The notes: generated by a model not told the origin, from the letters alone. Counted from the first letter of the stretch, positions 1 through 64,000 are shown. The stretch: 64,000 bases of DNA from a virus (IMGVR_UViG_3300032318_001123:2489-66488), one strand, 5' to 3'. A program made the numbers and translations.

Positions 1-1054
1 TCTGGGGCTGGAGAAGCAGGGTCGAGCTGAGCATCGCTCCGTCAGCCATTTGGCAGCGGAGACGATTGCTCAGTTGTACTTGAGGGAAAATCTTGTATCC
101 CAATCCACGGATAGAGTGGTAATAGCCGTTTGTACCAATTCCAAAGGGGAAAAATACAAAAGCACTGTTGATATGGTTATACAGGCTGCGTTTTACACAC
201 AGGAAATCTTCGGCCTGATTATTTTCCAAAGTAAGGTAGTAAGACACGGTGCCGTCGAACTCTTTCACCCATGCGTGGATTACTTTGACTTCAGAGGCGT
301 TAGCAGTACCAGTGAACAAGTCATTGTTTTTCAACTCGACCTGCAACCGTTCCCATTCTGTGTATGTCCCGGTCGATCCGTTAGTCGCTTTGATCAGAGC
401 CTTACGAACCTCCTCGACATTCCACCCCATCTCGGCAGCGGCTTGTTCATCTTCAATGAACCGATACAACTGATGGGCCTGATACGAACGGACGCACACG
501 GCCACTTCGATTTCGTCTTCACACGCAAGAGTCTTTCGCGGGATGAGAAAGTCTCCGAACATCGAAACACGCCAACGCCAATCGATGTCATCCTCCCAGT
601 ACGCAATGCTAACTCCGTGCGCAATGAAGTACTGACACAGGAGCAGGTAGTTAAAGTTGAACTGTGGCCAAGAACGGATGGCGCGAGTAAGTTCTTCGGC
701 AATAACGCTAGAGTATTCGATACGTGTTTTGGTATCGCCAAAATCGGTTTTCAAAGAGAGCAGATGCTCCACCGAGTGAATGATGTCCACATATCCGGAC
801 ATCGCATTCTCCAGAATATTCGAGGCTTCGTCAAAGTTGACGTTACAGCGGTATGACTGGCCGCTGGCCATGAGGTCAGTGTCGCTATAAGGGGGGACTC
901 CGTCGAACATCGCTTGAATCTCAGCGCGGTTCTTGGAGGACTTATCGTCGGCATCCTTCAGTTTGCGGTAGATTTCGTGAAGCGACTTGGAATCCTTGAC
1001 ACGACTACGCGGTGCACCGCTTTCCGATACGTTCTGGAGAAGGGTGTCGTTCAT
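1..1054 (-). CDS. Portal protein, N-terminal part (runs off left edge)
   Basis: Not in ORF track. Hand translation from ATG at 1054 (ATGA overlap with upstream stop) gives MNDTLLQNVSESGAPRSRVKD..., open for about 351 codons to the window edge. Position downstream of terL fits a portal; the product call is by synteny. Confidence 0.7.
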   Translation of the reverse strand, partial: MNDTLLQNVSESGAPRSRVKDSKSLHEIYRKLKDADDKSSKNRAEIQAMFDGVPPYSDTDLMASGQSYRCNVNFDEASNILENAMSGYVDIIHSVEHLLSLKTDFGDTKTRIEYSSVIAEELTRAIRSWPQFNFNYLLLCQYFIAHGVSIAYWEDDIDWRWRVSMFGDFLIPRKTLACEDEIEVAVCVRSYQAHQLYRFIEDEQAAAEMGWNVEEVRKALIKATNGSTGTYTEWERLQVELKNNDLFTGTANASEVKVIHAWVKEFDGTVSYYLTLENNQAEDFLCVKRSLYNHINSAFVFFPFGIGTNGYYHSIRGLGYKIFPQVQLSNRLRCQMADGAMLSSTLLLQPQ

Positions 1055-1935
1055 TCAGTAGGATTCCAATTATTTTTAAATTTCTTCACTCGTCTATCTG
1101 CAGTAGGTCGCTTTTTGGCGACTTTTTTTGTGGGTTCTACCACATCGTTGGTGTTTGTGGAAGAAATAGTTTTATATTTCTTACCATCAAGCTCAGCCAG
1201 AAGCAACCTTGCCAAGGAAAGATCTTTGCATCCATGTACCACAACAGCTTCGTCTGTTACTGGTTTATCTGTATGTAGATCAGGGTGCGGCATATCAAAG
1301 TTGTCAGAGACAATAATGCCGTCTTCACGCCTATAATTACATGTTTTCCAGTTGTGCTGGATCAAAGGTGTGTCGGTCAAACCCCCGCGTAATACTTCCC
1401 ATTGAATCCAGACATCGAAAGCCTGCCCCTCTTCAAATCTCCAGAGATCGCAGAGTTGAGTGAAATTGGTGGGGTAGATTCCGGTCCCCGCCATATGGGC
1501 ACCTTTCTCGATCAATCTTTTACTAGCATCCGTGTAATAGGTTGGATGCCTCGCCCCCATAAAAACAGCGTGCGCTGCTGTATATCCCTTTTGCAAAGCG
1601 TCCAACCACCCTCGCTTAACCGGAGTGTTATCTAACTCAAACCAATACCAAGGCTGATCAATGTTATACTCGGTGTACAAGTAACTCACTGTATTCCGGA
1701 AATAAGCGTTAGGGCCTAGGGGCCATCCTTTGGCTAGGCACTGAAATGCGTACGTCGAAGAGTTTCGAAACTGACTCTTGAGGCTGGTATGAAGTTTGTT
1801 AACGAGCGGTTCGCAGTCGGTCGATCCAACCACGAGTAGGTCGTGATTGGCGCAACCGCCAAGTTTAGTGATCAACTCCGATATGGGATCGATCATTTGC
1901 TCGTCAGCCTCGCTGACGGGTATGATTACAAGCAT
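1051..1935 (-). CDS. GT-A-like glycosyltransferase-like protein
   Basis: WYWFELD (DxD-like) and C-terminal VVHGCKD motif; basic tail; lies between terL and portal. Confidence 0.5.
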   Translation of the reverse strand: MLVIIPVSEADEQMIDPISELITKLGGCANHDLLVVGSTDCEPLVNKLHTSLKSQFRNSSTYAFQCLAKGWPLGPNAYFRNTVSYLYTEYNIDQPWYWFELDNTPVKRGWLDALQKGYTAAHAVFMGARHPTYYTDASKRLIEKGAHMAGTGIYPTNFTQLCDLWRFEEGQAFDVWIQWEVLRGGLTDTPLIQHNWKTCNYRREDGIIVSDNFDMPHPDLHTDKPVTDEAVVVHGCKDLSLARLLLAELDGKKYKTISSTNTNDVVEPTKKVAKKRPTADRRVKKFKNNWNPTE

Positions 1936-1941
1936 GAGTTT

Positions 1942-3696
1942 TTAGTGTCCGTAATTGATTCTTTTACCCGACTTTCTTACCAGATCAACCTTTTTAAACC
2001 ATTTTTTATAACTGCTATCCGGTTGGAACGGGTCGATCGGCATCTTGTCGATGGCGGTCAAGTTATGCCGAGTGCGGCAGAGTTCAATCAAAATAAATGC
2101 TGCGTCTGAAATATCTGGCGACTTGCCGATACGGACTTTCATGTCCGATTTTGTTTCGACGCGGATACGCATGCTCAAACCTTTTTCCGTGGTGTATTGG
2201 CGTTCCGTCATTTCCCGTACTAACTCTCTGGAGATACCAAATAATTGTTTATTACGTATCAATTCCTTACCAGTCCACCAGAGTTCGGAGACTCTATTAG
2301 CGTACCTCTCATGTCCCGGAATACGATCTGTAAGAGAAACGGGCCTCTCACTGGCTTTACCGCCGAACTGAACCCGGAGGACATTCCGCGACCACATCGC
2401 ATCTACCACGTCTCCGAATGGCGCACCGCCGCCGCTAGCATCATACGCAGCGTTTTGAGAAGTGACGCCCCAAGCCTCACACTTGTCCTTGAACTGACGG
2501 GCAATTTGAAAGGCTCTCGGCTCGTCCTTATTTGTGACATCCTCCCGAAGCTCCTCGTAGTGATCTAGGCATATGACACGCCTTCCCGTGGTATCTTTCC
2601 CTACGAAACCAAAGTAGAGAATACTGCGGTCACCGTTGGCACTGAATGAGGGGTCGAGAGCAGCCACTTTTGTAGGTTGATCGATCCACTGCACACGCTG
2701 GTCGGCTCCGTACTTGATGATATCCGACTCGCTGTAGATCGAGCTATCCGATCCCGTAGGACACCAGAATCCACGGTACATACGCCAGTAGCCGGGGCTA
2801 TTCTCACCCAGCTTGCTTGCGCTTTCCGCAAGGTTAGATGGCGTAATCATCCACGGGTACATGACGTGACCAGCTATGATGTTGGGGGACTTGTGGGCAT
2901 CGAAGTGCAGGCAGTGCCCACGTTCCGTTTCCCACTCCTCATCCTCCACGGTGATGGAGCCCCATCCGTCTTTGGGTGTGGCGAACTGGCCGAACGGATC
3001 GTAGTAACTCGCGGGGTTGCCGATGCCGATCAGCTGGAAGTACGGGTTGTTCGACAAGTTGGTATACGCAGCTTCGAGGATGGACTCACCAAGTTCTGGC
3101 AACTCGTCCGCGATGAAGATCACACGCTGCTGTTTGATACCGACTAGCTTGCCGACAGCCTCGCGTTCTTTCTTGCGCTCTGCAGCTACGAGAGCGATGC
3201 CGCAACGATCTCCGTACTTGGTGTCGGTACCATCGTCCATGCGGATCATACCAACGGAGTCGACCAACTTGCCCGGAAGCCCCGGAACAGCACGCCAAAG
3301 ATCGGTGATTGCGCCCCAGATACGCTTTCTGGATTCCTTAAGACTGGTCGAGGTGACAATCACGAGCGTGGCCCATGGCTTCATGAGGAAGTTGACGATG
3401 GCCCACAGAGCGTAGGCTTGGGATTTCCCACTACTGGCGCAACCAGCCACGGCCAGATACTTGTGCTCAAAAGCAGCCTCAATCATGCGCTCCAGCCAAG
3501 GAGTCCACTCGATTGGCATTTTCGAATCAGGGTGGTTCCACAACAGATCGACTACACGTTTGAAATGAAAAAGTTTGCCCGGAGACTGTGGAGGCGGGTC
3601 GTTCAAACAACTCAACTCCAACGTGACCAGCGTAATATCTTCGGGAAATTCCCGTCCGTAAACAGTGACTGTTTTTTTGTTTGCGGCCATGATCAA
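1942..3696 (-). CDS. terL: Terminase large subunit
   Basis: Walker A AGCASSGKS, Walker B IFIADE, C-terminal RNase H-like nuclease (AALDPS ... SPDISDA). Confidence 0.9.
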   Translation of the reverse strand: MIMAANKKTVTVYGREFPEDITLVTLELSCLNDPPPQSPGKLFHFKRVVDLLWNHPDSKMPIEWTPWLERMIEAAFEHKYLAVAGCASSGKSQAYALWAIVNFLMKPWATLVIVTSTSLKESRKRIWGAITDLWRAVPGLPGKLVDSVGMIRMDDGTDTKYGDRCGIALVAAERKKEREAVGKLVGIKQQRVIFIADELPELGESILEAAYTNLSNNPYFQLIGIGNPASYYDPFGQFATPKDGWGSITVEDEEWETERGHCLHFDAHKSPNIIAGHVMYPWMITPSNLAESASKLGENSPGYWRMYRGFWCPTGSDSSIYSESDIIKYGADQRVQWIDQPTKVAALDPSFSANGDRSILYFGFVGKDTTGRRVICLDHYEELREDVTNKDEPRAFQIARQFKDKCEAWGVTSQNAAYDASGGGAPFGDVVDAMWSRNVLRVQFGGKASERPVSLTDRIPGHERYANRVSELWWTGKELIRNKQLFGISRELVREMTERQYTTEKGLSMRIRVETKSDMKVRIGKSPDISDAAFILIELCRTRHNLTAIDKMPIDPFQPDSSYKKWFKKVDLVRKSGKRINYGH

Positions 3697-3755
3697 AAAA
3701 GTTTTTGACAGCCGTGACCGAGTAGTTCAAAGTCGGTGCACACAACTCGAAATAC

Positions 3756-4892
3756 ATGGGACAAACTCAAACACTTAAGTGGCCTCGCGTGCATCAATCG
3801 CGCTACGGCAAAGTCACGATCTATAAGCAATCTCGCATCGATGGCGACATGTACACGCTCGCGTGGTACGTAGGTAAAAAGCGTGTTCGTGAGACGAGCA
3901 TAGATCAAACGCAAGCTCAGGCTCGCGCTTCTGAAATACTGTCTATGTACCGCGATGGCAATCCTCCGAGAGAGCCGCGCAAACGCGAACCGAAATCCAA
4001 AAAATCTTGGGGTCATGTTATTGGTGACGTACCCATGGAGGAAGTGGTCAAGCACTACGCCCAGACACACAACCTATTGCCGTCAATCACGATTGAGAAC
4101 GTATGTAAGGGGTACATGTCCGTCAAGGTCAATTCGGGGATTAGCGCACGTTACCGCCAGACATTGCAGCATCACCTAAATAGATTCTCTGGGCAATTCG
4201 GGGCACAAAACATTAGTTCCGTATCCGTTGAAGACATAAACAACTACCTCCTTGCTTTCGCCGATTTGCGCACAAGATTTAACCACCGCGCCAGTCTCCA
4301 AGGACTGTTCAAATGGGCGAAAAGCCAGAACTATGTCCATAAGTCCAATGTCGAGGATACCGAGCTTCCGAAGTTCAAGGCTAAAACACCCGCACTTTTC
4401 TCGTCAGACGAACTCAAAAAACTAGCTGAAGTGGCGAGTGAGCGGAATATGCCTATGCTCATCGCGGCTGCATACGCTGGGATACGTATGTCGGAGATCG
4501 AACGCCTACGCTGGAGCGACATCAATTGGGACGAACGTGCATTTGTGCTTGGGCCTGAGATTACTAAGACTAACCGTGGCAGGGTGGCTTATTTCCCCCA
4601 GTGCGTCGAAGAGAAACTCCGCAACTTGGCGGTAGTGGCAAGACTGAAAGATTGCACCAAATTCCTGCAGGATACCTGCTCTGATCACATATCTGAACTG
4701 GTTAGGAAGAGCGGCGTATCTTGGAAGAAAAATGGGTTGCGTAAAACCTTCATCTCGTGTCGAATTGCGCAGACACGAAACGCAGCCGAAGTGGCCGAAC
4801 AATGTGGTAACTCTTCGACAGTTATCCAACAAAACTACAAGGGACTTGTAACCAAGTCGGAAGCCGAAACGTGGTTCAACATACTAGCTTAA
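3756..4892 (+). CDS. Tyrosine recombinase / integrase family protein
   Basis: Catalytic pattern GIR..E (R), KT (K), NGLRK (HxxR with N), CGNS (H/W position N), QNY (Y). Confidence 0.85.
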   Translation: MGQTQTLKWPRVHQSRYGKVTIYKQSRIDGDMYTLAWYVGKKRVRETSIDQTQAQARASEILSMYRDGNPPREPRKREPKSKKSWGHVIGDVPMEEVVKHYAQTHNLLPSITIENVCKGYMSVKVNSGISARYRQTLQHHLNRFSGQFGAQNISSVSVEDINNYLLAFADLRTRFNHRASLQGLFKWAKSQNYVHKSNVEDTELPKFKAKTPALFSSDELKKLAEVASERNMPMLIAAAYAGIRMSEIERLRWSDINWDERAFVLGPEITKTNRGRVAYFPQCVEEKLRNLAVVARLKDCTKFLQDTCSDHISELVRKSGVSWKKNGLRKTFISCRIAQTRNAAEVAEQCGNSSTVIQQNYKGLVTKSEAETWFNILA

Positions 4893-4893
4893 T

Positions 4894-5352
4894 ATGATCG
4901 TAATATCCATAGATCCGGGAAAATCTGGAGCCATTGTCTCCGGATGGAAAAGTGCAGAAGAACCCAAGTGCTTCAACATGCCAGAGACGCTTGGTGATAT
5001 AATTGACCTCTTCCGCAAAATCACAATAACTACAGACTGTGTTGTGTATCTCGAAAAGGTAGGTGGGTACGTTGGGGGTAAGGGTGCTCCGGGATCTGCT
5101 ATGTTCAACTTTGGGCAAAACTACGGCCATCTTGAAGCAGTGGCTTGCACATTGGGTCTAGAGGTACGTCACGTAACGCCACAGAAATGGCAGAAGGCTC
5201 TGGGTCTTGGCACTACGAATGGGCGATCCAAAACCGAGTGGAAAAATCACCTTAAATCCAAAGCACAAATGTTGTACCCGAACTACAAAGTAACACTAGC
5301 GAACGCAGATGCTTTGTTGATTTTCCATGCGGCTAAGCGCGAACTTATCTGA
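4894..5352 (+). CDS. RuvC-like Holliday junction resolvase
   Basis: ISIDPGKSGA, VYLE, FNFG..YG, PQKWQK, NADALLI motifs. Confidence 0.85.
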   Translation: MIVISIDPGKSGAIVSGWKSAEEPKCFNMPETLGDIIDLFRKITITTDCVVYLEKVGGYVGGKGAPGSAMFNFGQNYGHLEAVACTLGLEVRHVTPQKWQKALGLGTTNGRSKTEWKNHLKSKAQMLYPNYKVTLANADALLIFHAAKRELI

Positions 5353-5434
5353 GACTTTGCATATGGGACAACAGACGGGCACTATTAAGGGATTCGGGGG
5401 AATCTCGCGCAGTGTTGACAGTCTGCCCTGTGCA

Positions 5435-5495
5435 GCGACTCCGTATACTTGGGGGGATCCATTAAGGATCTTTGTATGCGGAGTCGCAATTTTTT
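5435..5495 (+). terminator. Long hairpin, probable intrinsic terminator of the recombinase-resolvase unit
   Basis: GCGACTCCGTATAC / GTATGCGGAGTCGC (14 bp with G-U) plus inner GATCC/GGATC, followed by AATTTTTT. Confidence 0.55.
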
Positions 5496-5760
5496 CTAGG
5501 AGGAATGGGATGGGCAATCATGTAGCCGACATTCATCCGAGGCACGTTGCCGTGGCCCTGCGTCAGCGTGTCGAACTTTTAGTGGGCAGTGTAGATATAC
5601 GGATGAGCGGCAATGGAGCAGGGCTCCGACCCGCCACGTCGAGGTCGGGAATTCAACGTTTGAAGCCATGTGGGGAGCTACAATCCCCATACGTTGAGTA
5701 TAACCTTGGTAACCCGTGCATTGAAAAGAGGATGCATACTCGTCCCCACTAAATCTCTTT

Positions 5761-6036
5761 ATGGCTAACAACGACATAACTCAGGCAGGTAAGGGAGATT
5801 CTCCTCGTCCGGTTAAGGGGGAGAAGTATCGCGAAAACTACGAAGCTATCTTCAAAAAGAAGAAAAAGTACCCAGATTGGATTTGCAACAGTTGTGGATC
5901 ACTCTATGGAAAACGTCCTGATGGCAATCCCTATGGGGCAACCTACCACCTTGACGCCTGCGATATCTGCGGATTGCACGGAGATGTTACTGAACCACGG
6001 GACTTTGGTCATCTTAGGGAGGGGTGGGATCGCTGA
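5761..6036 (+). CDS. Small zinc-ribbon protein
   Basis: CxxCG ... H..CxxCG; N-terminal GKGDSPRP segment. Confidence 0.65.
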   Translation: MANNDITQAGKGDSPRPVKGEKYRENYEAIFKKKKKYPDWICNSCGSLYGKRPDGNPYGATYHLDACDICGLHGDVTEPRDFGHLREGWDR

Positions 6037-8477
6037 AAACTCTCTATCCAGTCCAAGCAAGCCACGTACATAAGATCTGTACGGCTTTGCTGCGTAGTAA
6101 CGCCGCGCTGGACTCCAGCGACACGGGGACGGGTAAGACTGTTTGTGCTGTCGAGGCTACAAAGGCCCTTGGTAAGAAAGCCTTTGTTATCTGCCCGAAG
6201 ATCGTAATCCCTTCGTGGGAGAAGACCCTCAAGGAGCAAGGCGCATCCGTCATTGGCGTGATCAACTACGAGAAACTGAGGACTGGGCGTACACGATTCG
6301 GCCACTGGTCGGCGAAGAATTTCATGTTCACAATACCCGACGATGCGTTGATCATATGGGATGAGGTTCATCGGTGCCAAGGGATGTGGAGCAAGAACGC
6401 CAAGATGCTTATCTCGGCGAAGAAATGGATGAATCTTCTGCTTTCGGCTTCGGCCTGCGAAGACCCGACCGAGATGAGGGCTAGCGGCTTCGTATTGGGC
6501 CTCCACAGCCTCTCTAACTTCTTCAACTGGGCCAAGGCCCGTGGGTGCTACGTGAACCCGTGGGGAGCCCTAGAATTCAAACAGAACGAGCGATGGGCTT
6601 TGGATAGCATCAACCAAGAACTTTATCCAGCGCGAGGCGATCGTATGACACGAGCCGACCTCAAAGATTTTTTCAAAAGCACACGCATCATCACAGACCC
6701 CCTCGACTTCGGAGACAAGGGTCAGATCCAAAAAATTTATGACGAAATGGACCACGAACTCACGGCCCTTGAGCAAAAAGCCAAGGGAGACAGCAAAAAC
6801 AAAGCAGCGCAAAAACTCGTTGCCCAACTCAGAGCAAGACAAGGAGTCGAACTTGCAAAAGTCCCGGCAACGGTCGAGATCATTGAAGACGAAATCCACG
6901 CTGGAAACTCAGTCGCCGTCTTCCTCAACTTCGACGCTACGCTCGAAGCCATCGGCCAAAGGCTCAAAATCCCCTACGAAGTCATCAAAGGTGGGCAAAA
7001 AGCGGAAGATCGCGAAAAAGCCGTACAAAATTTTTGCGGAGACCGAATACACGTTATCCTATGCAACATTGCCGCTGGAGGATTGGGAGTCTCGCTCCAC
7101 GATGTACGGGGGATTCGTCCGCGCACGGCCCTTATTTCTCCCACGTACAACGCTAAAGACATGCTCCAAACCATCGGACGAGTAGACCGAGCGGGTGCGA
7201 AGACCGATAGCGTTCAGCGTATTCTCTTTGCGGCTGGCACGGTTGAGGAGAAAGTTGAAACGAGCGTTCGAGCAAAATTAAAAAATATTTCGGACCTGCA
7301 TGAAAAAGCATTGACCGACGATTCAAATACAAATACAAAGGACATACACATGAAAGACCAAGAGACGAAAACGGTGGAACCAGTCGCCGAAAAACTTCAC
7401 GCAGAGCACGGGCCGTCGAGCCTCAAGTACAAGGAGATCTGCCCAAGCTGGCGCAACCGTGAAGGGAAAAACTGGGCCTCGGAAAAAGGCGATCGCATTC
7501 ACGAGGCGATGGAGTTCGACGATCCGTCCAAGTGCGCCAACGATGATGAACGCGCCATCTACGAATCTCTCAGCGGCTACGTGGCCCAGATTACCAAGGG
7601 GAAGAAGATTGTTCGCGACTACCGCGAGGTGAAGGTCGATATCGACTTGGGGGCGGGGCGTAGCACATTTGGTACGTGCGATCGCTTCATGGTATACGCC
7701 AATGACGTAGCGGACGCGGTCGACTACAAAACAGGATTTGGTGCAATCGATGACGCCGAGATCAACATTCAAGGTCAGGCGTACGTTCTGGGACTGTTCC
7801 AAAAGTTCCCGAACGTGAACGAAATCACCATGTATTTTCTCGTGCCAGCGCGGGACGAGGTATCAATGCACACGTACAAGCGTAGTGATATGGGTAGTAT
7901 CAAGCTGCGTGTGTCTACGGTTATTGAACGCGCTGAATCGGGCGGTGTGTTCAATCCGCAAGCGGGTGTGTGTGACTACTGCGGAAACCAAGCTCGTTGC
8001 ACCGCGCTGGCCGAGAAAGCTCTTCTCATTGCGAAACGTTACGACACGGAAGGTCTGCCAATTCCCGAGTCCGTGCGGGGGTCCGATCAAGACGATCCAG
8101 CCAAAATTGCAGACCTACTGACTTTAGTTCCAATCATTGAGTCATGGGCTTCGGGTGTCCGGAAACGGGCGACTGAAGTTGCCGTGGATCAGGGAGTGGA
8201 GCTTCCGGGGTTCAAGGTGGTCGAAATGACCAAACCGAGAACCATCACCAGTGCGCTCGGTGCGTACGAAGCGGTTAAGGATAGCGTGGAGTTGCGCGAT
8301 TTCCTTACAGCCGTCGACAAGGTCTCAGTGACCAAGTTGGAAGACGTTTTCGCCCAGAAAGCCGCTCGCGGCACAAAGGCGAAATCCCGTGCTGCCCTCG
8401 AAGGGAAGTTGCGGGACTTGGGTGTCCTTCAAGATGAAGGTGTCACCTATCAACTCAGAAAGAATAAAAACCAATAA
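6024..8477 (+). CDS. SF2 (SNF2-like) helicase fused in frame to a Cas4-like PD-(D/E)XK nuclease (DUF2800-like)
   Basis: Helicase: DTGTGKT, WDEVH, LSAS, QTIGRVDR. After Met443: HGPSS..CP, G..IH, TCD..VDYKTG, QGQAY, CDYC...C. Confidence 0.85.
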   Translation: MGSLKTLYPVQASHVHKICTALLRSNAALDSSDTGTGKTVCAVEATKALGKKAFVICPKIVIPSWEKTLKEQGASVIGVINYEKLRTGRTRFGHWSAKNFMFTIPDDALIIWDEVHRCQGMWSKNAKMLISAKKWMNLLLSASACEDPTEMRASGFVLGLHSLSNFFNWAKARGCYVNPWGALEFKQNERWALDSINQELYPARGDRMTRADLKDFFKSTRIITDPLDFGDKGQIQKIYDEMDHELTALEQKAKGDSKNKAAQKLVAQLRARQGVELAKVPATVEIIEDEIHAGNSVAVFLNFDATLEAIGQRLKIPYEVIKGGQKAEDREKAVQNFCGDRIHVILCNIAAGGLGVSLHDVRGIRPRTALISPTYNAKDMLQTIGRVDRAGAKTDSVQRILFAAGTVEEKVETSVRAKLKNISDLHEKALTDDSNTNTKDIHMKDQETKTVEPVAEKLHAEHGPSSLKYKEICPSWRNREGKNWASEKGDRIHEAMEFDDPSKCANDDERAIYESLSGYVAQITKGKKIVRDYREVKVDIDLGAGRSTFGTCDRFMVYANDVADAVDYKTGFGAIDDAEINIQGQAYVLGLFQKFPNVNEITMYFLVPARDEVSMHTYKRSDMGSIKLRVSTVIERAESGGVFNPQAGVCDYCGNQARCTALAEKALLIAKRYDTEGLPIPESVRGSDQDDPAKIADLLTLVPIIESWASGVRKRATEVAVDQGVELPGFKVVEMTKPRTITSALGAYEAVKDSVELRDFLTAVDKVSVTKLEDVFAQKAARGTKAKSRAALEGKLRDLGVLQDEGVTYQLRKNKNQ
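7311..7339 (+). promoter_or_regulatory. Internal sigma70-like promoter upstream of nuclease ATG (7350)
   Basis: TTGACC-N17-TACAAA inside the helicase-nuclease linker. Confidence 0.4.
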
Positions 8478-8501
8478 ACCATTAGAAACCAAATAAACCA
8501 T

Positions 8502-9260
8502 ATGGCAACTGTATCGTTCAAAAATGCGACTCCCGTCACGGAGTCGGAAGTCATCGAAGCTCAAATCGTTCCAGTTAACGCTGAATCGAAAGTGGCTGCT
8601 GTCGCTCCCCAAACAAACAAAGTGATCCAAGGGGGTGCCAAGGGCATCGAAGGCGAGGTCACGATGAAGGACATTGTTCTTCCGCGCATCAACCTCGTGC
8701 AAAAGACTGGGCCGCTCGTCGACTCAGGAATGGTTCCGGGATCGTTTGTCTTCGACAAAGAAGTCCCGTTGAGCAACGGCAAAGACCCGCTCAAGATCAC
8801 CGTCCTGCGTCTCGTAAAGCAGTACAAGCAGAAGCTGGAGTACGGCGATCCCGCAACTCCGCTTGTGTTCACCACACAGCAGGAGGTCATCGATAACGGT
8901 GGCTCCCTACGCTACGGAGAACCCAACTACTTCCAAGAGATCGCGCATCTGTTTTTGGCCATCGCCAAACCGGAGAACATCTCCGAGCAGTACGCGGGTC
9001 ACTTCTACCGCGAGCACAACGGCAAACAGTACACCAACGCCGTGTACACCGTTGCTTCGACTGCGTTTACCTCGGTCGGCAAGAAGGTCATCAAGGCAGG
9101 CTACAGCCAACTCCGCGATGGTCTCTGGCTCGGCGAATGGAATCTGAACAGCGAACTTCAGAAAAATACCAAGGGCTCTTGGTTTATTCCGGAAGTGACA
9201 TTTACTGGCATGCATGATAAAGATGCTGCCGTGTTCTTTGATTCCATGGCGAATGCCTAA
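8502..9260 (+). CDS. Putative ssDNA-binding / annealing protein
   Basis: Lies between nuclease and polymerase; D+.lPRinLvQ motif and C-terminal KGSWFIPEV motif typical of phage SSB-like proteins. Confidence 0.55.
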   Translation: MATVSFKNATPVTESEVIEAQIVPVNAESKVAAVAPQTNKVIQGGAKGIEGEVTMKDIVLPRINLVQKTGPLVDSGMVPGSFVFDKEVPLSNGKDPLKITVLRLVKQYKQKLEYGDPATPLVFTTQQEVIDNGGSLRYGEPNYFQEIAHLFLAIAKPENISEQYAGHFYREHNGKQYTNAVYTVASTAFTSVGKKVIKAGYSQLRDGLWLGEWNLNSELQKNTKGSWFIPEVTFTGMHDKDAAVFFDSMANA

Positions 9261-9396
9261 TCACTAACAGTCCGGACTCGGTGCATGCTGTGCGGGGAGA
9301 TCCCGCAAGACAGGGGTATCGTAGGCGTGTTCACGCTTCTCATGTGTCTCCCCAGTGTGAAACAAAGCCGAGTCCGGACACTTTCTCTTACACACA

Positions 9397-11151
9397 ATGG
9401 AGACTGCAGCCGTAGACTTTGAGACTTTCTACAATGAAGAAGTAGGAGTCGAAACACTGGGCGTGTGGCATTACTGCCGACATCCCGAATTTGAGGCTTA
9501 TCTTGTAACGATAGCCACCACAACTGGGGTCGAGTACTGTGGACACCCAGAAAATTTTGACTGGTCTAGTATCTCTGGACCGAACTGGCGATGGGTTAGC
9601 CACAACAGGTCGTTTGACCAGCCAGTATACGAGAGCTTGGTCGAGTCCGACAAAGTTCCGCACCACTTCCCCGCTGTCTGGGAATGTACCGCTGATCTTT
9701 CCGCCTTTCTCGGCGCGCCACGAAATTTGAAAAATGCCTCGGCAGGACTGCTGAAGGTCGAGGTGTCCAAGGATACCCGCAACAAGATGAAGGGGCGCAA
9801 GTGGGCCGATATGGATCCTGAGTTCCGCAAGGAGGTCGAGGAGTACGCGATCAAAGACGCCGAACTCTGTCTGGATATCTGGGTGAAGTACGGAGACCAG
9901 TGGCCCGAATACGAACGCTGGCTGTCCCGTGAGACAACGCGCATGGGGCTCCAAGGCGTGCCGCTCAACAAGACGGTGATCAATGACCGTATCGAACACC
10001 TCAAGGTGCTCCTGTGGGAAGCTAGGATCAAGCTGCCGTGGGTCGAGGACGATCGTCCGACACTATCAGCCTTGGCCCTTGCCGAAGAATGTCACAAGGT
10101 AGGCATTACCCCACCAGCCTCACTAGCCGAAGACAGTCCGGAGTGCGAGGCTTGGGAGAAAGAGCACGGCGATAAATACCCATGGGTCGCGGCGATGCGC
10201 CAGTATCGCAAGTGCAACATCCTGCTGAAGAAGCTGGAGACGATGCGCAAGCGTCTACGGCCTGATGGTTGGATGGCTTACGGGCTCAAGTACTTCGGAG
10301 CTACCACGGGCAGGGACTCAGGGGACGCTGGGCTCAATATGCAGAATCTCCAACGTGCCGAAAGCTACGGGGTGGACATTCGAGGACTAATTCAAGCCCC
10401 GGAAGGCTATTCTTTGGTCATTTCCGACCTGTCCCAGATCGAACCGCGTTGCCTTTCATGGCTAGCGGGTGACCAAGATATGTTGGATTTTATAGCCAAA
10501 AGCACCGATTTATACGAGGCGCAGGCCCGTGCTTGGGGGTTCTGGGATAAACCGGAGTCGCTGCGTGAAGATAAGACCGGAATCCGACACTTGGTCAAAC
10601 AACTCAACTTGGGGCTCGGCTACGGCATGGGGGTCAAGCGGTTTTGCGAAGTGACGGGACTGGAACCAGCGCGTGCGGGAGAGTTGGTCGCGCTGTACCG
10701 CAGGAAAAATCCGAAAGTTCTGGCCCTGTGGAAAAAGCTGGAGAACAATCTCCGCATGTCGGTCACGCGAAATGACGAGAAGTACGAGATAGAGTTACCG
10801 AGCGGGAGGAAATTGTCCTATTTGGAGCCGAATAACAACGAAGGACACCTGAGCGGGAAGATTGTGCGTGGCGGGAAATACGTCCGGATGAAGTGGTGGG
10901 GCGGTTCTTTGGCTGAAAACCTCACTCAGGCGATGGCCAGAGACTGTTTTATGGCAGCGGTCAAACGTATCCGCGAGGCAGGGATTCCTGTTATCATGCG
11001 CGTCCACGACGAAGTGGTCTGCTGCGTCAAGAGCAGCGAGGCTGACGTGGCCAAGAATACAATCGAAGCCATCATGCGAAAGCCGCCAGAGTGGGCGGGT
11101 AATCTTCCGCTGGCGTGTGAAACCAAGATTACTGGGAGGTACGAGAAGTGA
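9397..11151 (+). CDS. polA: DNA polymerase family A with 3'-5' exonuclease
   Basis: Exo I DFET; motif A SDLSQIEPR; motif B RHLVKQLNLGLGYG; motif C VHDE. Confidence 0.92.
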   Translation: METAAVDFETFYNEEVGVETLGVWHYCRHPEFEAYLVTIATTTGVEYCGHPENFDWSSISGPNWRWVSHNRSFDQPVYESLVESDKVPHHFPAVWECTADLSAFLGAPRNLKNASAGLLKVEVSKDTRNKMKGRKWADMDPEFRKEVEEYAIKDAELCLDIWVKYGDQWPEYERWLSRETTRMGLQGVPLNKTVINDRIEHLKVLLWEARIKLPWVEDDRPTLSALALAEECHKVGITPPASLAEDSPECEAWEKEHGDKYPWVAAMRQYRKCNILLKKLETMRKRLRPDGWMAYGLKYFGATTGRDSGDAGLNMQNLQRAESYGVDIRGLIQAPEGYSLVISDLSQIEPRCLSWLAGDQDMLDFIAKSTDLYEAQARAWGFWDKPESLREDKTGIRHLVKQLNLGLGYGMGVKRFCEVTGLEPARAGELVALYRRKNPKVLALWKKLENNLRMSVTRNDEKYEIELPSGRKLSYLEPNNNEGHLSGKIVRGGKYVRMKWWGGSLAENLTQAMARDCFMAAVKRIREAGIPVIMRVHDEVVCCVKSSEADVAKNTIEAIMRKPPEWAGNLPLACETKITGRYEK

Positions 11152-11348
11152 TCGCGGTAGCCGATTCAATTTCTCCAACAGATTGCCACGTACATTTCCA
11201 CAGAAGCATGGGCGCACGCATCATGTGGGCAATCCGAAATATGGAGTACAACACAGAGAATTTCCACAACTTCGAATGGAGGGACTACGACCCTGATTCG
11301 GTGGAGTGGGCCATAAACTATGAAACACCATACGCAACCAACGAATAA
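11148..11348 (+). CDS. Hypothetical protein
   Basis: GTGA overlap with polA stop; in operon. Confidence 0.5.
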   Translation: MIAVADSISPTDCHVHFHRSMGARIMWAIRNMEYNTENFHNFEWRDYDPDSVEWAINYETPYATNE

Positions 11349-11688
11349 TATGTATACCTACAACAAATCAAAGAAACCAGAGAAACCAAACTTTGACCAA
11401 ATAGCTAGCCAGCTTGGTATTGAAACCAAACTCGGACTAGAGTGCTTCAAGTCTCTCTGCGAGGCGGCGATCCTCCTCGACCGCAAAAACAAAGACTACG
11501 GTCCCGGAAACATCTCGGCTTTTGGTGAGAAGGGCGTGATTGTCCGACTCAACGACAAGATCGAACGTCTCAAGACTCTGGTCTGGAATGACCGCGCACC
11601 GGAGCACGAGAAGGTCTCGGACACTTGGCTCGACGTGACCAACTACGGGATCATCGGGCTCCTCTGCCACAGGGGTGAATGGAAATAA
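11320..11688 (+). CDS. DUF1599-like (nucleotide-modification associated, all-alpha NTP pyrophosphatase-like) protein
   Basis: KNKDYG..NI..FG..GV.VR..DKIER ... DTW.D..NYGII pattern. Confidence 0.7.
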   Translation: MKHHTQPTNNMYTYNKSKKPEKPNFDQIASQLGIETKLGLECFKSLCEAAILLDRKNKDYGPGNISAFGEKGVIVRLNDKIERLKTLVWNDRAPEHEKVSDTWLDVTNYGIIGLLCHRGEWK

Positions 11689-11905
11689 CATACGAATGAC
11701 TGCTAAAAACACACAAAATATGACACCTAATTCGATTGAAGTATTTGAAAGACTGAGCGGATGGACCCGGAAATCCAAGTATCCGGATGACAATATATCC
11801 TTGGATAGAGATGGGGTAATGTGGATGCGTGGGGAAGATGATCTGACGCAGAGACTAGAACACATGGAACTCGATGGGGAGACCTACGTGAGACTACCCG
11901 TATGA
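11675..11905 (+). CDS. Hypothetical protein
   Basis: ATGA overlap with primase start; own start uncertain. Confidence 0.5.
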   Translation: MNGNNIRMTAKNTQNMTPNSIEVFERLSGWTRKSKYPDDNISLDRDGVMWMRGEDDLTQRLEHMELDGETYVRLPV

Positions 11906-14055
11906 AAACATTCTACGCAAAGAACCTATCCTCGTCGGACGTAGCTCCGATGCCATGCGATCCATGGGTAGTCACCTCGTCTGGATATCCAACGAACGTG
12001 GCGACCAAGGATGACTACGAGAAGTGGGTGCGCGACAAGGTCACCGATCACTGCTTCTATACGGCAGCGGAAGGCATCAACCCGCACAAGCGCATCTCTC
12101 TGGAGAACCCCGCGAAGTGGCTACACGGGCTGGTCGCCGACTACGATGCCAAGCTGGACTCGAACTTCAACATACAAGATATGCTTGGACGTTGCGATCC
12201 GGACGCGCTGCCTGCTGCAATCAGTCGTACGTTCAGCGGCAATGCCCGTGTGGTCTGGGAGTTCGACAGCCCGGTCATGGTGGACTGCCCCGAGATGAAC
12301 AAACTCCTGATGAAGGAGATCGCTAAGAAGTTCAAGCTGGGCAACGTGCTTCCGGGAATCGACGAGTGTACGTTTCGACTGAACCAGTTGTTCGAGATCG
12401 GACATGGATGGATGCAAGTCCCCGGATCACCGACCGTTTCGGACACGGTGCTCGGAGACCTCATCGTGAAGGCGAGCAGCAAGGTGGACTGGAACAAAGT
12501 CGCGGGGAGCGATCTGGAAATTCCGATTGATCGTGTAGCCGCCGAAGTCGAGGCACGATGGCCCGGAGCGTGGCCGGGAGACTTTGTGGTAGGTGCCCGT
12601 GGCCCGACATTCTGGCTCAATGACGGCATCACCCGCATCGGGTGTCAAGTGGCCGAAGCTGGGATCATCTGCTATACGGATCGCGCAGGAAAATCGTTCA
12701 TGACTTGGGGCGACCTGCTGGGGAAACAGTTCGTCGACCAGTACAGGCAGGAGGTTATCGGCAAAGCCGTCATGGAGTACTTCTACGATGGCAAGGCCTA
12801 CTGGTTTAAAAACGGACACAATCGCTGGTACGATGCAAAAGTGGAGAACGTGGCCCGAAGTCTCAGGGTTCATGGGATCAAGACGGAGTCCAAGAAAGGC
12901 GCGTCCCAGATGGATCGAGTACTTCACGCGATCGAAACCCAGCGGAGGGTGGATGCAGCCGCGCCTATACTATTCGATAAGCGCGAGATCGTTGACATCG
13001 GCAACACAAGGATCCTCAATATCAACTACCGGACGGCCATCGCTCCCGCAGAAAACGGCGACGAGGCGAACTGGAAGTGGATTCGCGAATGGATCTGGAC
13101 GTGTTTCGGGGATGAACAACTCCCGTATTGGCTGGCCTACTGGAAGCGGAAGTACAAAGCTGCCCTAGAATTTGAGCCAGTCCAAAGTCAGTTGATCGTT
13201 ATCGCTGGTGACGCGGGACAGGGTAAAACACTGTTTAACCGCAAGATAATGGGTGACAGCCTTGGCGGATGGGCTGACGCAGCACCATATCTGCAGGGTA
13301 AGACCAGCTTCAATAAGACAGTAGCCGAACACCCACACTGGGTGGTGGACGATCCGCAGTCGGCAATCGACCCAGATAAGCACCGCCAGTTCTCGGAGTC
13401 ACTGAAGTCGCACGTGGCCAACCCCACGGTGATCTACCACCCGAAGTTCAAGGATGCTACAGAGTTGCCGTGGACTGGATGCATGTGCCTGACTCTGAAC
13501 ACTGACGCGCACTCATTGTCAGTGCTGCCGACCTTGGACAACAACATCCTCGATAAAATAATGTTGTTTCAGTTCCAACCGTACCAGCACAAGTTTTCCT
13601 CCAACAAAGAGAACGAGGAGATCATCAAGCGGGAATTGCCGCACTTCTTGCGGTGGTTGCTCGACTATTCACCGCAAGCCCACGTCCTGTGGTCAGAGAA
13701 TCCAAGGTTCGGAGTTCGTCCATACCACCACCCAAGGATGATCGAATCCGCGAACGAGGACTCTGCAGCTACCAAGCTTGAGGAGATCCTAGATCGGTGG
13801 GCCAGCAGCATGCGCCGCGATGACAAGACCAAGAAGGAGTGGAAGGGCACGGCAACCGACCTGTTCTCCAGCGTCATGGGGATCGATGAGGGGATGCTCA
13901 AGCCATTGCTTTCGCGGTATACGCCCGTAAGACTTGGCCGCGAACTGCGCATGCTCTCAAATCGTCCATCAAGTAGGGTCTTGCGTCATGTATCACACCA
14001 TGGTAAAACTTGGTATGTAATTGCAGTCGAAGAAACCTTTACGAAGAAAAAATAA
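11902..14055 (+). CDS. Primase-helicase (AEP-like N-terminus, SF3/DUF5906-like C-terminus)
   Basis: VADYD acidic motif; P-loop IAGDAGQGKT; WVVDD Walker B; LTLN sensor. Confidence 0.75.
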   Translation: MKTFYAKNLSSSDVAPMPCDPWVVTSSGYPTNVATKDDYEKWVRDKVTDHCFYTAAEGINPHKRISLENPAKWLHGLVADYDAKLDSNFNIQDMLGRCDPDALPAAISRTFSGNARVVWEFDSPVMVDCPEMNKLLMKEIAKKFKLGNVLPGIDECTFRLNQLFEIGHGWMQVPGSPTVSDTVLGDLIVKASSKVDWNKVAGSDLEIPIDRVAAEVEARWPGAWPGDFVVGARGPTFWLNDGITRIGCQVAEAGIICYTDRAGKSFMTWGDLLGKQFVDQYRQEVIGKAVMEYFYDGKAYWFKNGHNRWYDAKVENVARSLRVHGIKTESKKGASQMDRVLHAIETQRRVDAAAPILFDKREIVDIGNTRILNINYRTAIAPAENGDEANWKWIREWIWTCFGDEQLPYWLAYWKRKYKAALEFEPVQSQLIVIAGDAGQGKTLFNRKIMGDSLGGWADAAPYLQGKTSFNKTVAEHPHWVVDDPQSAIDPDKHRQFSESLKSHVANPTVIYHPKFKDATELPWTGCMCLTLNTDAHSLSVLPTLDNNILDKIMLFQFQPYQHKFSSNKENEEIIKRELPHFLRWLLDYSPQAHVLWSENPRFGVRPYHHPRMIESANEDSAATKLEEILDRWASSMRRDDKTKKEWKGTATDLFSSVMGIDEGMLKPLLSRYTPVRLGRELRMLSNRPSSRVLRHVSHHGKTWYVIAVEETFTKKK

Positions 14056-14080
14056 CTATTTTTCCTTTTAAAAATAATCT

Positions 14081-14160
14081 AGCTCCCGCCGTAAGCTCGC
14101 TGACCTCCCCACATTCTTGTTTGGGAGTGTGGGGTTTATTCTTACGGCGGGAGTTTTTTT
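14081..14160 (+). terminator. Intrinsic terminator of replication operon (nested double stem)
   Basis: CTCCCGCCGTAAG / CTTACGGCGGGAG (13 bp) enclosing CCCCACATTC / GAGTGTGGGG, then T7. Confidence 0.8.
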
Positions 14161-14161
14161 C

Positions 14162-14189
14162 TTTACGTGTACGTGGTGTTTAGTATAGT
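14162..14189 (+). promoter_or_regulatory. sigma70-like promoter
   Basis: TTTACG-N16-TATAGT immediately after terminator, 8 nt before ATG 14198. Confidence 0.6.
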
Positions 14190-14197
14190 GCGCGTAT

Positions 14198-14614
14198 ATG
14201 GACAAACTCAAACAAGCCCGAAAATTCTTCGATGCAATGGACAAGCCTTTGGATCAACAGAACTACAAGGGCGGTATGACAGAGTCAAAGACCGAAGTTT
14301 CGCGAGGGAGCGCGGGTAGGCAGTCAGCCGAACAACAACGGAAACGTGAGCGGGAGTACAAACAGGAAATGCGTAAATTCCTTGAGAATAGACCAGCAGA
14401 AAAACCGAGATACGATTACGGTATCAAGAAACTCCCGGTAAAAGCAGTACCCTATGGGGAGATGCGCATGCCGTCCGAGAAACAAATGATTGCGGAAGGA
14501 CGTATGGACTTGGCCAATTCGAAGGATGCGGGTCGTGTTAAACAACAGCCTAAGAACTACATGAGCGTGGAGAACATGAAACGTGTTAAACAAAGTCTTA
14601 GTAAAATAAAATAG
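14198..14614 (+). CDS. Hypothetical highly charged protein
   Basis: ORF after promoter; K/R/E/M-rich. Confidence 0.7.
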   Translation: MDKLKQARKFFDAMDKPLDQQNYKGGMTESKTEVSRGSAGRQSAEQQRKREREYKQEMRKFLENRPAEKPRYDYGIKKLPVKAVPYGEMRMPSEKQMIAEGRMDLANSKDAGRVKQQPKNYMSVENMKRVKQSLSKIK

Positions 14615-14628
14615 GAGGGAATAATATT

Positions 14629-14883
14629 ATGCCGCTAGGAAGTAAAGGTTACGGAACATATAAATGGGATTCTGCTAAGGGAGACTGGGTAAAAAAAATA
14701 CCACAGTCGGGTATCATAACTGAAAGAAGCAAACTGGCTGCAGAAAATGAGCGAGTAGGTGATGAAGAGGAAATTGCAAGGTTGAATAGGAAGACTTCTC
14801 TGCTGCAAGCGAAACAAGCGTGGGAAGAAGCGTACAAGAAGCAGTATGAACTCGCCAATACAGGGTCCCAAAAGATGGCCTAA
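14629..14883 (+). CDS. Hypothetical protein
   Basis: AGGAGG RBS; coiled-coil-like C-terminus. Confidence 0.7.
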   Translation: MPLGSKGYGTYKWDSAKGDWVKKIPQSGIITERSKLAAENERVGDEEEIARLNRKTSLLQAKQAWEEAYKKQYELANTGSQKMA

Positions 14884-14929
14884 TCCTAGTGCTTAGGAAA
14901 GAACTCGATTTACTTGACTACTGAGATAA

Positions 14930-15355
14930 ATGGCTTCGAATTACAGCAACGATAGGGCCGAGTGGCGCAAAGCCAATCCCGGAGTCAACAAGACCCAGAG
15001 ATCGTGGAGCAACTACGAGGGGGACAGGCCCCAGAGCGGTTGGGCGGGTACGGATATGTATAGAAATTCCGAGCGTTGGGGTCCGGGGGGTAGGAGTTTG
15101 TCGAAGAAAGACGAAGACACAAAAGAAAGCGATGGGGAACCCAAACCGGAGGAGTCCTCTAAACCTAAAACGAAGGATCGGGGTGCCGCCAGAATGCTGC
15201 CGCCCGGATACACGATGGACGAAAAGGGCCGCGTTAAAAATTCCGCAGGGTATACCCAACCGGACAACTGGTACACCACCGACACCAAAACGGGCCTCAA
15301 GAGGCTTAAGACCTCCTCCGAAATGGGCATGTATGACGGCGGTAAGCTTTACTAA
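14930..15355 (+). CDS. Hypothetical hydrophilic protein
   Basis: Third ORF of the same unit. Confidence 0.65.
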   Translation: MASNYSNDRAEWRKANPGVNKTQRSWSNYEGDRPQSGWAGTDMYRNSERWGPGGRSLSKKDEDTKESDGEPKPEESSKPKTKDRGAARMLPPGYTMDEKGRVKNSAGYTQPDNWYTTDTKTGLKRLKTSSEMGMYDGGKLY

Positions 15356-15447
15356 GTAAACTTTGACGGGGTGCCCGGACCAGCGTTTGGCGGCTAAAAT
15401 TGAGAGTGAGTTATTAGTATTATTTGTATCCAAAATCCCGGAGGAGT

Positions 15448-15839
15448 GGGTAGGGGTGAACCCTTGGTCCCTAAGTCCATGGAATCCAAGGAGATACGAC
15501 GATTGGGTAGGGGTGGGTAGGGGTGAGGGTAGGGGTGAAACTTTTTGCGTAAGTCTCTGTAGCCCAAAGGGTTAACCCCGATTGGGTAGGGGATGTAGGG
15601 CTTTTTTTTAAAACCGTGGGGTTTTGCGGCGGTTTTTCGGCCCGAGGGGATTCCGGCGATACATATATATATATACTTTTTCTTCAATCAATTTAAAAAA
15701 GCCCTACATCCCCTACCCAACCCCAGTTAAGTATATTGAAAATCAAGCACTTAAGGTGGGTAGGGGTGGAATTTTTCGGAGTTTCCACCCCTACCCTTTC
15801 TCTGTAGGTGGGTAGGGGTGACTTTTTCCTCCCCTACCC
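15448..15839. repeat. Cluster of ten GGGTAGGGG repeats with 26-bp inverted repeat around an AT-rich core (candidate replication origin)
   Basis: Plus copies at 15448, 15505, 15515, 15527, 15584, 15758, 15810; minus copies at 15710, 15788, 15831; perfect IR 15582-15607 / 15695-15720. Confidence 0.85.
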
Positions 15840-16170
15840 AATGTGATAACGAACCCTTGGATCCTTGATTCCATGGGTAAATGTAAAGTCTGGGGTTTGA
15901 TTAACGCTGAATTGAGTACTGAATTGCAAATAGTTCAAGCCAGACTTTAACTATTCACGAATCAGTATGCGTTCGTCATTCGCGAATAACGAATACACGG
16001 CACTATTTGTGACAGATGTACCCTTCATACGACACTACACTGGCCTAGTGTAGCGTATGTATCACTTAACGATACTTCCCTCCGGACCACCTACCTTTGA
16101 TTCTTTGGCCCCTAGGAGGCGTTTTCAAGGGATCAGGGGTTGGTTGTACCCCTGACCCCATGAAACGTGT

Positions 16171-16317
16171 TTACATTGGTTCCTTGGACCAAAGGTTCCG
16201 GAACCAGTGGAACAATTCGAGGCATGTGACTGCGACATGCTTCAGATCGTCCCTCTGTATGAATCCGACCCCTCCGTAGGGTCCATAGACGATACCCGAC
16301 TGTAGTGTATACCACAT
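16171..16317 (-). CDS. 48-aa micro-protein (MWYTLQSGIVYGPYGG...)
   Basis: Not in ORF track; perfect AAGGAGGTGA RBS and dedicated promoter. Confidence 0.6.
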   Translation of the reverse strand: MWYTLQSGIVYGPYGGVGFIQRDDLKHVAVTCLELFHWFRNLWSKEPM

Positions 16318-16347
16318 ATCAGATCACCTCCTTTCTATCGGGCCGGG

Positions 16348-16375
16348 ATTGTAGCGGGTCTGGGAGCAAAGTCAA
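16348..16375 (-). promoter_or_regulatory. sigma70-like promoter
   Basis: TTGACT-N16-TACAAT on minus strand. Confidence 0.65.
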
Positions 16376-16857
16376 AAAACCAAAAAATTTTTTCTCAGAG
16401 GGTATATATAAAGAATTTTCCGGGAAGAAAGGGGTGATAGACCCACCCGCGTGGTGGGGTCGCTGCAAGTTCTGTTCGCAGTAGAGTTGGTGTTCCCGGC
16501 CTTGTGCTCATCGGCGCGTTTTTTCTGGAGTCGCTGCTGCTGTCCATCGGTGTGTATTGTGAAGCCACAAGCTTCCCGCTCAAGCGGTTGTTCTGGTTGG
16601 AAATAAAATTCGGTCGGTCGGTGATCTTGGTCACTGGCACGCGCCGATCTGCTGCGTCAAAAGCGAAGCTATCGACTAAGCTCTCCTCTGCTCGTGAGGG
16701 GCGGGCAAGTAATCGATCCTTGGGCGGTGCTCTTCGGGGCATACAGGGGAAAGATGGACAGGATAGACTGAGAGGCAAGGTGGTTCGGATGGCGTGTCTA
16801 TGGCTCGGGCATTTGATACGATGATGCGATGTAGGGCGGGGCCAAGTGACCCCAATA

Positions 16858-17270
16858 CTCATGCCGAGAAAAGGGCATGGGTTCCAGAGCCTGTAAATCT
16901 GGAAAAGGTAGCGGATTGATTTCTGCCGTGACCCTTAGACGCGATGACAAGCTGCAGCGATGGAAATGCCATTTCCTACGCCGTGACCACTGAGACTTGT
17001 CAACGTCCAGCGCGCAAGGACAGCGCGAAGGGAACCAAAACCCTAATGAAAACCAATCGAAACTCTAACCCTCGGAAGTCAGCGGTATGCTGATCTTCTT
17101 AAGATCATGGTCGATAACTCTGCACCCTACATAGTGCGTAATGCGACCATGATTCAGAGGCTCACCTAGTCCATCTAATCAATGGGCTAGGTGTAATCTG
17201 CAAGACTCCGAACCGCCTCCGCTTTGCGGTGCGCGACCCTCGGGCATCTTGCAGATAAACACCTAGTCAG
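16858..17270 (+). ncRNA. Candidate structured RNA / structured leader, family unknown
   Basis: More than ten stems found by eye, several 7-10 bp (see findings); no credible ORF; strand assumed from downstream gene. Confidence 0.4.
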
Positions 17271-17283
17271 AAAGTTAGATACA

Positions 17284-17766
17284 ATGAATAAAGAAATCGT
17301 TCAGTTCAACGCCAACCGCAACGCCTTGGTCATCCCCTCGGATGTCGAGTGCATACTCAAAACGAGGGCCACTGATGGCAAGACGTTCGACGGCGGCAAC
17401 TTCGCGATCATGACGTTCCGCGCTTTCGCGGAGCAAATGGGCGTGGAGAAACCCGTCAAGGGCGAGGATCGCTCCAAGTGGAATCACACGAAGAGCGTTT
17501 ACAACGAAGCGAAAGACGCGGCCAGCAAGTGGTTCCGCGAGAACATGGGCAAGGCTCTCGCCGATCAGACCCTCGCGGGTCAGAGCATGAGCGTCAAAGT
17601 GTTCCGTAAGAAAGACGGCACGGTTCGTCGCAAGGTGGCTTTCACCTTGGCTGATCCGGTCACGGCCACGAAAGCAACTCCGAAACTCACGCGCTCGCAA
17701 CTCGAAGCTGCTGCCAAGCAACTCGGGTTCGCGCTCGTCGATCAGACAGAGTTGGCTCTGTCCTAA
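17284..17766 (+). CDS. Hypothetical protein, first gene of early region
   Basis: ATG at 17284 (track start 17224 falls inside the structured region). Confidence 0.75.
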   Translation: MNKEIVQFNANRNALVIPSDVECILKTRATDGKTFDGGNFAIMTFRAFAEQMGVEKPVKGEDRSKWNHTKSVYNEAKDAASKWFRENMGKALADQTLAGQSMSVKVFRKKDGTVRRKVAFTLADPVTATKATPKLTRSQLEAAAKQLGFALVDQTELALS

Positions 17767-17783
17767 TAGTTAGGGCGCATACA

Positions 17784-17807
17784 CTGCCCTCCCTTCGGGG
17801 AGGGTAG
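17784..17807 (+). promoter_or_regulatory. 10-bp hairpin with C(UUCG)G tetraloop
   Basis: CTGCCCTCCC-TTCG-GGGAGGGTAG, no U-tract, 4 nt before next ATG. Confidence 0.55.
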
Positions 17808-17811
17808 ACTT

Positions 17812-18009
17812 ATGTCCTACCATACAACAAAAGAGCGCAAAGGAACTACGGCGCAAGTCTGCGCTGCTGCATCTCTGCGCACGTTCGATCGGTTCCACGA
17901 TACTCCGTGGAATTGGCATCCAGAGCGCAAACTCTGGAAGTCTCGCCGCAAGCTGAAGCCTATGTCCTATCGGCAGCTTGTGGAATTCATGATGCACGAG
18001 CAACTCTAG
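17812..18009 (+). CDS. Hypothetical basic protein
   Basis: ORF track; co-oriented with early region. Confidence 0.5.
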   Translation: MSYHTTKERKGTTAQVCAAASLRTFDRFHDTPWNWHPERKLWKSRRKLKPMSYRQLVEFMMHEQL

Positions 18010-18077
18010 TCCATCTCGGCATCAAAACGGATTTCAAATCCGTAGGGGGAACAGAGTCCGCTGTCAGCCCTTTTGTC

Positions 18078-18587
18078 CTAGTCTGACAGAATCTCGGCAT
18101 CCTCGACCACTTCTGCGTCGACGATATCGGATTCAATGTCCAACTTAGTCACGGCACCTCCTGCAGTCTGCTGCAGCCAGCCAACATTCACGATCGTGCT
18201 CTTCGTGTTCTCGGCATCTTCGAGTCCCGCAGCCTTTCGTGCCATGCTATCCGCAATCTGGGCATCTTTCCACGTCCTCGGGGCTGGAAGGTTGGCTTCC
18301 CGCAGCGCGGAATTCGCCTTCTCAAACACCAATCGCCTGTGTGCAGACCCCTTGGTCTTCCAATCTTCTTCTAGCATGTCGGCAACTCTTTCTACCATTG
18401 CCTTCTCTAATGGCTGGCTGTCCGGTAACTTCCGGAGTTTATTCCAACCTGCCTTCCAAGTTTTGGTAGTGATGGTATCTCTGTTGATTTCAAACTTGTC
18501 CGCGATGTCATTCGTGGACATTCCAGCGAGATAACAAGTCTTAACAGCCAACCACGTCTCTTTCGGTATCCTAGGCTTTGATCCCAT
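18078..18587 (-). CDS. HTH protein, candidate terminase small subunit
   Basis: N-terminal HTH (CYLAGMSTNDIADKFEINRDTI), helical middle, acidic tail (IVDAEVVE). Confidence 0.5.
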   Translation of the reverse strand: MGSKPRIPKETWLAVKTCYLAGMSTNDIADKFEINRDTITTKTWKAGWNKLRKLPDSQPLEKAMVERVADMLEEDWKTKGSAHRRLVFEKANSALREANLPAPRTWKDAQIADSMARKAAGLEDAENTKSTIVNVGWLQQTAGGAVTKLDIESDIVDAEVVEDAEILSD

Positions 18588-18596
18588 GAACCCTTG

Positions 18597-18625
18597 AACC
18601 TAGGAACATCCAACCAAGGAGTCAA
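18597..18625 (-). promoter_or_regulatory. sigma70-like promoter for HTH gene (nearly leaderless)
   Basis: TTGACT-N17-TAGGTT, 9 nt before ATG. Confidence 0.55.
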
Positions 18626-18627
18626 CA

Positions 18628-18662
18628 ACTTTCCCGCGAGTCTGCCCTCGCACAATAGAAAA
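18628..18662 (+). repeat. 35-bp direct repeat, copy 1
   Basis: ACTTTCCCGCGAGTCTGCCCTCGCACAATAGAAAA, identical to 18897-18931. Confidence 0.95.
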
Positions 18663-18670
18663 GTAAAACC

Positions 18671-18895
18671 ATGCCCGAAGAAATTAAAATCAACACTCCC
18701 GCAGGTGCGCTGGAAGGTCTTATCGGGGCCGTCTATTCCGACGAATACACGCGCCAGCAGAAAGTCGAATTGATGGATCACATCATCGAAACCTTTCAGA
18801 AACTGCGTCACGGTGAAATCACCCTCATCGAGATCGAAGCCGAAACCGACTTCGATCTGGAACCGATCTGCCCCGAGTGCGGTTGCCGTCACTAA
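18671..18895 (+). CDS. Hypothetical acidic protein with C-terminal CxxCxC
   Basis: ORF lying between the two repeat copies. Confidence 0.7.
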   Translation: MPEEIKINTPAGALEGLIGAVYSDEYTRQQKVELMDHIIETFQKLRHGEITLIEIEAETDFDLEPICPECGCRH

Positions 18896-18896
18896 C

Positions 18897-18931
18897 ACTT
18901 TCCCGCGAGTCTGCCCTCGCACAATAGAAAA
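18897..18931 (+). repeat. 35-bp direct repeat, copy 2
   Basis: Identical to 18628-18662. Confidence 0.95.
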
Positions 18932-18943
18932 CCAACAACACAA

Positions 18944-19291
18944 GTGAAAACCAAAACACCTCACGGAATCCCATACAAAGACGCATCCCACTACTATGGT
19001 AAATGCGGAGCCTACTTCCAGCGCATCGAATTCGAGAACGGCTACGCCGTCTCCATCGTGTCGCACAAGTTTAGTTACGGAGGCCATGACGGCAACTTCG
19101 AGATCGCCGTGCTCCGCGCCGATACCGGAGAGATCATCTACGACAGCCCAATCACCAATGACGTGCTCGGACACTTGAACTTCGCCGAAGTCGGTGCAGT
19201 CATAGCCAAGGTCCACGCCTTGCCCAAGCGTTGCTTCAACTGCAACCCTCCGGTCGGATCGCCCGGATACAATGGCCACAGCGACTACTAA
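18944..19291 (+). CDS. Conserved phage hypothetical protein
   Basis: FENGY.VS....SYGG..G.FEIAVL...YD.PITNDV.G pattern familiar from small phage proteins. Confidence 0.7.
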   Translation: MKTKTPHGIPYKDASHYYGKCGAYFQRIEFENGYAVSIVSHKFSYGGHDGNFEIAVLRADTGEIIYDSPITNDVLGHLNFAEVGAVIAKVHALPKRCFNCNPPVGSPGYNGHSDY

Positions 19292-19311
19292 ACCACCGCA
19301 ACGACACAACT

Positions 19312-19527
19312 ATGAAAACAGACCTAATGAAACGAGTGGAAGAACTGATGAGGCGGCAGAGCGAACACGTGCTCCGCTGCATCACCATCCGCACCAACGA
19401 TGGCACAAACCAGTGCCAACCCGCGAACGCTTGGATGAAGATCATCAACCGCATTACCAACCGCCGCATCGACGAGACGCTGACGCCCATCGCATGGGCC
19501 AGAATCTCCAACGCAACAACCAAGTAA
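19312..19527 (+). CDS. Hypothetical protein
   Basis: ATG after CA-rich leader (MKTDLMKR...). Confidence 0.6.
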   Translation: MKTDLMKRVEELMRRQSEHVLRCITIRTNDGTNQCQPANAWMKIINRITNRRIDETLTPIAWARISNATTK

Positions 19528-19531
19528 TACT

Positions 19532-19762
19532 ATGCCAATCCTGCCGCCCGACGATCCCCGCGCTATCCGTGGTATGCGATCACCTATCCCCAAGATGGCG
19601 AAGCAATACGTTCTCACCTTTGAGGAGTGGGGACCGCCATGCGAAGAACACGACAACGAATGCCCCTGCTGCATAGCGTGGGGCATCTACGACGAGACGC
19701 TCAAATGCCCAACGGTGGGCGAAGTTCTCGACAAACACAACACAACCACAACAACCAAGTAA
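19532..19762 (+). CDS. Hypothetical protein with Cys cluster
   Basis: C....ECPCC..W motif. Confidence 0.6.
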   Translation: MPILPPDDPRAIRGMRSPIPKMAKQYVLTFEEWGPPCEEHDNECPCCIAWGIYDETLKCPTVGEVLDKHNTTTTTK

Positions 19763-19763
19763 C

Positions 19764-19988
19764 ATGGACGCAGACACCATACTCCATAAAGTTATAGAAA
19801 CCATCAGTTCCAAGGGTGTGCCCGACGAATACTTCGACACCTACTGCGAACTGGCCGAACGTGCCTTGGCCATAATCCAAGATACGGACAACCACCACGA
19901 CCACTGCGCCTTGGTCGCTCGGCTCATGCTAACCATGAGCCTCAACCTCAACGGACAGGGGACGCAGCCCCTGTTCTCGCTCAACTAA
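19764..19988 (+). CDS. Hypothetical protein
   Basis: Tightly packed in operon. Confidence 0.6.
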   Translation: MDADTILHKVIETISSKGVPDEYFDTYCELAERALAIIQDTDNHHDHCALVARLMLTMSLNLNGQGTQPLFSLN

Positions 19989-20001
19989 ACACACAACACC
20001 A

Positions 20002-20613
20002 ATGAAACTAGCATACTCAACACCATGGGGTGCAACCAACGCATGGTTCAATCGGCTCATAGAAAATCCCAAGGAACCTTGGCACGGCTTCCTCGACGTT
20101 TACTCGCCGAAGCGCAAGCTCTACGCCAAGGGACCGACGATCTATTCGTATGGGAACCACTTTCCCTTGATCCGTTGGATACCCGAATACAAAGCGTTCA
20201 CCATCAACATCGACACGTATTCGCAGACCACGTCTCGGCATCAGAATGTAGTCAAGCAACTCGCTCGGCAGTATGCCCCGATCATGCGCTCCATAGCCAA
20301 CTCTGGCGGGTTCGGAGAGGTCAAAGTATTTCGCTTGGATTACAGCAACTGCTGGCTCCCCGAACTGCACAGCGACGAAATACTGGCCTACTACAATGAG
20401 CAAATACGGCACTTCGCTTTCAAGACAAAGCGGGCGCGGTCTGACTGGAGTAGACAGCACAACTTGCGACAGGCCGAGGGTTGGATCACCGAGCGCAATG
20501 AGTTTATCGGTCGCTTTGCCATCCCGCTCTCGCAGCGCGGCGTGGAGAACGCACTACAACTTCCCGAGGACGTAACAGCGGCCCTCGTTCTGATGAAACT
20601 GATGGAGAAATAA
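20002..20613 (+). CDS. Conserved phage hypothetical protein
   Basis: IYSYGNHFP ... YSQTTSRHQ motif. Confidence 0.7.
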   Translation: MKLAYSTPWGATNAWFNRLIENPKEPWHGFLDVYSPKRKLYAKGPTIYSYGNHFPLIRWIPEYKAFTINIDTYSQTTSRHQNVVKQLARQYAPIMRSIANSGGFGEVKVFRLDYSNCWLPELHSDEILAYYNEQIRHFAFKTKRARSDWSRQHNLRQAEGWITERNEFIGRFAIPLSQRGVENALQLPEDVTAALVLMKLMEK

Positions 20614-20615
20614 CC

Positions 20616-20714
20616 ATGAAGATAAACCAACACACACTCGAAGCAATCCTAGTCCTTGGACTCCTGCTCCTTGGATTCATGCAACTCGTGAACTATTTGA
20701 TCCCGACACCATAA
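20616..20714 (+). CDS. 32-aa membrane peptide
   Basis: MKINQHTLEAILVLGLLLLGFMQLVNYLIPTP; fills the gap between neighbours; not in track. Confidence 0.55.
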   Translation: MKINQHTLEAILVLGLLLLGFMQLVNYLIPTP

Positions 20715-20719
20715 TCACC

Positions 20720-20905
20720 ATGAAATACACAACCTACGACATCAGCGTCACGCTCAAGCCGATCACCATCAAGCTTGAGGTGCCCAACGAAACATCGTGC
20801 GAAGAGATGCACAACATCATTCTTGGGGAGATCTACCGCAAGCTAGACTCCCCCATACCACCGGTTCACCTCGACAAAGTATGCTTGCGAATAGCAAAGG
20901 AGTAA
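20720..20905 (+). CDS. Hypothetical protein
   Basis: In operon. Confidence 0.6.
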   Translation: MKYTTYDISVTLKPITIKLEVPNETSCEEMHNIILGEIYRKLDSPIPPVHLDKVCLRIAKE

Positions 20906-20909
20906 ACAC

Positions 20910-21122
20910 ATGGAAGACAACATCAAAGCACTGCTGACCACGCTGCGCGAACTCTCCGACATCATAGAGATGGATGTCCCTATGCGGGAGAGATCACGCC
21001 GCCTCAACAACACACTGGCCTACGCCATGGAACTCGCCGAGTCGGTCGAGGAACGTCCGATCCGCGAAAGCATCAACCTTGAACCCTTGACCCCTTGCAC
21101 CTGTGAAACTGCAACTATTTGA
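20910..21122 (+). CDS. Hypothetical protein
   Basis: AAGGAG RBS; in operon. Confidence 0.6.
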   Translation: MEDNIKALLTTLRELSDIIEMDVPMRERSRRLNNTLAYAMELAESVEERPIRESINLEPLTPCTCETATI

Positions 21123-21288
21123 ACGCAACGTCTACGGACGGCAGACCATCTATCCGGTCGGCGATCTGGCCAAGCCCCTTGAGGTATTGACCCGCCGCAA
21201 AACTATCGACCATCGCGATCTCGACGCGCTGGTTGCCCTAGGTATCGAGATCGAGTGGATGAAAGACCCACGGAGTATACAACAATGA
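21103..21288 (+). CDS. Conserved small phage protein
   Basis: NVYGRQTIYP ... KTI...L..LG motif. Confidence 0.6.
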   Translation: MKLQLFERNVYGRQTIYPVGDLAKPLEVLTRRKTIDHRDLDALVALGIEIEWMKDPRSIQQ

Positions 21289-21998
21289 AGAAACAAAAAC
21301 GTGCCAAGTTAGTATTCAGTAACTACGCCTGTCTGCGAGAGTGGGTCTGGCGAACAACCGAGTCCGAAGATCCGGACACCGATCCCAGTCTCCTCGTCAA
21401 GACGGCTGAATCGGGATGCGATGTTGCCCCCCAATGGAAGCGTATGAAAAATAACATCGACTGGGAGTATGTCAGCATGCACCCATGCGGCGGTCCCGTC
21501 CGTAAGATCGAATCGTTCGGTCGCCTTATCAAGACCTACGATTCATTCCCGCTGGCCAAGTTCTTGGGCAACAAGGACAATCCGTTCTGGTTAATCAACT
21601 ATAACGGAGCGGACAGCGTGACATCGCGATGCCGTAAAGATCTGTTTACTATTCTAGTGAATGACTTCCGGCCTAAACAAGTCCACGAAAGCAGCACCGA
21701 TCAGTTCGCGTTTGTTCTGGAACCTCTGTTCCATGTCACGGCTGACAACATACACCGCAACTGGCAGGGCTATGTCGACTCCTTTATCGAACGGATAGAG
21801 GAGATCGGGAAACGATGCAACACATGGTTATCCTCGCACTCGGAGCTAGCGTTCCAGAGTGTAGCTAGGGAATACGTTCAACTCGGTAGGTATGTAGGCA
21901 AGTCAGCCATATCTATCGCCGACTTGGCCGAACATGTCACCAAAGCTAGAGACAACCTCAACGCACAGAAAGTTCTGCGCAAACTCAAGGAGAAATAA
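21285..21998 (+). CDS. Hypothetical protein
   Basis: Start adjusted to ATGA overlap at 21285. Confidence 0.7.
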   Translation: MKKQKRAKLVFSNYACLREWVWRTTESEDPDTDPSLLVKTAESGCDVAPQWKRMKNNIDWEYVSMHPCGGPVRKIESFGRLIKTYDSFPLAKFLGNKDNPFWLINYNGADSVTSRCRKDLFTILVNDFRPKQVHESSTDQFAFVLEPLFHVTADNIHRNWQGYVDSFIERIEEIGKRCNTWLSSHSELAFQSVAREYVQLGRYVGKSAISIADLAEHVTKARDNLNAQKVLRKLKEK

Positions 21999-22000
21999 CA

Positions 22001-22465
22001 ATGAAGAAACCAAAGAAACCCAAAGTAAAGAAACCCACGAAGAAAGAACTCAATGCATTCGCCGCGCTCGCGGTGACGGCGAAGCTGCGAGACAAGGAAA
22101 TCACAGCATTCGCAACGCTGCTGGAGTTGTTTAAGAAAGGAGTCCGTCACATTGACGCCGAGTTCTCTGGTTCCGGAGACAGCGGCGATCTATATGGGTT
22201 GGACTTCTACCCAGACAAAGATACGAAAGGATATAACGATACCATAGACGTTGAGGATACAAAGGTAGAAGCCCTACGTGAGTGGGTATGTGAACTATTC
22301 GAATCCAACGTAACCTGCGATTGGGTTAACAACGATGGTGGTGGGGGACACGTCCTTATCGACCTTCCCGACCTCAAGACAACGATAACGTCCTACTGGA
22401 ACGAAACCGTCAGCAATACTTGCGAGGATGTCGAACTCAACTTGAACCCCTGTGCCGAGGAATAA
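22001..22465 (+). CDS. DUF6878-like protein
   Basis: AEFSGSGDSG ... DWVNNDGGGG motifs. Confidence 0.65.
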   Translation: MKKPKKPKVKKPTKKELNAFAALAVTAKLRDKEITAFATLLELFKKGVRHIDAEFSGSGDSGDLYGLDFYPDKDTKGYNDTIDVEDTKVEALREWVCELFESNVTCDWVNNDGGGGHVLIDLPDLKTTITSYWNETVSNTCEDVELNLNPCAEE

Positions 22466-22466
22466 T

Positions 22467-22868
22467 ATGCACCCATACTACCATGCCCTGTCCAGCGTCC
22501 GTAAGTTCGGAGGTAGGCCCGAGGATTATCTGGCCATCCACCACTGGTTCGATGAATCCAAGCAGTTCTTCGCGAACTTCCGTCACCGCGCCCTGCGTCA
22601 CCATGCGCAGGGTATCTACGAATGCGAGAAGGTATTCGGAACAACCATCACCAACTCCCATGGTCGTGTGTTACCCACACGATACATTGGGGAGCAGCAT
22701 GTGACCGAGGATATCGGACACATCCCATCGCTGCAGGACTGGCTGTCCGGTATCCCCGCGCAACCGTGGATGCACAATCGTCCGCAAGATACCGACAAGG
22801 ATATTGCGGAGGAGTCAGTAAGTAAGAAAGTCACAGTCACCAAGAAAATAAACCTACTCAAAAAGTAA
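22467..22868 (+). CDS. DUF6915-like His-rich protein
   Basis: MHPYYHALSS..KFGG..EDY..IH.WFD.SK, RHRALRHH, GEQHV.ED.G.IP...DW. Confidence 0.75.
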   Translation: MHPYYHALSSVRKFGGRPEDYLAIHHWFDESKQFFANFRHRALRHHAQGIYECEKVFGTTITNSHGRVLPTRYIGEQHVTEDIGHIPSLQDWLSGIPAQPWMHNRPQDTDKDIAEESVSKKVTVTKKINLLKK

Positions 22869-22916
22869 TTTCGCTGGTATGCCCCAGCACCAACAACACA
22901 ACACAACACAAAACAT

Positions 22917-23963
22917 ATGAGCAAAACTAACTCAACTCAGATCACCATCAAGCCGTCCGAACTCATTGAGGTTCTCGAACATTGCTTGATCTCCAACCTC
23001 GTGCCCTTCATCCAAGCCCCTCCGGGTGTTGGCAAGAGCACGGTCACCCGCCAGTTCGCGGATACCCAGACTCGCAGGTTCTTCGATACCCGCTTGTCCT
23101 ACGCTGCGCCGACTGACGTTCGCGGCTTCCCCTACCTTGACCGGACGGGGACTGCGCCAGTCATGCGGTTCGGTGTGCCGAGCGACTACCCGACCGAAGC
23201 TGGCAACATCTGGCTGCTCGACGAGTTCCCTTGCGCACCGAAGGCTACGCAAAACGCCAGCCTTCAGTTGCTGCTCGACCGCTGCATTGGCGACTACCAA
23301 GTCCCCGACGACACGCTGATCGTCCTCGCTGGCAACCGCGCCATGGATCGCGCTCACGTCGAGCGTATCTCCAGCGCAACACAGAACCGCTTGGTCGACA
23401 TCACCATGCGTGTCGACACCGACGAGTGGACTAGCTGGGCCTTGGGTGCGAACCTCAACCCCATGATCATCGCCTATCTGCAGATGTGCCCCGGCCATCT
23501 GTCGGACTTCAACGGCGCGGAGTGGCAGGGCGGTGCGTTCGCATCTCCCCGCTCGTGGGAGTTCGTCTCCAAGTTCTTGTCCAATGGCAAGAAGTCCACG
23601 GCCAGCGTCCGCTCGGCCATCATCGCTGGCCTTGTCGGCCCCGCGATCGGTGCCCAGTTCGCTGGGTTCTGCTCTGTCTACAACGACCTGCCCGATGTCA
23701 ACGCCATCTTGATGACGCCCGACACGGCTGACGTTCCGACCGAGCCGTCCGTTCAGTATGCCTTGTCTGTCGCCTTGTCCAACAAGTCGACGGCCAAGAA
23801 CTTCGACCGCGTCCTCCGCTACGTGACCCGCTTGCCCAAGCCTGTCGAGGTCTTGTGCGTCAAGCTCGCCATGCAGCAGAAGACCGGACCCGATGCTCCG
23901 TTCAAGAATCCCGCGTTCCAACGCTGGGCCTCTGACAACAGCAGCGTGATCCTCGGAGCCTAG
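22917..23963 (+). CDS. MoxR/dynein-related AAA+ ATPase
   Basis: Walker A APPGVGKS, DTRLS, Walker B LLDEF, AGNR, SATQNR. Confidence 0.85.
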   Translation: MSKTNSTQITIKPSELIEVLEHCLISNLVPFIQAPPGVGKSTVTRQFADTQTRRFFDTRLSYAAPTDVRGFPYLDRTGTAPVMRFGVPSDYPTEAGNIWLLDEFPCAPKATQNASLQLLLDRCIGDYQVPDDTLIVLAGNRAMDRAHVERISSATQNRLVDITMRVDTDEWTSWALGANLNPMIIAYLQMCPGHLSDFNGAEWQGGAFASPRSWEFVSKFLSNGKKSTASVRSAIIAGLVGPAIGAQFAGFCSVYNDLPDVNAILMTPDTADVPTEPSVQYALSVALSNKSTAKNFDRVLRYVTRLPKPVEVLCVKLAMQQKTGPDAPFKNPAFQRWASDNSSVILGA

Positions 23964-23974
23964 GAACCCTTGAT

Positions 23975-24004
23975 CCCCTGCAGCAGCTAACCCTGTTGCA
24001 GGGG
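23975..24004 (+). terminator. 12-bp hairpin after AAA gene (terminator or stabiliser)
   Basis: CCCCTGCAGCAG / CTGTTGCAGGGG; no clear U-tract. Confidence 0.4.
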
Positions 24005-24015
24005 ATTACTCCACC

Positions 24016-24156
24016 ATGGAAACCATAAACGCAATAATAACCTTCCTCGCATCCTATTCGGTCGTGACCCTCGCCTCTATGGTGTCGGTCGCTGTCCGTG
24101 TCTGGGTTGTCATCGAAGTCATCAAAGCCACATCAATCCTTAACTATATCAAGTAA
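24016..24156 (+). CDS. 46-aa membrane peptide
   Basis: METINAIITFLASYSVVTLASMVSVAVRVWVVIEVIKATSILNYIK; TAATG coupling to next ORF; not in track. Confidence 0.55.
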   Translation: METINAIITFLASYSVVTLASMVSVAVRVWVVIEVIKATSILNYIK

Positions 24157-24338
24157 TGAGCAACAACATAACAAGTCCAAGCAAAGTAAAGAAATACATC
24201 CTCGAGTTCGCCAAGGAGAACCGAGCACACGAGTTCACAAGGGTAAGTCAACTTACTCTCGACAAGGTAGAGGCAGCAGCACGTTCCGCAGCCCGAGCCG
24301 CCGTCACATCAGCACCATCGAAAGGAAAAACACTATGA
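24156..24338 (+). CDS. Small basic protein
   Basis: Coupled on both sides (TAATG, ATGA). Confidence 0.7.
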   Translation: MSNNITSPSKVKKYILEFAKENRAHEFTRVSQLTLDKVEAAARSAARAAVTSAPSKGKTL

Positions 24339-25522
24339 GTAACACCAGCACAAAACCACGTAAGAAAGCCAACGCCAACGACGAAGCCGCTAGGGTAGAG
24401 AAGTCCGTAGTCAAGATGGTCCTCGACCATCCGTTCTTCGCCGCACTCGCCCTCAAGATGCGGGTCGTGCAGGACTACAAAGTCCCCACGTTCTGCGTCG
24501 ACGGAGTCCACATGAAATACAATCCGGACTTCTGCGCCACGCTCGACGATACCGAACTGCTCACCGTGCTCGGCCACGAGGTCTTGCACTTGGCGTTCGG
24601 CCATCTGTGGCGCAAGGGTAATCGCAGCATGAAGAAGTGGAACTACGCCACGGACTACGTCATCAACAACTACCTCATGAAATACAATGAGGATGAGGTC
24701 GCCGCTGGTAGGGTCGGCCCGTTCAAGCTACCGCAGGGTGGTTTGCTCGACCCGAAGTATGACGGCATGGCAGAGGAGGAGGTCTACAATCTCCTACCCG
24801 AGCCTCCCGAAGGTGAAGGCGGCGGTGGCGGTGGTGATGGCGATGGCGGCATGGGTGACTTCACCGACCCAGTCGACGGCGAGGGAAACACCGAGGAGGA
24901 CTGGCGTCAACGTGCAGTCGAGGGTGTCAACGCAGCCAAGCTCCGTGGTCGTGAGTCTGGCAGCATGACCCGCGCCATCGAGCGTCACCTCAAGGGCACA
25001 CAAGACTGGCGCGAGATTCTCCGCGAGTTGTTGTCTGCTCCTGCCAACGATGACTACGACGAGACGCGGCCCGATCGCCGCTTCATGGAGGATGACATCT
25101 TCCTGCCAACGTTGTATAGCGAGCGTGTCGGAACGTTCGTCGTTGCCGTCGACACGTCCGGTTCGGTCACTCCCGACCTGCTCGACAAGTTCATGGCCGA
25201 GGTTCAATACTGCTTGGACACCGTCAAGCCAGAGAAGATCATCGTCATAGACTGCGATGCCGCAATCAACCAAGAGCGTGAGTTCGCCTATGGCGATAAC
25301 GTCCGCGACTTCACTCTCAAGGGTGGTGGTGGCACGGACTTCCGCCCTGTGTTCGACAGGGTCAAGTCTCTGGCAGACTCACCCGAAGCGGTGGTCTACT
25401 TCACCGATGGCTATGGTGCCTTCCCCGACAGCCCTCCCGATTACCCTGTGATCTGGGTGGACTACGGCGGCACCGACTATCCGTTCGGCGAGGTAGTTAG
25501 AATCAACAGCGCAGACAAATAG
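24335..25522 (+). CDS. Zincin metallopeptidase + vWA domain protein (DUF2201-like)
   Basis: HEVLH (HExxH), Gly/Glu linker, MIDAS DTSGS, GGGTDF, YFTDG; start adjusted to 24335. Confidence 0.85.
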   Translation: MSNTSTKPRKKANANDEAARVEKSVVKMVLDHPFFAALALKMRVVQDYKVPTFCVDGVHMKYNPDFCATLDDTELLTVLGHEVLHLAFGHLWRKGNRSMKKWNYATDYVINNYLMKYNEDEVAAGRVGPFKLPQGGLLDPKYDGMAEEEVYNLLPEPPEGEGGGGGGDGDGGMGDFTDPVDGEGNTEEDWRQRAVEGVNAAKLRGRESGSMTRAIERHLKGTQDWREILRELLSAPANDDYDETRPDRRFMEDDIFLPTLYSERVGTFVVAVDTSGSVTPDLLDKFMAEVQYCLDTVKPEKIIVIDCDAAINQEREFAYGDNVRDFTLKGGGGTDFRPVFDRVKSLADSPEAVVYFTDGYGAFPDSPPDYPVIWVDYGGTDYPFGEVVRINSADK

Positions 25523-25680
25523 TAACAATCAGACAAGCCATGAGTGTCTCGGGCCTGCCGACAGGTTCTCACACTACGATCCTTTGTTGTTGGGGATCGC
25601 CGTGAGATGTAGTCCTTCGGTCTTTCATTGACAGCGTATCCTTCCGCTGCTGGCAAACCTTGGTAGAAGGAACTTAACCA

Positions 25681-25720
25681 CAAACACAAACACAAATACA
25701 AATACAAATACAAATACAAA
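25681..25720 (+). repeat. (CAAACA)2(CAAATA)4 microsatellite in translation leader
   Basis: Directly visible upstream of AAGGAG and ATG 25733. Confidence 0.9.
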
Positions 25721-25732
25721 GGAGATACACAT

Positions 25733-26401
25733 ATGAACGTTAGAATATCAGGCGAACTGCAGAGCGATGTCCGCTCGCATATCAACAGCATGAGACTCAA
25801 AGATCTCCAGCTTCAGCTGGGGTCTTCGGAACAAGACAAATTATTCTGCATCAGCGGCTCAAGCACAGAGCTTCTCAATCTGGTATGGGGTAAACACCTA
25901 CACTTAAAGTCGCAGATGCCAACGGAATGGATGAAAGATCTATGCAAAGAATACAGGCCGCACATCTGGATTAGAGTTCAATGGGACCAACTTACAACGG
26001 AACCCAAGTCGAAGAAGTTTCAAGTATATGTCCTGCATGGGGGATCATTCTTAGTTCCACCGCGAATGCAGTCTGGTAGCGAATTCTCTGTTAGGAAAGA
26101 AGATCTTACCGGAGATCTAAAACGTATCAACGATCTAAACGATCAGTGGGATGAGCTTTGTGCGAAGTGGACGAAGATATCCTCGGATGTCATCACCTAT
26201 CTTAAGTCAGCCAAGTCCCTCAACTCGGCCCTTAAGAACTGGCCCGAACTCAAGGCGTTCATCCCGCAGGAATACTTGGATCGTGTGGCTACGAAACCGG
26301 AGCGCACTGCCGAGCGGAAGAAAGCCGAGGAGGCTCTGGCCAACATCGACCGCAACCTCGCTGTTACCAGCGCGACCATGGTCAAGTTGGCTACCACATG
26401 A
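25733..26401 (+). CDS. Nmad5-like helical protein
   Basis: C-terminal L.SAKSL..AL..WPEL...IP pattern. Confidence 0.5.
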   Translation: MNVRISGELQSDVRSHINSMRLKDLQLQLGSSEQDKLFCISGSSTELLNLVWGKHLHLKSQMPTEWMKDLCKEYRPHIWIRVQWDQLTTEPKSKKFQVYVLHGGSFLVPPRMQSGSEFSVRKEDLTGDLKRINDLNDQWDELCAKWTKISSDVITYLKSAKSLNSALKNWPELKAFIPQEYLDRVATKPERTAERKKAEEALANIDRNLAVTSATMVKLATT

Positions 26402-26685
26402 GCGACCAAGAGCCAGTAGATTCTACGGCGATGCTTCGCCTGTCAGTCATTCGCCTCATCCTAGCCAACAACTTCGATGACTGCGAAATAATAAAATGTC
26501 TGGATACAAAGACGGGGGATACATGCAACGTGCTGTTCCTCCCCGCTATGGATCCCGACGATGGTGACGTGTATATGACGCCAGCATTTGCAATCCCAGA
26601 ATCAGATATATCTGAGCAGGAGAGTAGATACTTGCCAGTAGATACGTTACCAAGAACCAACCTAACCAACTTCAAGAATAACTAA
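26398..26685 (+). CDS. Hypothetical acidic protein
   Basis: ATGA overlap. Confidence 0.6.
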   Translation: MSDQEPVDSTAMLRLSVIRLILANNFDDCEIIKCLDTKTGDTCNVLFLPAMDPDDGDVYMTPAFAIPESDISEQESRYLPVDTLPRTNLTNFKNN

Positions 26686-26770
26686 ATAATTCCTTGATCC
26701 CTTGAGCCGATGAGCCAATGCTTACGGCCCAAGGGGTCTCTCCAACACGAACCCAAAAACACAAATACAC

Positions 26771-27658
26771 ATGAGCACAATACGTAATCAAGCAATGTTG
26801 ACCAGTCTGTCTATCGGCCTGTTCAACCCCAAGAAAACCGACCGCAACGTTACACGTGAGGTCTTGATCAGCAAGAACGCATCGCATAACGCTGGTGCGT
26901 TCGTGAAGAATATTCTCCCCGAGGAGAGTATCAAACCCATCCAGTCCGAAGCCGCCGCGTTGCGGACTTGGTTCTATCAGAACACCCTGCCATGGGGTGA
27001 CGATGCCGTGCGTCTGTTGCCAGTCGCGCAGTGGGACAAGTTCACCGAAGACCTCCGAGCACGTCTCGCTTCGCTGAACTCCATGTTCGACAACTTCTGC
27101 AACAGCTACGAGCAGCACCGAGACAAGGCTCTCCTGCAACTCGGAGCGTTGGCGAACCCTGCGGACTACCCGCCGCTGTCGGAAATACGTAGCAAGTTCT
27201 ACATAAGGGTGGCCTACCACCCGATGCCCGACAGCCGCGACTTCCGCTTGGATGACATGCCAGAAGAAGCGATCGCACAGATCCGTGCCGAGACCGACCT
27301 TCGAGTTGCCGATGCAATCAACGAGGCTCGCAACGATCTGTATCACCGCTTGGCCGACAGGTTGCAGCACATCATTGCTCGGATGGCCGAGGCCAACAAG
27401 AAGCGCGAAGGCACACGTCTCCACGCTTCGTTGATAAGCAACTTGCGGGAACTTTGCGAGTTGATCCCTAGCCTCAACGTCACCAAGGACGAGGAGCTTG
27501 AAGCTCTACGTGTCCGCGCCATGCAGGAGATCGGTGTCTACGATATCGACGAAGTCCGCGACAACCCAGATGTCCGCGCCGAACTCAAGTCCAAGGCCGA
27601 GGACATCCTCGCCGCCATGGGCTTTGGTGGTAACAACGCTGTGCAGAAAGCGGCTTAA
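26771..27658 (+). CDS. DUF3150-like helical protein
   Basis: NTLPWGD..VRLLP, LG.L....DYP, KF....P.P...DFR pattern. Confidence 0.5.
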   Translation: MSTIRNQAMLTSLSIGLFNPKKTDRNVTREVLISKNASHNAGAFVKNILPEESIKPIQSEAAALRTWFYQNTLPWGDDAVRLLPVAQWDKFTEDLRARLASLNSMFDNFCNSYEQHRDKALLQLGALANPADYPPLSEIRSKFYIRVAYHPMPDSRDFRLDDMPEEAIAQIRAETDLRVADAINEARNDLYHRLADRLQHIIARMAEANKKREGTRLHASLISNLRELCELIPSLNVTKDEELEALRVRAMQEIGVYDIDEVRDNPDVRAELKSKAEDILAAMGFGGNNAVQKAA

Positions 27659-27662
27659 TAAC

Positions 27663-27929
27663 ATGAAGAAGACAAAACAATACTACGTAATGCAGTACGA
27701 GGACGTTGCCAGAGAACGTCTATACTTAGCCAAGGGGCCTTTCGATTCCATCGTTTCTGCCGAAGAATGGTTGAAAGAGGAAGCCAAAGACCTGCTGGAA
27801 AACTCGGGCGAACCCGTGAGTCGCAAAGACTGTGAATCTTGGGCTGGTCCTAGTCTTGTGGTCGAAGTGGTCAGGCAGTATCAACAGATACCGTCCTACC
27901 GAGTCGACATTAAACTGAAACGGCTATAG
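27663..27929 (+). CDS. Hypothetical protein
   Basis: Start adjusted to MKKTKQ... Confidence 0.65.
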   Translation: MKKTKQYYVMQYEDVARERLYLAKGPFDSIVSAEEWLKEEAKDLLENSGEPVSRKDCESWAGPSLVVEVVRQYQQIPSYRVDIKLKRL

Positions 27930-27966
27930 GCAACTATGAGCCTTAATTTAAGGAGGTGATGCTTCC

Positions 27967-28095
27967 ATGCTACAACAACCGATAACGGTGCATCCACGTC
28001 TACGACAGGCTATATCCTTCGTGATAATGGTGCAGTCGATTACACCTCTAGTAGCTCTCGATAGATGTCCGGGGGTTGCGTATCCGGGTAACTAA
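27967..28095 (+). CDS. 42-aa micro-protein
   Basis: Perfect AAGGAGGTGA RBS; MLQQPITVHPRLRQAISFVIMV...; not in track. Confidence 0.45.
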   Translation: MLQQPITVHPRLRQAISFVIMVQSITPLVALDRCPGVAYPGN

Positions 28096-28189
28096 ACACG
28101 CAAGTTGTATGCAAGTTGCATAGTTCCATAGGATCCGAGGGCCGCGCATTCGGTAATAACGCGGACTTAACCAATAGAAACATATACCC

Positions 28190-28426
28190 ATGAAAACAGA
28201 CGATAGACGCCTCATGCTGGCAGGACACGCCCTCTCGGGACTGCTAGCCTCGCAACCAGAAAATAAGGGTTGGAACATCGACGCCCTGTCGGTAGTCTCC
28301 TTGAAGATTGCCGATACCATTATCAGTATGGCATCTTTGGAGAAGCTACCGGAACTCAAAGCTCCGGACGATTCCCAAATGGAATTAAATCTGGAGACCA
28401 AGAACGATGAGGAACTACAAAGCTGA
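28190..28426 (+). CDS. Conserved small phage protein
   Basis: AGHALSGLLAS ... A..IAD.II pattern. Confidence 0.65.
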   Translation: MKTDDRRLMLAGHALSGLLASQPENKGWNIDALSVVSLKIADTIISMASLEKLPELKAPDDSQMELNLETKNDEELQS

Positions 28427-28619
28427 GTACGAAAACTACCAAGGCACCGAAGAGCAGAAGAAACGCCGTGCCGTGCGCAACGCAGCCAGACGCATGTTGA
28501 TGCGCGATGGCCGCGTTCGCAAGGGTGACGGCAAAGATGTCGACCATATCAACGGTCTCCACAATGCAGCTAACAACCTGCGTGTTCTGTCTAAATCAAC
28601 CAATCGCAGTATCAAGTAG
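28407..28619 (+). CDS. HNH endonuclease-like protein
   Basis: DGKDVDH ... N..NNLRV..NRS. Confidence 0.8.
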   Translation: MRNYKAEYENYQGTEEQKKRRAVRNAARRMLMRDGRVRKGDGKDVDHINGLHNAANNLRVLSKSTNRSIK

Positions 28620-28641
28620 CTTAGCTACCAAACTACGATTG

Positions 28642-28758
28642 ATGATAGTAGCATGTTCGCTGGCTGTAGTTGTCGCGTTCGTAGTCCTGTCCAAGGGCTG
28701 CGAATTCGACGGCGGCAGGCCAGCGGATGCCTACTCAACGGTGTCAATAAGAAGTTGA
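28642..28758 (+). CDS. Small membrane peptide / possible lipoprotein
   Basis: MIVACSLAVVVAFVVLSKGC... Confidence 0.4.
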   Translation: MIVACSLAVVVAFVVLSKGCEFDGGRPADAYSTVSIRS

Positions 28759-28849
28759 TACCCTAGTATTTTAAGATATAATCCGCGTCTGTATTAAACA
28801 GAAACCTATATCTTCGAAAGATAGCGGAGCACTCTACGAGCTTTCTTTC

Positions 28850-29206
28850 ATGGTCGAGTGCATGAAGCGGGGATGGAAAGTCAGCCTACCGATTGGCGAA
28901 GACTGTCGCTACGATGTCATCGTCGACACACCCAAAGGATTAACTCGGGTTCAAATCAAAGCCTTGAGTCCAGATAAACTCGGTCGGCTGCGTCTCAAAG
29001 CTGTCTACGGCAATAGAGTTGCAAAATCCTATACTATTAAAGATTGTGACATAATCGCTGGGTACGCCATCTCCCTCAGTACTTGGTGGATAATTCCTGT
29101 TAAGTACTTGCAAACCAAGATGTTAAATCTAAACAGAAAGTATCATGAGTTCAATTCAGCGTGGCATTTAATTGGATACAATGAGCAACCTAAAAAGAAG
29201 AAATAG
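28850..29206 (+). CDS. PD-(D/E)XK endonuclease (PDDEXK_5-like)
   Basis: VSLPIG...RYDVIVD.....RVQIK; true start probably upstream and non-ATG. Confidence 0.75.
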   Translation: MVECMKRGWKVSLPIGEDCRYDVIVDTPKGLTRVQIKALSPDKLGRLRLKAVYGNRVAKSYTIKDCDIIAGYAISLSTWWIIPVKYLQTKMLNLNRKYHEFNSAWHLIGYNEQPKKKK

Positions 29207-29330
29207 TATATTACTGTGTGCTGAGATTCTCGGAGCAAGCATGGTCGCGTCAGCCGTAATAGTGGCCAGCGGCCTATTCTGGACCAGTCTTTTCTGGTTG
29301 ATCTATAAGTTGGTCCTGCTAGTTTCCTAG
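29181..29330 (+). CDS. 49-aa membrane peptide
   Basis: MSNLKRRNSILLCAEILGASMVASAVIVASGLFW...; not in track. Confidence 0.5.
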   Translation: MSNLKRRNSILLCAEILGASMVASAVIVASGLFWTSLFWLIYKLVLLVS

Positions 29331-29336
29331 CAACAC

Positions 29337-29681
29337 ATGAAGCCCCGGACTACCAAGAAGTCAACACCTGCCAAGCGCATCCCAACCATGCGTTTCAAGT
29401 TCGACGGAAGTTGGTGGAAAGTAAAGATACAAAGACCCCCAGAGCGGGAAGTCCTTGAGGGTCTGGTCCGCTACGACACCCGTACCATTTATTTGGATCC
29501 AAGGGCCGTGGCTTGCAACGGATTCGGGATCATCGTCCATGAAGTCGCTCACGCTGTCCTACGCGATATCGCTGAAGACCCTATTCTTGAGCTTGAACGA
29601 ATCTCCTCAACCGTGGCAAAGTTCGTGGCCAAGTACACAAAGGGAACCATATCAATCGGGAACCACAAGCCCGTAGAATAA
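29337..29681 (+). CDS. HExxH metallopeptidase-like small protein
   Basis: IIVHEVAHAV. Confidence 0.6.
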   Translation: MKPRTTKKSTPAKRIPTMRFKFDGSWWKVKIQRPPEREVLEGLVRYDTRTIYLDPRAVACNGFGIIVHEVAHAVLRDIAEDPILELERISSTVAKFVAKYTKGTISIGNHKPVE

Positions 29682-29685
29682 ATTT

Positions 29686-29874
29686 ATGAAGAAAAAAACA
29701 ACAGCACCCAAACGCAAACGTAAACCCATTTACAATGCTGAGATCGAAGATGTCCTTGAAGGTATTCCTCCTATTGGCTACGTAGCCGTTACTTTTTGGG
29801 GGCGTTTTGTCCTAGCAGGTATGTTCATCCGTAAAGCATTTGCTTGTCTATTCAAAGGCCAAACGTCTGTTTGA
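29686..29874 (+). CDS. Hypothetical protein
   Basis: TGATG coupling to next ORF. Confidence 0.55.
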   Translation: MKKKTTAPKRKRKPIYNAEIEDVLEGIPPIGYVAVTFWGRFVLAGMFIRKAFACLFKGQTSV

Positions 29875-30017
29875 TGTCCGGACCACTCATAGTACTTGTA
29901 GGATTTATCTACGCATATGTTTCCATCGAACAAGGAACCAAAGGAAATATCGGGATGTGTCTCGCGTATGCGGGGTATTCTTTTGCCAATGCAGGACTCT
30001 ACCTGCTCGCCAAGTAG
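29874..30017 (+). CDS. 47-aa two-TM membrane peptide (conserved phage family)
   Basis: MSGPLIVLVGFIYAYVSIEQGTKGNIGMCLAYAGYSFANAGLYLLAK; not in track. Confidence 0.7.
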   Translation: MSGPLIVLVGFIYAYVSIEQGTKGNIGMCLAYAGYSFANAGLYLLAK

Positions 30018-30018
30018 C

Positions 30019-30102
30019 ATGGCTTCTTTCGGCCTGTTCTTGGTTGTACTTTCTGTAGGCGTTGCTATCGTGGTCGACGCCATCAAAAACTACCACGAAT
30101 AG
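30019..30102 (+). CDS. 27-aa membrane peptide
   Basis: MASFGLFLVVLSVGVAIVVDAIKNYHE. Confidence 0.45.
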   Translation: MASFGLFLVVLSVGVAIVVDAIKNYHE

Positions 30103-30116
30103 AAGGAGGTGATTTT

Positions 30117-30266
30117 ATGCCGTTCAAATCCAAAGCCCAACAAGCCTACATGTTCGCTACTCAACCGAAGATCGCCAAAGAAATGGCTGGAAAGACTTCG
30201 AAGAAGCAGTTTGCTCAGATGCCTGAGCACGTTAAGGCCAAAGTAAAAAAGAAACCTAAGATGTGA
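30117..30266 (+). CDS. 49-aa Lys-rich micro-protein (MPFKSKAQ family)
   Basis: Perfect AAGGAGGTGA RBS; not in track. Confidence 0.7.
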   Translation: MPFKSKAQQAYMFATQPKIAKEMAGKTSKKQFAQMPEHVKAKVKKKPKM

Positions 30267-30967
30267 TGGATCTTCTACTAGCCATACAATCTTATACAGG
30301 AGCTAATAGTATAGTGGCTAGACACTGGCCTTACTACTTAAACTCTGGTGCCAAAGAAATCCATGGCATTGGAACTACTGATGGTGGATGCGTATGGCCG
30401 AGTAATGTCCCGAGCGTACTTATCGGAGAGAATAGATACATGGATGGTAAGCACCTACCAATTCGCCTACTTGACACTATAGAGTACTGCCTATCCACAG
30501 ATTCTTCTCACTTCTGCATAGTCGAATATGACACACTATTCTTACGCAGTATACCGGAGTGGGTCGGGATCGCGGCTCATTTAGCAGGTGGGCAGACGTT
30601 TAATAGCAAGGCTTCGACATTCATCCACAATCCTTGGTTTCTTGATCGTCCAACAGCTTTGGCAGTACTTAACGTGGGTAGAGAATTGGTGTCACAAGAC
30701 TGGCCTATAACCCATACTTGGCATATTAGAAACTCAGAAGGATGGGGGTATGGATGCGCCGAAAGTTCTCCAGATGTATTTTTGGCTTGGGTATGTGAGG
30801 AGGCAAAAATTCCAGTTAGATACGATCTTATGCGGGAGTTTAGTCGAAACAGTCTTGATAGACCCGGAGCACTCGAAGAAGCTCGGGCCGCACGTCTAGA
30901 TGGAGTTGACATAATTCACGGAGTCAAATTGCAAAGTGAACTTGATTACATTATGTCGGCCCCATGA
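30263..30967 (+). CDS. GT-A-like glycosyltransferase-like protein
   Basis: IVEYD and C-terminal IIHGVK, same motif pair as 1051-1935. Confidence 0.5.
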   Translation: MMDLLLAIQSYTGANSIVARHWPYYLNSGAKEIHGIGTTDGGCVWPSNVPSVLIGENRYMDGKHLPIRLLDTIEYCLSTDSSHFCIVEYDTLFLRSIPEWVGIAAHLAGGQTFNSKASTFIHNPWFLDRPTALAVLNVGRELVSQDWPITHTWHIRNSEGWGYGCAESSPDVFLAWVCEEAKIPVRYDLMREFSRNSLDRPGALEEARAARLDGVDIIHGVKLQSELDYIMSAP

Positions 30968-31599
30968 AAGTAATAGTAAATTCTAATATCAGAAACATCA
31001 AAACAACCATTGAGAAGATCAATGAGGGTGGGATTTTGGATAAGAACCCAGATGTATTTTACTTTATTGTGGGAGGATCGGCAGAACCTACTGAAATAGG
31101 ATACCGCAATGTTTTCTTTACGGACGTTAACTCATTTGATTTGACGGGTCTTATTTACTTGATAGAAAATGATTACAATTTATGCGGAGATGAATCTTTT
31201 TTCTACACCCACGACACTTGTTTCTTTGGAGATAGATTCTTGGATCTTTTAAACAATAGCAATTTAAAAGAAGCGCGGTTATTTGAAGGGGCCAATTGCT
31301 CTATGCATATAGGAATATATACTAAAAGTATTATTGAGAAACATAAAGACGAAATCTTAAAATTTAAAAACACAAACGATGACATAACCATCTTGAATGC
31401 TATTAAAAATAGTTTGATACACAATGAGTCTTTTGTCCTATTTGACTCTGGATTCTTAACCGGACAGAGACAGCCACTCGAAACTAAATGTGTGTACAAT
31501 AATAATGTTCCAAGACTAGTTGAATATTTTCCAGAATTAGATTTTTATAAGTTCAAGGCAAACTGGCAAGCAAAACAAAATTACGAAATAAATCTATGA
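30964..31599 (+). CDS. Putative glycosyltransferase-like protein, AT-rich
   Basis: FFYTHDT, S.HIG.Y motifs; neighbourhood. Confidence 0.45.
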   Translation: MKVIVNSNIRNIKTTIEKINEGGILDKNPDVFYFIVGGSAEPTEIGYRNVFFTDVNSFDLTGLIYLIENDYNLCGDESFFYTHDTCFFGDRFLDLLNNSNLKEARLFEGANCSMHIGIYTKSIIEKHKDEILKFKNTNDDITILNAIKNSLIHNESFVLFDSGFLTGQRQPLETKCVYNNNVPRLVEYFPELDFYKFKANWQAKQNYEINL

Positions 31600-32150
31600 A
31601 AAATACTCTACAAAAGATATACGAAAAACATGGGCTTGAAGGTGACGTAGGTCATGCCGATAAAGGTAACATTCACTCGTATATTCCAGTATATGAGGAA
31701 CTGTTAAAACCCTATAGGGAATCGGCCACCGTCTTGGAGATTGGATTGGCATTCGGGTATTCACTCCGTATGTGGGATGAATATTTTGGGGATGAAGCCA
31801 AGATTTTTGGTGCTGATATTCTAGTAGCATTTGACCCTATTGAGTTTAAAAGTCCTCGCGTAACCATCTTAGAGGTTGATGCCACTACTTCAGAATTGTT
31901 GACTAAACTTAATGGAACTAAATTTGATGTAGTTATTGATGATGGCTCGCATCAAGCTGTAGATCAAATTAATACCTTCAATCTACTTCGTGAATCCATG
32001 AACCCCGGAGGAGTGTATATCGTGGAGGATATACTAGACTTCGATAGCGTGTCTTCTGCTTTTAAGTCTCTTCATGCTAACTGCGACGTAATTGATCTAC
32101 GTAGCGTAAAAAACAGATTTGACGATGCTTTGATTGTATTGAAGTTCTAA
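31596..32150 (+). CDS. Class I SAM-dependent methyltransferase (sugar O-methyltransferase-like)
   Basis: TDK-like DKG..H.Y...YE, VLEIG...G.S, GADI, FDVVIDDGSH, GGVYIVED. Confidence 0.85.
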   Translation: MKNTLQKIYEKHGLEGDVGHADKGNIHSYIPVYEELLKPYRESATVLEIGLAFGYSLRMWDEYFGDEAKIFGADILVAFDPIEFKSPRVTILEVDATTSELLTKLNGTKFDVVIDDGSHQAVDQINTFNLLRESMNPGGVYIVEDILDFDSVSSAFKSLHANCDVIDLRSVKNRFDDALIVLKF

Positions 32151-32842
32151 TGAATACGGACATTTTTATTCGCTCGTACGTCAATGATTTTCGCTGGCTG
32201 ACGTACTCCTTAAAATCCATCAATCAACGAGCCAAGGGATTCCGTGACATACATATCGTAGTACCGCAGGGACAGGCCGAGCATCTCAAACACTTGACGC
32301 TGGAGAAAGTACATGAGTGCCCAGTCTACGGTGATGACTACCTTGGTCAGCAGATCACCAAGATGATGGCCGATACGTACACTGACGCCGACTTTATTCT
32401 ACACATCGACTCCGATACCGTCTTTACGCAGGACGTGACACCGGACACGTTCATTATCGACGGCAAGCCAATCATCTACCACGAGCCCTACTCAAAAGTC
32501 GGCCTTGAACCTTGGTACCCTGTAGTCTCGGAAGTCTTGGGGTGGGCACCGGAGAACGAGTTTATGCGTAGGTTCCCTTTCGTGTATCCTCGTTGGTTGT
32601 ATGGGGATTTTCGTGGGTACCTAGAAACTCTTTACTACGATAGTTTTGAAAATTATGTATCCAGTAGACCTCATCGCAGTTTTTCTGAATTTAACATCAT
32701 AGGTGAGTTTGCATGGAAGACGCATCATGATAAGTTTACTTGGCGTAACCCGCATGACGATCCAACTTACGTCAGACAGTTTCGTTCGTGGGATGGGATT
32801 GACGGTCACCTACTAGAGCTAGATAAACTAACTGATGGATAA
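32150..32842 (+). CDS. DUF6492-like glycosyltransferase-like protein
   Basis: IFIRSY..D..W, YLGQQ..K, LHIDSD, FSEFN..G. Confidence 0.65.
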   Translation: MNTDIFIRSYVNDFRWLTYSLKSINQRAKGFRDIHIVVPQGQAEHLKHLTLEKVHECPVYGDDYLGQQITKMMADTYTDADFILHIDSDTVFTQDVTPDTFIIDGKPIIYHEPYSKVGLEPWYPVVSEVLGWAPENEFMRRFPFVYPRWLYGDFRGYLETLYYDSFENYVSSRPHRSFSEFNIIGEFAWKTHHDKFTWRNPHDDPTYVRQFRSWDGIDGHLLELDKLTDG

Positions 32843-33644
32843 AAATATAACTCTAGTAGCCATAGATTTTCTATGGCATGACTTAACTAGATACGCTATT
32901 GAGACAAGTCTAAAGCGTGTAAGTATATCCGAAATAATCACCATAAGCGACCGCGAAATAATCTCCGGAGCCAAATTTATATCACATAAACCAGTCAATT
33001 CTTTAGGTGAGTACGCCAACATTATGCTTAAAGAAGTTGTTGACCATGTTAATACAAGTCATGCTTTGTATGTGCAGTGGGATGGCATGGCCTACAATAA
33101 ATTTTGCTGGGATTCACAATTTCTCGATTATGACTACATTGGAGCACCGTGGCCTTTTGAAGTAGAAACCGAAAGTGTAGGTAACGGCGGCTTTAGTTTA
33201 CGGAGTAAGAAGCTGCTCGAAGCATGTAGGGATAACGCGATACAGTTAACTGAAGAAATCCCAACGTCCGAAGATAAACTGATCGGCTATAAACACAGGC
33301 CATATCTAGAAGATAAGTACAACATAAAATTCCCATCGATAGATACGGCCAGCCATTTCAGCTTTGAACTCGGCGTACACAAACCATGTCTAGGATTCCA
33401 TGGACTTTGGAACGTATTTAACCTTATGCCAGATGAAACTATGGATTACTACGCATCGCGCATCACCTACAAAGATTGGGAGTTGAATAAGTGGAGAAGA
33501 GTCTTGGAAGCCGTATTACGTAGGAAACGATTTGATTTATACAAAAACATGCTGGATAAAGTGCCGATAGACATAACAGCACAACTAACGCAGTCACTGA
33601 AAGAAGAGTGTGGACTTTCCGAAAGTGGCCTAATAGTAAAGTAG
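32835..33644 (+). CDS. DUF5672-like glycosyltransferase-like protein
   Basis: VQWDG, YDYIGAPW, VGNGGFSLRS, ED, A..FS.E, GFHG. Confidence 0.8.
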   Translation: MDKNITLVAIDFLWHDLTRYAIETSLKRVSISEIITISDREIISGAKFISHKPVNSLGEYANIMLKEVVDHVNTSHALYVQWDGMAYNKFCWDSQFLDYDYIGAPWPFEVETESVGNGGFSLRSKKLLEACRDNAIQLTEEIPTSEDKLIGYKHRPYLEDKYNIKFPSIDTASHFSFELGVHKPCLGFHGLWNVFNLMPDETMDYYASRITYKDWELNKWRRVLEAVLRRKRFDLYKNMLDKVPIDITAQLTQSLKEECGLSESGLIVK

Positions 33645-33645
33645 T

Positions 33646-34083
33646 ATGAAGTGGGATACACGATTCATCCAGTTAGCTAGACACGTAGCACAATGGAGCA
33701 AAGACCCCGGCACCCAATGCGGAGCAGTCATCGTTAGGCCAGACCGCACCATCGCCAGCATTGGTTTCAACGGACTACCTCGCGGTGTCGAAGACAGTCC
33801 CGAACGATTGCTAGACCGCGACAAAAAGCTGCAATATGTTGTACACGCAGAAACTAACGCAATACTTGCAGCGCACGAACAGCTTAAAGATTACGCTATC
33901 TATGTGTGGCCTTTCCAACCCTGTTGCCACTGTGCCGCTGCCATCATTCAATCTGGAATCAAAGAAGTATACTGCCCAAATGCTCCGGTTATTAGATGGA
34001 CAGAGTCCTTTGAGGTAGCTAGAAAAATGTTTTGCGAAGCCGATGTTTCCCTAAATCTATTAGATGATAATATACCCAACTAA
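33646..34083 (+). CDS. dCMP deaminase
   Basis: SKDP.TQ.GA, VHAE.NA, PCCHC. Confidence 0.9.
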   Translation: MKWDTRFIQLARHVAQWSKDPGTQCGAVIVRPDRTIASIGFNGLPRGVEDSPERLLDRDKKLQYVVHAETNAILAAHEQLKDYAIYVWPFQPCCHCAAAIIQSGIKEVYCPNAPVIRWTESFEVARKMFCEADVSLNLLDDNIPN

Positions 34084-34612
34084 TCTTAAAGACGTTCTGC
34101 TACTAAAACCTAGGATATTTGAAGACGAACGTGGTTGTTTTTTCGAACCTTGGAATCAAAAAACTTTTGATAACCTAAGCCTACCACTGACATTTGTTCA
34201 AGATAATGTCAGTTATTCCAAGAAGAATGTGCTACGCGGTCTCCATTATCAGCTACCAAATTCGCAAGGAAAGCTCGTATCCGTGCTCTACGGCCATGTG
34301 TTCGACGTGGTTGTAGACTTGCGTAGGTCATCCGATACGTTTGGAAAGTGGCAGGGATTCGAGTTATCCGAGGAGAATAGACTCATGCTGCTGATGCCCG
34401 AAGGATTTGCTCACGGGTTCCTCACGCTAAGCCATCACACCATATTCCAGTACAAGTGTACCAAACACTATGACCCAAACTCAGAGCACACACTACTTTG
34501 GAACGATGAAACTATCGGTATAAATTGGCCTCTTCCAAAGAGTACCAGTCCGGTAATTTCTTCAAAAGATAGCTTGGGATATACATTCAAATCTTGCCCT
34601 AAATTTAAATGA
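34064..34612 (+). CDS. rfbC: dTDP-4-dehydrorhamnose 3,5-epimerase
   Basis: F.DERG.F.E, FVQDN.S.S....LRGLHYQ, QGKLV, GFAHGF, YKCT..YDP. Confidence 0.92.
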   Translation: MIIYPTNLKDVLLLKPRIFEDERGCFFEPWNQKTFDNLSLPLTFVQDNVSYSKKNVLRGLHYQLPNSQGKLVSVLYGHVFDVVVDLRRSSDTFGKWQGFELSEENRLMLLMPEGFAHGFLTLSHHTIFQYKCTKHYDPNSEHTLLWNDETIGINWPLPKSTSPVISSKDSLGYTFKSCPKFK

Positions 34613-35211
34613 ACAAAATAACAAACGACATCTATAAAAACTTTGACCCTTTGCCTCCAGATTTATTTGGCTGGCATGGGACTGGTTCACTATTTGGCAA
34701 CCTTATTGACCAAGTAAAACCCAGCCACATAATTGAAGTCGGCACTTGGAAGGGACAGAGCGCAATCACCATGGCCAAACATGTAAAGTTCACGGGTCTC
34801 GATTGTAAGATTACCTGTGTTGACACATGGCTCGGTGCATTGGAATTTTGGAAGGATTTGAGGGATACACCAGAGAGAGACTTGATGCTACATCGTGGAT
34901 ATCCTCAAGTTTACTACCAATTTTTGTCGAATGTCGTTCATTCCGATGTTCAAGATATTATTCTACCAATGCCACTACCTTCTTCGATTGCTTGGAAGGC
35001 AATTGACGAGAAAGCGCAGTTGATTTATATAGACGGCTCCCACGAATATGAAGATGTCAAAGATGATTGTTTGAACTTCTGGAATTTGTTGGATGATGGT
35101 GGAGTCATGTTTGGAGATGACATAAATTGGGCGGGAGTAAAAAAAGCCGTAGGAGAAGTTTTCCCTGATTCAGAAATAATCGAAGATATTTTTTGGGTCG
35201 TTAAAAAATGA
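34609..35211 (+). CDS. Class I SAM-dependent methyltransferase (Methyltransf_24-like)
   Basis: IIEVGTWKGQS, CVDTWLG, IYIDGSHEY, GGVMFGDD. Confidence 0.85.
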   Translation: MNKITNDIYKNFDPLPPDLFGWHGTGSLFGNLIDQVKPSHIIEVGTWKGQSAITMAKHVKFTGLDCKITCVDTWLGALEFWKDLRDTPERDLMLHRGYPQVYYQFLSNVVHSDVQDIILPMPLPSSIAWKAIDEKAQLIYIDGSHEYEDVKDDCLNFWNLLDDGGVMFGDDINWAGVKKAVGEVFPDSEIIEDIFWVVKK

Positions 35212-35858
35212 GTAACTACCTAAATATAAACATACCCACATTCATGGCCTACCTTGACTATGGGTTCATGTTTAATGAGCAACCGGACATTAAACGCGAG
35301 CGTATGCTTGTCGAGGTGCTGGCCTTTACCAGCATACCGCAGCGATGTGGACTGTTCACCATCATGACGGAGTACGGCAGTCAGCACGCTCGCGTCCCAA
35401 TCCACTACCTACACGCCGAGAAGGAGGGCGGCACGGACTTCCCACTCGACTGGGTTCAGCTATGGGATTCACTGAGCTATTACTGCTCGGCTACCATTCT
35501 TGAGTACTGCAAGAACCGTTCGGCCAACATCATGCTCAAAAACAAGACGCTCCACAAAGCGCAGTACATGTTCACCCTTGACTGGTGCATGGGTCCCCAG
35601 TACTCCAGTGGCTATGGAGAGATGGCAGCAGGACACAAATGCGGTCACGTATTCCGTGGTTCGGGTGGGCAATACTTTATTCAACCCAACAACCGAGTCC
35701 TTTGGATGGACGGCGGATCGTTCATCTGTTCCAAGTTCCATAAAAAACCAGACTGGAAAGTATTCGGTCACGAGTTCTCCTGCGAAAGCAGCGGATCACG
35801 ATGGGTGAGCGAAAGCGAGGAAGACCTATGGTTCTACGAATTCAAGGAGCAATCCTAG
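35208..35858 (+). CDS. Conserved phage hypothetical protein
   Basis: YLN.NIP, RVPIH, HKCGH, QPNNRV motifs. Confidence 0.7.
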   Translation: MSNYLNINIPTFMAYLDYGFMFNEQPDIKRERMLVEVLAFTSIPQRCGLFTIMTEYGSQHARVPIHYLHAEKEGGTDFPLDWVQLWDSLSYYCSATILEYCKNRSANIMLKNKTLHKAQYMFTLDWCMGPQYSSGYGEMAAGHKCGHVFRGSGGQYFIQPNNRVLWMDGGSFICSKFHKKPDWKVFGHEFSCESSGSRWVSESEEDLWFYEFKEQS

Positions 35859-36100
35859 CGGCAGCACTTTGCGGGTGCGTATCTTCGTACCCTCCGCGCC
35901 CCTACCCTTGGAACTTTCCGCCCGTGGAAGAATGGAACGCCCCATTTGAGATGTCTTGGGTAAATTTTGTAGATACGGTCCGTAGGGTTACCGCACCCAA
36001 AGGGAAAATCTACGACTCACTAATGCGTAACTACCAACCCGATTTCAGCATACATGAACTACAGACACACAGAACCACAAAGACGAGCGGCCCTAATTAG
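35828..36100 (+). CDS. Putative Pro-rich lipoprotein
   Basis: Lipobox-like AALCG-C followed by YPPRPYPWNFPP. Confidence 0.45.
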   Translation: MVLRIQGAILAAALCGCVSSYPPRPYPWNFPPVEEWNAPFEMSWVNFVDTVRRVTAPKGKIYDSLMRNYQPDFSIHELQTHRTTKTSGPN

Positions 36101-36296
36101 AGGCCTTGAACACCTAGCGTTCTGGGCCGAGGTCCAGAGATCTAGCGAAAAATCCATAACCGACATACTGCAGGCCCTACGTCAACGGGTACGCAAGCTG
36201 GAGGAGAATATTGTATCCGCTGGCCAGCGACCGCCGCCATCGGAGACTACTTCTTCCAGCACCAATCCGGTAGGCTTTCTCTCATCTCAGGAGTGA
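36054..36296 (+). CDS. Hypothetical protein
   Basis: Last plus-strand ORF, overlaps the convergent gene end. Confidence 0.45.
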   Translation: MNYRHTEPQRRAALIRGLEHLAFWAEVQRSSEKSITDILQALRQRVRKLEENIVSAGQRPPPSETTSSSTNPVGFLSSQE

Positions 36297-36840
36297 GCCC
36301 TTGATCCAAGGTTTCCTTGGGCACCCAGACCTGCACTTTATTGACGCAACCGCATACTTGGCAGTTGCGTAGTTGCGTATCATGAGGAGTCTGTCTGTCG
36401 CCTGTGGCGTTAAAGATCATACTCGCAATATTGGTACAGCCTGCACAGCCTTGAACGTTCACGTTGTACGGACATGTTGTGCAAATATGTGCTCTGCGAT
36501 CAGCCTCTTCTTGCTCCACTAGAGTTGGATTTTGAAGTAGCCAATGCTTGAGAACTTTTAGAAAACTCACCACATCATGCATACCAAGAACCCTCTGTTT
36601 CAAAGGCGTAGGTTCTTCTTGAAGACAACGCGGTTCACCCCACCCCTGCTGCTGACAGACCTCGCTACCAATGGTCTCTTCGAAGTTAGGTCCGAGAGAC
36701 ATACCATTGGCGAGGCGATAGCTTCGTATGCGAGTGATCAGATCATTCCAAGTCGGGGCTGTAATTTTGAAATCTGTGTACGGATGCACATAAACCCAAC
36801 CACCACTGGGAACCACATTATCAATCTTTAACTTAATCAT
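36247..36840 (-). CDS. Cys-rich metal-binding protein
   Basis: R..IC..CP.N, CxxC, CxxCGC, WCW. Confidence 0.7.
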   Translation of the reverse strand: MIKLKIDNVVPSGGWVYVHPYTDFKITAPTWNDLITRIRSYRLANGMSLGPNFEETIGSEVCQQQGWGEPRCLQEEPTPLKQRVLGMHDVVSFLKVLKHWLLQNPTLVEQEEADRRAHICTTCPYNVNVQGCAGCTNIASMIFNATGDRQTPHDTQLRNCQVCGCVNKVQVWVPKETLDQGLTPEMRESLPDWCWKK

Positions 36841-36918
36841 TTTATGGATACCAAAACTAAAGTCAAACTAGCCACTGAAATCGTAGCAACCGTAGTCATT
36901 ACTCCAATACCTTTTTTA

Positions 36919-39900
36919 CTACTTATTCTGTTGATTACGTTCCTGTACCGTCTTTAGGAAGATACTCCTACGAGCCTTGCCCTCTTCGATACTTGGCGCA
37001 TTCCTGAGCGTAGTCTCCAAGGTAATCGGAGATACTCTGAGTCTTGGAATTCTACCAGCCACAATACTGGCTGCATCTACATCGCTCAGCGTCTCGCTCA
37101 AGATACGTATAGCCGCTGGTTTAGGTACGCCTAGTCTAATTGCAGCCGAGTATGCTTTGATCATGTCATCGTATAGCTTATCGTGAGCAAATACCGCGTT
37201 GTCGTAAGCAGCGGGAATATCGCTTAAGTCGACGCTTCCACGACTGTTAAGAACACTTGTCAGTAGTTGTTTCGCTTCAGATTGATTAGCCAAGAATGCC
37301 CTAGTCTTATTAGCTAAGCTAGTCTGGGCATCCACTTCACCCATTCGCTGGCCAGTAAAAATACCGGATAATTCGTTAGATAGGTCATAGCTCTTGGCTT
37401 GTTTAGACACCTGACCAGTGGCTGCTTTGTACACACGCCTACCCGCTCCACTAATAACTCCGGGTGCGAGCATGTTAGCGAGATACCCAAGTTTTGTGGC
37501 AGTAATATTCAGCGGTGTATCTTGTTCGTTCCAAATGGGGCCACCCTGTGCTGTGCGATTTCTGGCCAAGTCCATGATGGTACCGACAAACAACTGCTCG
37601 GATGCAAATGGATCGATCATCTGTGTAGCCGCATCCATAAACGCTTCGCCAACTCCACGCTCTCCACGCAACGCTCTAAAGAATGCAATGGCAGTCTCGG
37701 CCCTCATCTGTTGGGGATCCAGATAACTCAAATTTAAATAAGTAGCTTTCCCACCTTCGCGCTGTCCGATGTAGATCAATTGATCGTTTTTCTCATACTC
37801 GGGAACAAACTGACGCATAGCTTCATCGTCATCATCGTCATATCCAAATATAGCTTTGGCAGTAGCTGCCGCTACCGGAAGCAACGCAGCAGAGACCAAA
37901 GTTCCAGTAAGTGCTTTATAGCCATTCATCTGCATTGCAGAGTTTTTAGTCTCCCTACCAACTCGAATATCTTCTGCCGCTATACCAATTGTATTGGCTC
38001 CAGTTCTAAGAACTTCACTAGTCCACGTAATAAATGGAGCAATAAACGGAGTTCTACGAATCGACCGAGTAAGTTCTGGCGACATACTATATGTAGGCAG
38101 TTTATTTCGAACACGATTGGCCGCTTCCTGTTGAATCTGTGTTTCGCTCCAATCTGGATGAGCGTTCCGTTGGGATTTCTTCTCTTGTTCGTAGGCGAAG
38201 ACTTTCCAGAAATCATCGATTCCTTGGTAAATATTAGCTGCTTTATCGAAGACTGTTTTTGTAATACCAGTTGAAGTTTTTGCCAGACTCTTGAATTTTT
38301 GCTGCGCTTTGGTGTCTTTCCATAGAGAGTTTATTCCCGGCTGATCCATACTAGCTTGGATCATTTCTTTAAATAGACCGCTCTCAACATTGTCTCCAAT
38401 TACGCCATTGCGTACATATTCTTCTCTTAGGGCCTGCACACCTTCATCAAATTTTAATCCTGTGTTAGCCAAAGCCGCACGTACAGCCAGCTTGGCATTC
38501 TTCATCATTCGTATTGGGTCAGTGTAACTGACAAACCCACCGCTCAAGATCAACAACGGGTTACCCAAAAAGTTTCTAATATATCCCTGTGGGAAGTTAC
38601 CCACAGTCTTCATAGCCATGGTCCAAGCTGTAAGACCGGAGAACCATTTAGCCCATCCCTCTACAGTAGTAGTATCCCGCAAAGAGCGGAAAGCATCGCG
38701 GACATCTTTGGGAGCGTAAGCTTCTTTAAGTGGGTTGTATTCGCCGACAGTACCCGGAGGGTATATAGGTCGAAATCCTGCGGGAGCTTCAGTTCCTTCT
38801 GATACACCTTGTTTCCAGATGTACCCACCCTTGATACCAGCATCGAGTAACTCGCGACCTGTATCTGTTGCGGCCATAAATGCCGACATCTTAGCGACAG
38901 ACTTAACAAAGTTTGTCTCGTTATCTTCTATTTGCCCCCATAGTTCACGAATCTCTTTTGGTATTTGACCACGCTCTTTTATTATATCTAGCTTACGCTG
39001 TCCCGGAAGTAGACCAGTCAAAAGTAAATTATTCTCTTTGTCATCAGCCACACTCAAGTAGTCGACCAACATGTTATGAGCCTTAAGTGCGATATCATCT
39101 TTGTACGCTGAAGCTGCCTTTAGCGAATCATCGATGCTCATGTCGATCCCGTATTGTTTCTTCTCCATGCGGAGATCGCGAGCTATGTCAGCCTGAGCTT
39201 TCATGCGGAATAATCTATCCGCCGCATTCAAAATTCTCTCGTGCTCCGATCCCGGTTCTGGTTTCTCGAACAGTCTCTTCCACTCGGGGTTGTCGAAAAT
39301 TTGGTAGGATCTATGGAGGTAAACATTTCGGTTAGCCTCAACGACGAGCTTCATTTTTGATGTGAGGTAGTTCCCCTCAAGGAGTTTAGTACCCAAGCTA
39401 TCTATGGTATCCCGCATTTCACGGATTACAGATACAAGTTCACTGGGTAGTTTACTCTGGGCATCGGCAATTCTGGCTTCGGCTGTCTTGATGTTCTCTT
39501 CCATGAACTGACGTACCAGTGCGGCTCTATCTTTATCACTAGCCGCCGCTTTTAGCTGGCGGAACTGATCGTCGGTGTATTTGTTCTCCGTGGATCCAAG
39601 TGCTGTATTTAGGATATCCGTAGGTATATCCGTATCTTTCTTATACAACTTACCTAGAACACGTTTGTATTTCTTGACTAGAAATTCTGCTTTGGTGAGA
39701 TCGGCGGCAATCTTAAACTTCTTGCGAAGTTGGATATCGCGTTGCTGCGGAGTGAACTTACCAGACGATCCGAGACCACCAGTCTTCAGCGCGGTCTCGC
39801 TGTATCGCCCAGTGAACATAGCTTTTAGGTTACTCCACAGACCGCCTTTCTCCGGACCACCTAGCATACCCTCGCGGATACGTGTGTCGGGAGAGTATGA

Positions 39901-42900
39901 ATAAAAATTAAATGTCCCCTGTACAAGTTTACCATCTTCACTAAGTTTTCCAGCATCGTTAACTTGAGCCAATGTACGCTCGGCCTTGGGAACTTCGACC
40001 TTCGCGATCCGTCTAGCGGCATTCTCGTCACTTTTCGGCAGTGCTTCCGCGATAGCGTATTTTATCTCGGTAAATCGTTTATCATTAATTACCACATATC
40101 CGTCTTGATCAATCAACCTACTTATAACGTTGCGGACAGCTGTAGCCGTATTGATTGCCCGTGTGCCCGTCTTTTTTCCTCCGCGACCGGGAAGTTTAAC
40201 TATGAATTGCTTAAGTTCTTCCCCACCTTTGTAGCTTTCAAAAATGTTACCAACAAGATCGGCGTACTCAGGAGGAGCTTCACGCAATTCGAGGTCACTC
40301 TCTGGATAGACAGACTCTCCGTAAGCCATAGAGTCTAGTTCCCTAACCCCATCGCGAAGGTTCTTGAGTTGCTCGCGTAACGCAGGGTTACGCAGAGTCA
40401 TAACGTGCGTTTCAAATCTACGCCATATAGTTTTAATACTAGCAAGAATGCGCGCCAATAGACTTTTCTGCACACCCCTCAACTCTACCATTTCTTGAAC
40501 GGATTCTCCGCGCTTCATGCGTTCAGCTAACATGGTCAGATATTCCATCGCCAAGTTGACTTGGCGATCCTCGGACAAAAACTCGTCGCGTGCGGCTAAC
40601 CTATCGGCCTCGCTGGCAAATATGACTTGGTTAAAGTAAAGGTCAGCAGCCAGTTCTTTCTGAGCTGTATTCAGACTTTTCCCTATCTCTTTCAACAGCT
40701 TCACACCGATCTTCCGTAGTAATCCAAGATGGAAGTATTCGTGCATTCCTGCCGCACGGATAAACGTAGCGGCCTGACTATCGTCCATGTTGCGTATAGC
40801 TTCGGCTATACGTTGTGGATTCACAAATAGTGTGCGGCTTAGAGCATCATTAATGTGCATGCGCCCCCTACCATCCGTGATAATTACTTCACGGATTCCG
40901 GGATAGTGCTTACTGATAACCTCTTTAACAATACGTAGGGCTCGACCGGACTCCTCGGTAGTGGCTGGATTTTCACTAGGAACTGCCGTTTCCGGATCAG
41001 CCGAGTAGTGGTTCTTTGACGCACCTTTTTCAAAAGCCGCTGTGGATGCAAGCGGATTCTTGTCTAGATCACGCAGGACAGACATCGTGAAGTTAGATAC
41101 TTCATCTTGTGAAAATCCCTTGAGTTTGCCATCTTTGGCCAGTTTACGGCGCAAAGTAAGCATTTCACGGGCATGTTGTTTGATGTAAGCCTCAGACCCA
41201 CGATTGAGTTCTGGGTCAGCTGAAATAAGTCGGGCATGGCGCAGCGTGGTCTGACGATACACAAGCTCGTCGTAGTCAAGCATGTTGCGGAGGTTGTCGC
41301 CTTTGGTTTTGGAAACACGCTTCGGTTTTTCAACCACCCCTAGGCTCGGTTCATCGATAGCTTCCTCTGCTGGCATGGCACCCTCAAAATCCTCCAGCAT
41401 GGTTGATATAGACGGTTTATCTCCGTATACCTTGAACCCATCTTTAAATGGTGCATCGAGAGACACAACCTGTGGGCGGTATCTCTGCCTATCCAACAGC
41501 TTTTGTATAGCTTGCGAGAAAGCTCTTCTGGGGGTCACGTTCCTACCGCCCTTGCGGAAAGACTCTGCATAAAGAATGCCCGCAATTTGAGTCACTCTTG
41601 AGTCATCAACATTGGCGTTAGTCTCCCATGTGTTAAAAAATTTTATGGCGTTTTCGATGAGTTTTACTTGATCCCCACTCAACGGTTTCTGCCTTGAGAC
41701 AACCTCGCTCTTTTCGTTTCTACTTACTCCATCAATGACATCGGCAATTTCAATCAACTCCTCGCGCAGCGGCTTGAAGTCGGTGTCCATAACTGTTTGC
41801 GCCTCTATGGCCGCATCCACCAGTTGACCCGGAGCAGTCACTCGTGTTCCGCCATTGATCGCCGACACGGCAGAAGTAACTTCTCCGGTATTCGGATCAA
41901 AAGTAATTCCCGGAGCCACTTTCTGACGCATGTCCTCTGGTACAACCAGTTTGCGCCCTTGATCCAATTGACGGGCTGTAGTTTCGCTGTCGTTTACAAA
42001 AACATCCTCAAACGACACGTTTAGATTACCAGATAAGTATTCGACAGCATCGAACAAAATACCCTCGGCACCATCGGCTTCTACGAATCGTGCGTAATCG
42101 AAAAGTTCACCTTCGGTAGACGGAGGCGCAACTAGTAACTCAGGATTAGGATCTGGAGAACTCGCCGTTAACGCAAACTCCATTACCTGCTGTCTTGTTT
42201 TATCAATTAATGTATTTAGTCGACTTTCAAGGTTAGCGGATTCTTTTTGGAGACTGCCGAGAAGTTCTTGAATTTCTTTTGTCTTAATTACTACACCGGG
42301 TCTACCTTCACCGGGCGCACCTTGCATAGGTTTGTTACCGTACTCCGTAACAGTTAACTCAGAAACCGGAATTACCCTTGTATCTGTTTTAGAAAATTCA
42401 ACTGGTACACCCAAATTTTTACCGCCAACTACAAGTGAGCGAGGAGGTAGGGGGAAAGGTTTAGCAATTACTACTCCAGACTCGCCCTTAGATGTTATAA
42501 CTTTACTGCCAGCCCAACGTAATCCTAACTCTCCTACTACGGTCGGGGATGTTTCTCTTTCGGAAAGAGAAAGCAGACGTTGACGAGTCTCTCGTATTTT
42601 CGCGTCTATTTCGTCTTTCTTTTCAATGAGACGCTGGATTTTCGGTAAACTCTTTGCAACTTTTTCGCTCATAGCAGCCGGGGCAACTGCTTCTGGACGT
42701 TCAATAACTAGCGTTCCAACAACATCCCCAATATCATCTTTTATCTCATACGATCCGTTCGGGAGAGTTGCTAGATAGGCGCGGACTTTAGTTCGATTGT
42801 TGAAGATGGTATCCTCAATCTCCTCTTGCGTAGTGTTTGGATCGGGAGATTCTAAAACTAGATCAGCTGCATTTGTCAGCGAGCCCGGACTTGTAACCGT

Positions 42901-45900
42901 TGTCGAGATGCGATTTGGAATGCGTAGCTCCCCGTCCAAGTCGGAAGTGAACTCAATGGTCTCAGGATTTGTGATACCGAGATCATTAGCCAGCTGGGTC
43001 TGCGCGTTCCGCTGAATAGACTTAAGCGTAACGATAAGCCCGGAAGTTTCTTTGTCCGGTCGGATCTGTGTTCTGGCTTCCTTGAGTTGTTTCTTCGTGC
43101 GCCCTATGTAGTTATAGAGTCGCTTGATAACAGTACCCATGGAAGGGACGGCCTGCGTTTTACGGGCCTGCTCATAGAGGGACGCTTCTTCTTTGGAATC
43201 CGGGATTACTTGAGTCGGGGCAGCGACTCCTTGCTGCAGATCCGTGTTCGCTTGGTCCATGACTTCACGAACAAAATTCTTGAGTGACTTACGACCATTC
43301 CACCCCTTGCCTTTCATGTCCGCTTCGATCTCATCGAAGGAACGGCGAATGGTGCGAACCCCAGAATCGCTAGCTTCTTTGACAAGGTTCTGGCGGTATT
43401 CGATCAGACCTCCGGGCATAACTCCCTCGGTTCTTTGTGGCGGTGTTATCTGTACCTGCGGACGCTCGCCTTCCGGTGCAGGGGCTAGCGGAAGTGTAGG
43501 TTCGGTTGTTGGGGTGGGGATTGTAGTTGATTTGGTGCGCGAAGTAATAGGAACTGACCCTATACCACCCCTTTCGGATGCTCGCTTGGCATACTCCCTA
43601 GCCTGCTCTTCCGTCTCAAAACTTTCATGTGTTAGTGACTCGCTACCTTGAAATATCGATACACGCCATTTCTTTTCTGGCTGACCCTGTGTAACAGCCC
43701 CAAGCTGTTCTGCTTCTGGGTCTGTAGTAGTTTCTCTTACCTGACCTTCTAAAGTATTCTTAGAAACAATAAATTTATTAGGACTTCCAGAAAGAAGCTC
43801 GCCAGTTTCCGGATCTCTTCTTTCGTAGGCAAAAGGAGCGGAAACTGTAGGAACTGCGGGAGTAATAGTAACCTGCGGACGCTCACCAGTCGGAGCCGGG
43901 GTCAGCGGCAAAGCAGCGGTGCGCTCCTCAAGCGGCCTCAACTCCGGAGTCTGCGCACGGGCGGTATTCCATGCTTCCTGCAAGTAATCTTTAATGCCAT
44001 CCCACATGTCGGGGAAGTCTTGTTGGACACGAGCCGACCAGTCGGAGAAGCGGACGATACCTTCCTTGGCATAGTTGACCGCGAGTTTAACAGCCAGAAA
44101 CGCCAACTCAGGATCGGCACCCATGGATGCCTGCCCAAGTTTACCGCGCATCTGAGAGCGAATATCCTCCCGTTCAGTTTTGAGTTCCTCCAGTCTGGCT
44201 AGACGTTGCTGCGCTTTCTTGAAAGCTTCGTCGGTTGTTGCAGCAGCTGGTTCGGTGATGGCGGGAGCCGCGCCTGTTTCCGTTACGCTCGGAGCCGGGG
44301 TCTGCGCTCTGCGCGTACGTTCAGCGTTAATCTGCTGGAGTGCGTTGTTAGCCTGTGCTATTTGAACTTCATCCGTAGCTGTCTCGGACTTCTGTTGTTG
44401 GATAGTCTCTTCCTGATCCAGTTCGTCTTCGGTAAGGGCTTGCAAGCCTGTTGGGGCTGGAGCAGTTGGAGCGGCAGGTGTAGTGGCGGGAGCGGGAAAA
44501 GCAGGTGTAGTGGCGGGTGCGGCAGGGGCAGGTGCTACACCCTCGGCAGCTTGGAACAAAGGTAACCCTGCAGCAGGGGTGAACGGTGTCAGAGTTTCGC
44601 CGCGTTGACGTTTCTCCATCAATACAGTCGGTAAAGTCTTACGACCAATATCACCCAATCCGTTTTCTGTAAGCCACCCCATCACTTGTTCTGGGTTTTG
44701 CACTTCGGAAAGGCTACGGGTTCCCTGAGGAACTACGTTGTTGTCTGCAAGGAGCTTTAGAACTCCAACAGCAGAATTGAGACCCATCTTCTCCTCAACA
44801 AATTTACGGAAAGTATCTTGTTTTGGTAGTCCAAAAGTAGCCTCGCGCTCCTGTTCGACCTGCTCCGGAGTACGTAGTAAAGCAGGCGATGGTGCAGCAG
44901 TAACAGGTGTGGGTGCTGCGGTAACGACTGGAACGGGGGTAGCAGCAACGGGAGCAACCGGGGCGGGAGTGGTGGTAGCGGGAGCGGGTGCTGCGGTAAC
45001 GACTGGAGCGGGGGCTGCGGCCTGTGCAGCCTGTTGCCTACGGAGATATTCGGCACGGGCGTTATCCAGAGCAAGTTGTAAAGATGCCCCGGATTGCGGG
45101 CTAATCTTTTGAGCCTCTACAATAAGAGTCCCTAACTCCTTGCCCTTGGCTACCAAGTCTTCGTCCGTGAGTTTCTGCAGAGCTTCGGGTTTATACTCAT
45201 CAGCCACCTCAATGACTGCAGCAGTCCCGGCAACGGTTGGCGAAGGTGTGACAGCAATCGGAGGTTTCTGCTCTTTGGCTGCGGCTTCTGTGGCGGCTTT
45301 TTCTTCTGCGGTTGGCTCAATAGTCAAAGCACGCAGACGTTCTTGATCGGTGCTCTCCGTCATAGACTTGACGGTAGTATCGCGCACAGCTTTAGCGGTC
45401 AGCGGTGCATTGTTTTCTTGGAGCGTTTGTTCAACTTTAAGCGTCTCAGAAATCTTCTTGTCCTCGACAGCCTTCGCCGCACCCATATTTGACGCTATCT
45501 TACCCTGTACGATTTGTAGACCGCCCGGAGCCGCTTCTCCCATGATTTCACCAAATACTGCTTTACCCTGTATAGGCTCCCCAGCAACCAAGGATCCTGC
45601 AACTTCCCCGCCACCACCCAAAGCAGCTTGTATCCCTAGTTCGGTAGTAGCCTCACGTGTCGGAGTCTTAACCGCCGCCTGTGCAACTCTGCCGAGTGGC
45701 GAGGTAACGGCTGCGCGCACTACAGATTTCTCCGGAGCTTTTAGTGCAGTCTCAACAATCTTCCCCACACGACCGCCAATTCCAGCAGAAACAGCCTCAA
45801 ACGCCGCGACAGGAATACCGTGCTCAAAAGCTTTAGTCTTGGCATCATCAACAAGTTTTTGATTCGAGAAGAACTGGACGATACTGTCCGGATTCTTCAT

Positions 45901-46563
45901 ATCCATCCCAGCATTTTGTAGTTCCTCCAGAACTTTGCTACCGTATTCAGTAGCTAAAGATCCAGCAAATGTTCCGGTGATTTGACCAGCAGTAAACCCA
46001 GCGGCAGTGCCTAAACCGGGAACTACTGAACCAACTCCAGCACCAGCTAGACCTGCCGTTGTACCAGCAGCCAACGCTGGAACGCTACCAGCCAAGCCTT
46101 CGGCAACGATATTCGTCGTTACTTCGATAGGATTTGTAGCAAATGCTTTAACCGCGTCCCACCCTTCGGCCTCTTGGTACGCCTTGTACCCCGGAGCAAG
46201 GTTACGAGCTTGCTTGTTGTATTCGAGTTTGGAGATTTCCTTGGCTTCGTCTGGAGTGACGCCACCAGTAACTGCCAAAGCTTGCTGCGAGGAATCCCAA
46301 GCATTAGCTGCTGAGTTTATGATACCCTCAATAGTCCCGACTTCTTTGGGGACGAGAGATGTGAACTCTTCATTTTTCTTGGCTACGAAACTCTGGAAGT
46401 TGTTGCGCGGCGTATCGTCGATAAATCCGCCGAAGGAGTTTCCGTATTCTTTAACTTTGGTTGCCCAGTTGTTGAATACTTGCTGTTTGACTTCGGGAGT
46501 CAGTTGTTGAAACCGATCGTCATTCTCAATCTCGCCCCATGGTTGAGGTTTTCGAATAGCCAT
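36919..46563 (-). CDS. Giant (3214 aa) internal virion / large polyvalent-type protein
   Basis: Gly/Ala membrane-like N-terminal segment, Pro/Ala/Thr linker, HEYFH zincin motif, helical C-terminus; last of an ascending-size gene series. Confidence 0.7.
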   Translation of the reverse strand: MAIRKPQPWGEIENDDRFQQLTPEVKQQVFNNWATKVKEYGNSFGGFIDDTPRNNFQSFVAKKNEEFTSLVPKEVGTIEGIINSAANAWDSSQQALAVTGGVTPDEAKEISKLEYNKQARNLAPGYKAYQEAEGWDAVKAFATNPIEVTTNIVAEGLAGSVPALAAGTTAGLAGAGVGSVVPGLGTAAGFTAGQITGTFAGSLATEYGSKVLEELQNAGMDMKNPDSIVQFFSNQKLVDDAKTKAFEHGIPVAAFEAVSAGIGGRVGKIVETALKAPEKSVVRAAVTSPLGRVAQAAVKTPTREATTELGIQAALGGGGEVAGSLVAGEPIQGKAVFGEIMGEAAPGGLQIVQGKIASNMGAAKAVEDKKISETLKVEQTLQENNAPLTAKAVRDTTVKSMTESTDQERLRALTIEPTAEEKAATEAAAKEQKPPIAVTPSPTVAGTAAVIEVADEYKPEALQKLTDEDLVAKGKELGTLIVEAQKISPQSGASLQLALDNARAEYLRRQQAAQAAAPAPVVTAAPAPATTTPAPVAPVAATPVPVVTAAPTPVTAAPSPALLRTPEQVEQEREATFGLPKQDTFRKFVEEKMGLNSAVGVLKLLADNNVVPQGTRSLSEVQNPEQVMGWLTENGLGDIGRKTLPTVLMEKRQRGETLTPFTPAAGLPLFQAAEGVAPAPAAPATTPAFPAPATTPAAPTAPAPTGLQALTEDELDQEETIQQQKSETATDEVQIAQANNALQQINAERTRRAQTPAPSVTETGAAPAITEPAAATTDEAFKKAQQRLARLEELKTEREDIRSQMRGKLGQASMGADPELAFLAVKLAVNYAKEGIVRFSDWSARVQQDFPDMWDGIKDYLQEAWNTARAQTPELRPLEERTAALPLTPAPTGERPQVTITPAVPTVSAPFAYERRDPETGELLSGSPNKFIVSKNTLEGQVRETTTDPEAEQLGAVTQGQPEKKWRVSIFQGSESLTHESFETEEQAREYAKRASERGGIGSVPITSRTKSTTIPTPTTEPTLPLAPAPEGERPQVQITPPQRTEGVMPGGLIEYRQNLVKEASDSGVRTIRRSFDEIEADMKGKGWNGRKSLKNFVREVMDQANTDLQQGVAAPTQVIPDSKEEASLYEQARKTQAVPSMGTVIKRLYNYIGRTKKQLKEARTQIRPDKETSGLIVTLKSIQRNAQTQLANDLGITNPETIEFTSDLDGELRIPNRISTTVTSPGSLTNAADLVLESPDPNTTQEEIEDTIFNNRTKVRAYLATLPNGSYEIKDDIGDVVGTLVIERPEAVAPAAMSEKVAKSLPKIQRLIEKKDEIDAKIRETRQRLLSLSERETSPTVVGELGLRWAGSKVITSKGESGVVIAKPFPLPPRSLVVGGKNLGVPVEFSKTDTRVIPVSELTVTEYGNKPMQGAPGEGRPGVVIKTKEIQELLGSLQKESANLESRLNTLIDKTRQQVMEFALTASSPDPNPELLVAPPSTEGELFDYARFVEADGAEGILFDAVEYLSGNLNVSFEDVFVNDSETTARQLDQGRKLVVPEDMRQKVAPGITFDPNTGEVTSAVSAINGGTRVTAPGQLVDAAIEAQTVMDTDFKPLREELIEIADVIDGVSRNEKSEVVSRQKPLSGDQVKLIENAIKFFNTWETNANVDDSRVTQIAGILYAESFRKGGRNVTPRRAFSQAIQKLLDRQRYRPQVVSLDAPFKDGFKVYGDKPSISTMLEDFEGAMPAEEAIDEPSLGVVEKPKRVSKTKGDNLRNMLDYDELVYRQTTLRHARLISADPELNRGSEAYIKQHAREMLTLRRKLAKDGKLKGFSQDEVSNFTMSVLRDLDKNPLASTAAFEKGASKNHYSADPETAVPSENPATTEESGRALRIVKEVISKHYPGIREVIITDGRGRMHINDALSRTLFVNPQRIAEAIRNMDDSQAATFIRAAGMHEYFHLGLLRKIGVKLLKEIGKSLNTAQKELAADLYFNQVIFASEADRLAARDEFLSEDRQVNLAMEYLTMLAERMKRGESVQEMVELRGVQKSLLARILASIKTIWRRFETHVMTLRNPALREQLKNLRDGVRELDSMAYGESVYPESDLELREAPPEYADLVGNIFESYKGGEELKQFIVKLPGRGGKKTGTRAINTATAVRNVISRLIDQDGYVVINDKRFTEIKYAIAEALPKSDENAARRIAKVEVPKAERTLAQVNDAGKLSEDGKLVQGTFNFYSYSPDTRIREGMLGGPEKGGLWSNLKAMFTGRYSETALKTGGLGSSGKFTPQQRDIQLRKKFKIAADLTKAEFLVKKYKRVLGKLYKKDTDIPTDILNTALGSTENKYTDDQFRQLKAAASDKDRAALVRQFMEENIKTAEARIADAQSKLPSELVSVIREMRDTIDSLGTKLLEGNYLTSKMKLVVEANRNVYLHRSYQIFDNPEWKRLFEKPEPGSEHERILNAADRLFRMKAQADIARDLRMEKKQYGIDMSIDDSLKAASAYKDDIALKAHNMLVDYLSVADDKENNLLLTGLLPGQRKLDIIKERGQIPKEIRELWGQIEDNETNFVKSVAKMSAFMAATDTGRELLDAGIKGGYIWKQGVSEGTEAPAGFRPIYPPGTVGEYNPLKEAYAPKDVRDAFRSLRDTTTVEGWAKWFSGLTAWTMAMKTVGNFPQGYIRNFLGNPLLILSGGFVSYTDPIRMMKNAKLAVRAALANTGLKFDEGVQALREEYVRNGVIGDNVESGLFKEMIQASMDQPGINSLWKDTKAQQKFKSLAKTSTGITKTVFDKAANIYQGIDDFWKVFAYEQEKKSQRNAHPDWSETQIQQEAANRVRNKLPTYSMSPELTRSIRRTPFIAPFITWTSEVLRTGANTIGIAAEDIRVGRETKNSAMQMNGYKALTGTLVSAALLPVAAATAKAIFGYDDDDDEAMRQFVPEYEKNDQLIYIGQREGGKATYLNLSYLDPQQMRAETAIAFFRALRGERGVGEAFMDAATQMIDPFASEQLFVGTIMDLARNRTAQGGPIWNEQDTPLNITATKLGYLANMLAPGVISGAGRRVYKAATGQVSKQAKSYDLSNELSGIFTGQRMGEVDAQTSLANKTRAFLANQSEAKQLLTSVLNSRGSVDLSDIPAAYDNAVFAHDKLYDDMIKAYSAAIRLGVPKPAAIRILSETLSDVDAASIVAGRIPRLRVSPITLETTLRNAPSIEEGKARRSIFLKTVQERNQQNK

Positions 46564-46565
46564 GG

Positions 46566-48152
46566 TTATTTGCGAGTTGTTCTTTTTCCAGTTGTGGTAG
46601 GTTGATTCCTAACAATATCGTCGATTTCTTTGAACGATAGATTGCCCCTAGCAACTCCGGGATCGGAAGCTACCATCTTTAGAAACTCAGGGCGAACTTT
46701 TTGTAGGAACATGGCAGCAGCCATCACACGGCTATCTTTAGGGTTACCGATATCAAACTTCGGAGCCATGCCTCCTCCGCTGATCTCCGGGTAGACAAGT
46801 TCTAGGGCAGCTGCGACATCTTGCGCATTGTTCTCGTCCGCATCGGCCAGAGGATTTATATCAAGCTGTGCCTGTCGCAGTTCTTCAGCTTTAGCCCTAA
46901 TTGCTGCATTTTCCGAAGATAGAGCCTCATTAATCTGCCGTATTCCCCACGGCTGTTGGGCCAGTCCCGAAGCCTCTTCCATCGCACTTAGTTCCCCTGC
47001 TAGAGCAGTTTCTTTCTGTTTAGCTGCCATGAGTTCTGCTGCCGTCTTAGTCTTACTGGCAATAGGAGTGGGGGTGGAAGTCGCGCTTGGCTCGGTAGGA
47101 GATGTCGTGGGTGTAACTTGAACACCTGTTGGTGAAGGTTCTGAAGGGGTCATTGGTGCGGTACCAGCATTACCTTGAGTTGCAGATTTTGAAGGGGGAA
47201 CTGCAACTCCCGGTGGGATGAGATCTGTGGTCCAATCGTACCCACCATCAGATTGCGCCCCATCGGACGGAGGCACACCTGCTCCGGGGATCAAGGACTT
47301 CGAATACTCTAGTAACTGCGTTTCAAGCGAGTTTTTCAAAGCAACAAGTTGTGGATCTGGATCGTCTCCCAGAGGAGTCTCAGCCAGCCTCCTAGAAACA
47401 ATACTGTAGCTCTGTCGGACATTATCTATTTGTTTTTCAGCCTCGGCTTTCGCTTCTTTTTCAACGGCCTGTTTTGTCTTCTCCGATGTCAGAAGTTGTT
47501 CGCCACGGGCGACATCCAATTCTCCCGTAGCCGTGACTGGGCTAAATGGCAAGTTTATCTCGGCACTTCCGGTGAGCACTTTCTCCCTACGGCCTGCCAT
47601 ATCGGAAAGATTTTTATGCATGTTAATCAATTCTGTTTTAGACGCCACAGATGTTGGTAGGGATGCGTAAAATTTATCCACATCATATGTAGATGTTGCG
47701 TTATCAGCTGCAGCACGGAACAAACTAGTAGCCCTATCTGTAACCAAAGTCGCTGTTTGTTGATCGTCCATTCCAAATTGGTTACTAGAAACTAGTTCAC
47801 GCAATCCTTCTAAATTCTCCACTTTATTTAATCCAGCGGTTAAGTTTGCCGAGTCTCTACGCATACGTGCATCTTTTTCAATATTGTTCTTTTGCGTAAG
47901 AAGATTAGACATGGAAGCAATAGCTTCTGCCTGCGCTTTCATTGGAGCCAACTTTGCGTTTAGTTCCGCTTGAGCTACAGCCAAATTTGATTCGGCTAGT
48001 TGCCTACCCGCAGCGGATGCTCTAGCGGAAGCTTGTGCAGACTGTATATCCCCCGCTCTAACGTCACCGTATCGACCGTATTTACGTAATATCGGATCGC
48101 TACCATATTCGTCTTCGAAATCAAATGGTGACTTGTAGTTATAATTAGCCAT
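46566..48152 (-). CDS. Putative internal virion (ejection) protein
   Basis: Ala/Gln-rich coiled coil with Pro/Thr linker; synteny. Confidence 0.55.
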   Translation of the reverse strand: MANYNYKSPFDFEDEYGSDPILRKYGRYGDVRAGDIQSAQASARASAAGRQLAESNLAVAQAELNAKLAPMKAQAEAIASMSNLLTQKNNIEKDARMRRDSANLTAGLNKVENLEGLRELVSSNQFGMDDQQTATLVTDRATSLFRAAADNATSTYDVDKFYASLPTSVASKTELINMHKNLSDMAGRREKVLTGSAEINLPFSPVTATGELDVARGEQLLTSEKTKQAVEKEAKAEAEKQIDNVRQSYSIVSRRLAETPLGDDPDPQLVALKNSLETQLLEYSKSLIPGAGVPPSDGAQSDGGYDWTTDLIPPGVAVPPSKSATQGNAGTAPMTPSEPSPTGVQVTPTTSPTEPSATSTPTPIASKTKTAAELMAAKQKETALAGELSAMEEASGLAQQPWGIRQINEALSSENAAIRAKAEELRQAQLDINPLADADENNAQDVAAALELVYPEISGGGMAPKFDIGNPKDSRVMAAAMFLQKVRPEFLKMVASDPGVARGNLSFKEIDDIVRNQPTTTGKRTTRK

Positions 48153-48157
48153 TCTAT

Positions 48158-49231
48158 TTATTGAAGAGCAGTTGGGTTGTATGTAAACGGTTTGTAATCT
48201 TCTGATTCAAAATAAGTGCGCCAAAATTGATCTACAGCCGAACTATTTGGATCATAATATTTTGCTAAATTTCGTTTGGATTCTGCTTCTATATCGTAAG
48301 CTGCACTCCTCTGTTTGTCTGATTGTGCTAATCTAGCCTGTTCCGCTGCCAAATTCCGCCTACGAGCACGTGCATCGTACCCAGCTTCTGTTATTTCTTT
48401 CTTACTTTTCTCAGTACCCATCCCTTCTCTAGCATTAATAATATTCTGAAGCACAGCTTTCTCATCCTGCATTGCAATAAATTGCTCGCTCGAATAGGGG
48501 GCGGCACTTCCAGCACGAACGGCACGTCCTTGAAGAGTTTCGGCCCTACGGATTTGGGTCAACCGTTTGTTCGCCTCGCGCTGCAGCTGAACTCCTTCGG
48601 CGTAGGCTTGTTTGTCGGATTCCCATTGTTGACGTTTGGCAGTAGAAGCGGCACCCTCTCTTTTTTCGCGTTCCATGCGGAGGACACCACCGCGTTCGCG
48701 CATAGCGGCTAGGGCGAATTCTTTATTCCTAGAAGCCTCAAGATCAGCCACTCCTTTTGGTGTAAGTCGGGTAGATCCGTAACCATATTGGCCTGCTATT
48801 TGTCGGACTGCACCGCCTTCCGGCGTTTCAATCTCACGTGATACCGCCCCAACTCTGGATTCTTCGGGTATGGCTATTTTTTTACCTGTGCGCTCAGTAA
48901 AAGATTTCTTCGTCAATCCGGGTTCCGAAACCCAAAAATCTTGTGGATTTACGCCTTCTTTTTTCAAAGCTTTGTCAGCTTTGGACATGCTGGCCTCACG
49001 CTCCTTAAGCTGTCTTTTCTTCTCGCGCTTTGGATCCCTTGATTCCTTGATTGCCTGAGCCTCTTGATCCAAGGCGGCGTAGTAACGTTTGACTACATCT
49101 TCATCTGGTTCGTCGCGGGAACGACGGAAGTCCGAGGGCTTTATTTTTTTCTTACTGAAAACTTCTCTAGCCTCCATGCCGTAGTCCGTCTCTCTCGGAG
49201 ATTCGGAAAATCTGTAGTCTGAAATAGCCAT
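48158..49231 (-). CDS. Putative internal virion protein, highly charged coiled coil
   Basis: R/E/K/A-rich; synteny. Confidence 0.55.
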   Translation of the reverse strand: MAISDYRFSESPRETDYGMEAREVFSKKKIKPSDFRRSRDEPDEDVVKRYYAALDQEAQAIKESRDPKREKKRQLKEREASMSKADKALKKEGVNPQDFWVSEPGLTKKSFTERTGKKIAIPEESRVGAVSREIETPEGGAVRQIAGQYGYGSTRLTPKGVADLEASRNKEFALAAMRERGGVLRMEREKREGAASTAKRQQWESDKQAYAEGVQLQREANKRLTQIRRAETLQGRAVRAGSAAPYSSEQFIAMQDEKAVLQNIINAREGMGTEKSKKEITEAGYDARARRRNLAAEQARLAQSDKQRSAAYDIEAESKRNLAKYYDPNSSAVDQFWRTYFESEDYKPFTYNPTALQ

Positions 49232-49247
49232 TGTAGTGATCTTAAAT

Positions 49248-49574
49248 TTATTCTTGCAAACTCATCATTTCTTTTCGCGCTCTGGCAAGGCCCAGCTGAC
49301 GCATTTCTTCTTCGTCGCGAAGTTTTCGTTTCTGCCTATCCACCATCATCTGATTATAAGTTTGTTGGGTGAGTGTATTTAATATATTTCTCTCTCTACG
49401 ACGAAAATCTTCCTCACCTCTTAGAGTCCCCGGTTTCCGATCAAATGGGATGGTAGGATCCTCCATCATTTGTTTCCTAAGTCCTTCTCTGGAAGCGGGA
49501 GTATTTTTTATTTGCTCGTATCGCTCCGCTGCTTTTTGAGCAGCAAGTAACTTCATTGCGTAATCTTCGTCCAT
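49248..49574 (-). CDS. Hypothetical charged protein
   Basis: In operon. Confidence 0.65.
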   Translation of the reverse strand: MDEDYAMKLLAAQKAAERYEQIKNTPASREGLRKQMMEDPTIPFDRKPGTLRGEEDFRRRERNILNTLTQQTYNQMMVDRQKRKLRDEEEMRQLGLARARKEMMSLQE

Positions 49575-49578
49575 AGTA

Positions 49579-50538
49579 TTAGTATTGTTTTGCCACGCGG
49601 TTGAGTCCGAATCCGTGTGGACTGAACCGCATTGTATTGAACTGACCGCCTCGCTGTTCTCGCAACTCTGCGTTCAGCAGGGACAGAGCCTTTGTAAAGT
49701 ATTCGTTGGATCTTTCCAAGTCATTTGTGTCCTCGTACTTAAGGGAAATGAGACCCAGCTTCAAGGCACCCATGTTTCCGGGGATTACTTCGTCATTCTC
49801 CGAAACTACAGGGACGTACCTACGCTTACACAGGGCACGGACAGTAGGGGTCTCGGAGGTATCGGCAACAGTGACGCGGTATCTACGATAGCTGACGTTG
49901 GTCTCTCCGGGCTCGTAGTCCCCGATCTGGGTTTCGGCGTTCGAGGAATCCACGGCCCAAAGGGTAAGGTATCCTAGAGTAGCTGGCTTCACAATCGAGG
50001 TAATGGTCGAAAAATACTGGGAAGTCGTATTCTCGGCTGACGCAAGGTTCAGAGTAATGCCCTCGGAACCATCGGAATCGTAGACCACTTTACCAGTAGA
50101 GTCTGTTCCTTTGATTAGGACATAGTTACCGTTGCTCCTATCGGATGCATTGGGCACTTTGATACGAACACGGAATGAAGCATAGGGGGAGTCGGAATAG
50201 GTAGGGTATCCATCACCTTTATCAACCACGATATCTGGGCCGCTGTAGGTACTGAGATCGATTTCTCCGGGACCGCCCGGAAGGAAACTATACCACCGCC
50301 CAAACGGGGTACGGGGTACCTTCTGTACAGTGACTCCAAGAATGGATTCGCAGCGGCGGGGTAGGGTTACGTATCCTTCAGAAGCATCTAAATCAACTTC
50401 AACCATCATTCCCTTCCACTTACCACTGACGAAAAAACGCTCACAAAGCTCGTTGACGCGAGCAGGTACCAGAATGGTATTCGGACCATCCGGGCTGATG
50501 TGCTGGTGTAAAAGCTGACGTACTTGCGAGAGGGTCAT
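49579..50538 (-). CDS. Putative head-tail adaptor / tail tubular protein
   Basis: Helical N- and C-termini (GALKLGL...A...L..EL) around a beta insert; adaptor-like architecture. Confidence 0.45.
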   Translation of the reverse strand: MTLSQVRQLLHQHISPDGPNTILVPARVNELCERFFVSGKWKGMMVEVDLDASEGYVTLPRRCESILGVTVQKVPRTPFGRWYSFLPGGPGEIDLSTYSGPDIVVDKGDGYPTYSDSPYASFRVRIKVPNASDRSNGNYVLIKGTDSTGKVVYDSDGSEGITLNLASAENTTSQYFSTITSIVKPATLGYLTLWAVDSSNAETQIGDYEPGETNVSYRRYRVTVADTSETPTVRALCKRRYVPVVSENDEVIPGNMGALKLGLISLKYEDTNDLERSNEYFTKALSLLNAELREQRGGQFNTMRFSPHGFGLNRVAKQY

Positions 50539-50543
50539 GGTAT

Positions 50544-50927
50544 TTAGTAATCTCGGTAATATTCCTGAGCAGTAACCGTAGGTTTACTTTTATATGCTTG
50601 AGACATGACTTTGTTGTATTCCGGTGCACCTTTTAATCCTTGCCTCCGTAAATTACTTGCATATGTGTTAAAATCTGTGCGTTCTTTAGATTCGGAAATG
50701 ATTCTACGCAGGTCTGGTTTTTCGGGTGGTGTTCCAAGATATTTAGCACCGTACATGCTCTCCATTACTTTTTTAGGTTCTGCACTGATACCCATATCAG
50801 ATTTTGTTGGTACCTGTCCACGAGCTTCCGAGACCATATAGTCTTCATAGCTTTTTCTGGCCATACGCTTTCGGAGCATATCCTCATAGTCCATATCGCC
50901 GCCGCTATCTAGTCTATTCATATTCAT
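50544..50927 (-). CDS. Hypothetical charged protein
   Basis: In operon. Confidence 0.6.
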   Translation of the reverse strand: MNMNRLDSGGDMDYEDMLRKRMARKSYEDYMVSEARGQVPTKSDMGISAEPKKVMESMYGAKYLGTPPEKPDLRRIISESKERTDFNTYASNLRRQGLKGAPEYNKVMSQAYKSKPTVTAQEYYRDY

Positions 50928-50957
50928 GTATTTGGTATACTTTAGATCAAGTTATTT

Positions 50958-51221
50958 TTAAAGAGAAATTTTATTCAGAAAATTACGGCGTTTGGCGCAA
51001 GGTGACTCTGGACGTAGTTTTTTTTGTTCATCTAGGCAAGGTAAATTCAATGCTTTGGCTACAGGTTTTGCCAGAGCTTCAACAATATCACCAAGCCCCC
51101 TAATCCCGTGGGGGCACTCATCAGGAGCACCTACAGAGGCTCTCCATGCTGGATCAGATCGACAGGCACGGCAATGAGCGCGGCTGTGGCAGTGGACTGA
51201 ATTGGAGAAGGCTATTCCCAT
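50958..51221 (-). CDS. Small Cys-rich protein
   Basis: HC..CR, CPHG.RGLGD.V, PC.KRR.FLN; start adjusted to overlap at 51221. Confidence 0.6.
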   Translation of the reverse strand: MGIAFSNSVHCHSRAHCRACRSDPAWRASVGAPDECPHGIRGLGDIVEALAKPVAKALNLPCLDEQKKLRPESPCAKRRNFLNKISL

Positions 51222-51679
51222 GAGAGTGTTGCTACACCTCCATATGCCCAACCGTCATTACCGCAGTTATCAGAATCTAACATGTTGGGAAGACTGCTTC
51301 CATTTGTAAAGTATGCCGCAGCAAATGCTGATCCGTCTTTATCTGGACCGCCGCCCCCGCCGGGAGGAACAAATGGATCAGCATCTGCTGCGCCATCATA
51401 AGATAGATAAAATTTCACTCCATTTTCATCAGAAAAACAAACAGCACGAATCCAGTTATTTCCATCATTATATGTCCAAAGTCCATTCACGCCGTCGATG
51501 AATTCATTGGCGGATGTTCTTGTAAGAACAGCAAAATTTAATGTTGGCGGATTGTCTGGAAGTCCAGATTTAGGTGGACATAGTGTTAATCCAGAAAATA
51601 CAACGGTTATTTGATCTGGTAAAGATGCACACGGATCACAGCACTCTGGACAATACACACTTGATGTGTGGGTAATCAT
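51212..51679 (-). CDS. Putative tail-tip protein with Cys-rich N-terminus
   Basis: YCPECCDPC; virion operon. Confidence 0.55.
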   Translation of the reverse strand: MITHTSSVYCPECCDPCASLPDQITVVFSGLTLCPPKSGLPDNPPTLNFAVLTRTSANEFIDGVNGLWTYNDGNNWIRAVCFSDENGVKFYLSYDGAADADPFVPPGGGGGPDKDGSAFAAAYFTNGSSLPNMLDSDNCGNDGWAYGGVATLSWE

Positions 51680-51683
51680 TGGA

Positions 51684-51995
51684 TCAAAGATTGAGCGTCA
51701 CCGTCACAGTACCGTTTTCACACACTGCATCAATTGAGGCTTGGTCCAATCTTTTTTCAATTGCTGCAAGTCTGCTTAAAATATCTGTCGAAGGTATCCC
51801 ATCCCAATCTGTTGAATTTTTATTGGAAGCAACTGCACCCCCACTAATTCGACCATTCACCAAAGACATACTCTGTAATACTGAAACGCTCGGGAAACTG
51901 CCCAAGGGGATAGGCTTATTTGTTGAATCCGAAGCAGAAGCAACTCTGCTGACAGATGCGATGCCTCTGCCGTTACCACTCGCGGTTTGAATCAT
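51684..51995 (-). CDS. Putative virion protein with short coiled coil
   Basis: RLAAIEKRLD. Confidence 0.55.
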   Translation of the reverse strand: MIQTASGNGRGIASVSRVASASDSTNKPIPLGSFPSVSVLQSMSLVNGRISGGAVASNKNSTDWDGIPSTDILSRLAAIEKRLDQASIDAVCENGTVTVTLNL

Positions 51996-52393
51996 ATAAC
52001 TCGGCTTAAAGTCAAAGTACCACGTGTGTAGTAAACTTTGCGGTTTGGTCGATCAAAATGTGATATGTAGATATAGAATGGCGTGAACGGGAATCCCGTA
52101 CCTTCAAGAAGTACGGTTACGAACCACTGATCAAATCGGCGGAAAAAATCGAATGATGGTGGAAGATACAGGGTTTCATTCTTAAATGGTGAACTACCCG
52201 AAGTGGAGATAACATCCGGTCCCGGTTTACCAGAATTGGGGTGCTCGAATTGTAAAATAATCTCGTCGATTACCGTAGAAGTAAACGGTTCGGGATTGGT
52301 GAAATTTACGGTACCAAAATCCAAAGGTACCGTAGTGTAGTCACCCGGAACAACGGGGATCGTAAAATTTACTGATGGTGCTTCGATTATCAT
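51992..52393 (-). CDS. Hypothetical virion protein
   Basis: Beta-rich; in operon. Confidence 0.55.
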   Translation of the reverse strand: MIIEAPSVNFTIPVVPGDYTTVPLDFGTVNFTNPEPFTSTVIDEIILQFEHPNSGKPGPDVISTSGSSPFKNETLYLPPSFDFFRRFDQWFVTVLLEGTGFPFTPFYIYISHFDRPNRKVYYTRGTLTLSRVI

Positions 52394-52395
52394 AC

Positions 52396-53052
52396 TCAGA
52401 AAGGTCCGAATATACTGTATAGCTGACTATACGCATTATCTAACATAGAGTAGCTATTATTTTCATTATAAGCATTGAATTGAATTGCCGTTGTATTTGG
52501 TCTTCTCCAGCGTCTAACTGAGCTATTATTTGTAGCCAATGAATAAGTCTGATCTGGTGGCTGTATTACAGCTACCACTCCATAATAATAAACGATCGGG
52601 GTTGTAGGGCCGTAGGGGTCATTAATATCTATGAGGTCACCTCCTGTAGTGATATAACCCGCATGGAGATCTATCAAAGTGTACACATCTACCCAGTTAA
52701 AAACTGGTATACTTACTCCTGATATTGTAGGAATAACTGCATTATTAAAAGAATTTAATGTAAAATTTAAAATTTGTGGTTCTGTTGGTATGTTGCTAGT
52801 TAAATTAAGAAAACGTCGATTATTATCGGCGGTCCTCAAATTAGCGTTCGAGGGTTTCATAAGTTCGACACCATACTGTTTTAACGAATTTTCTGAGGGC
52901 TGGTATGGAGTCCAAGCCGAAGCAGTAGCTAACAATGGTGCTGCCCAACTACCGCGATCGACTCCATGGTCAATAAATCGATCCATACCGGGGGTATATT
53001 TCAACGCCACAGTATTATTACTACTATCTTTTAATTTAATCCATTTACCCAT
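52396..53052 (-). CDS. Hypothetical virion protein, AT-rich
   Basis: In operon. Confidence 0.55.
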   Translation of the reverse strand: MGKWIKLKDSSNNTVALKYTPGMDRFIDHGVDRGSWAAPLLATASAWTPYQPSENSLKQYGVELMKPSNANLRTADNNRRFLNLTSNIPTEPQILNFTLNSFNNAVIPTISGVSIPVFNWVDVYTLIDLHAGYITTGGDLIDINDPYGPTTPIVYYYGVVAVIQPPDQTYSLATNNSSVRRWRRPNTTAIQFNAYNENNSYSMLDNAYSQLYSIFGPF

Positions 53053-53053
53053 G

Positions 53054-54364
53054 TTAGATAGGCTCCTTTACATACATTAATCGTTTCACCCAAATATTAC
53101 CGTACCATGTTTTAATCTCACCGCCAATAAGTAACTCTTGTCCGGGTATGTAGTTTGTAGGATTGCTGGCATCACCAAATCCAACCCGATAGACTACCCC
53201 ACCGCGTGTTACTGATCCTCCACGAATCGACATAGGGGCCGGGGGGTGGATGGTGTTTGCAGGAATGTCAAAAAGTTGTTGCGCCCAAGAACGTGTCTCT
53301 ACTTTGAAAAACGGAAGATTTGAGATATCCAAAGCAGGATCACTCTCCAAATGAAAAGTAGTAACCCACTTAGCGGCTACAATCATGGTGGTCGGCAGTC
53401 GGTTATCCAGCTGACCCATATCGACGGAAATTTCACCCGTATCTTTTAGAATAGCTTTCCACGTATATATGATTCCGGGAAATGTGTATGTATCTGTTGT
53501 GTACTCCACGCGGGATGCTGGTAGTACTGGTTGCCCTGTGGCTGGATTTATCGGTAGTTCTTTGGTGGTGCGTAGTACATACGGAAACCGCATCGGGGAA
53601 TCTTGTATGTCCATTGTTGCACTTGTGAACACCGGAGCGGGTAGTGGCTGATATCGAGTCAAGAGTTCACGTTTTACTTGGACTACGATATTTTTCTCCA
53701 CCGTCTCGTACGTACTATACGGATCGGGCAACTTCTCCATCGTCCTGCGCTGGCGAGTGGCTTTGGAAACATCCTCGGCGATGACGGAATCTGAAACAAA
53801 AAGCCCAGTTGGATCCGGTAGTTCTCCGGGAGGCACCTGTTGGTTAACTACAGTCTCTATTACTCCGTATTCATTTATCTCGGTACTCGAGATTTCCGGT
53901 CCCGGAAGAGTTTCAAAAACTCTGTTTACCTTTAGGTAAAGACTATTTAATTCGCCATCAGCAGGTTCAGCCTCTTCGTCAACAAGCCTAGCTCCAGCAA
54001 ACAGGGGGTCAGGGGTTCCGTCTTCAAACGGCTTGTACTCATCACGCAACTCCAAATAAGTTCGTATGTATATAGGATGATTTTCGCTACCTCCGCTGTA
54101 CTTGATGGCGTAGTTGTAAGCCTCTTGGTTTACGCGATCAGTGGCATAGATCCGTCGAACGAATCGGTCATCTTCTAGCGGTGCCTGTGAAATGAGTTTC
54201 GCCCCCGGAAAACGGGTTTGGTCCGGATACAGGGTTCCGTATTCCAAGGATTTGTAACCGGGAAGCCGTGAATCAACATCCAGAGTTATCACGATATCCG
54301 ACACCTGAGGTGTAGGATAAGCTGTGATCGGTGTATCCGGTGCTACTGGACGTTTTTGGGCCAT
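53054..54364 (-). CDS. Putative tail protein
   Basis: Internal repeat (GT.YP....FPGAKL / GTPDPLFAGARL); beta-rich. Confidence 0.5.
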   Translation of the reverse strand: MAQKRPVAPDTPITAYPTPQVSDIVITLDVDSRLPGYKSLEYGTLYPDQTRFPGAKLISQAPLEDDRFVRRIYATDRVNQEAYNYAIKYSGGSENHPIYIRTYLELRDEYKPFEDGTPDPLFAGARLVDEEAEPADGELNSLYLKVNRVFETLPGPEISSTEINEYGVIETVVNQQVPPGELPDPTGLFVSDSVIAEDVSKATRQRRTMEKLPDPYSTYETVEKNIVVQVKRELLTRYQPLPAPVFTSATMDIQDSPMRFPYVLRTTKELPINPATGQPVLPASRVEYTTDTYTFPGIIYTWKAILKDTGEISVDMGQLDNRLPTTMIVAAKWVTTFHLESDPALDISNLPFFKVETRSWAQQLFDIPANTIHPPAPMSIRGGSVTRGGVVYRVGFGDASNPTNYIPGQELLIGGEIKTWYGNIWVKRLMYVKEPI

Positions 54365-54366
54365 GG

Positions 54367-54897
54367 CTAGGACTTGTCGATTAGGACGTAGGGGATTTGT
54401 TTAACCCCTGCACGGTTCATCTCCATTTTCACGAGTTCGTAGAAGCCACTCCACTGCGATGGGGGTATCGTCTGACATCCGAGAGACGAGGTCGTAGAAT
54501 TCGATCCTTTGTGGATATTGATTCCAAACCATCCACTATCATCACCCTCTTTGTAACGAGAGACCGTAACTGGGGCAGCTTGAACCAATGCGGGATACTG
54601 GCGACTTTTTGCTTTGCTAACGTTGTGGATGCCGAGCTTGTATTGCCAGACTCCCGGTTTAAGGCGTGCTACATGCGGTTTAAGGATCGACGGGTCCGTG
54701 TTCGCATTGAACGGGTAGAAGCCATACTTCGAAATAAGGAAGATGGCATCGTCGTACACATTGATATTATTGCCGTGAGGGGCAAATGTATCGCTGTAGT
54801 ACCCGCGAACCCCGACCAAAGTAACCGGAGAATCCACGCCTTTCAGCATGGCTTCAGTTTCTTTTCGAGTCTGCTGCGGCTTAAACTTTGGGATCAT
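54367..54897 (-). CDS. Candidate endolysin with L,D-transpeptidase (YkuD)-like catalytic motif
   Basis: GINIHKG.......SLGCQ (His...Cys); start adjusted to ATGA overlap; holin-like genes nearby. Confidence 0.55.
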   Translation of the reverse strand: MIPKFKPQQTRKETEAMLKGVDSPVTLVGVRGYYSDTFAPHGNNINVYDDAIFLISKYGFYPFNANTDPSILKPHVARLKPGVWQYKLGIHNVSKAKSRQYPALVQAAPVTVSRYKEGDDSGWFGINIHKGSNSTTSSLGCQTIPPSQWSGFYELVKMEMNRAGVKQIPYVLIDKS

Positions 54898-56111
54898 TTG
54901 AATAGAGGGACTCGGAAAGAAGTATTGCTTCCGTTTGTAAAGACATTGACCTCCATCCAAGCAACAATGTTATTAAAGGCTGATCCAGCAGGGGTAGTGT
55001 TTGTACTAAACACCGCTGCTTGGAAGTTGGCATTGTTGGTGTTGGTGAGGGCTGGTAGGCCGAGTCTGAAGTTGGTTCTGCTAATTGCCCTATTCTCTTC
55101 AATATTTATATCGGCAAATCGTATTGGCTCGACAAATAATATATTATGGTAGAATGTCCACTGACCTGATTCACGAATAAACTTCACTGATTCCTCGGCG
55201 TTACTAATCGTAACAAAGTTAGTAGCGGTGCCAACCTGACGTACAGCCGTAACAGTGCTTGTCGAACCCCTGTGAGTAACTGTTGCGGAATCCCCGTCAA
55301 ATGTTGCAGAATTTGTTGGCAAAGCGATCACATTAGTCACCCCCGAAATACTGGGTAACATGGAGTAGACATAAAGATTACGGGCATTTGTACCGTAATT
55401 TGTAGAATTTGTAAGTGGATTGAATGTCTGAACCAGTGTTTGAATAGGTGCGGCTTGCCAAAAATTAGTCGGACTAACAACAGAACCATTAGTATTCACG
55501 GAAACAAGGCTGGTTCCAGCATTTGTATTTGTGAGTGCAGGCCAACCAAGGCCAAGATTGGCTCTCCAAGTCGTAGCATCATTTGCCGTTTCAAATGTGA
55601 GAAAACCAGCATCGGTTACTCTAAACTCTTGCGCTTTAACCGTTCCTCCTCCAGCAGAAACATAAGCGGTGTCGATACTGCCGAAAGTAACCCCTGTGTT
55701 TGTTTCCCCAAGCCCTATTGCTGTGCGAAATTTAGAAACGTTGGTATTAGTTAGTGCTGACAAACCGAGTTCAAGGTTTGTTCTAGCTATAGCTGCATTA
55801 GTAGCTCCCGTCCCTCCATTGATGATCGCGGTAGTGCCAATAATATTGGTAGCACGTAGGTTTGTCAGGTTTACTGCATTACTTGATGCAAGGTTGGAGA
55901 GGGTCAGAGAAGATGGTTGAAACGCGGAAGAAGCGTTGGTCGCGGCACTGCCTAGACCGAGACCCGTACGTCCCTGCGAAGCATTGGCCGTCCAAAAATT
56001 AGACGGATACGTAATAGTATAGTTGGACTTATTTACCATTACAGCGTTCTGTCCGTAAGCATTTATGGCTACCGACATTGCTGTAAACAAGATTGCTAGT
56101 TTTTTACACAT
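54894..56111 (-). CDS. Fibre-like protein with apparent Sec signal peptide
   Basis: MCKKLAILFTAMSVAINAYG|Q; three RTNL.LG..ALTNTN-type repeats; start overlaps upstream stop. Confidence 0.7.
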   Translation of the reverse strand: MCKKLAILFTAMSVAINAYGQNAVMVNKSNYTITYPSNFWTANASQGRTGLGLGSAATNASSAFQPSSLTLSNLASSNAVNLTNLRATNIIGTTAIINGGTGATNAAIARTNLELGLSALTNTNVSKFRTAIGLGETNTGVTFGSIDTAYVSAGGGTVKAQEFRVTDAGFLTFETANDATTWRANLGLGWPALTNTNAGTSLVSVNTNGSVVSPTNFWQAAPIQTLVQTFNPLTNSTNYGTNARNLYVYSMLPSISGVTNVIALPTNSATFDGDSATVTHRGSTSTVTAVRQVGTATNFVTISNAEESVKFIRESGQWTFYHNILFVEPIRFADINIEENRAISRTNFRLGLPALTNTNNANFQAAVFSTNTTPAGSAFNNIVAWMEVNVFTNGSNTSFRVPLFK

Positions 56112-56997
56112 CGACGAATTCATCTCCAAGCGCGAGTTGGTTATTTGGATTTCCTGACACACGCGCCTCATGCCAGTTTCCGGTTGTAATATTACGTAGT
56201 AACAGTCGACCTGTGGTCAGGTCAACCTTGTATCTATTTGAAGTCAAAGTAAATCCCACAGGGGGCGTATCTCCGAGAGATATGGTAGTTCCGTCAATGC
56301 CTCGTAGCAATACATTGACCCACACACCTGTATCGTCATTTTTAATCTGTAGAATCCCGTTATTGATGCGCACAAAATCATCTGACAATGAGGTAATCTC
56401 GTTGACGGGGCCGAGCACGGCATCGCCGAGAGAAAATGTAAAACTTCCGTCTTCCCCAGTGACAACAAGTTCTCTCCAATCATTGCCGTCGACATTACGG
56501 ACGAGAAGTCCGTTGTCGTAGGATACTCCGACATACAATCCCGCTAGATCCATATCGGTAACGCGGTATCCGCTATTGACCAATGTATAATTAAACTCAA
56601 CTTCTGTGATATAAGAGGAAGTACTGAGTTGAATGATTCCAAGAAAATCGGCTGACGGCAGGTCATTTCCCGGACCAGCGTCCAATTTCAGAGATTCTCG
56701 ATAAGTGGTACCTGTTACTGAAACCTGACCATCGTAAAAAACAACCCCGGACGAACTAAAACTCGGAACCCTTGAAAAACTGTTCAAAGACCACAATGCA
56801 GCCACATCCCTGCGGCGGGGTTTCTTGACTAGGAACTTGACTGCGGTATCCGTAACCCGCCCACCACCGCTGCGGTATACAGCCACACGCAGGGTATACT
56901 GATCGCCATACTTATCCGACCAAGTAGAGAAAGGCCGAGGATCGTCGATCCAGCGGCTGAGCTTTCCACTATCTAGGTCTATGGCTAGGCTTTTCAT
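56104..56997 (-). CDS. Virion appendage / adaptor-like protein with three C-terminal repeats
   Basis: Ig/BppU-like N-half; three G.L..RN.....W......G repeats. Confidence 0.55.
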   Translation of the reverse strand: MKSLAIDLDSGKLSRWIDDPRPFSTWSDKYGDQYTLRVAVYRSGGGRVTDTAVKFLVKKPRRRDVAALWSLNSFSRVPSFSSSGVVFYDGQVSVTGTTYRESLKLDAGPGNDLPSADFLGIIQLSTSSYITEVEFNYTLVNSGYRVTDMDLAGLYVGVSYDNGLLVRNVDGNDWRELVVTGEDGSFTFSLGDAVLGPVNEITSLSDDFVRINNGILQIKNDDTGVWVNVLLRGIDGTTISLGDTPPVGFTLTSNRYKVDLTTGRLLLRNITTGNWHEARVSGNPNNQLALGDEFVDV

Positions 56998-57088
56998 CGT
57001 CCTTGGGTTTTTCCTTTCGGGGTTTCTTACGTTTAATTTTTACTTCGCGAGGATACTCGTCTTCCTTGTACGGGTCAAACTTTGGCAT
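56969..57088 (-). CDS. 39-aa Lys-rich micro-protein
   Basis: MPKFDPYKEDEYPREVKIKRKKPRK...; fills the gap; not in track. Confidence 0.4.
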   Translation of the reverse strand: MPKFDPYKEDEYPREVKIKRKKPRKEKPKDDEKPSHRPR

Positions 57089-57089
57089 A

Positions 57090-57272
57090 CTAAAAATCCA
57101 CTTTTCCTTTCAGCATGATGCTTTTGATAGGCTTTTTCAGTGAACCTCCAAGTTTGATATCAAGTTTAATAGATGCCAGAAGACGAATCCACCAAGGACG
57201 CTTATCAAGGTGGTCATGGACAGGGTGCGGACGTGTGTTAAATATCGCATCCAGTCTGTCCTTCTCAGTCAT
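57090..57272 (-). CDS. Hypothetical protein
   Basis: Overlap-coupled; amphipathic PWWIRLLASI. Confidence 0.6.
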   Translation of the reverse strand: MTEKDRLDAIFNTRPHPVHDHLDKRPWWIRLLASIKLDIKLGGSLKKPIKSIMLKGKVDF

Positions 57273-57579
57273 TAACGGCTGGGATAGCCTTGCGCACTTC
57301 GGTGTAAGTCACGGGGCCGGGGATACCGTCCTGCGTAGCATTAACCAGAGCTTGGATCTTTTTAATCCCGTCAGTTTGGACGGTGTTGGTCAAGTAGTTC
57401 ACAGCGGCCATGATGCAGCTAACGACAAATCCGGTAACTGCTACCTGATCTACTTGGCTGGCTAGGCTAGAATCATACGAAGCGAGCTTGGCAATAGCGG
57501 CACCGACTGCCGTAGCAATAATAGGGGTCAAGATGCCCCCGGCTCGGGATACCAAGAATTTAAGTAGCGTATTTTTCAT
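57265..57579 (-). CDS. Two-TM membrane protein, holin-like
   Basis: Two hydrophobic segments; lysis-like cluster. Confidence 0.5.
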   Translation of the reverse strand: MKNTLLKFLVSRAGGILTPIIATAVGAAIAKLASYDSSLASQVDQVAVTGFVVSCIMAAVNYLTNTVQTDGIKKIQALVNATQDGIPGPVTYTEVRKAIPAVND

Positions 57580-57863
57580 TATTCCTCCAGTTTCAGTCTT
57601 TGCACAGCCGACTCAACGGTGAGACGGATAAGGCTCTCGGTTGCATTGATACCAAGTTCCGAAGCGGCCATGGTGAGATTTTTGATAGCCATATCGCGTT
57701 TCTGGGCTCCGGTTTTATCCAGATCGGACAAGCCTCGAACAATCTCAAGGGCGTACGGCAAAAGAGCGGCCATACCGGATGCGAATAACTGCTTGAGGAT
57801 TGGGAGGTAGAAGTTAAGCAACGCTGTGCTAATTCCTGTTAGTTTGGCTAGTAGTGTTTTCAT
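57579..57863 (-). CDS. Holin-like protein (LL-H-like)
   Basis: Hydrophobic N-half; KTG.QK...A ... LI...VE.AV..LK. Confidence 0.5.
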   Translation of the reverse strand: MKTLLAKLTGISTALLNFYLPILKQLFASGMAALLPYALEIVRGLSDLDKTGAQKRDMAIKNLTMAASELGINATESLIRLTVESAVQRLKLEE

Positions 57864-57865
57864 GG

Positions 57866-58078
57866 TTATTGGCTAAATACGTTTTTAAAGCTTGTAAGAA
57901 CTATGGTTACAACGGCACCCACCGCTGCCGAGAACCCGACTACATGGGATCGGTAGTTCTCCAAATTCTTGATCCTCTCATCGTGTTTTTCGAACAAAGA
58001 GCGAAACGAAGACTGGTTGTCCAAGACTATGTCTAGCTTGGTCTCCAGTCTTACTAGTCTCTCGATGTCTTCGTTCAT
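57866..58078 (-). CDS. Coiled coil + C-terminal TM protein (XhlA/holin-like)
   Basis: ERLVRLETKLD ... VVGFSAAVGAVVTIVL. Confidence 0.55.
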   Translation of the reverse strand: MNEDIERLVRLETKLDIVLDNQSSFRSLFEKHDERIKNLENYRSHVVGFSAAVGAVVTIVLTSFKNVFSQ

Positions 58079-58112
58079 TCTATTTAGAAGTTAAGTTTTA
58101 GTAACCCGTAAG

Positions 58113-58532
58113 TCAATTCTGAACAGCCTCTTCAAGAAGTGGTGTCTCTTCTGGAAGCGGAGTCAGCACCACACTATTGCCATTCCACGAGAATTCACGG
58201 GATGGGTTAATAATGGCGCGAGGGCCAGAGTCTTTTGCGGCATCCAGCGATTGATTCAGTGCCGTTGCAGTTGCGGCTTGGAGCGCGATCAAACCTGTTA
58301 CAGCTTCGGGGCCGAGATGGTTAAGCACTGCGGTGAGACGATCATCTGGCAAACTCCATACAGCGGCGTGTGCAGCGTTGAGGCTCTGCACAAGCAGTTG
58401 GCCATAGTAGGTGGTTCCGTTGGCTGCGCGGCTGATGTTCGACAAGTCTTGCTCAAGCTGCGTCTGTGGGACAAGTTGTGCGTTGACGGTTGGCGCGAGG
58501 GCCACGATTGCGAGGAGGATTAGTTTTTTCAT
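58113..58532 (-). CDS. Helical protein with apparent Sec signal peptide
   Basis: MKKLILLAIVALAPTVNA|Q; start adjusted to 58532, 5 nt after the fibre stop. Confidence 0.7.
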   Translation of the reverse strand: MKKLILLAIVALAPTVNAQLVPQTQLEQDLSNISRAANGTTYYGQLLVQSLNAAHAAVWSLPDDRLTAVLNHLGPEAVTGLIALQAATATALNQSLDAAKDSGPRAIINPSREFSWNGNSVVLTPLPEETPLLEEAVQN

Positions 58533-58537
58533 AGTTG

Positions 58538-60244
58538 TTACCAGTTTGTTAGTGAAGTGCGCCGCCATACGTTGTTGGAGACGCAAATGTAGAGGAAATT
58601 GTTGGTGTCGTAGCGCATATCGCCAGCCGTGCCAGTGTCGGTTGAATTGGTCGGTGCCGTGCCTTGTAATCGGTGCTGGGCGTCTATGACGCTGTAGGCC
58701 GAATCGTCCGCGAGGCGAACTTGCAACACGGTGTTGGTGCGTTTGAGGGCTGGGAAGTTGGTGGTCGTGCCGCCGAATTGAACCACCCCAGAAAACTCTG
58801 CGTTTGAGGCTCGAAGGCTCCCCGATGCATCTGTTGAGGTTCCGTTGCCAATCGCCAATACCCCCGATGCGGAACGCGACAAGCCCAAGTCAAAAACGGG
58901 GGCATTGTTTTGCACGGTTGCTCCAGCACCCCATCCAATTACCCCAACGGAAGCGCACCACTGTTTGCCAGCCCTCCAACTAAAATATGCGTTGGCTATG
59001 GAGGGCGTACCATTGTAAATCTCAAAGTCAGCATAAGCTATTCTTGCGCCGATAGACTGCAACCCTCCAAGACTAATTCCTACAATATTGTTGTTGCCGA
59101 CATTGCCGCCTACAATGAGTTGGGTTCCAAGAGTTCCAGTCGTTACCGTTGTTTGACCGTTTGTTGCAATGGTCATCCTCGTAGTCCCATCGGTCTGAAA
59201 CTCCAGCGCCCTCGCCGTGCCGCCGCCGCTTCCCTTCTCAGTTCCAATGGTCAGCACATTGTTTGTCCAAGCAATTCTTCCACGTTCATAATTCGTGGAG
59301 TTGGAGTAGGTGTTGTAAATGTTGTAGGTCTGGGGATTTGTGCCATTGCGGGATGCGAGCGTGTTTGTGGTATCGCGCAAAAGATAAGTATCACCAGTTA
59401 CAGGCTGTGTAGTTGAGTTTCCCCAAGCCAATAGAAAGTCCGAATTAAACATTAGGTTATTTCCAAAATAACGCATTTGAGGTTCAGTCCCATCGGTAAA
59501 TGTAAGTTCTCCTGCTGTTCTCTGATAGATGCCAACGGACGATCCAGTTAATACAAATGATGGATTTGTTGCCAAACCAGCACCTAATGTTAACTTTGGA
59601 AGTGTCGCCACAAACGCACTTCCACCAGCACCATCGGCAGTGAGTATGCTGTTGGTTGTAGCCGCTCCAGAGGGAACGCTGTTGTTAGTTGCAAGGGAGC
59701 CAAGGCCGATATCTGAACGAAAGTTTGTCACATTTGTATTGGTAAGCCAGCTTGCTCCAAGCCCAAGATTTGTCCTAGTCTGATTTGGAGATCCTCCAGA
59801 TACAAAACTTATAGAGTCGCCAGCACCTAATGTTATTGGCCCACTAAAACCTCCAGTTGTTGCTATTGCACTTCCAATTTGAAGTCGTGTTCCCGTGATA
59901 TCCGCAAAGGTTACATTTTGATTTGTTCCGAGTCCGATATCTGTTCGGAAGTTTGAAGCATTGGTATTGGTAAGAGCAAGCCAGCCAAGTCCAAGGTTAG
60001 TGCGCGTTACTGCAATATTCGTCAATGCTCCCGTAAAATAAATAGCCCCCTCTACCGTCAAGTTATCTGCACCCAGATCAACAGAAGTAGCTTGACCAGT
60101 AAAAATAACAGGATTAGTAAATGTGAGCGTGTTTGACCCAGAATACGCAACTTGCCCGTTGGTTGTGTTGTAGCCAAGGGTCTTGATCGTCTGCGAATAT
60201 GCAGCCGCAGTTGTTAGCAAAATGGCAATTAGATATTTAATCAT
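58538..60244 (-). CDS. Tail-fibre-like protein with apparent Sec signal peptide
   Basis: MIKYLIAILLTTAAAYS|Q; RTNLGLG repeats; C-terminal G..GDMRYD..FLYICV..N.WRR..L..W motif typical of phage fibres. Confidence 0.75.
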   Translation of the reverse strand: MIKYLIAILLTTAAAYSQTIKTLGYNTTNGQVAYSGSNTLTFTNPVIFTGQATSVDLGADNLTVEGAIYFTGALTNIAVTRTNLGLGWLALTNTNASNFRTDIGLGTNQNVTFADITGTRLQIGSAIATTGGFSGPITLGAGDSISFVSGGSPNQTRTNLGLGASWLTNTNVTNFRSDIGLGSLATNNSVPSGAATTNSILTADGAGGSAFVATLPKLTLGAGLATNPSFVLTGSSVGIYQRTAGELTFTDGTEPQMRYFGNNLMFNSDFLLAWGNSTTQPVTGDTYLLRDTTNTLASRNGTNPQTYNIYNTYSNSTNYERGRIAWTNNVLTIGTEKGSGGGTARALEFQTDGTTRMTIATNGQTTVTTGTLGTQLIVGGNVGNNNIVGISLGGLQSIGARIAYADFEIYNGTPSIANAYFSWRAGKQWCASVGVIGWGAGATVQNNAPVFDLGLSRSASGVLAIGNGTSTDASGSLRASNAEFSGVVQFGGTTTNFPALKRTNTVLQVRLADDSAYSVIDAQHRLQGTAPTNSTDTGTAGDMRYDTNNFLYICVSNNVWRRTSLTNW

Positions 60245-61209
60245 AGCTTTGTAGATGACAGATTCCCGTCATTATCAATAGTTATACGCCAACGCGAATT
60301 ATTAGGCGATTTTAAAATAACCCCTTTTGTGGCATCAGTTACTTCATAGTCGGTAGCCTGTTGAGTGAGGGCTAGTGTGCCTATGGCGTCTGCGGGGAAA
60401 TACAACTCGCTTCCGTTGATAGAAATTTTCTTTTCTTCAGCTTCTATAACTAAGCCAAATTCGGGAATGCTGATTCCACTTGGGCCGCTAATGACTAAGT
60501 GGCCTTGACCAGTTGAGTTGAGCACCCCAGAACCTAGGCCGCTGATGCGCCCATCGTTCCCTTCGCAAGCTGTGCCTGCCGTTGTTCCATAGGTGACTCC
60601 ACCAGTTCCCCACTCGGTATCGTAGCTGGTGTTAGTCTTTTTGCGGAGTACTTGACCAGTAGTTCCGCCTGCTGGAACTCCAGCAGCAGAACTTGCCTTG
60701 CCGTCCAATGCGGTCTGGGTTGCGGTGGAGACGGGTTTATTGGCGTCTGAAGTGTTATCTGCATTGCCAAGACCCACCATGGACTTGGTAATGCCTGATA
60801 CCGTCCCAGTAAATGTGGGCGAGGCCAGATTAGCCTTTAGATTTAAAGCCGTTTGAGTAGCTGTGGATACTGGTTTGTTCGTATCAGATGTATTGTCTAC
60901 ATTGCCCAGTCCAACTGTGGATTTTGTGATCGTGGTCCATTCTGGAGCAGTGGCTCCCGTATTTACCGTGAGAAACTGACCAGCGGTTCCGATAGCAAGC
61001 CTATCTGGAACGGTGGCGTTACGGTAAAGAATATCTCCTCGATTGGTCAGGGCAGATGTCCCCGTAGGCCCTTGGATCCCTTGAATTCCTTGGATTCCCT
61101 GCGTACCTTGGTCGGAAAAAACTACATCGTAGGAGATAAGTTGTGCCGCCACTGTACCATCAACGGTCAGTGTTTCATCATATGCTATCTCGTAAACTTT
61201 AAGGTTCAC
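60241..61209 (-). CDS. Tail fibre / decoration protein
   Basis: Short collagen-like QGIQGIQG; two VGLGN.DNTSD.NKPVSTATQTAL repeats; C-terminal ILKSP...RWRI.IDN.G.L; no signal peptide. Confidence 0.75.
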   Translation of the reverse strand: MNLKVYEIAYDETLTVDGTVAAQLISYDVVFSDQGTQGIQGIQGIQGPTGTSALTNRGDILYRNATVPDRLAIGTAGQFLTVNTGATAPEWTTITKSTVGLGNVDNTSDTNKPVSTATQTALNLKANLASPTFTGTVSGITKSMVGLGNADNTSDANKPVSTATQTALDGKASSAAGVPAGGTTGQVLRKKTNTSYDTEWGTGGVTYGTTAGTACEGNDGRISGLGSGVLNSTGQGHLVISGPSGISIPEFGLVIEAEEKKISINGSELYFPADAIGTLALTQQATDYEVTDATKGVILKSPNNSRWRITIDNDGNLSSTKL

Positions 61210-61559
61210 AGGGCTTTAGTCGGTACTGACACCAGATCAAAGGTTCCTGAGACAAGGGTTGTGCGTGTCCCAGAAGCGGATTTCACTTTTATCCCGCGAT
61301 AGTATTTGCCGGGAACATTGAGTTCGCTGGCAGAAATTGGGAGGGTTACCTCGCCCGTAGTGGGGGATGTCGGAGTGAAAGATTTGTGGATAAATGCCTC
61401 ATCATCATTCCACGACAAATCTTTGGTGATGGTTACCCAAAATGTCCATCCTGTAATATCTTTAGGATTCCCATCTGCATCAGACAGACGGACTACTGCA
61501 GCCCAATCGTCGCCGACTGGATGAACTACATTATCGACGATGTAAGGGTAGTCGGCCAC
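61206..61559 (-). CDS. BppU-N-like Ig-fold adaptor
   Basis: GDD....V.L.D.DG.P.DITG ... G.VTL.I ... G.YY ... L.SG.F. Confidence 0.55.
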   Translation of the reverse strand: MADYPYIVDNVVHPVGDDWAAVVRLSDADGNPKDITGWTFWVTITKDLSWNDDEAFIHKSFTPTSPTTGEVTLPISASELNVPGKYYRGIKVKSASGTRTTLVSGTFDLVSVPTKAL

Positions 61560-61562
61560 GGA

Positions 61563-61961
61563 CTATGCCATTTTCTTTTTCGAAGCAGCGCGGCGTTCAA
61601 TTGCGGCGAGAAATCCTCCCTCAGAAGTAGGGGCCCCACCTTCTTCGGCAGACATATCCTCACCCTCCATACCCGCCTCTTCAGAACCGCCTTCGGCCTT
61701 ATCTTCGGCCATGTCATCCTGTCCGCTAACAGGCATGCCGTCGATTTCTTTGAGGTACAGTTCACCACCCTCACCAAGTTGAACGGTAGCCATGACTTCA
61801 AACGTGTCTCCGGGATTGACACCTTCGGGAACTCCCATCCCTTCCGGAGCTTTAAATTCGATCGATTCTTTTTTCATATGATTATCCTCACACCCACAAT
61901 CACACCCCTTGGCGTGCTTTCCACCCATTTTCGGTGGAGCTATTGCAATTACAAGTTCCAT
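61563..61961 (-). CDS. Acidic small protein downstream of capsid gene
   Basis: Start adjusted to MELVIAIAPP, just after the hairpin. Confidence 0.65.
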   Translation of the reverse strand: MELVIAIAPPKMGGKHAKGCDCGCEDNHMKKESIEFKAPEGMGVPEGVNPGDTFEVMATVQLGEGGELYLKEIDGMPVSGQDDMAEDKAEGGSEEAGMEGEDMSAEEGGAPTSEGGFLAAIERRAASKKKMA

Positions 61962-61964
61962 TTT

Positions 61965-62016
61965 ATTGGGTTGGGGGAGAAGAGTTGCCGCGAGGCTTCC
62001 CTTCTCCCCCACCAAT
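61965..62016 (-). terminator. Strong hairpin after major capsid gene (attenuator or stabiliser)
   Basis: GGGGGAGAAG / CTTCTCCCCC; no U-tract on the coding strand. Confidence 0.5.
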
Positions 62017-62029
62017 GTTTACTTATGGA

Positions 62030-63205
62030 TTAGGAGCAGGTCACCAGCGAAGCGGAGGCAATGCCATTGCCGCAACGGGTGTGCATGATCGCATAACCCC
62101 ACTCAGGCCGAATCGGCTTGGATCCAGCCGAGAGGACACCACGGAAGTAACCGATCGTGCCATCAGGGTTCTGATCCTTGTCGCGAATGTTAAGCCATTT
62201 GAACTCGCCGCGATAAGAGACGGGATCAAACGAGGTGCTGCCACCGGGGCTCGTGATCGGGGCCGGGATGACCGAGTGGAAGACATCCTTGTGGAACACA
62301 ATGGAGACTTCGTACTGAGCCAGTTCGTAGGCCGGGTTGACGATCCACTCGGTATTACCGCCAGAGGTCGACTTCACATACGGAGGAATCTCCGTGTAAG
62401 TACCAGCAAGGTAGGAGTACCGGGGCATGAAATCATCGATGAGATGATAAAAGCCCTTGTAGGTACGCTCAACTCCGAGAGGAGCCAACAGATCGTTAGC
62501 CTTCGTGCTGTAGCGATAATCGTCGCGATCACCCGCAATATTGTGGATGAGATCATACGAGGTCTCGCTGGAGCAGATGAGACCAAACACCGGGGTGCCG
62601 TTCTCACGTCCGAGCGGTTCGTTACCCGCACCATCACGGATGAGGCGCATACGAACTTTGTCAAGAATCGGCTGAATCAACTTCGAGGTAGGCTCGGCAG
62701 CGGGGAAGCTGCTGGTGCCAGAGGTCATCGAAGCGTTAGCCAAGATCTTGTTGTTGGACAAGCGAAGATACTCGTCACGATACCGCGTCTGCCAAGCCCA
62801 CGAAGTATTTTCCGTAAGGATACGGAAGATATTGCTGAGTTGGTCTTTACGGCGGAACGAGAAACGAAGATCGTTAACGCAAATCGCAGGCGACTCAATC
62901 GCGCTCTGCTTGAGATTGTACGAAACGAGCTTGTTGTAGAACTTGACTTGAGTGGCCGAAGGCACACAAGTTCCACCACTCGCGTTGCTGTTGAAACCAA
63001 CAGATGACCACGTCAGACGGGCATCCGAGCTTTCGGGAAGCGAACGGGAGTAGGTCATAACCGAGATATCGGTGCCCATTTCGTCGGGCCACGTATCTTG
63101 AGTAACCAATTTCAACCACGGACTCGTGTTAAGAGTCTTTTTGTAAATGTCAGGCCCGATGCGTCCGCTTTCCGCAGCCAGCCAGCTATCAATAGTATAA
63201 GCCAT
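62030..63205 (-). CDS. Major capsid protein
   Basis: 391 aa; AGGAGG RBS; strongly biased codon usage; follows scaffold-like gene; flanked by structured leader and hairpin. Confidence 0.75.
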   Translation of the reverse strand: MAYTIDSWLAAESGRIGPDIYKKTLNTSPWLKLVTQDTWPDEMGTDISVMTYSRSLPESSDARLTWSSVGFNSNASGGTCVPSATQVKFYNKLVSYNLKQSAIESPAICVNDLRFSFRRKDQLSNIFRILTENTSWAWQTRYRDEYLRLSNNKILANASMTSGTSSFPAAEPTSKLIQPILDKVRMRLIRDGAGNEPLGRENGTPVFGLICSSETSYDLIHNIAGDRDDYRYSTKANDLLAPLGVERTYKGFYHLIDDFMPRYSYLAGTYTEIPPYVKSTSGGNTEWIVNPAYELAQYEVSIVFHKDVFHSVIPAPITSPGGSTSFDPVSYRGEFKWLNIRDKDQNPDGTIGYFRGVLSAGSKPIRPEWGYAIMHTRCGNGIASASLVTCS

Positions 63206-63235
63206 AATAAATCCTCCTAGGATAATTAAGTTTGT

Positions 63236-63437
63236 GGATAGCTAATGCATTACTTCACACGAAGTATTGTCTTATCTATCCGATTCAGTTTTTAATCTCA
63301 CGTGAGCCAACGTGAGGATGTAGTGTTAGCTACATCTTTTTAGCTCTGGCTGATTTTTAGAACGGATATTAGCTCCGAGCGGGCTTTGGTAGTTTTAGTT
63401 CTATACCAACGAACAGTGGCAAACTAACAAATGCCAC
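63236..63437 (-). promoter_or_regulatory. Multi-hairpin 5' leader of capsid gene
   Basis: At least five 6-7 bp stems in 200 nt (see findings). Confidence 0.45.
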
Positions 63438-63457
63438 AAAGTAGTCAATAAGAAAAA

Positions 63458-64000
63458 TTACCCAAGGGTAAATCTTTTTTCGATAGCGTCCAAGAACCCA
63501 CCGATTTCTTGTTTCTGTGAAGACGTGTCAACGTTGCCGCTAACTTTGGGAGTAGCCTTTTTATACTTGCCCAAAGCCTTTTCTGCTTCAGCCAGTTTAC
63601 CAGCGACTTCGGCGTATTTCTTAACCAAGTGCGGTAGCGCAACTCCAGCGTACACGGCATAAGCCCGTTCCTCGGGAGCGGTATCTAACAAATCTGCTTC
63701 CTGAGCAGCCGACTGAAGTTCCTTAACGACATTTTCCCCAAGAGACTGGATGACTGGGTTACCCGCAAAGGTCTCCGTAAAGGTCGAGTTAGCAATCTTG
63801 AGAGCTTCTTCGCGATATTCTTTTTCGGCCTGAGCTTCATAAGCCTGTTGCCTCTCGTTCATTTCAGCCATGGCTTGAGCGGCGTTCTGCTTCAAGTACT
63901 CGCGGCGATTGGATACTTCAGCTAGATCATCGGCCATACGGTAGAGACGTACGCGATCCCGTTCGCTGAAGTCAGAGGCCAATTCGATAAGGGCATCTGA
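63458..64000 (-). CDS. Scaffold-like coiled-coil protein, C-terminal part (enters from right edge)
   Basis: Frame open to position 64000; Ala/Glu-rich helical; directly upstream of capsid gene. Confidence 0.6.
   Translation of the reverse strand, partial: SDALIELASDFSERDRVRLYRMADDLAEVSNRREYLKQNAAQAMAEMNERQQAYEAQAEKEYREEALKIANSTFTETFAGNPVIQSLGENVVKELQSAAQEADLLDTAPEERAYAVYAGVALPHLVKKYAEVAGKLAEAEKALGKYKKATPKVSGNVDTSSQKQEIGGFLDAIEKRFTLG

Follow-up and report, generated by a model that had tools for sequence, protein, structure and literature searches.

The sequence studied here comes from an uncultured phage with a complete, 66-kb genome, and the window, the whole stretch of DNA that was analysed, spans 64,000 nucleotides. 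The part of the late operon considered below contains the following genes and features.

60241 to 61209, minus strand: proximal fibre A, leaderless, 322 aa; matches PHROG tail-fibre families down to E 4e-32
60194 to 60244, minus strand: predicted leader of the 568-aa protein, MIKYLIAILLTTAAAYS followed by Gln
58538 to 60244, minus strand: distal fibre B, 568 aa; leader, N-terminal module beginning QTIKTLGYNTTNGQV, repeats, and a fibre-type C-terminal motif
58113 to 58532, minus strand: small protein, 139 aa, probable partner of fibre B; predicted leader MKKLILLAIVALAPTVNA followed by Gln, and a WSLPDDRL motif
57866 to 58078, minus strand: first gene of the lysis cluster; protein of 70 aa, coiled coil plus a membrane segment at the C-terminus
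57579 to 57863, minus strand: holin, 94 aa; Pfam PF09682 (E 7e-8) and PHROG holin families
57265 to 57579, minus strand: 104-aa membrane protein with hydrophobic segments
56104 to 56997, minus strand: protein of 297 aa, encoded upstream of fibre C; the end of the gene overlaps the fibre C start
56052 to 56111, minus strand: predicted leader of the 405-aa protein, MCKKLAILFTAMSVAINAYG followed by Gln, assigned from the sequence and 114 anchored homologues
54894 to 56111, minus strand: fibre C, 405 aa; leader, N-terminal module beginning QNAVMVNKSNYTITYPSNFW, and fibre repeats
54367 to 54897, minus strand: 176-aa protein, its ATG at 54897 overlapping the fibre C stop (ATGA)

The preliminary description had placed Sec-type leaders cut before Gln at the starts of three of these proteins (60244, 58532, and 56111), and all three are present there, with N-termini that read as it gave them. 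Each leader has a basic n-region with K or R within the first 4 residues, a hydrophobic core of 11 to 13 uncharged residues (mean hydropathy 2.4 to 2.8), and a predicted cleavage site with small residues at -3 and -1 (A-Y-S, V-N-A, and A-Y-G), followed in 3/3 by Gln at +1 rather than a lipobox Cys. The (-3,-1) rule for signal peptidase sites is well established. The starts themselves are backed by overlap or close coupling, as had also been proposed: ATG 60244 and the TGA that ends the fibre gene upstream overlap as ATGA, 5 nt separate the stop of the 568-aa gene from ATG 58532, and the final 8 nt of the 297-aa gene overlap the start at ATG 56111. Among 82 greedily chosen ORFs of the window to which a simple n/h/c rule was applied, Gln at +1 is confined to the three leader proteins. 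The same rule also flagged a lipoprotein-like ORF at 35801 and a few probably non-coding ORFs. Gln at +1 of exported proteins is the Q-rule of Bacteroidetes (PMC5837995, PMC10653852). Together with the absence of Shine-Dalgarno motifs (9% upstream of 57 genes versus 11% in the background), this residue points to a host that is probably a member of Bacteroidota. The rfbC matches include many Bacteroidota, yet the best ones come from mixed phyla; no prophage copy of the phage was found in 401 Bacteroidota genomes, and no tRNAs were found in the phage sequence.

The leader of fibre C can be followed through a large family. Its 366 homologues, many of them on 65- to 70-kb contigs, are nearly all leader-bearing; the leader is kept in about 115/120, and the few that seemingly lack it are mis-called starts or fragments. 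In the 114 anchored homologues, Gln at +1, a G, A, or S at -1, and K or R in the n-region are all invariant (114/114 each), position -3 is G, A, V, C, or S, and the mean hydropathy of the core is 2.8. Identity within the family is 47% in the leader versus 79% in the next 34 residues, the mature N-terminus. Sequence that drifts while its properties are retained is what marks a signal peptide, and the conservation of the leaders indicates that they are functional. Judged from these sequence features, the assignment of the three leaders to the Sec/signal peptidase I type is well supported. The PHROG tail-fibre match of fibre C is itself weak (E 0.002), but it shares RTNLGLG..LTNTN repeats with fibre B (BLASTP E 2e-12), as had been noticed earlier. 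A positional orthologue of fibre C is present in locus L012, where a 298-aa protein and a leader-bearing 614-aa protein correspond to the 297-aa gene and fibre C, and a 178-aa orthologue of the 176-aa protein comes after the leader-bearing fibre. The 297-aa protein has no family match in Pfam or PHROG. The 176-aa protein belongs to a function-unknown family (phrog_3000, E 4e-18); an H-x-G ... S-L-G-C motif spotted by eye makes it a candidate cell-wall hydrolase.

Fibre A combines a collagen-like GxQ run, two GLGNVDNTSD..KPVS repeats, and a terminal module ending in KSPNNSRWRITIDNDGNLSSTKL. In 7 viral loci, ordinary fibres finish with this module; in 7 others it reads through into a leader. Fibre B carries, besides the shared repeats, a conserved central domain (NPQTYNIYNTYSNSTNYERG) and the fibre-type C-terminal motif attributed to it in the preliminary description: its last 49 residues match cyanomyovirus structural proteins and the C-terminus of gp086 of Cellulophaga phage phi18:3 (E 5e-4). 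The leader and its Gln are retained in P0002, P0009, P0030, P0040, and L100. Fibre B has 589 homologues; the best 120 comprise 37 whose N-terminus bears a leader and Gln at +1, 15 in which an internal leader forms the junction with a collagen-like fibre, and a remainder with only the distal domains in common. The fused relatives, which had escaped the preliminary description, unite the collagen-like proximal fibre, the internal leader, and the distal fibre in one ORF and are also found in 7 viral loci, beyond the 15/120; in the window, fibres A and B are split by the ATGA overlap at the point where these relatives are fused. The internal leader keeps an R, 11 to 13 hydrophobic residues, and [SATG]-x-A followed by Gln, and no conserved start codon precedes it. 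Many fibres of other phages have the distal domains of fibre B and no leader, so the periplasm is not needed for the folding of these domains, a point against the reading of periplasmic folding given below. The AF2 monomer model of fibre B is poor (pLDDT 58), and its best VIA matches, T7 gp17 included, reach at most Z 4.5 over 50 residues of that poor model. From their sequences, fibres B and C are both probably distal, host-recognition fibre modules.

The 139-aa protein is modelled as a body of three helices with a beta hairpin at its C-terminus (AF2 pLDDT 91), and the model matches no structure in the PDB. Its gene lies constantly directly downstream of a fibre gene, and lysis genes are not always nearby. 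About 75 of the 94 representatives of the family lack a leader, whereas 13 to 14 have a leader and Gln at +1 (the Gln in 13/14 leader-bearing members), and this Gln lies in an added QLLP linker outside the ancestral domain. The leader-bearing relatives form one clade with long branches, and the comparison of sequences indicates that the leader was gained once within a leaderless family and then kept on both partners together. Wherever, among the loci compared, the small protein bears a leader, so does the upstream fibre (the window, L003, L015, L022, L023, L024, L041, L104, and L105); in 7 loci where the small protein is leaderless and its fibre complete, that fibre is leaderless too. As the gain on the small protein was a single evolutionary event, this co-occurrence does not amount to a statistical test. 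Homologues without the leader in the same position had been named beforehand as an observation that would tell against export, and most homologues of the 139-aa protein are of this kind; however, their partner fibres are leaderless too, which makes the outcome informative rather than fatal. The protein is probably a partner of fibre B, either an assembly factor or a tip-associated protein. A spanin was considered and rejected: the same roughly 75/94 representatives also lack a membrane segment, the family follows fibres away from lysis genes, and leaderless members would be intolerable for a spanin. No embedded lipoprotein ORF that could serve as an o-spanin partner was seen in the region. The lysis cluster proper begins with the 70-aa protein, whose position is conserved in L012 and L106. 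The 104-aa membrane protein, which has no family match and adjoins the holin in L012 as well, is possibly a second holin or antiholin. With the PF09682 holin between them, the leader-bearing genes do flank holin-like genes, as had been stated.

Two further suggestions made at the outset fared less well. Glycosylation of the exported proteins finds no echo in the Bacteroidota O-glycosylation motif D-(S/T)-(A/I/L/V/M/T), which is not enriched (in the two large proteins, 3 sites versus 2.1 expected, p 0.36, and 2 versus 0.67, p 0.13; in the 139-aa protein, 0 sites), although with a few sites present some glycosylation may still occur. Display on infected cells is disfavoured by the lack of a lipobox and of a T9SS C-terminal sorting domain, for which no Pfam or NCBIfam match was found in the three proteins at E values up to 1.

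The closest known case is phi18:3 (NC_021794, Pachyviridae), a cultured, short-tailed phage of a Bacteroidota host. Its large late proteins gp085, gp086, and gp087 are encoded one after another, immediately upstream of the lysis genes, and, as in the window, each starts with a Sec-type leader followed by Gln (..FGYS, ..GVSA, and ..GLNA before the Gln). All three are annotated as virion or tail proteins from MS/MS, the annotation being silent on leaders in the virion peptides. Sequence comparison detects no similarity between these and the window proteins beyond the gp086 C-terminus, and neither a paper on their leaders nor a mention of them in the database record was found.

These observations can be drawn together in a reading in which the host-recognition fibres and the small partner of fibre B probably fold in the periplasm rather than in the cytoplasm, as their leaders suggest. 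The three leader proteins would cross the inner membrane, be cut before Gln by signal peptidase I, and fold in the periplasm, while capsid, tail, and fibre A, the proximal fibre without a leader, would be made in the cytoplasm. Opening of the inner membrane by the holin would let these pools mix and the distal fibres dock on the particle, fibre B probably at the terminal module of fibre A. Of these steps, export is well supported by sequence, with cleavage predicted alongside it; the joining of the exported fibres to the virion is above all what we infer. Taken as a whole, the reading of exported distal fibres and partner that are cut before Gln and join the virion at lysis has, in our estimate, slightly better than even prospects. 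Classical T4 complementation, in which particles lacking fibres combine in vitro with the free fibres of lysates, provides a precedent for late joining. Counting against it is the short time around lysis in which the periplasmic pool meets particles. In the fused relatives, N-in/C-out insertion of the chain would be followed by cleavage by the host peptidase, giving one cytoplasmic and one periplasmic part, an arrangement that looks costly, as the proximal fibre would be left in the membrane with a hydrophobic tail.

More tentatively, and with real doubt, these phages may build a two-compartment particle in which the fused fibre serves as a polyprotein. Led by the internal signal peptide, the distal half would be threaded through SecYEG and then cut free by host signal peptidase, the distal fibre and the co-exported partner would receive a pyroGlu cap as they mature in the periplasm, and particles would be armed, and infectious, only after the holin merges the compartments. 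Internal signal peptides are familiar from viral polyproteins, as in flavivirus C-prM and hepatitis C virus core-E1. The fused fibre relatives resemble these in joining a cytoplasmic part, an internal signal peptide with a putative site, and an exported part, although the likeness is an analogy only, and the window's own fibre genes are split rather than fused.

It is also conceivable, if unlikely, that the leader proteins are exported and never become virion parts, acting instead, in the periplasm or after release, as free fibre-like binders or enzymes by which the receptor on infected cells and their debris is masked or removed, or else helping to loosen the outer layers at lysis. Masking of the receptor would give superinfection exclusion and protection of progeny, much as T5 Llp does. 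Leaders do imply action outside the cytoplasm, the genes bearing them surround holins and a candidate wall hydrolase, and the particle membership of their products is something we infer; moreover, Q-rule proteins of Porphyromonas phages, whose function is unknown, have been proposed to alter the host envelope (PMC10367356). Yet many relatives carry the exported module in frame with a classical collagen-like virion fibre, the small partner tracks the fibre and not the lysis genes, and the comparable leader proteins of phi18:3 are annotated as present in virions. Besides the known fibre genes, no other fibre-like or receptor-binding candidate is recognisable in the late operon, and a surface receptor would be out of reach from the periplasm for proteins with neither a T9SS domain nor a lipobox.

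The hydrophobic segment might alternatively be an uncleaved anchor or a structural element of a wholly cytoplasmic fibre, such as a buried trimer core or a peptide inserted into the host membrane during infection. Virion proteins with membrane-like segments do exist, tape-measure and ejection proteins among them, and in the fused class the segment is internal, 100 to 500 residues from the N-terminus, with no start codon before it. We regard this as quite improbable: a core of 11 to 13 residues has the length of a signal peptide and is too short to span a membrane, it is always preceded by K/R and followed by a helix breaker, small residues at -3/-1, and Gln, and this pattern recurs in three unrelated protein families and in the internal copies. 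A packed core would conserve its sequence, whereas here the sequence drifts and the properties stay, and a small helical protein has acquired the same kind of leader, which its relatives lack. Least probable by far, to the point of being negligible, is an artefact of wrong start codons or chance hydrophobic N-termini. Longer upstream starts do exist for two of the ORFs (TTG 58586 and ATG 56171), but these would overlap the upstream genes by 49 to 68 nt, and the MK.. position is where homologues begin. Conservation of the leaders across hundreds of sequences excludes a chance origin; the comparative data thus already contradict an artefact.

Outside phage particles, a parallel is provided by the mosaic adhesive trimer (MAT) fibres of Bdellovibrio bacteriovorus, phage-fibre-like trimers with a signal peptide, a conserved N-terminal domain, a mosaic shaft, and variable tips, which show that Sec export and folding outside the cytoplasm are possible for such fibres (PMC10769870). 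These are, however, cellular proteins on the predator's own surface, in contrast to the window fibres, which are phage genes in a virion operon. Many MAT fibres end in an S74 chaperone-protease domain, of which Pfam finds none in the window fibres; these have no PDB sequence match to MAT proteins, whose N-domain of about 130 aa is without a solved structure. In phages of Porphyromonas gingivalis, proteins with signal peptidase I leaders that expose Gln have been read as an adaptation to Bacteroidota secretion; they are proteins of temperate phages that are not fibre-like and have no tie to virion fibres (PMC10367356).

Several phage proteins are exported via the host Sec system, including spanins, SAR endolysins, T5 Llp, and the coat proteins of filamentous phages. 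To our knowledge, these serve in lysis, exclusion, or as coats, and none is a tailed-phage fibre. The initial proposal that the system is undescribed holds insofar as we found no paper describing phage fibres with export signals, but it needs qualification, as leader-bearing proteins with a virion annotation based on MS/MS were already in the public record for phi18:3. In the usual view, every part of a tailed phage is built in the cytoplasm. If the reading of exported distal fibres is true, parts of this phage that recognise the host would mature outside the cytoplasm, unlike the cytoplasmic assembly that has been assumed.

The 66,488-bp viral record has direct terminal repeats and is rated complete; the window (G+C 50%) covers 64 kb of it. 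Its late genes form a single, long operon on the minus strand, which opens with terL, a glycosyltransferase-like gene and the portal gene and runs across the record ends to scaffold-like and coat genes. Behind the leaderless, collagen-like fibre A (322 aa) come the 568-aa protein (fibre B), the 139-aa protein (small partner), a 70-aa membrane protein and the holin, followed by a 104-aa membrane protein, a 297-aa protein, the 405-aa protein (fibre C), a 176-aa protein, a series of orphan proteins and a giant protein of 3214 aa. Cultured phages offered no relative at the DNA or protein level except for short motifs.

Features of the late operon
62030-63205, minus strand, coat gene
61206-61559, minus strand, 117-aa protein of phrog_1084, first gene after the coat gene
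60241-61209, minus strand, fibre A, leaderless and collagen-like, preceding the 568-aa gene
58538-60244, minus strand, fibre B, leader-bearing
58113-58532, minus strand, small partner, leader-bearing
57866-58078, minus strand, 70-aa membrane protein directly before the holin
57579-57863, minus strand, holin (Pfam)
54894-56111, minus strand, fibre C, leader-bearing
54367-54897, minus strand, 176-aa protein of phrog_3000
36919-46563, minus strand, 3214-aa giant protein

Several of the neighbouring genes recur on other viral contigs. The phrog_1084 protein (117-122 aa) repeatedly adjoins fibre genes with or without leaders (L003 7365-7727; L013 32-394 and 2747-3115; L004 11388-11753) and may be an adaptor. 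Likewise conserved directly before the holin is a protein of 70-73 aa that combines a coiled coil with a single membrane segment (L012 8063-8278; L106 841-1062); this segment lies at the C-terminus in the window and at the N-terminus in L106 and L003. The H-x-G ... S-L-G-C motif of the 176-aa protein recalls YkuD-type cysteine transpeptidases/peptidases and makes it a candidate endolysin; its gene, with a 72% DNA match to Bdellovibrio phage phi1422, probably starts at ATG 54897 (ATGA overlap) and not at TTG 54960. The giant protein combines long Ala/Pro/Thr-rich linkers with a HEYFH motif and has a 3230-aa counterpart in L012, which also encodes a 5852-aa protein matching Zeta_toxin, AAA_34, helicase and Sigma70_r2. 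On the plus strand, a sugar-modification island (30263-35858) encodes two Methyltransf_24 proteins, DUF6492, DUF5672, a dCMP deaminase and RfbC (E 4e-66) by Pfam, together with three ORFs without a Pfam match.

The preliminary description had read N-terminal leaders, that is, predicted Sec/signal peptidase I signal peptides, on fibre B, the small partner and fibre C, and all three were confirmed at their proposed starts. The coupling of these starts to the upstream genes was borne out as well: the start at 60244 overlaps the preceding stop in an ATGA, the one at 58532 follows after a gap of 5 nt, and the one at 56111 shares 8 nt with the gene before it. Also confirmed were the RTNLGLG..LTNTN repeats common to fibres B and C (E 2e-12). 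A rule that demanded basic residues in the n-region, a hydrophobic core free of charges and small residues at -3/-1 was applied to 82 ORFs of the window. It selected these three proteins, each with Gln at +1, one ORF resembling a lipoprotein and a handful of probably non-coding ORFs. The sole further export-type N-terminus among likely genes belongs to a 99-aa ORF (35801-36100, plus strand), whose internal start MVLRIQGAILAAALCGC.. has the look of a lipoprotein signal (L-C-G-C lipobox).

The family of fibre C supports the view that these segments act as signal peptides. Among the best 120 of its 366 detectable homologues, nearly all carry an N-terminal leader, the exceptions being fragments or proteins whose annotated start lies too far up- or downstream. 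In 114 homologues anchored on the conserved P-x-N-F-W motif, Gln at +1, a Gly, Ala or Ser at -1 and a Lys or Arg close to the start are all invariant (114/114), and -3 is occupied by Gly, Ala, Val, Cys or Ser; mean pairwise identity is 47% in the leader and 79% in the next 34 residues. Thus, the properties of the leader are kept while its sequence drifts, which points to selection as a signal peptide. A packed structural element would not be expected to evolve in this way, and we regard an uncleaved anchor or structural element as an improbable reading of the hydrophobic segment; an artefact appears so improbable as to be almost negligible. Export of the proteins via Sec is, in our assessment, highly probable.

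In the family of fibre B, some relatives are fused proteins with the leader in the middle. An N-terminal leader followed by Gln is present in 37 of its best 120 homologues, and in 15 others of these a collagen-like fibre continues without a stop into leader and distal domains within one ORF. The collagen-like part of these fused ORFs has an N-terminus MADTIEV.., GPQGPQG runs and a GQVLRK..DYDTEW motif, and terminates in ..SPNGSRWR[IL]TIDNxGxL; this terminal module is followed by R-T, a stretch of 11-13 hydrophobic residues, the motif G-[SAT]-x-A and QVRDLVYGTNNVV.., leading into the distal domains. When viral contigs were scanned with a pattern of the terminal module, seven loci emerged in which the fibre stops nine residues past the motif and the next gene is leaderless, and seven with read-through into an internal leader. 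One further locus (L100) resembles the window, the two parts being split by an ATGA overlap and the leader opening the second ORF. On another contig with two leader-bearing fibres (L013), a 76-aa mini-gene consisting of the terminal module only overlaps, again by ATGA, a leader-bearing 538-aa fibre (the pair at 6160-8003). Separate translation of the distal part from an internal start was rejected, since no ATG, GTG or TTG is conserved ahead of the internal leader across seven fused loci; the fused forms are thus single chains with an internal signal-like segment, in all of which position -3 is small, -1 is Ala and +1 is Gln. Other phages have the distal domains of fibre B in leaderless fibres too, so export is a trait of the lineage and is not required for the domain to fold.

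The small partner provides a case in which the acquisition of a leader can be traced. Its family comprises 94 representatives in a full HMMER scan, about 75 of which begin directly with the mature domain (MITKTQLEQD..) and 13-14 with a leader and a short QLLP linker; the Gln at +1 arrived with the added leader and does not stem from the old domain. A tree built from 86 mature domains places the leader-bearing proteins together in a single group within the leaderless ones (one change, support 87), which points to a single gain that was kept over long branches. In the loci examined, found by motif scan and exact look-up, a leader on the small partner is always accompanied by an N-terminal or internal leader on the preceding fibre (the window, L003, L015, L022/L030, L023, L024, L041, L104, L105), and the complete fibre preceding each of seven leaderless small proteins has no hydrophobic segment (L014, L016, L018, L019, L032, L038, L039). 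As the leader-bearing small proteins are one clade, this co-occurrence was rejected as a statistical test; it does agree with a fibre and a partner that have to act in one and the same compartment. The protein was also considered as a spanin, an identity rejected because most relatives are leaderless and the constant neighbour of the gene is the fibre gene, not the lysis genes. An AF2 model (pLDDT 91; leader of low confidence) has three helices and a beta hairpin; a fold search with it gave no PDB match and only uncharacterised phage proteins in BFVD.

Known families shed little light on the three proteins. Pfam, PHROGs and NCBIfam contain none for fibre B or the small partner and only weak matches for fibre C. 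By blastn/tblastn against 50,697 phage records, fibre C had no match and fibre B matched only through its C-terminal 49 residues, in cyanomyoviruses. Searches of PDB sequences gave no match, and the fold search with fibre B, for which the query model was poor, gave nothing above Z 4.5.

Tailed phages are, in the textbook account, assembled entirely in the cytoplasm. That the exported proteins act as free binders or enzymes is possible but seems to us unlikely. We lean slightly towards their ending up in the virion, given the fusion to classical fibre N-parts, the lack of any other recognisable fibre in the late operon and the likeness to the cultured Cellulophaga phage phi18:3 (NC_021794; Bacteroidota host). 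In that phage, MS/MS underlies the annotation of gp085, gp086 and gp087 as virion or tail proteins; each of them has a leader followed by Gln, as in the window, and the C-terminus of gp086 matches the C-terminal motif of fibre B (E 5e-4). Surface display through T9SS was rejected, as neither a T9SS C-terminal domain (Pfam, NCBIfam) nor a lipobox is found in the three proteins, which should accordingly stay periplasmic until lysis. The earlier suggestion of possible glycosylation gained no support, the Bacteroidota O-glycosylation motif not being enriched in them.

We propose that Sec would export the distal fibres and the small partner, which would be cut before Gln, fold in the periplasm and dock on particles after the holin opens the inner membrane, with fibre B probably docking on the terminal module of fibre A. 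The fused relatives would insert N-in/C-out and then be cleaved by a host peptidase, much as some animal-virus polyproteins contain internal signal peptides.

Gln at +1, here found in three unrelated protein families, is the Q-rule of Bacteroidota (PMC5837995, PMC10653852). Regions upstream of 57 long ORFs are A-rich and G-poor and have no Shine-Dalgarno signal (9% vs 11% background). On the basis of these features and of the Gln gained with the small-partner leader we favour, short of proof, a Bacteroidota host. The best cellular matches of rfbC reach no more than 54% identity and come from mixed phyla, and no tRNA genes were found in the window. No prophage copy or real match was present in 401 genomes from the phylum of a Bacteroidetes MAG, no real match in 301 genomes from that of a 'Bdellovibrionales' MAG, whose ~1-Mb genomes suggest that the group may not be Bdellovibrionota proper, and no relative among genome contigs scanned with fibre motifs.

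A full-text literature search found no description of signal peptides on tailed-phage fibres; near cases are Q-rule proteins of unassigned function in Porphyromonas phages (PMC10367356) and the cellular MAT fibres of Bdellovibrio (PMC10769870). The window adds a series of split and fused fibres in which the leader can be internal, the single leader gain on the partner of a fibre and a case without glycosylation-motif enrichment. If routine export of host-recognition fibres, with addition at lysis, proves true, a signal peptide would no longer argue against a virion role in gene annotation, and receptor-binding proteins of Bacteroidota phages would have to be expressed in the periplasm when made recombinantly. 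Particles would then stay unarmed up to the firing of the holin, and the phage dependency factors would include Sec, signal peptidase I and glutaminyl cyclase. The fused forms would represent the first case of phage polyproteins that a host signal peptidase processes.
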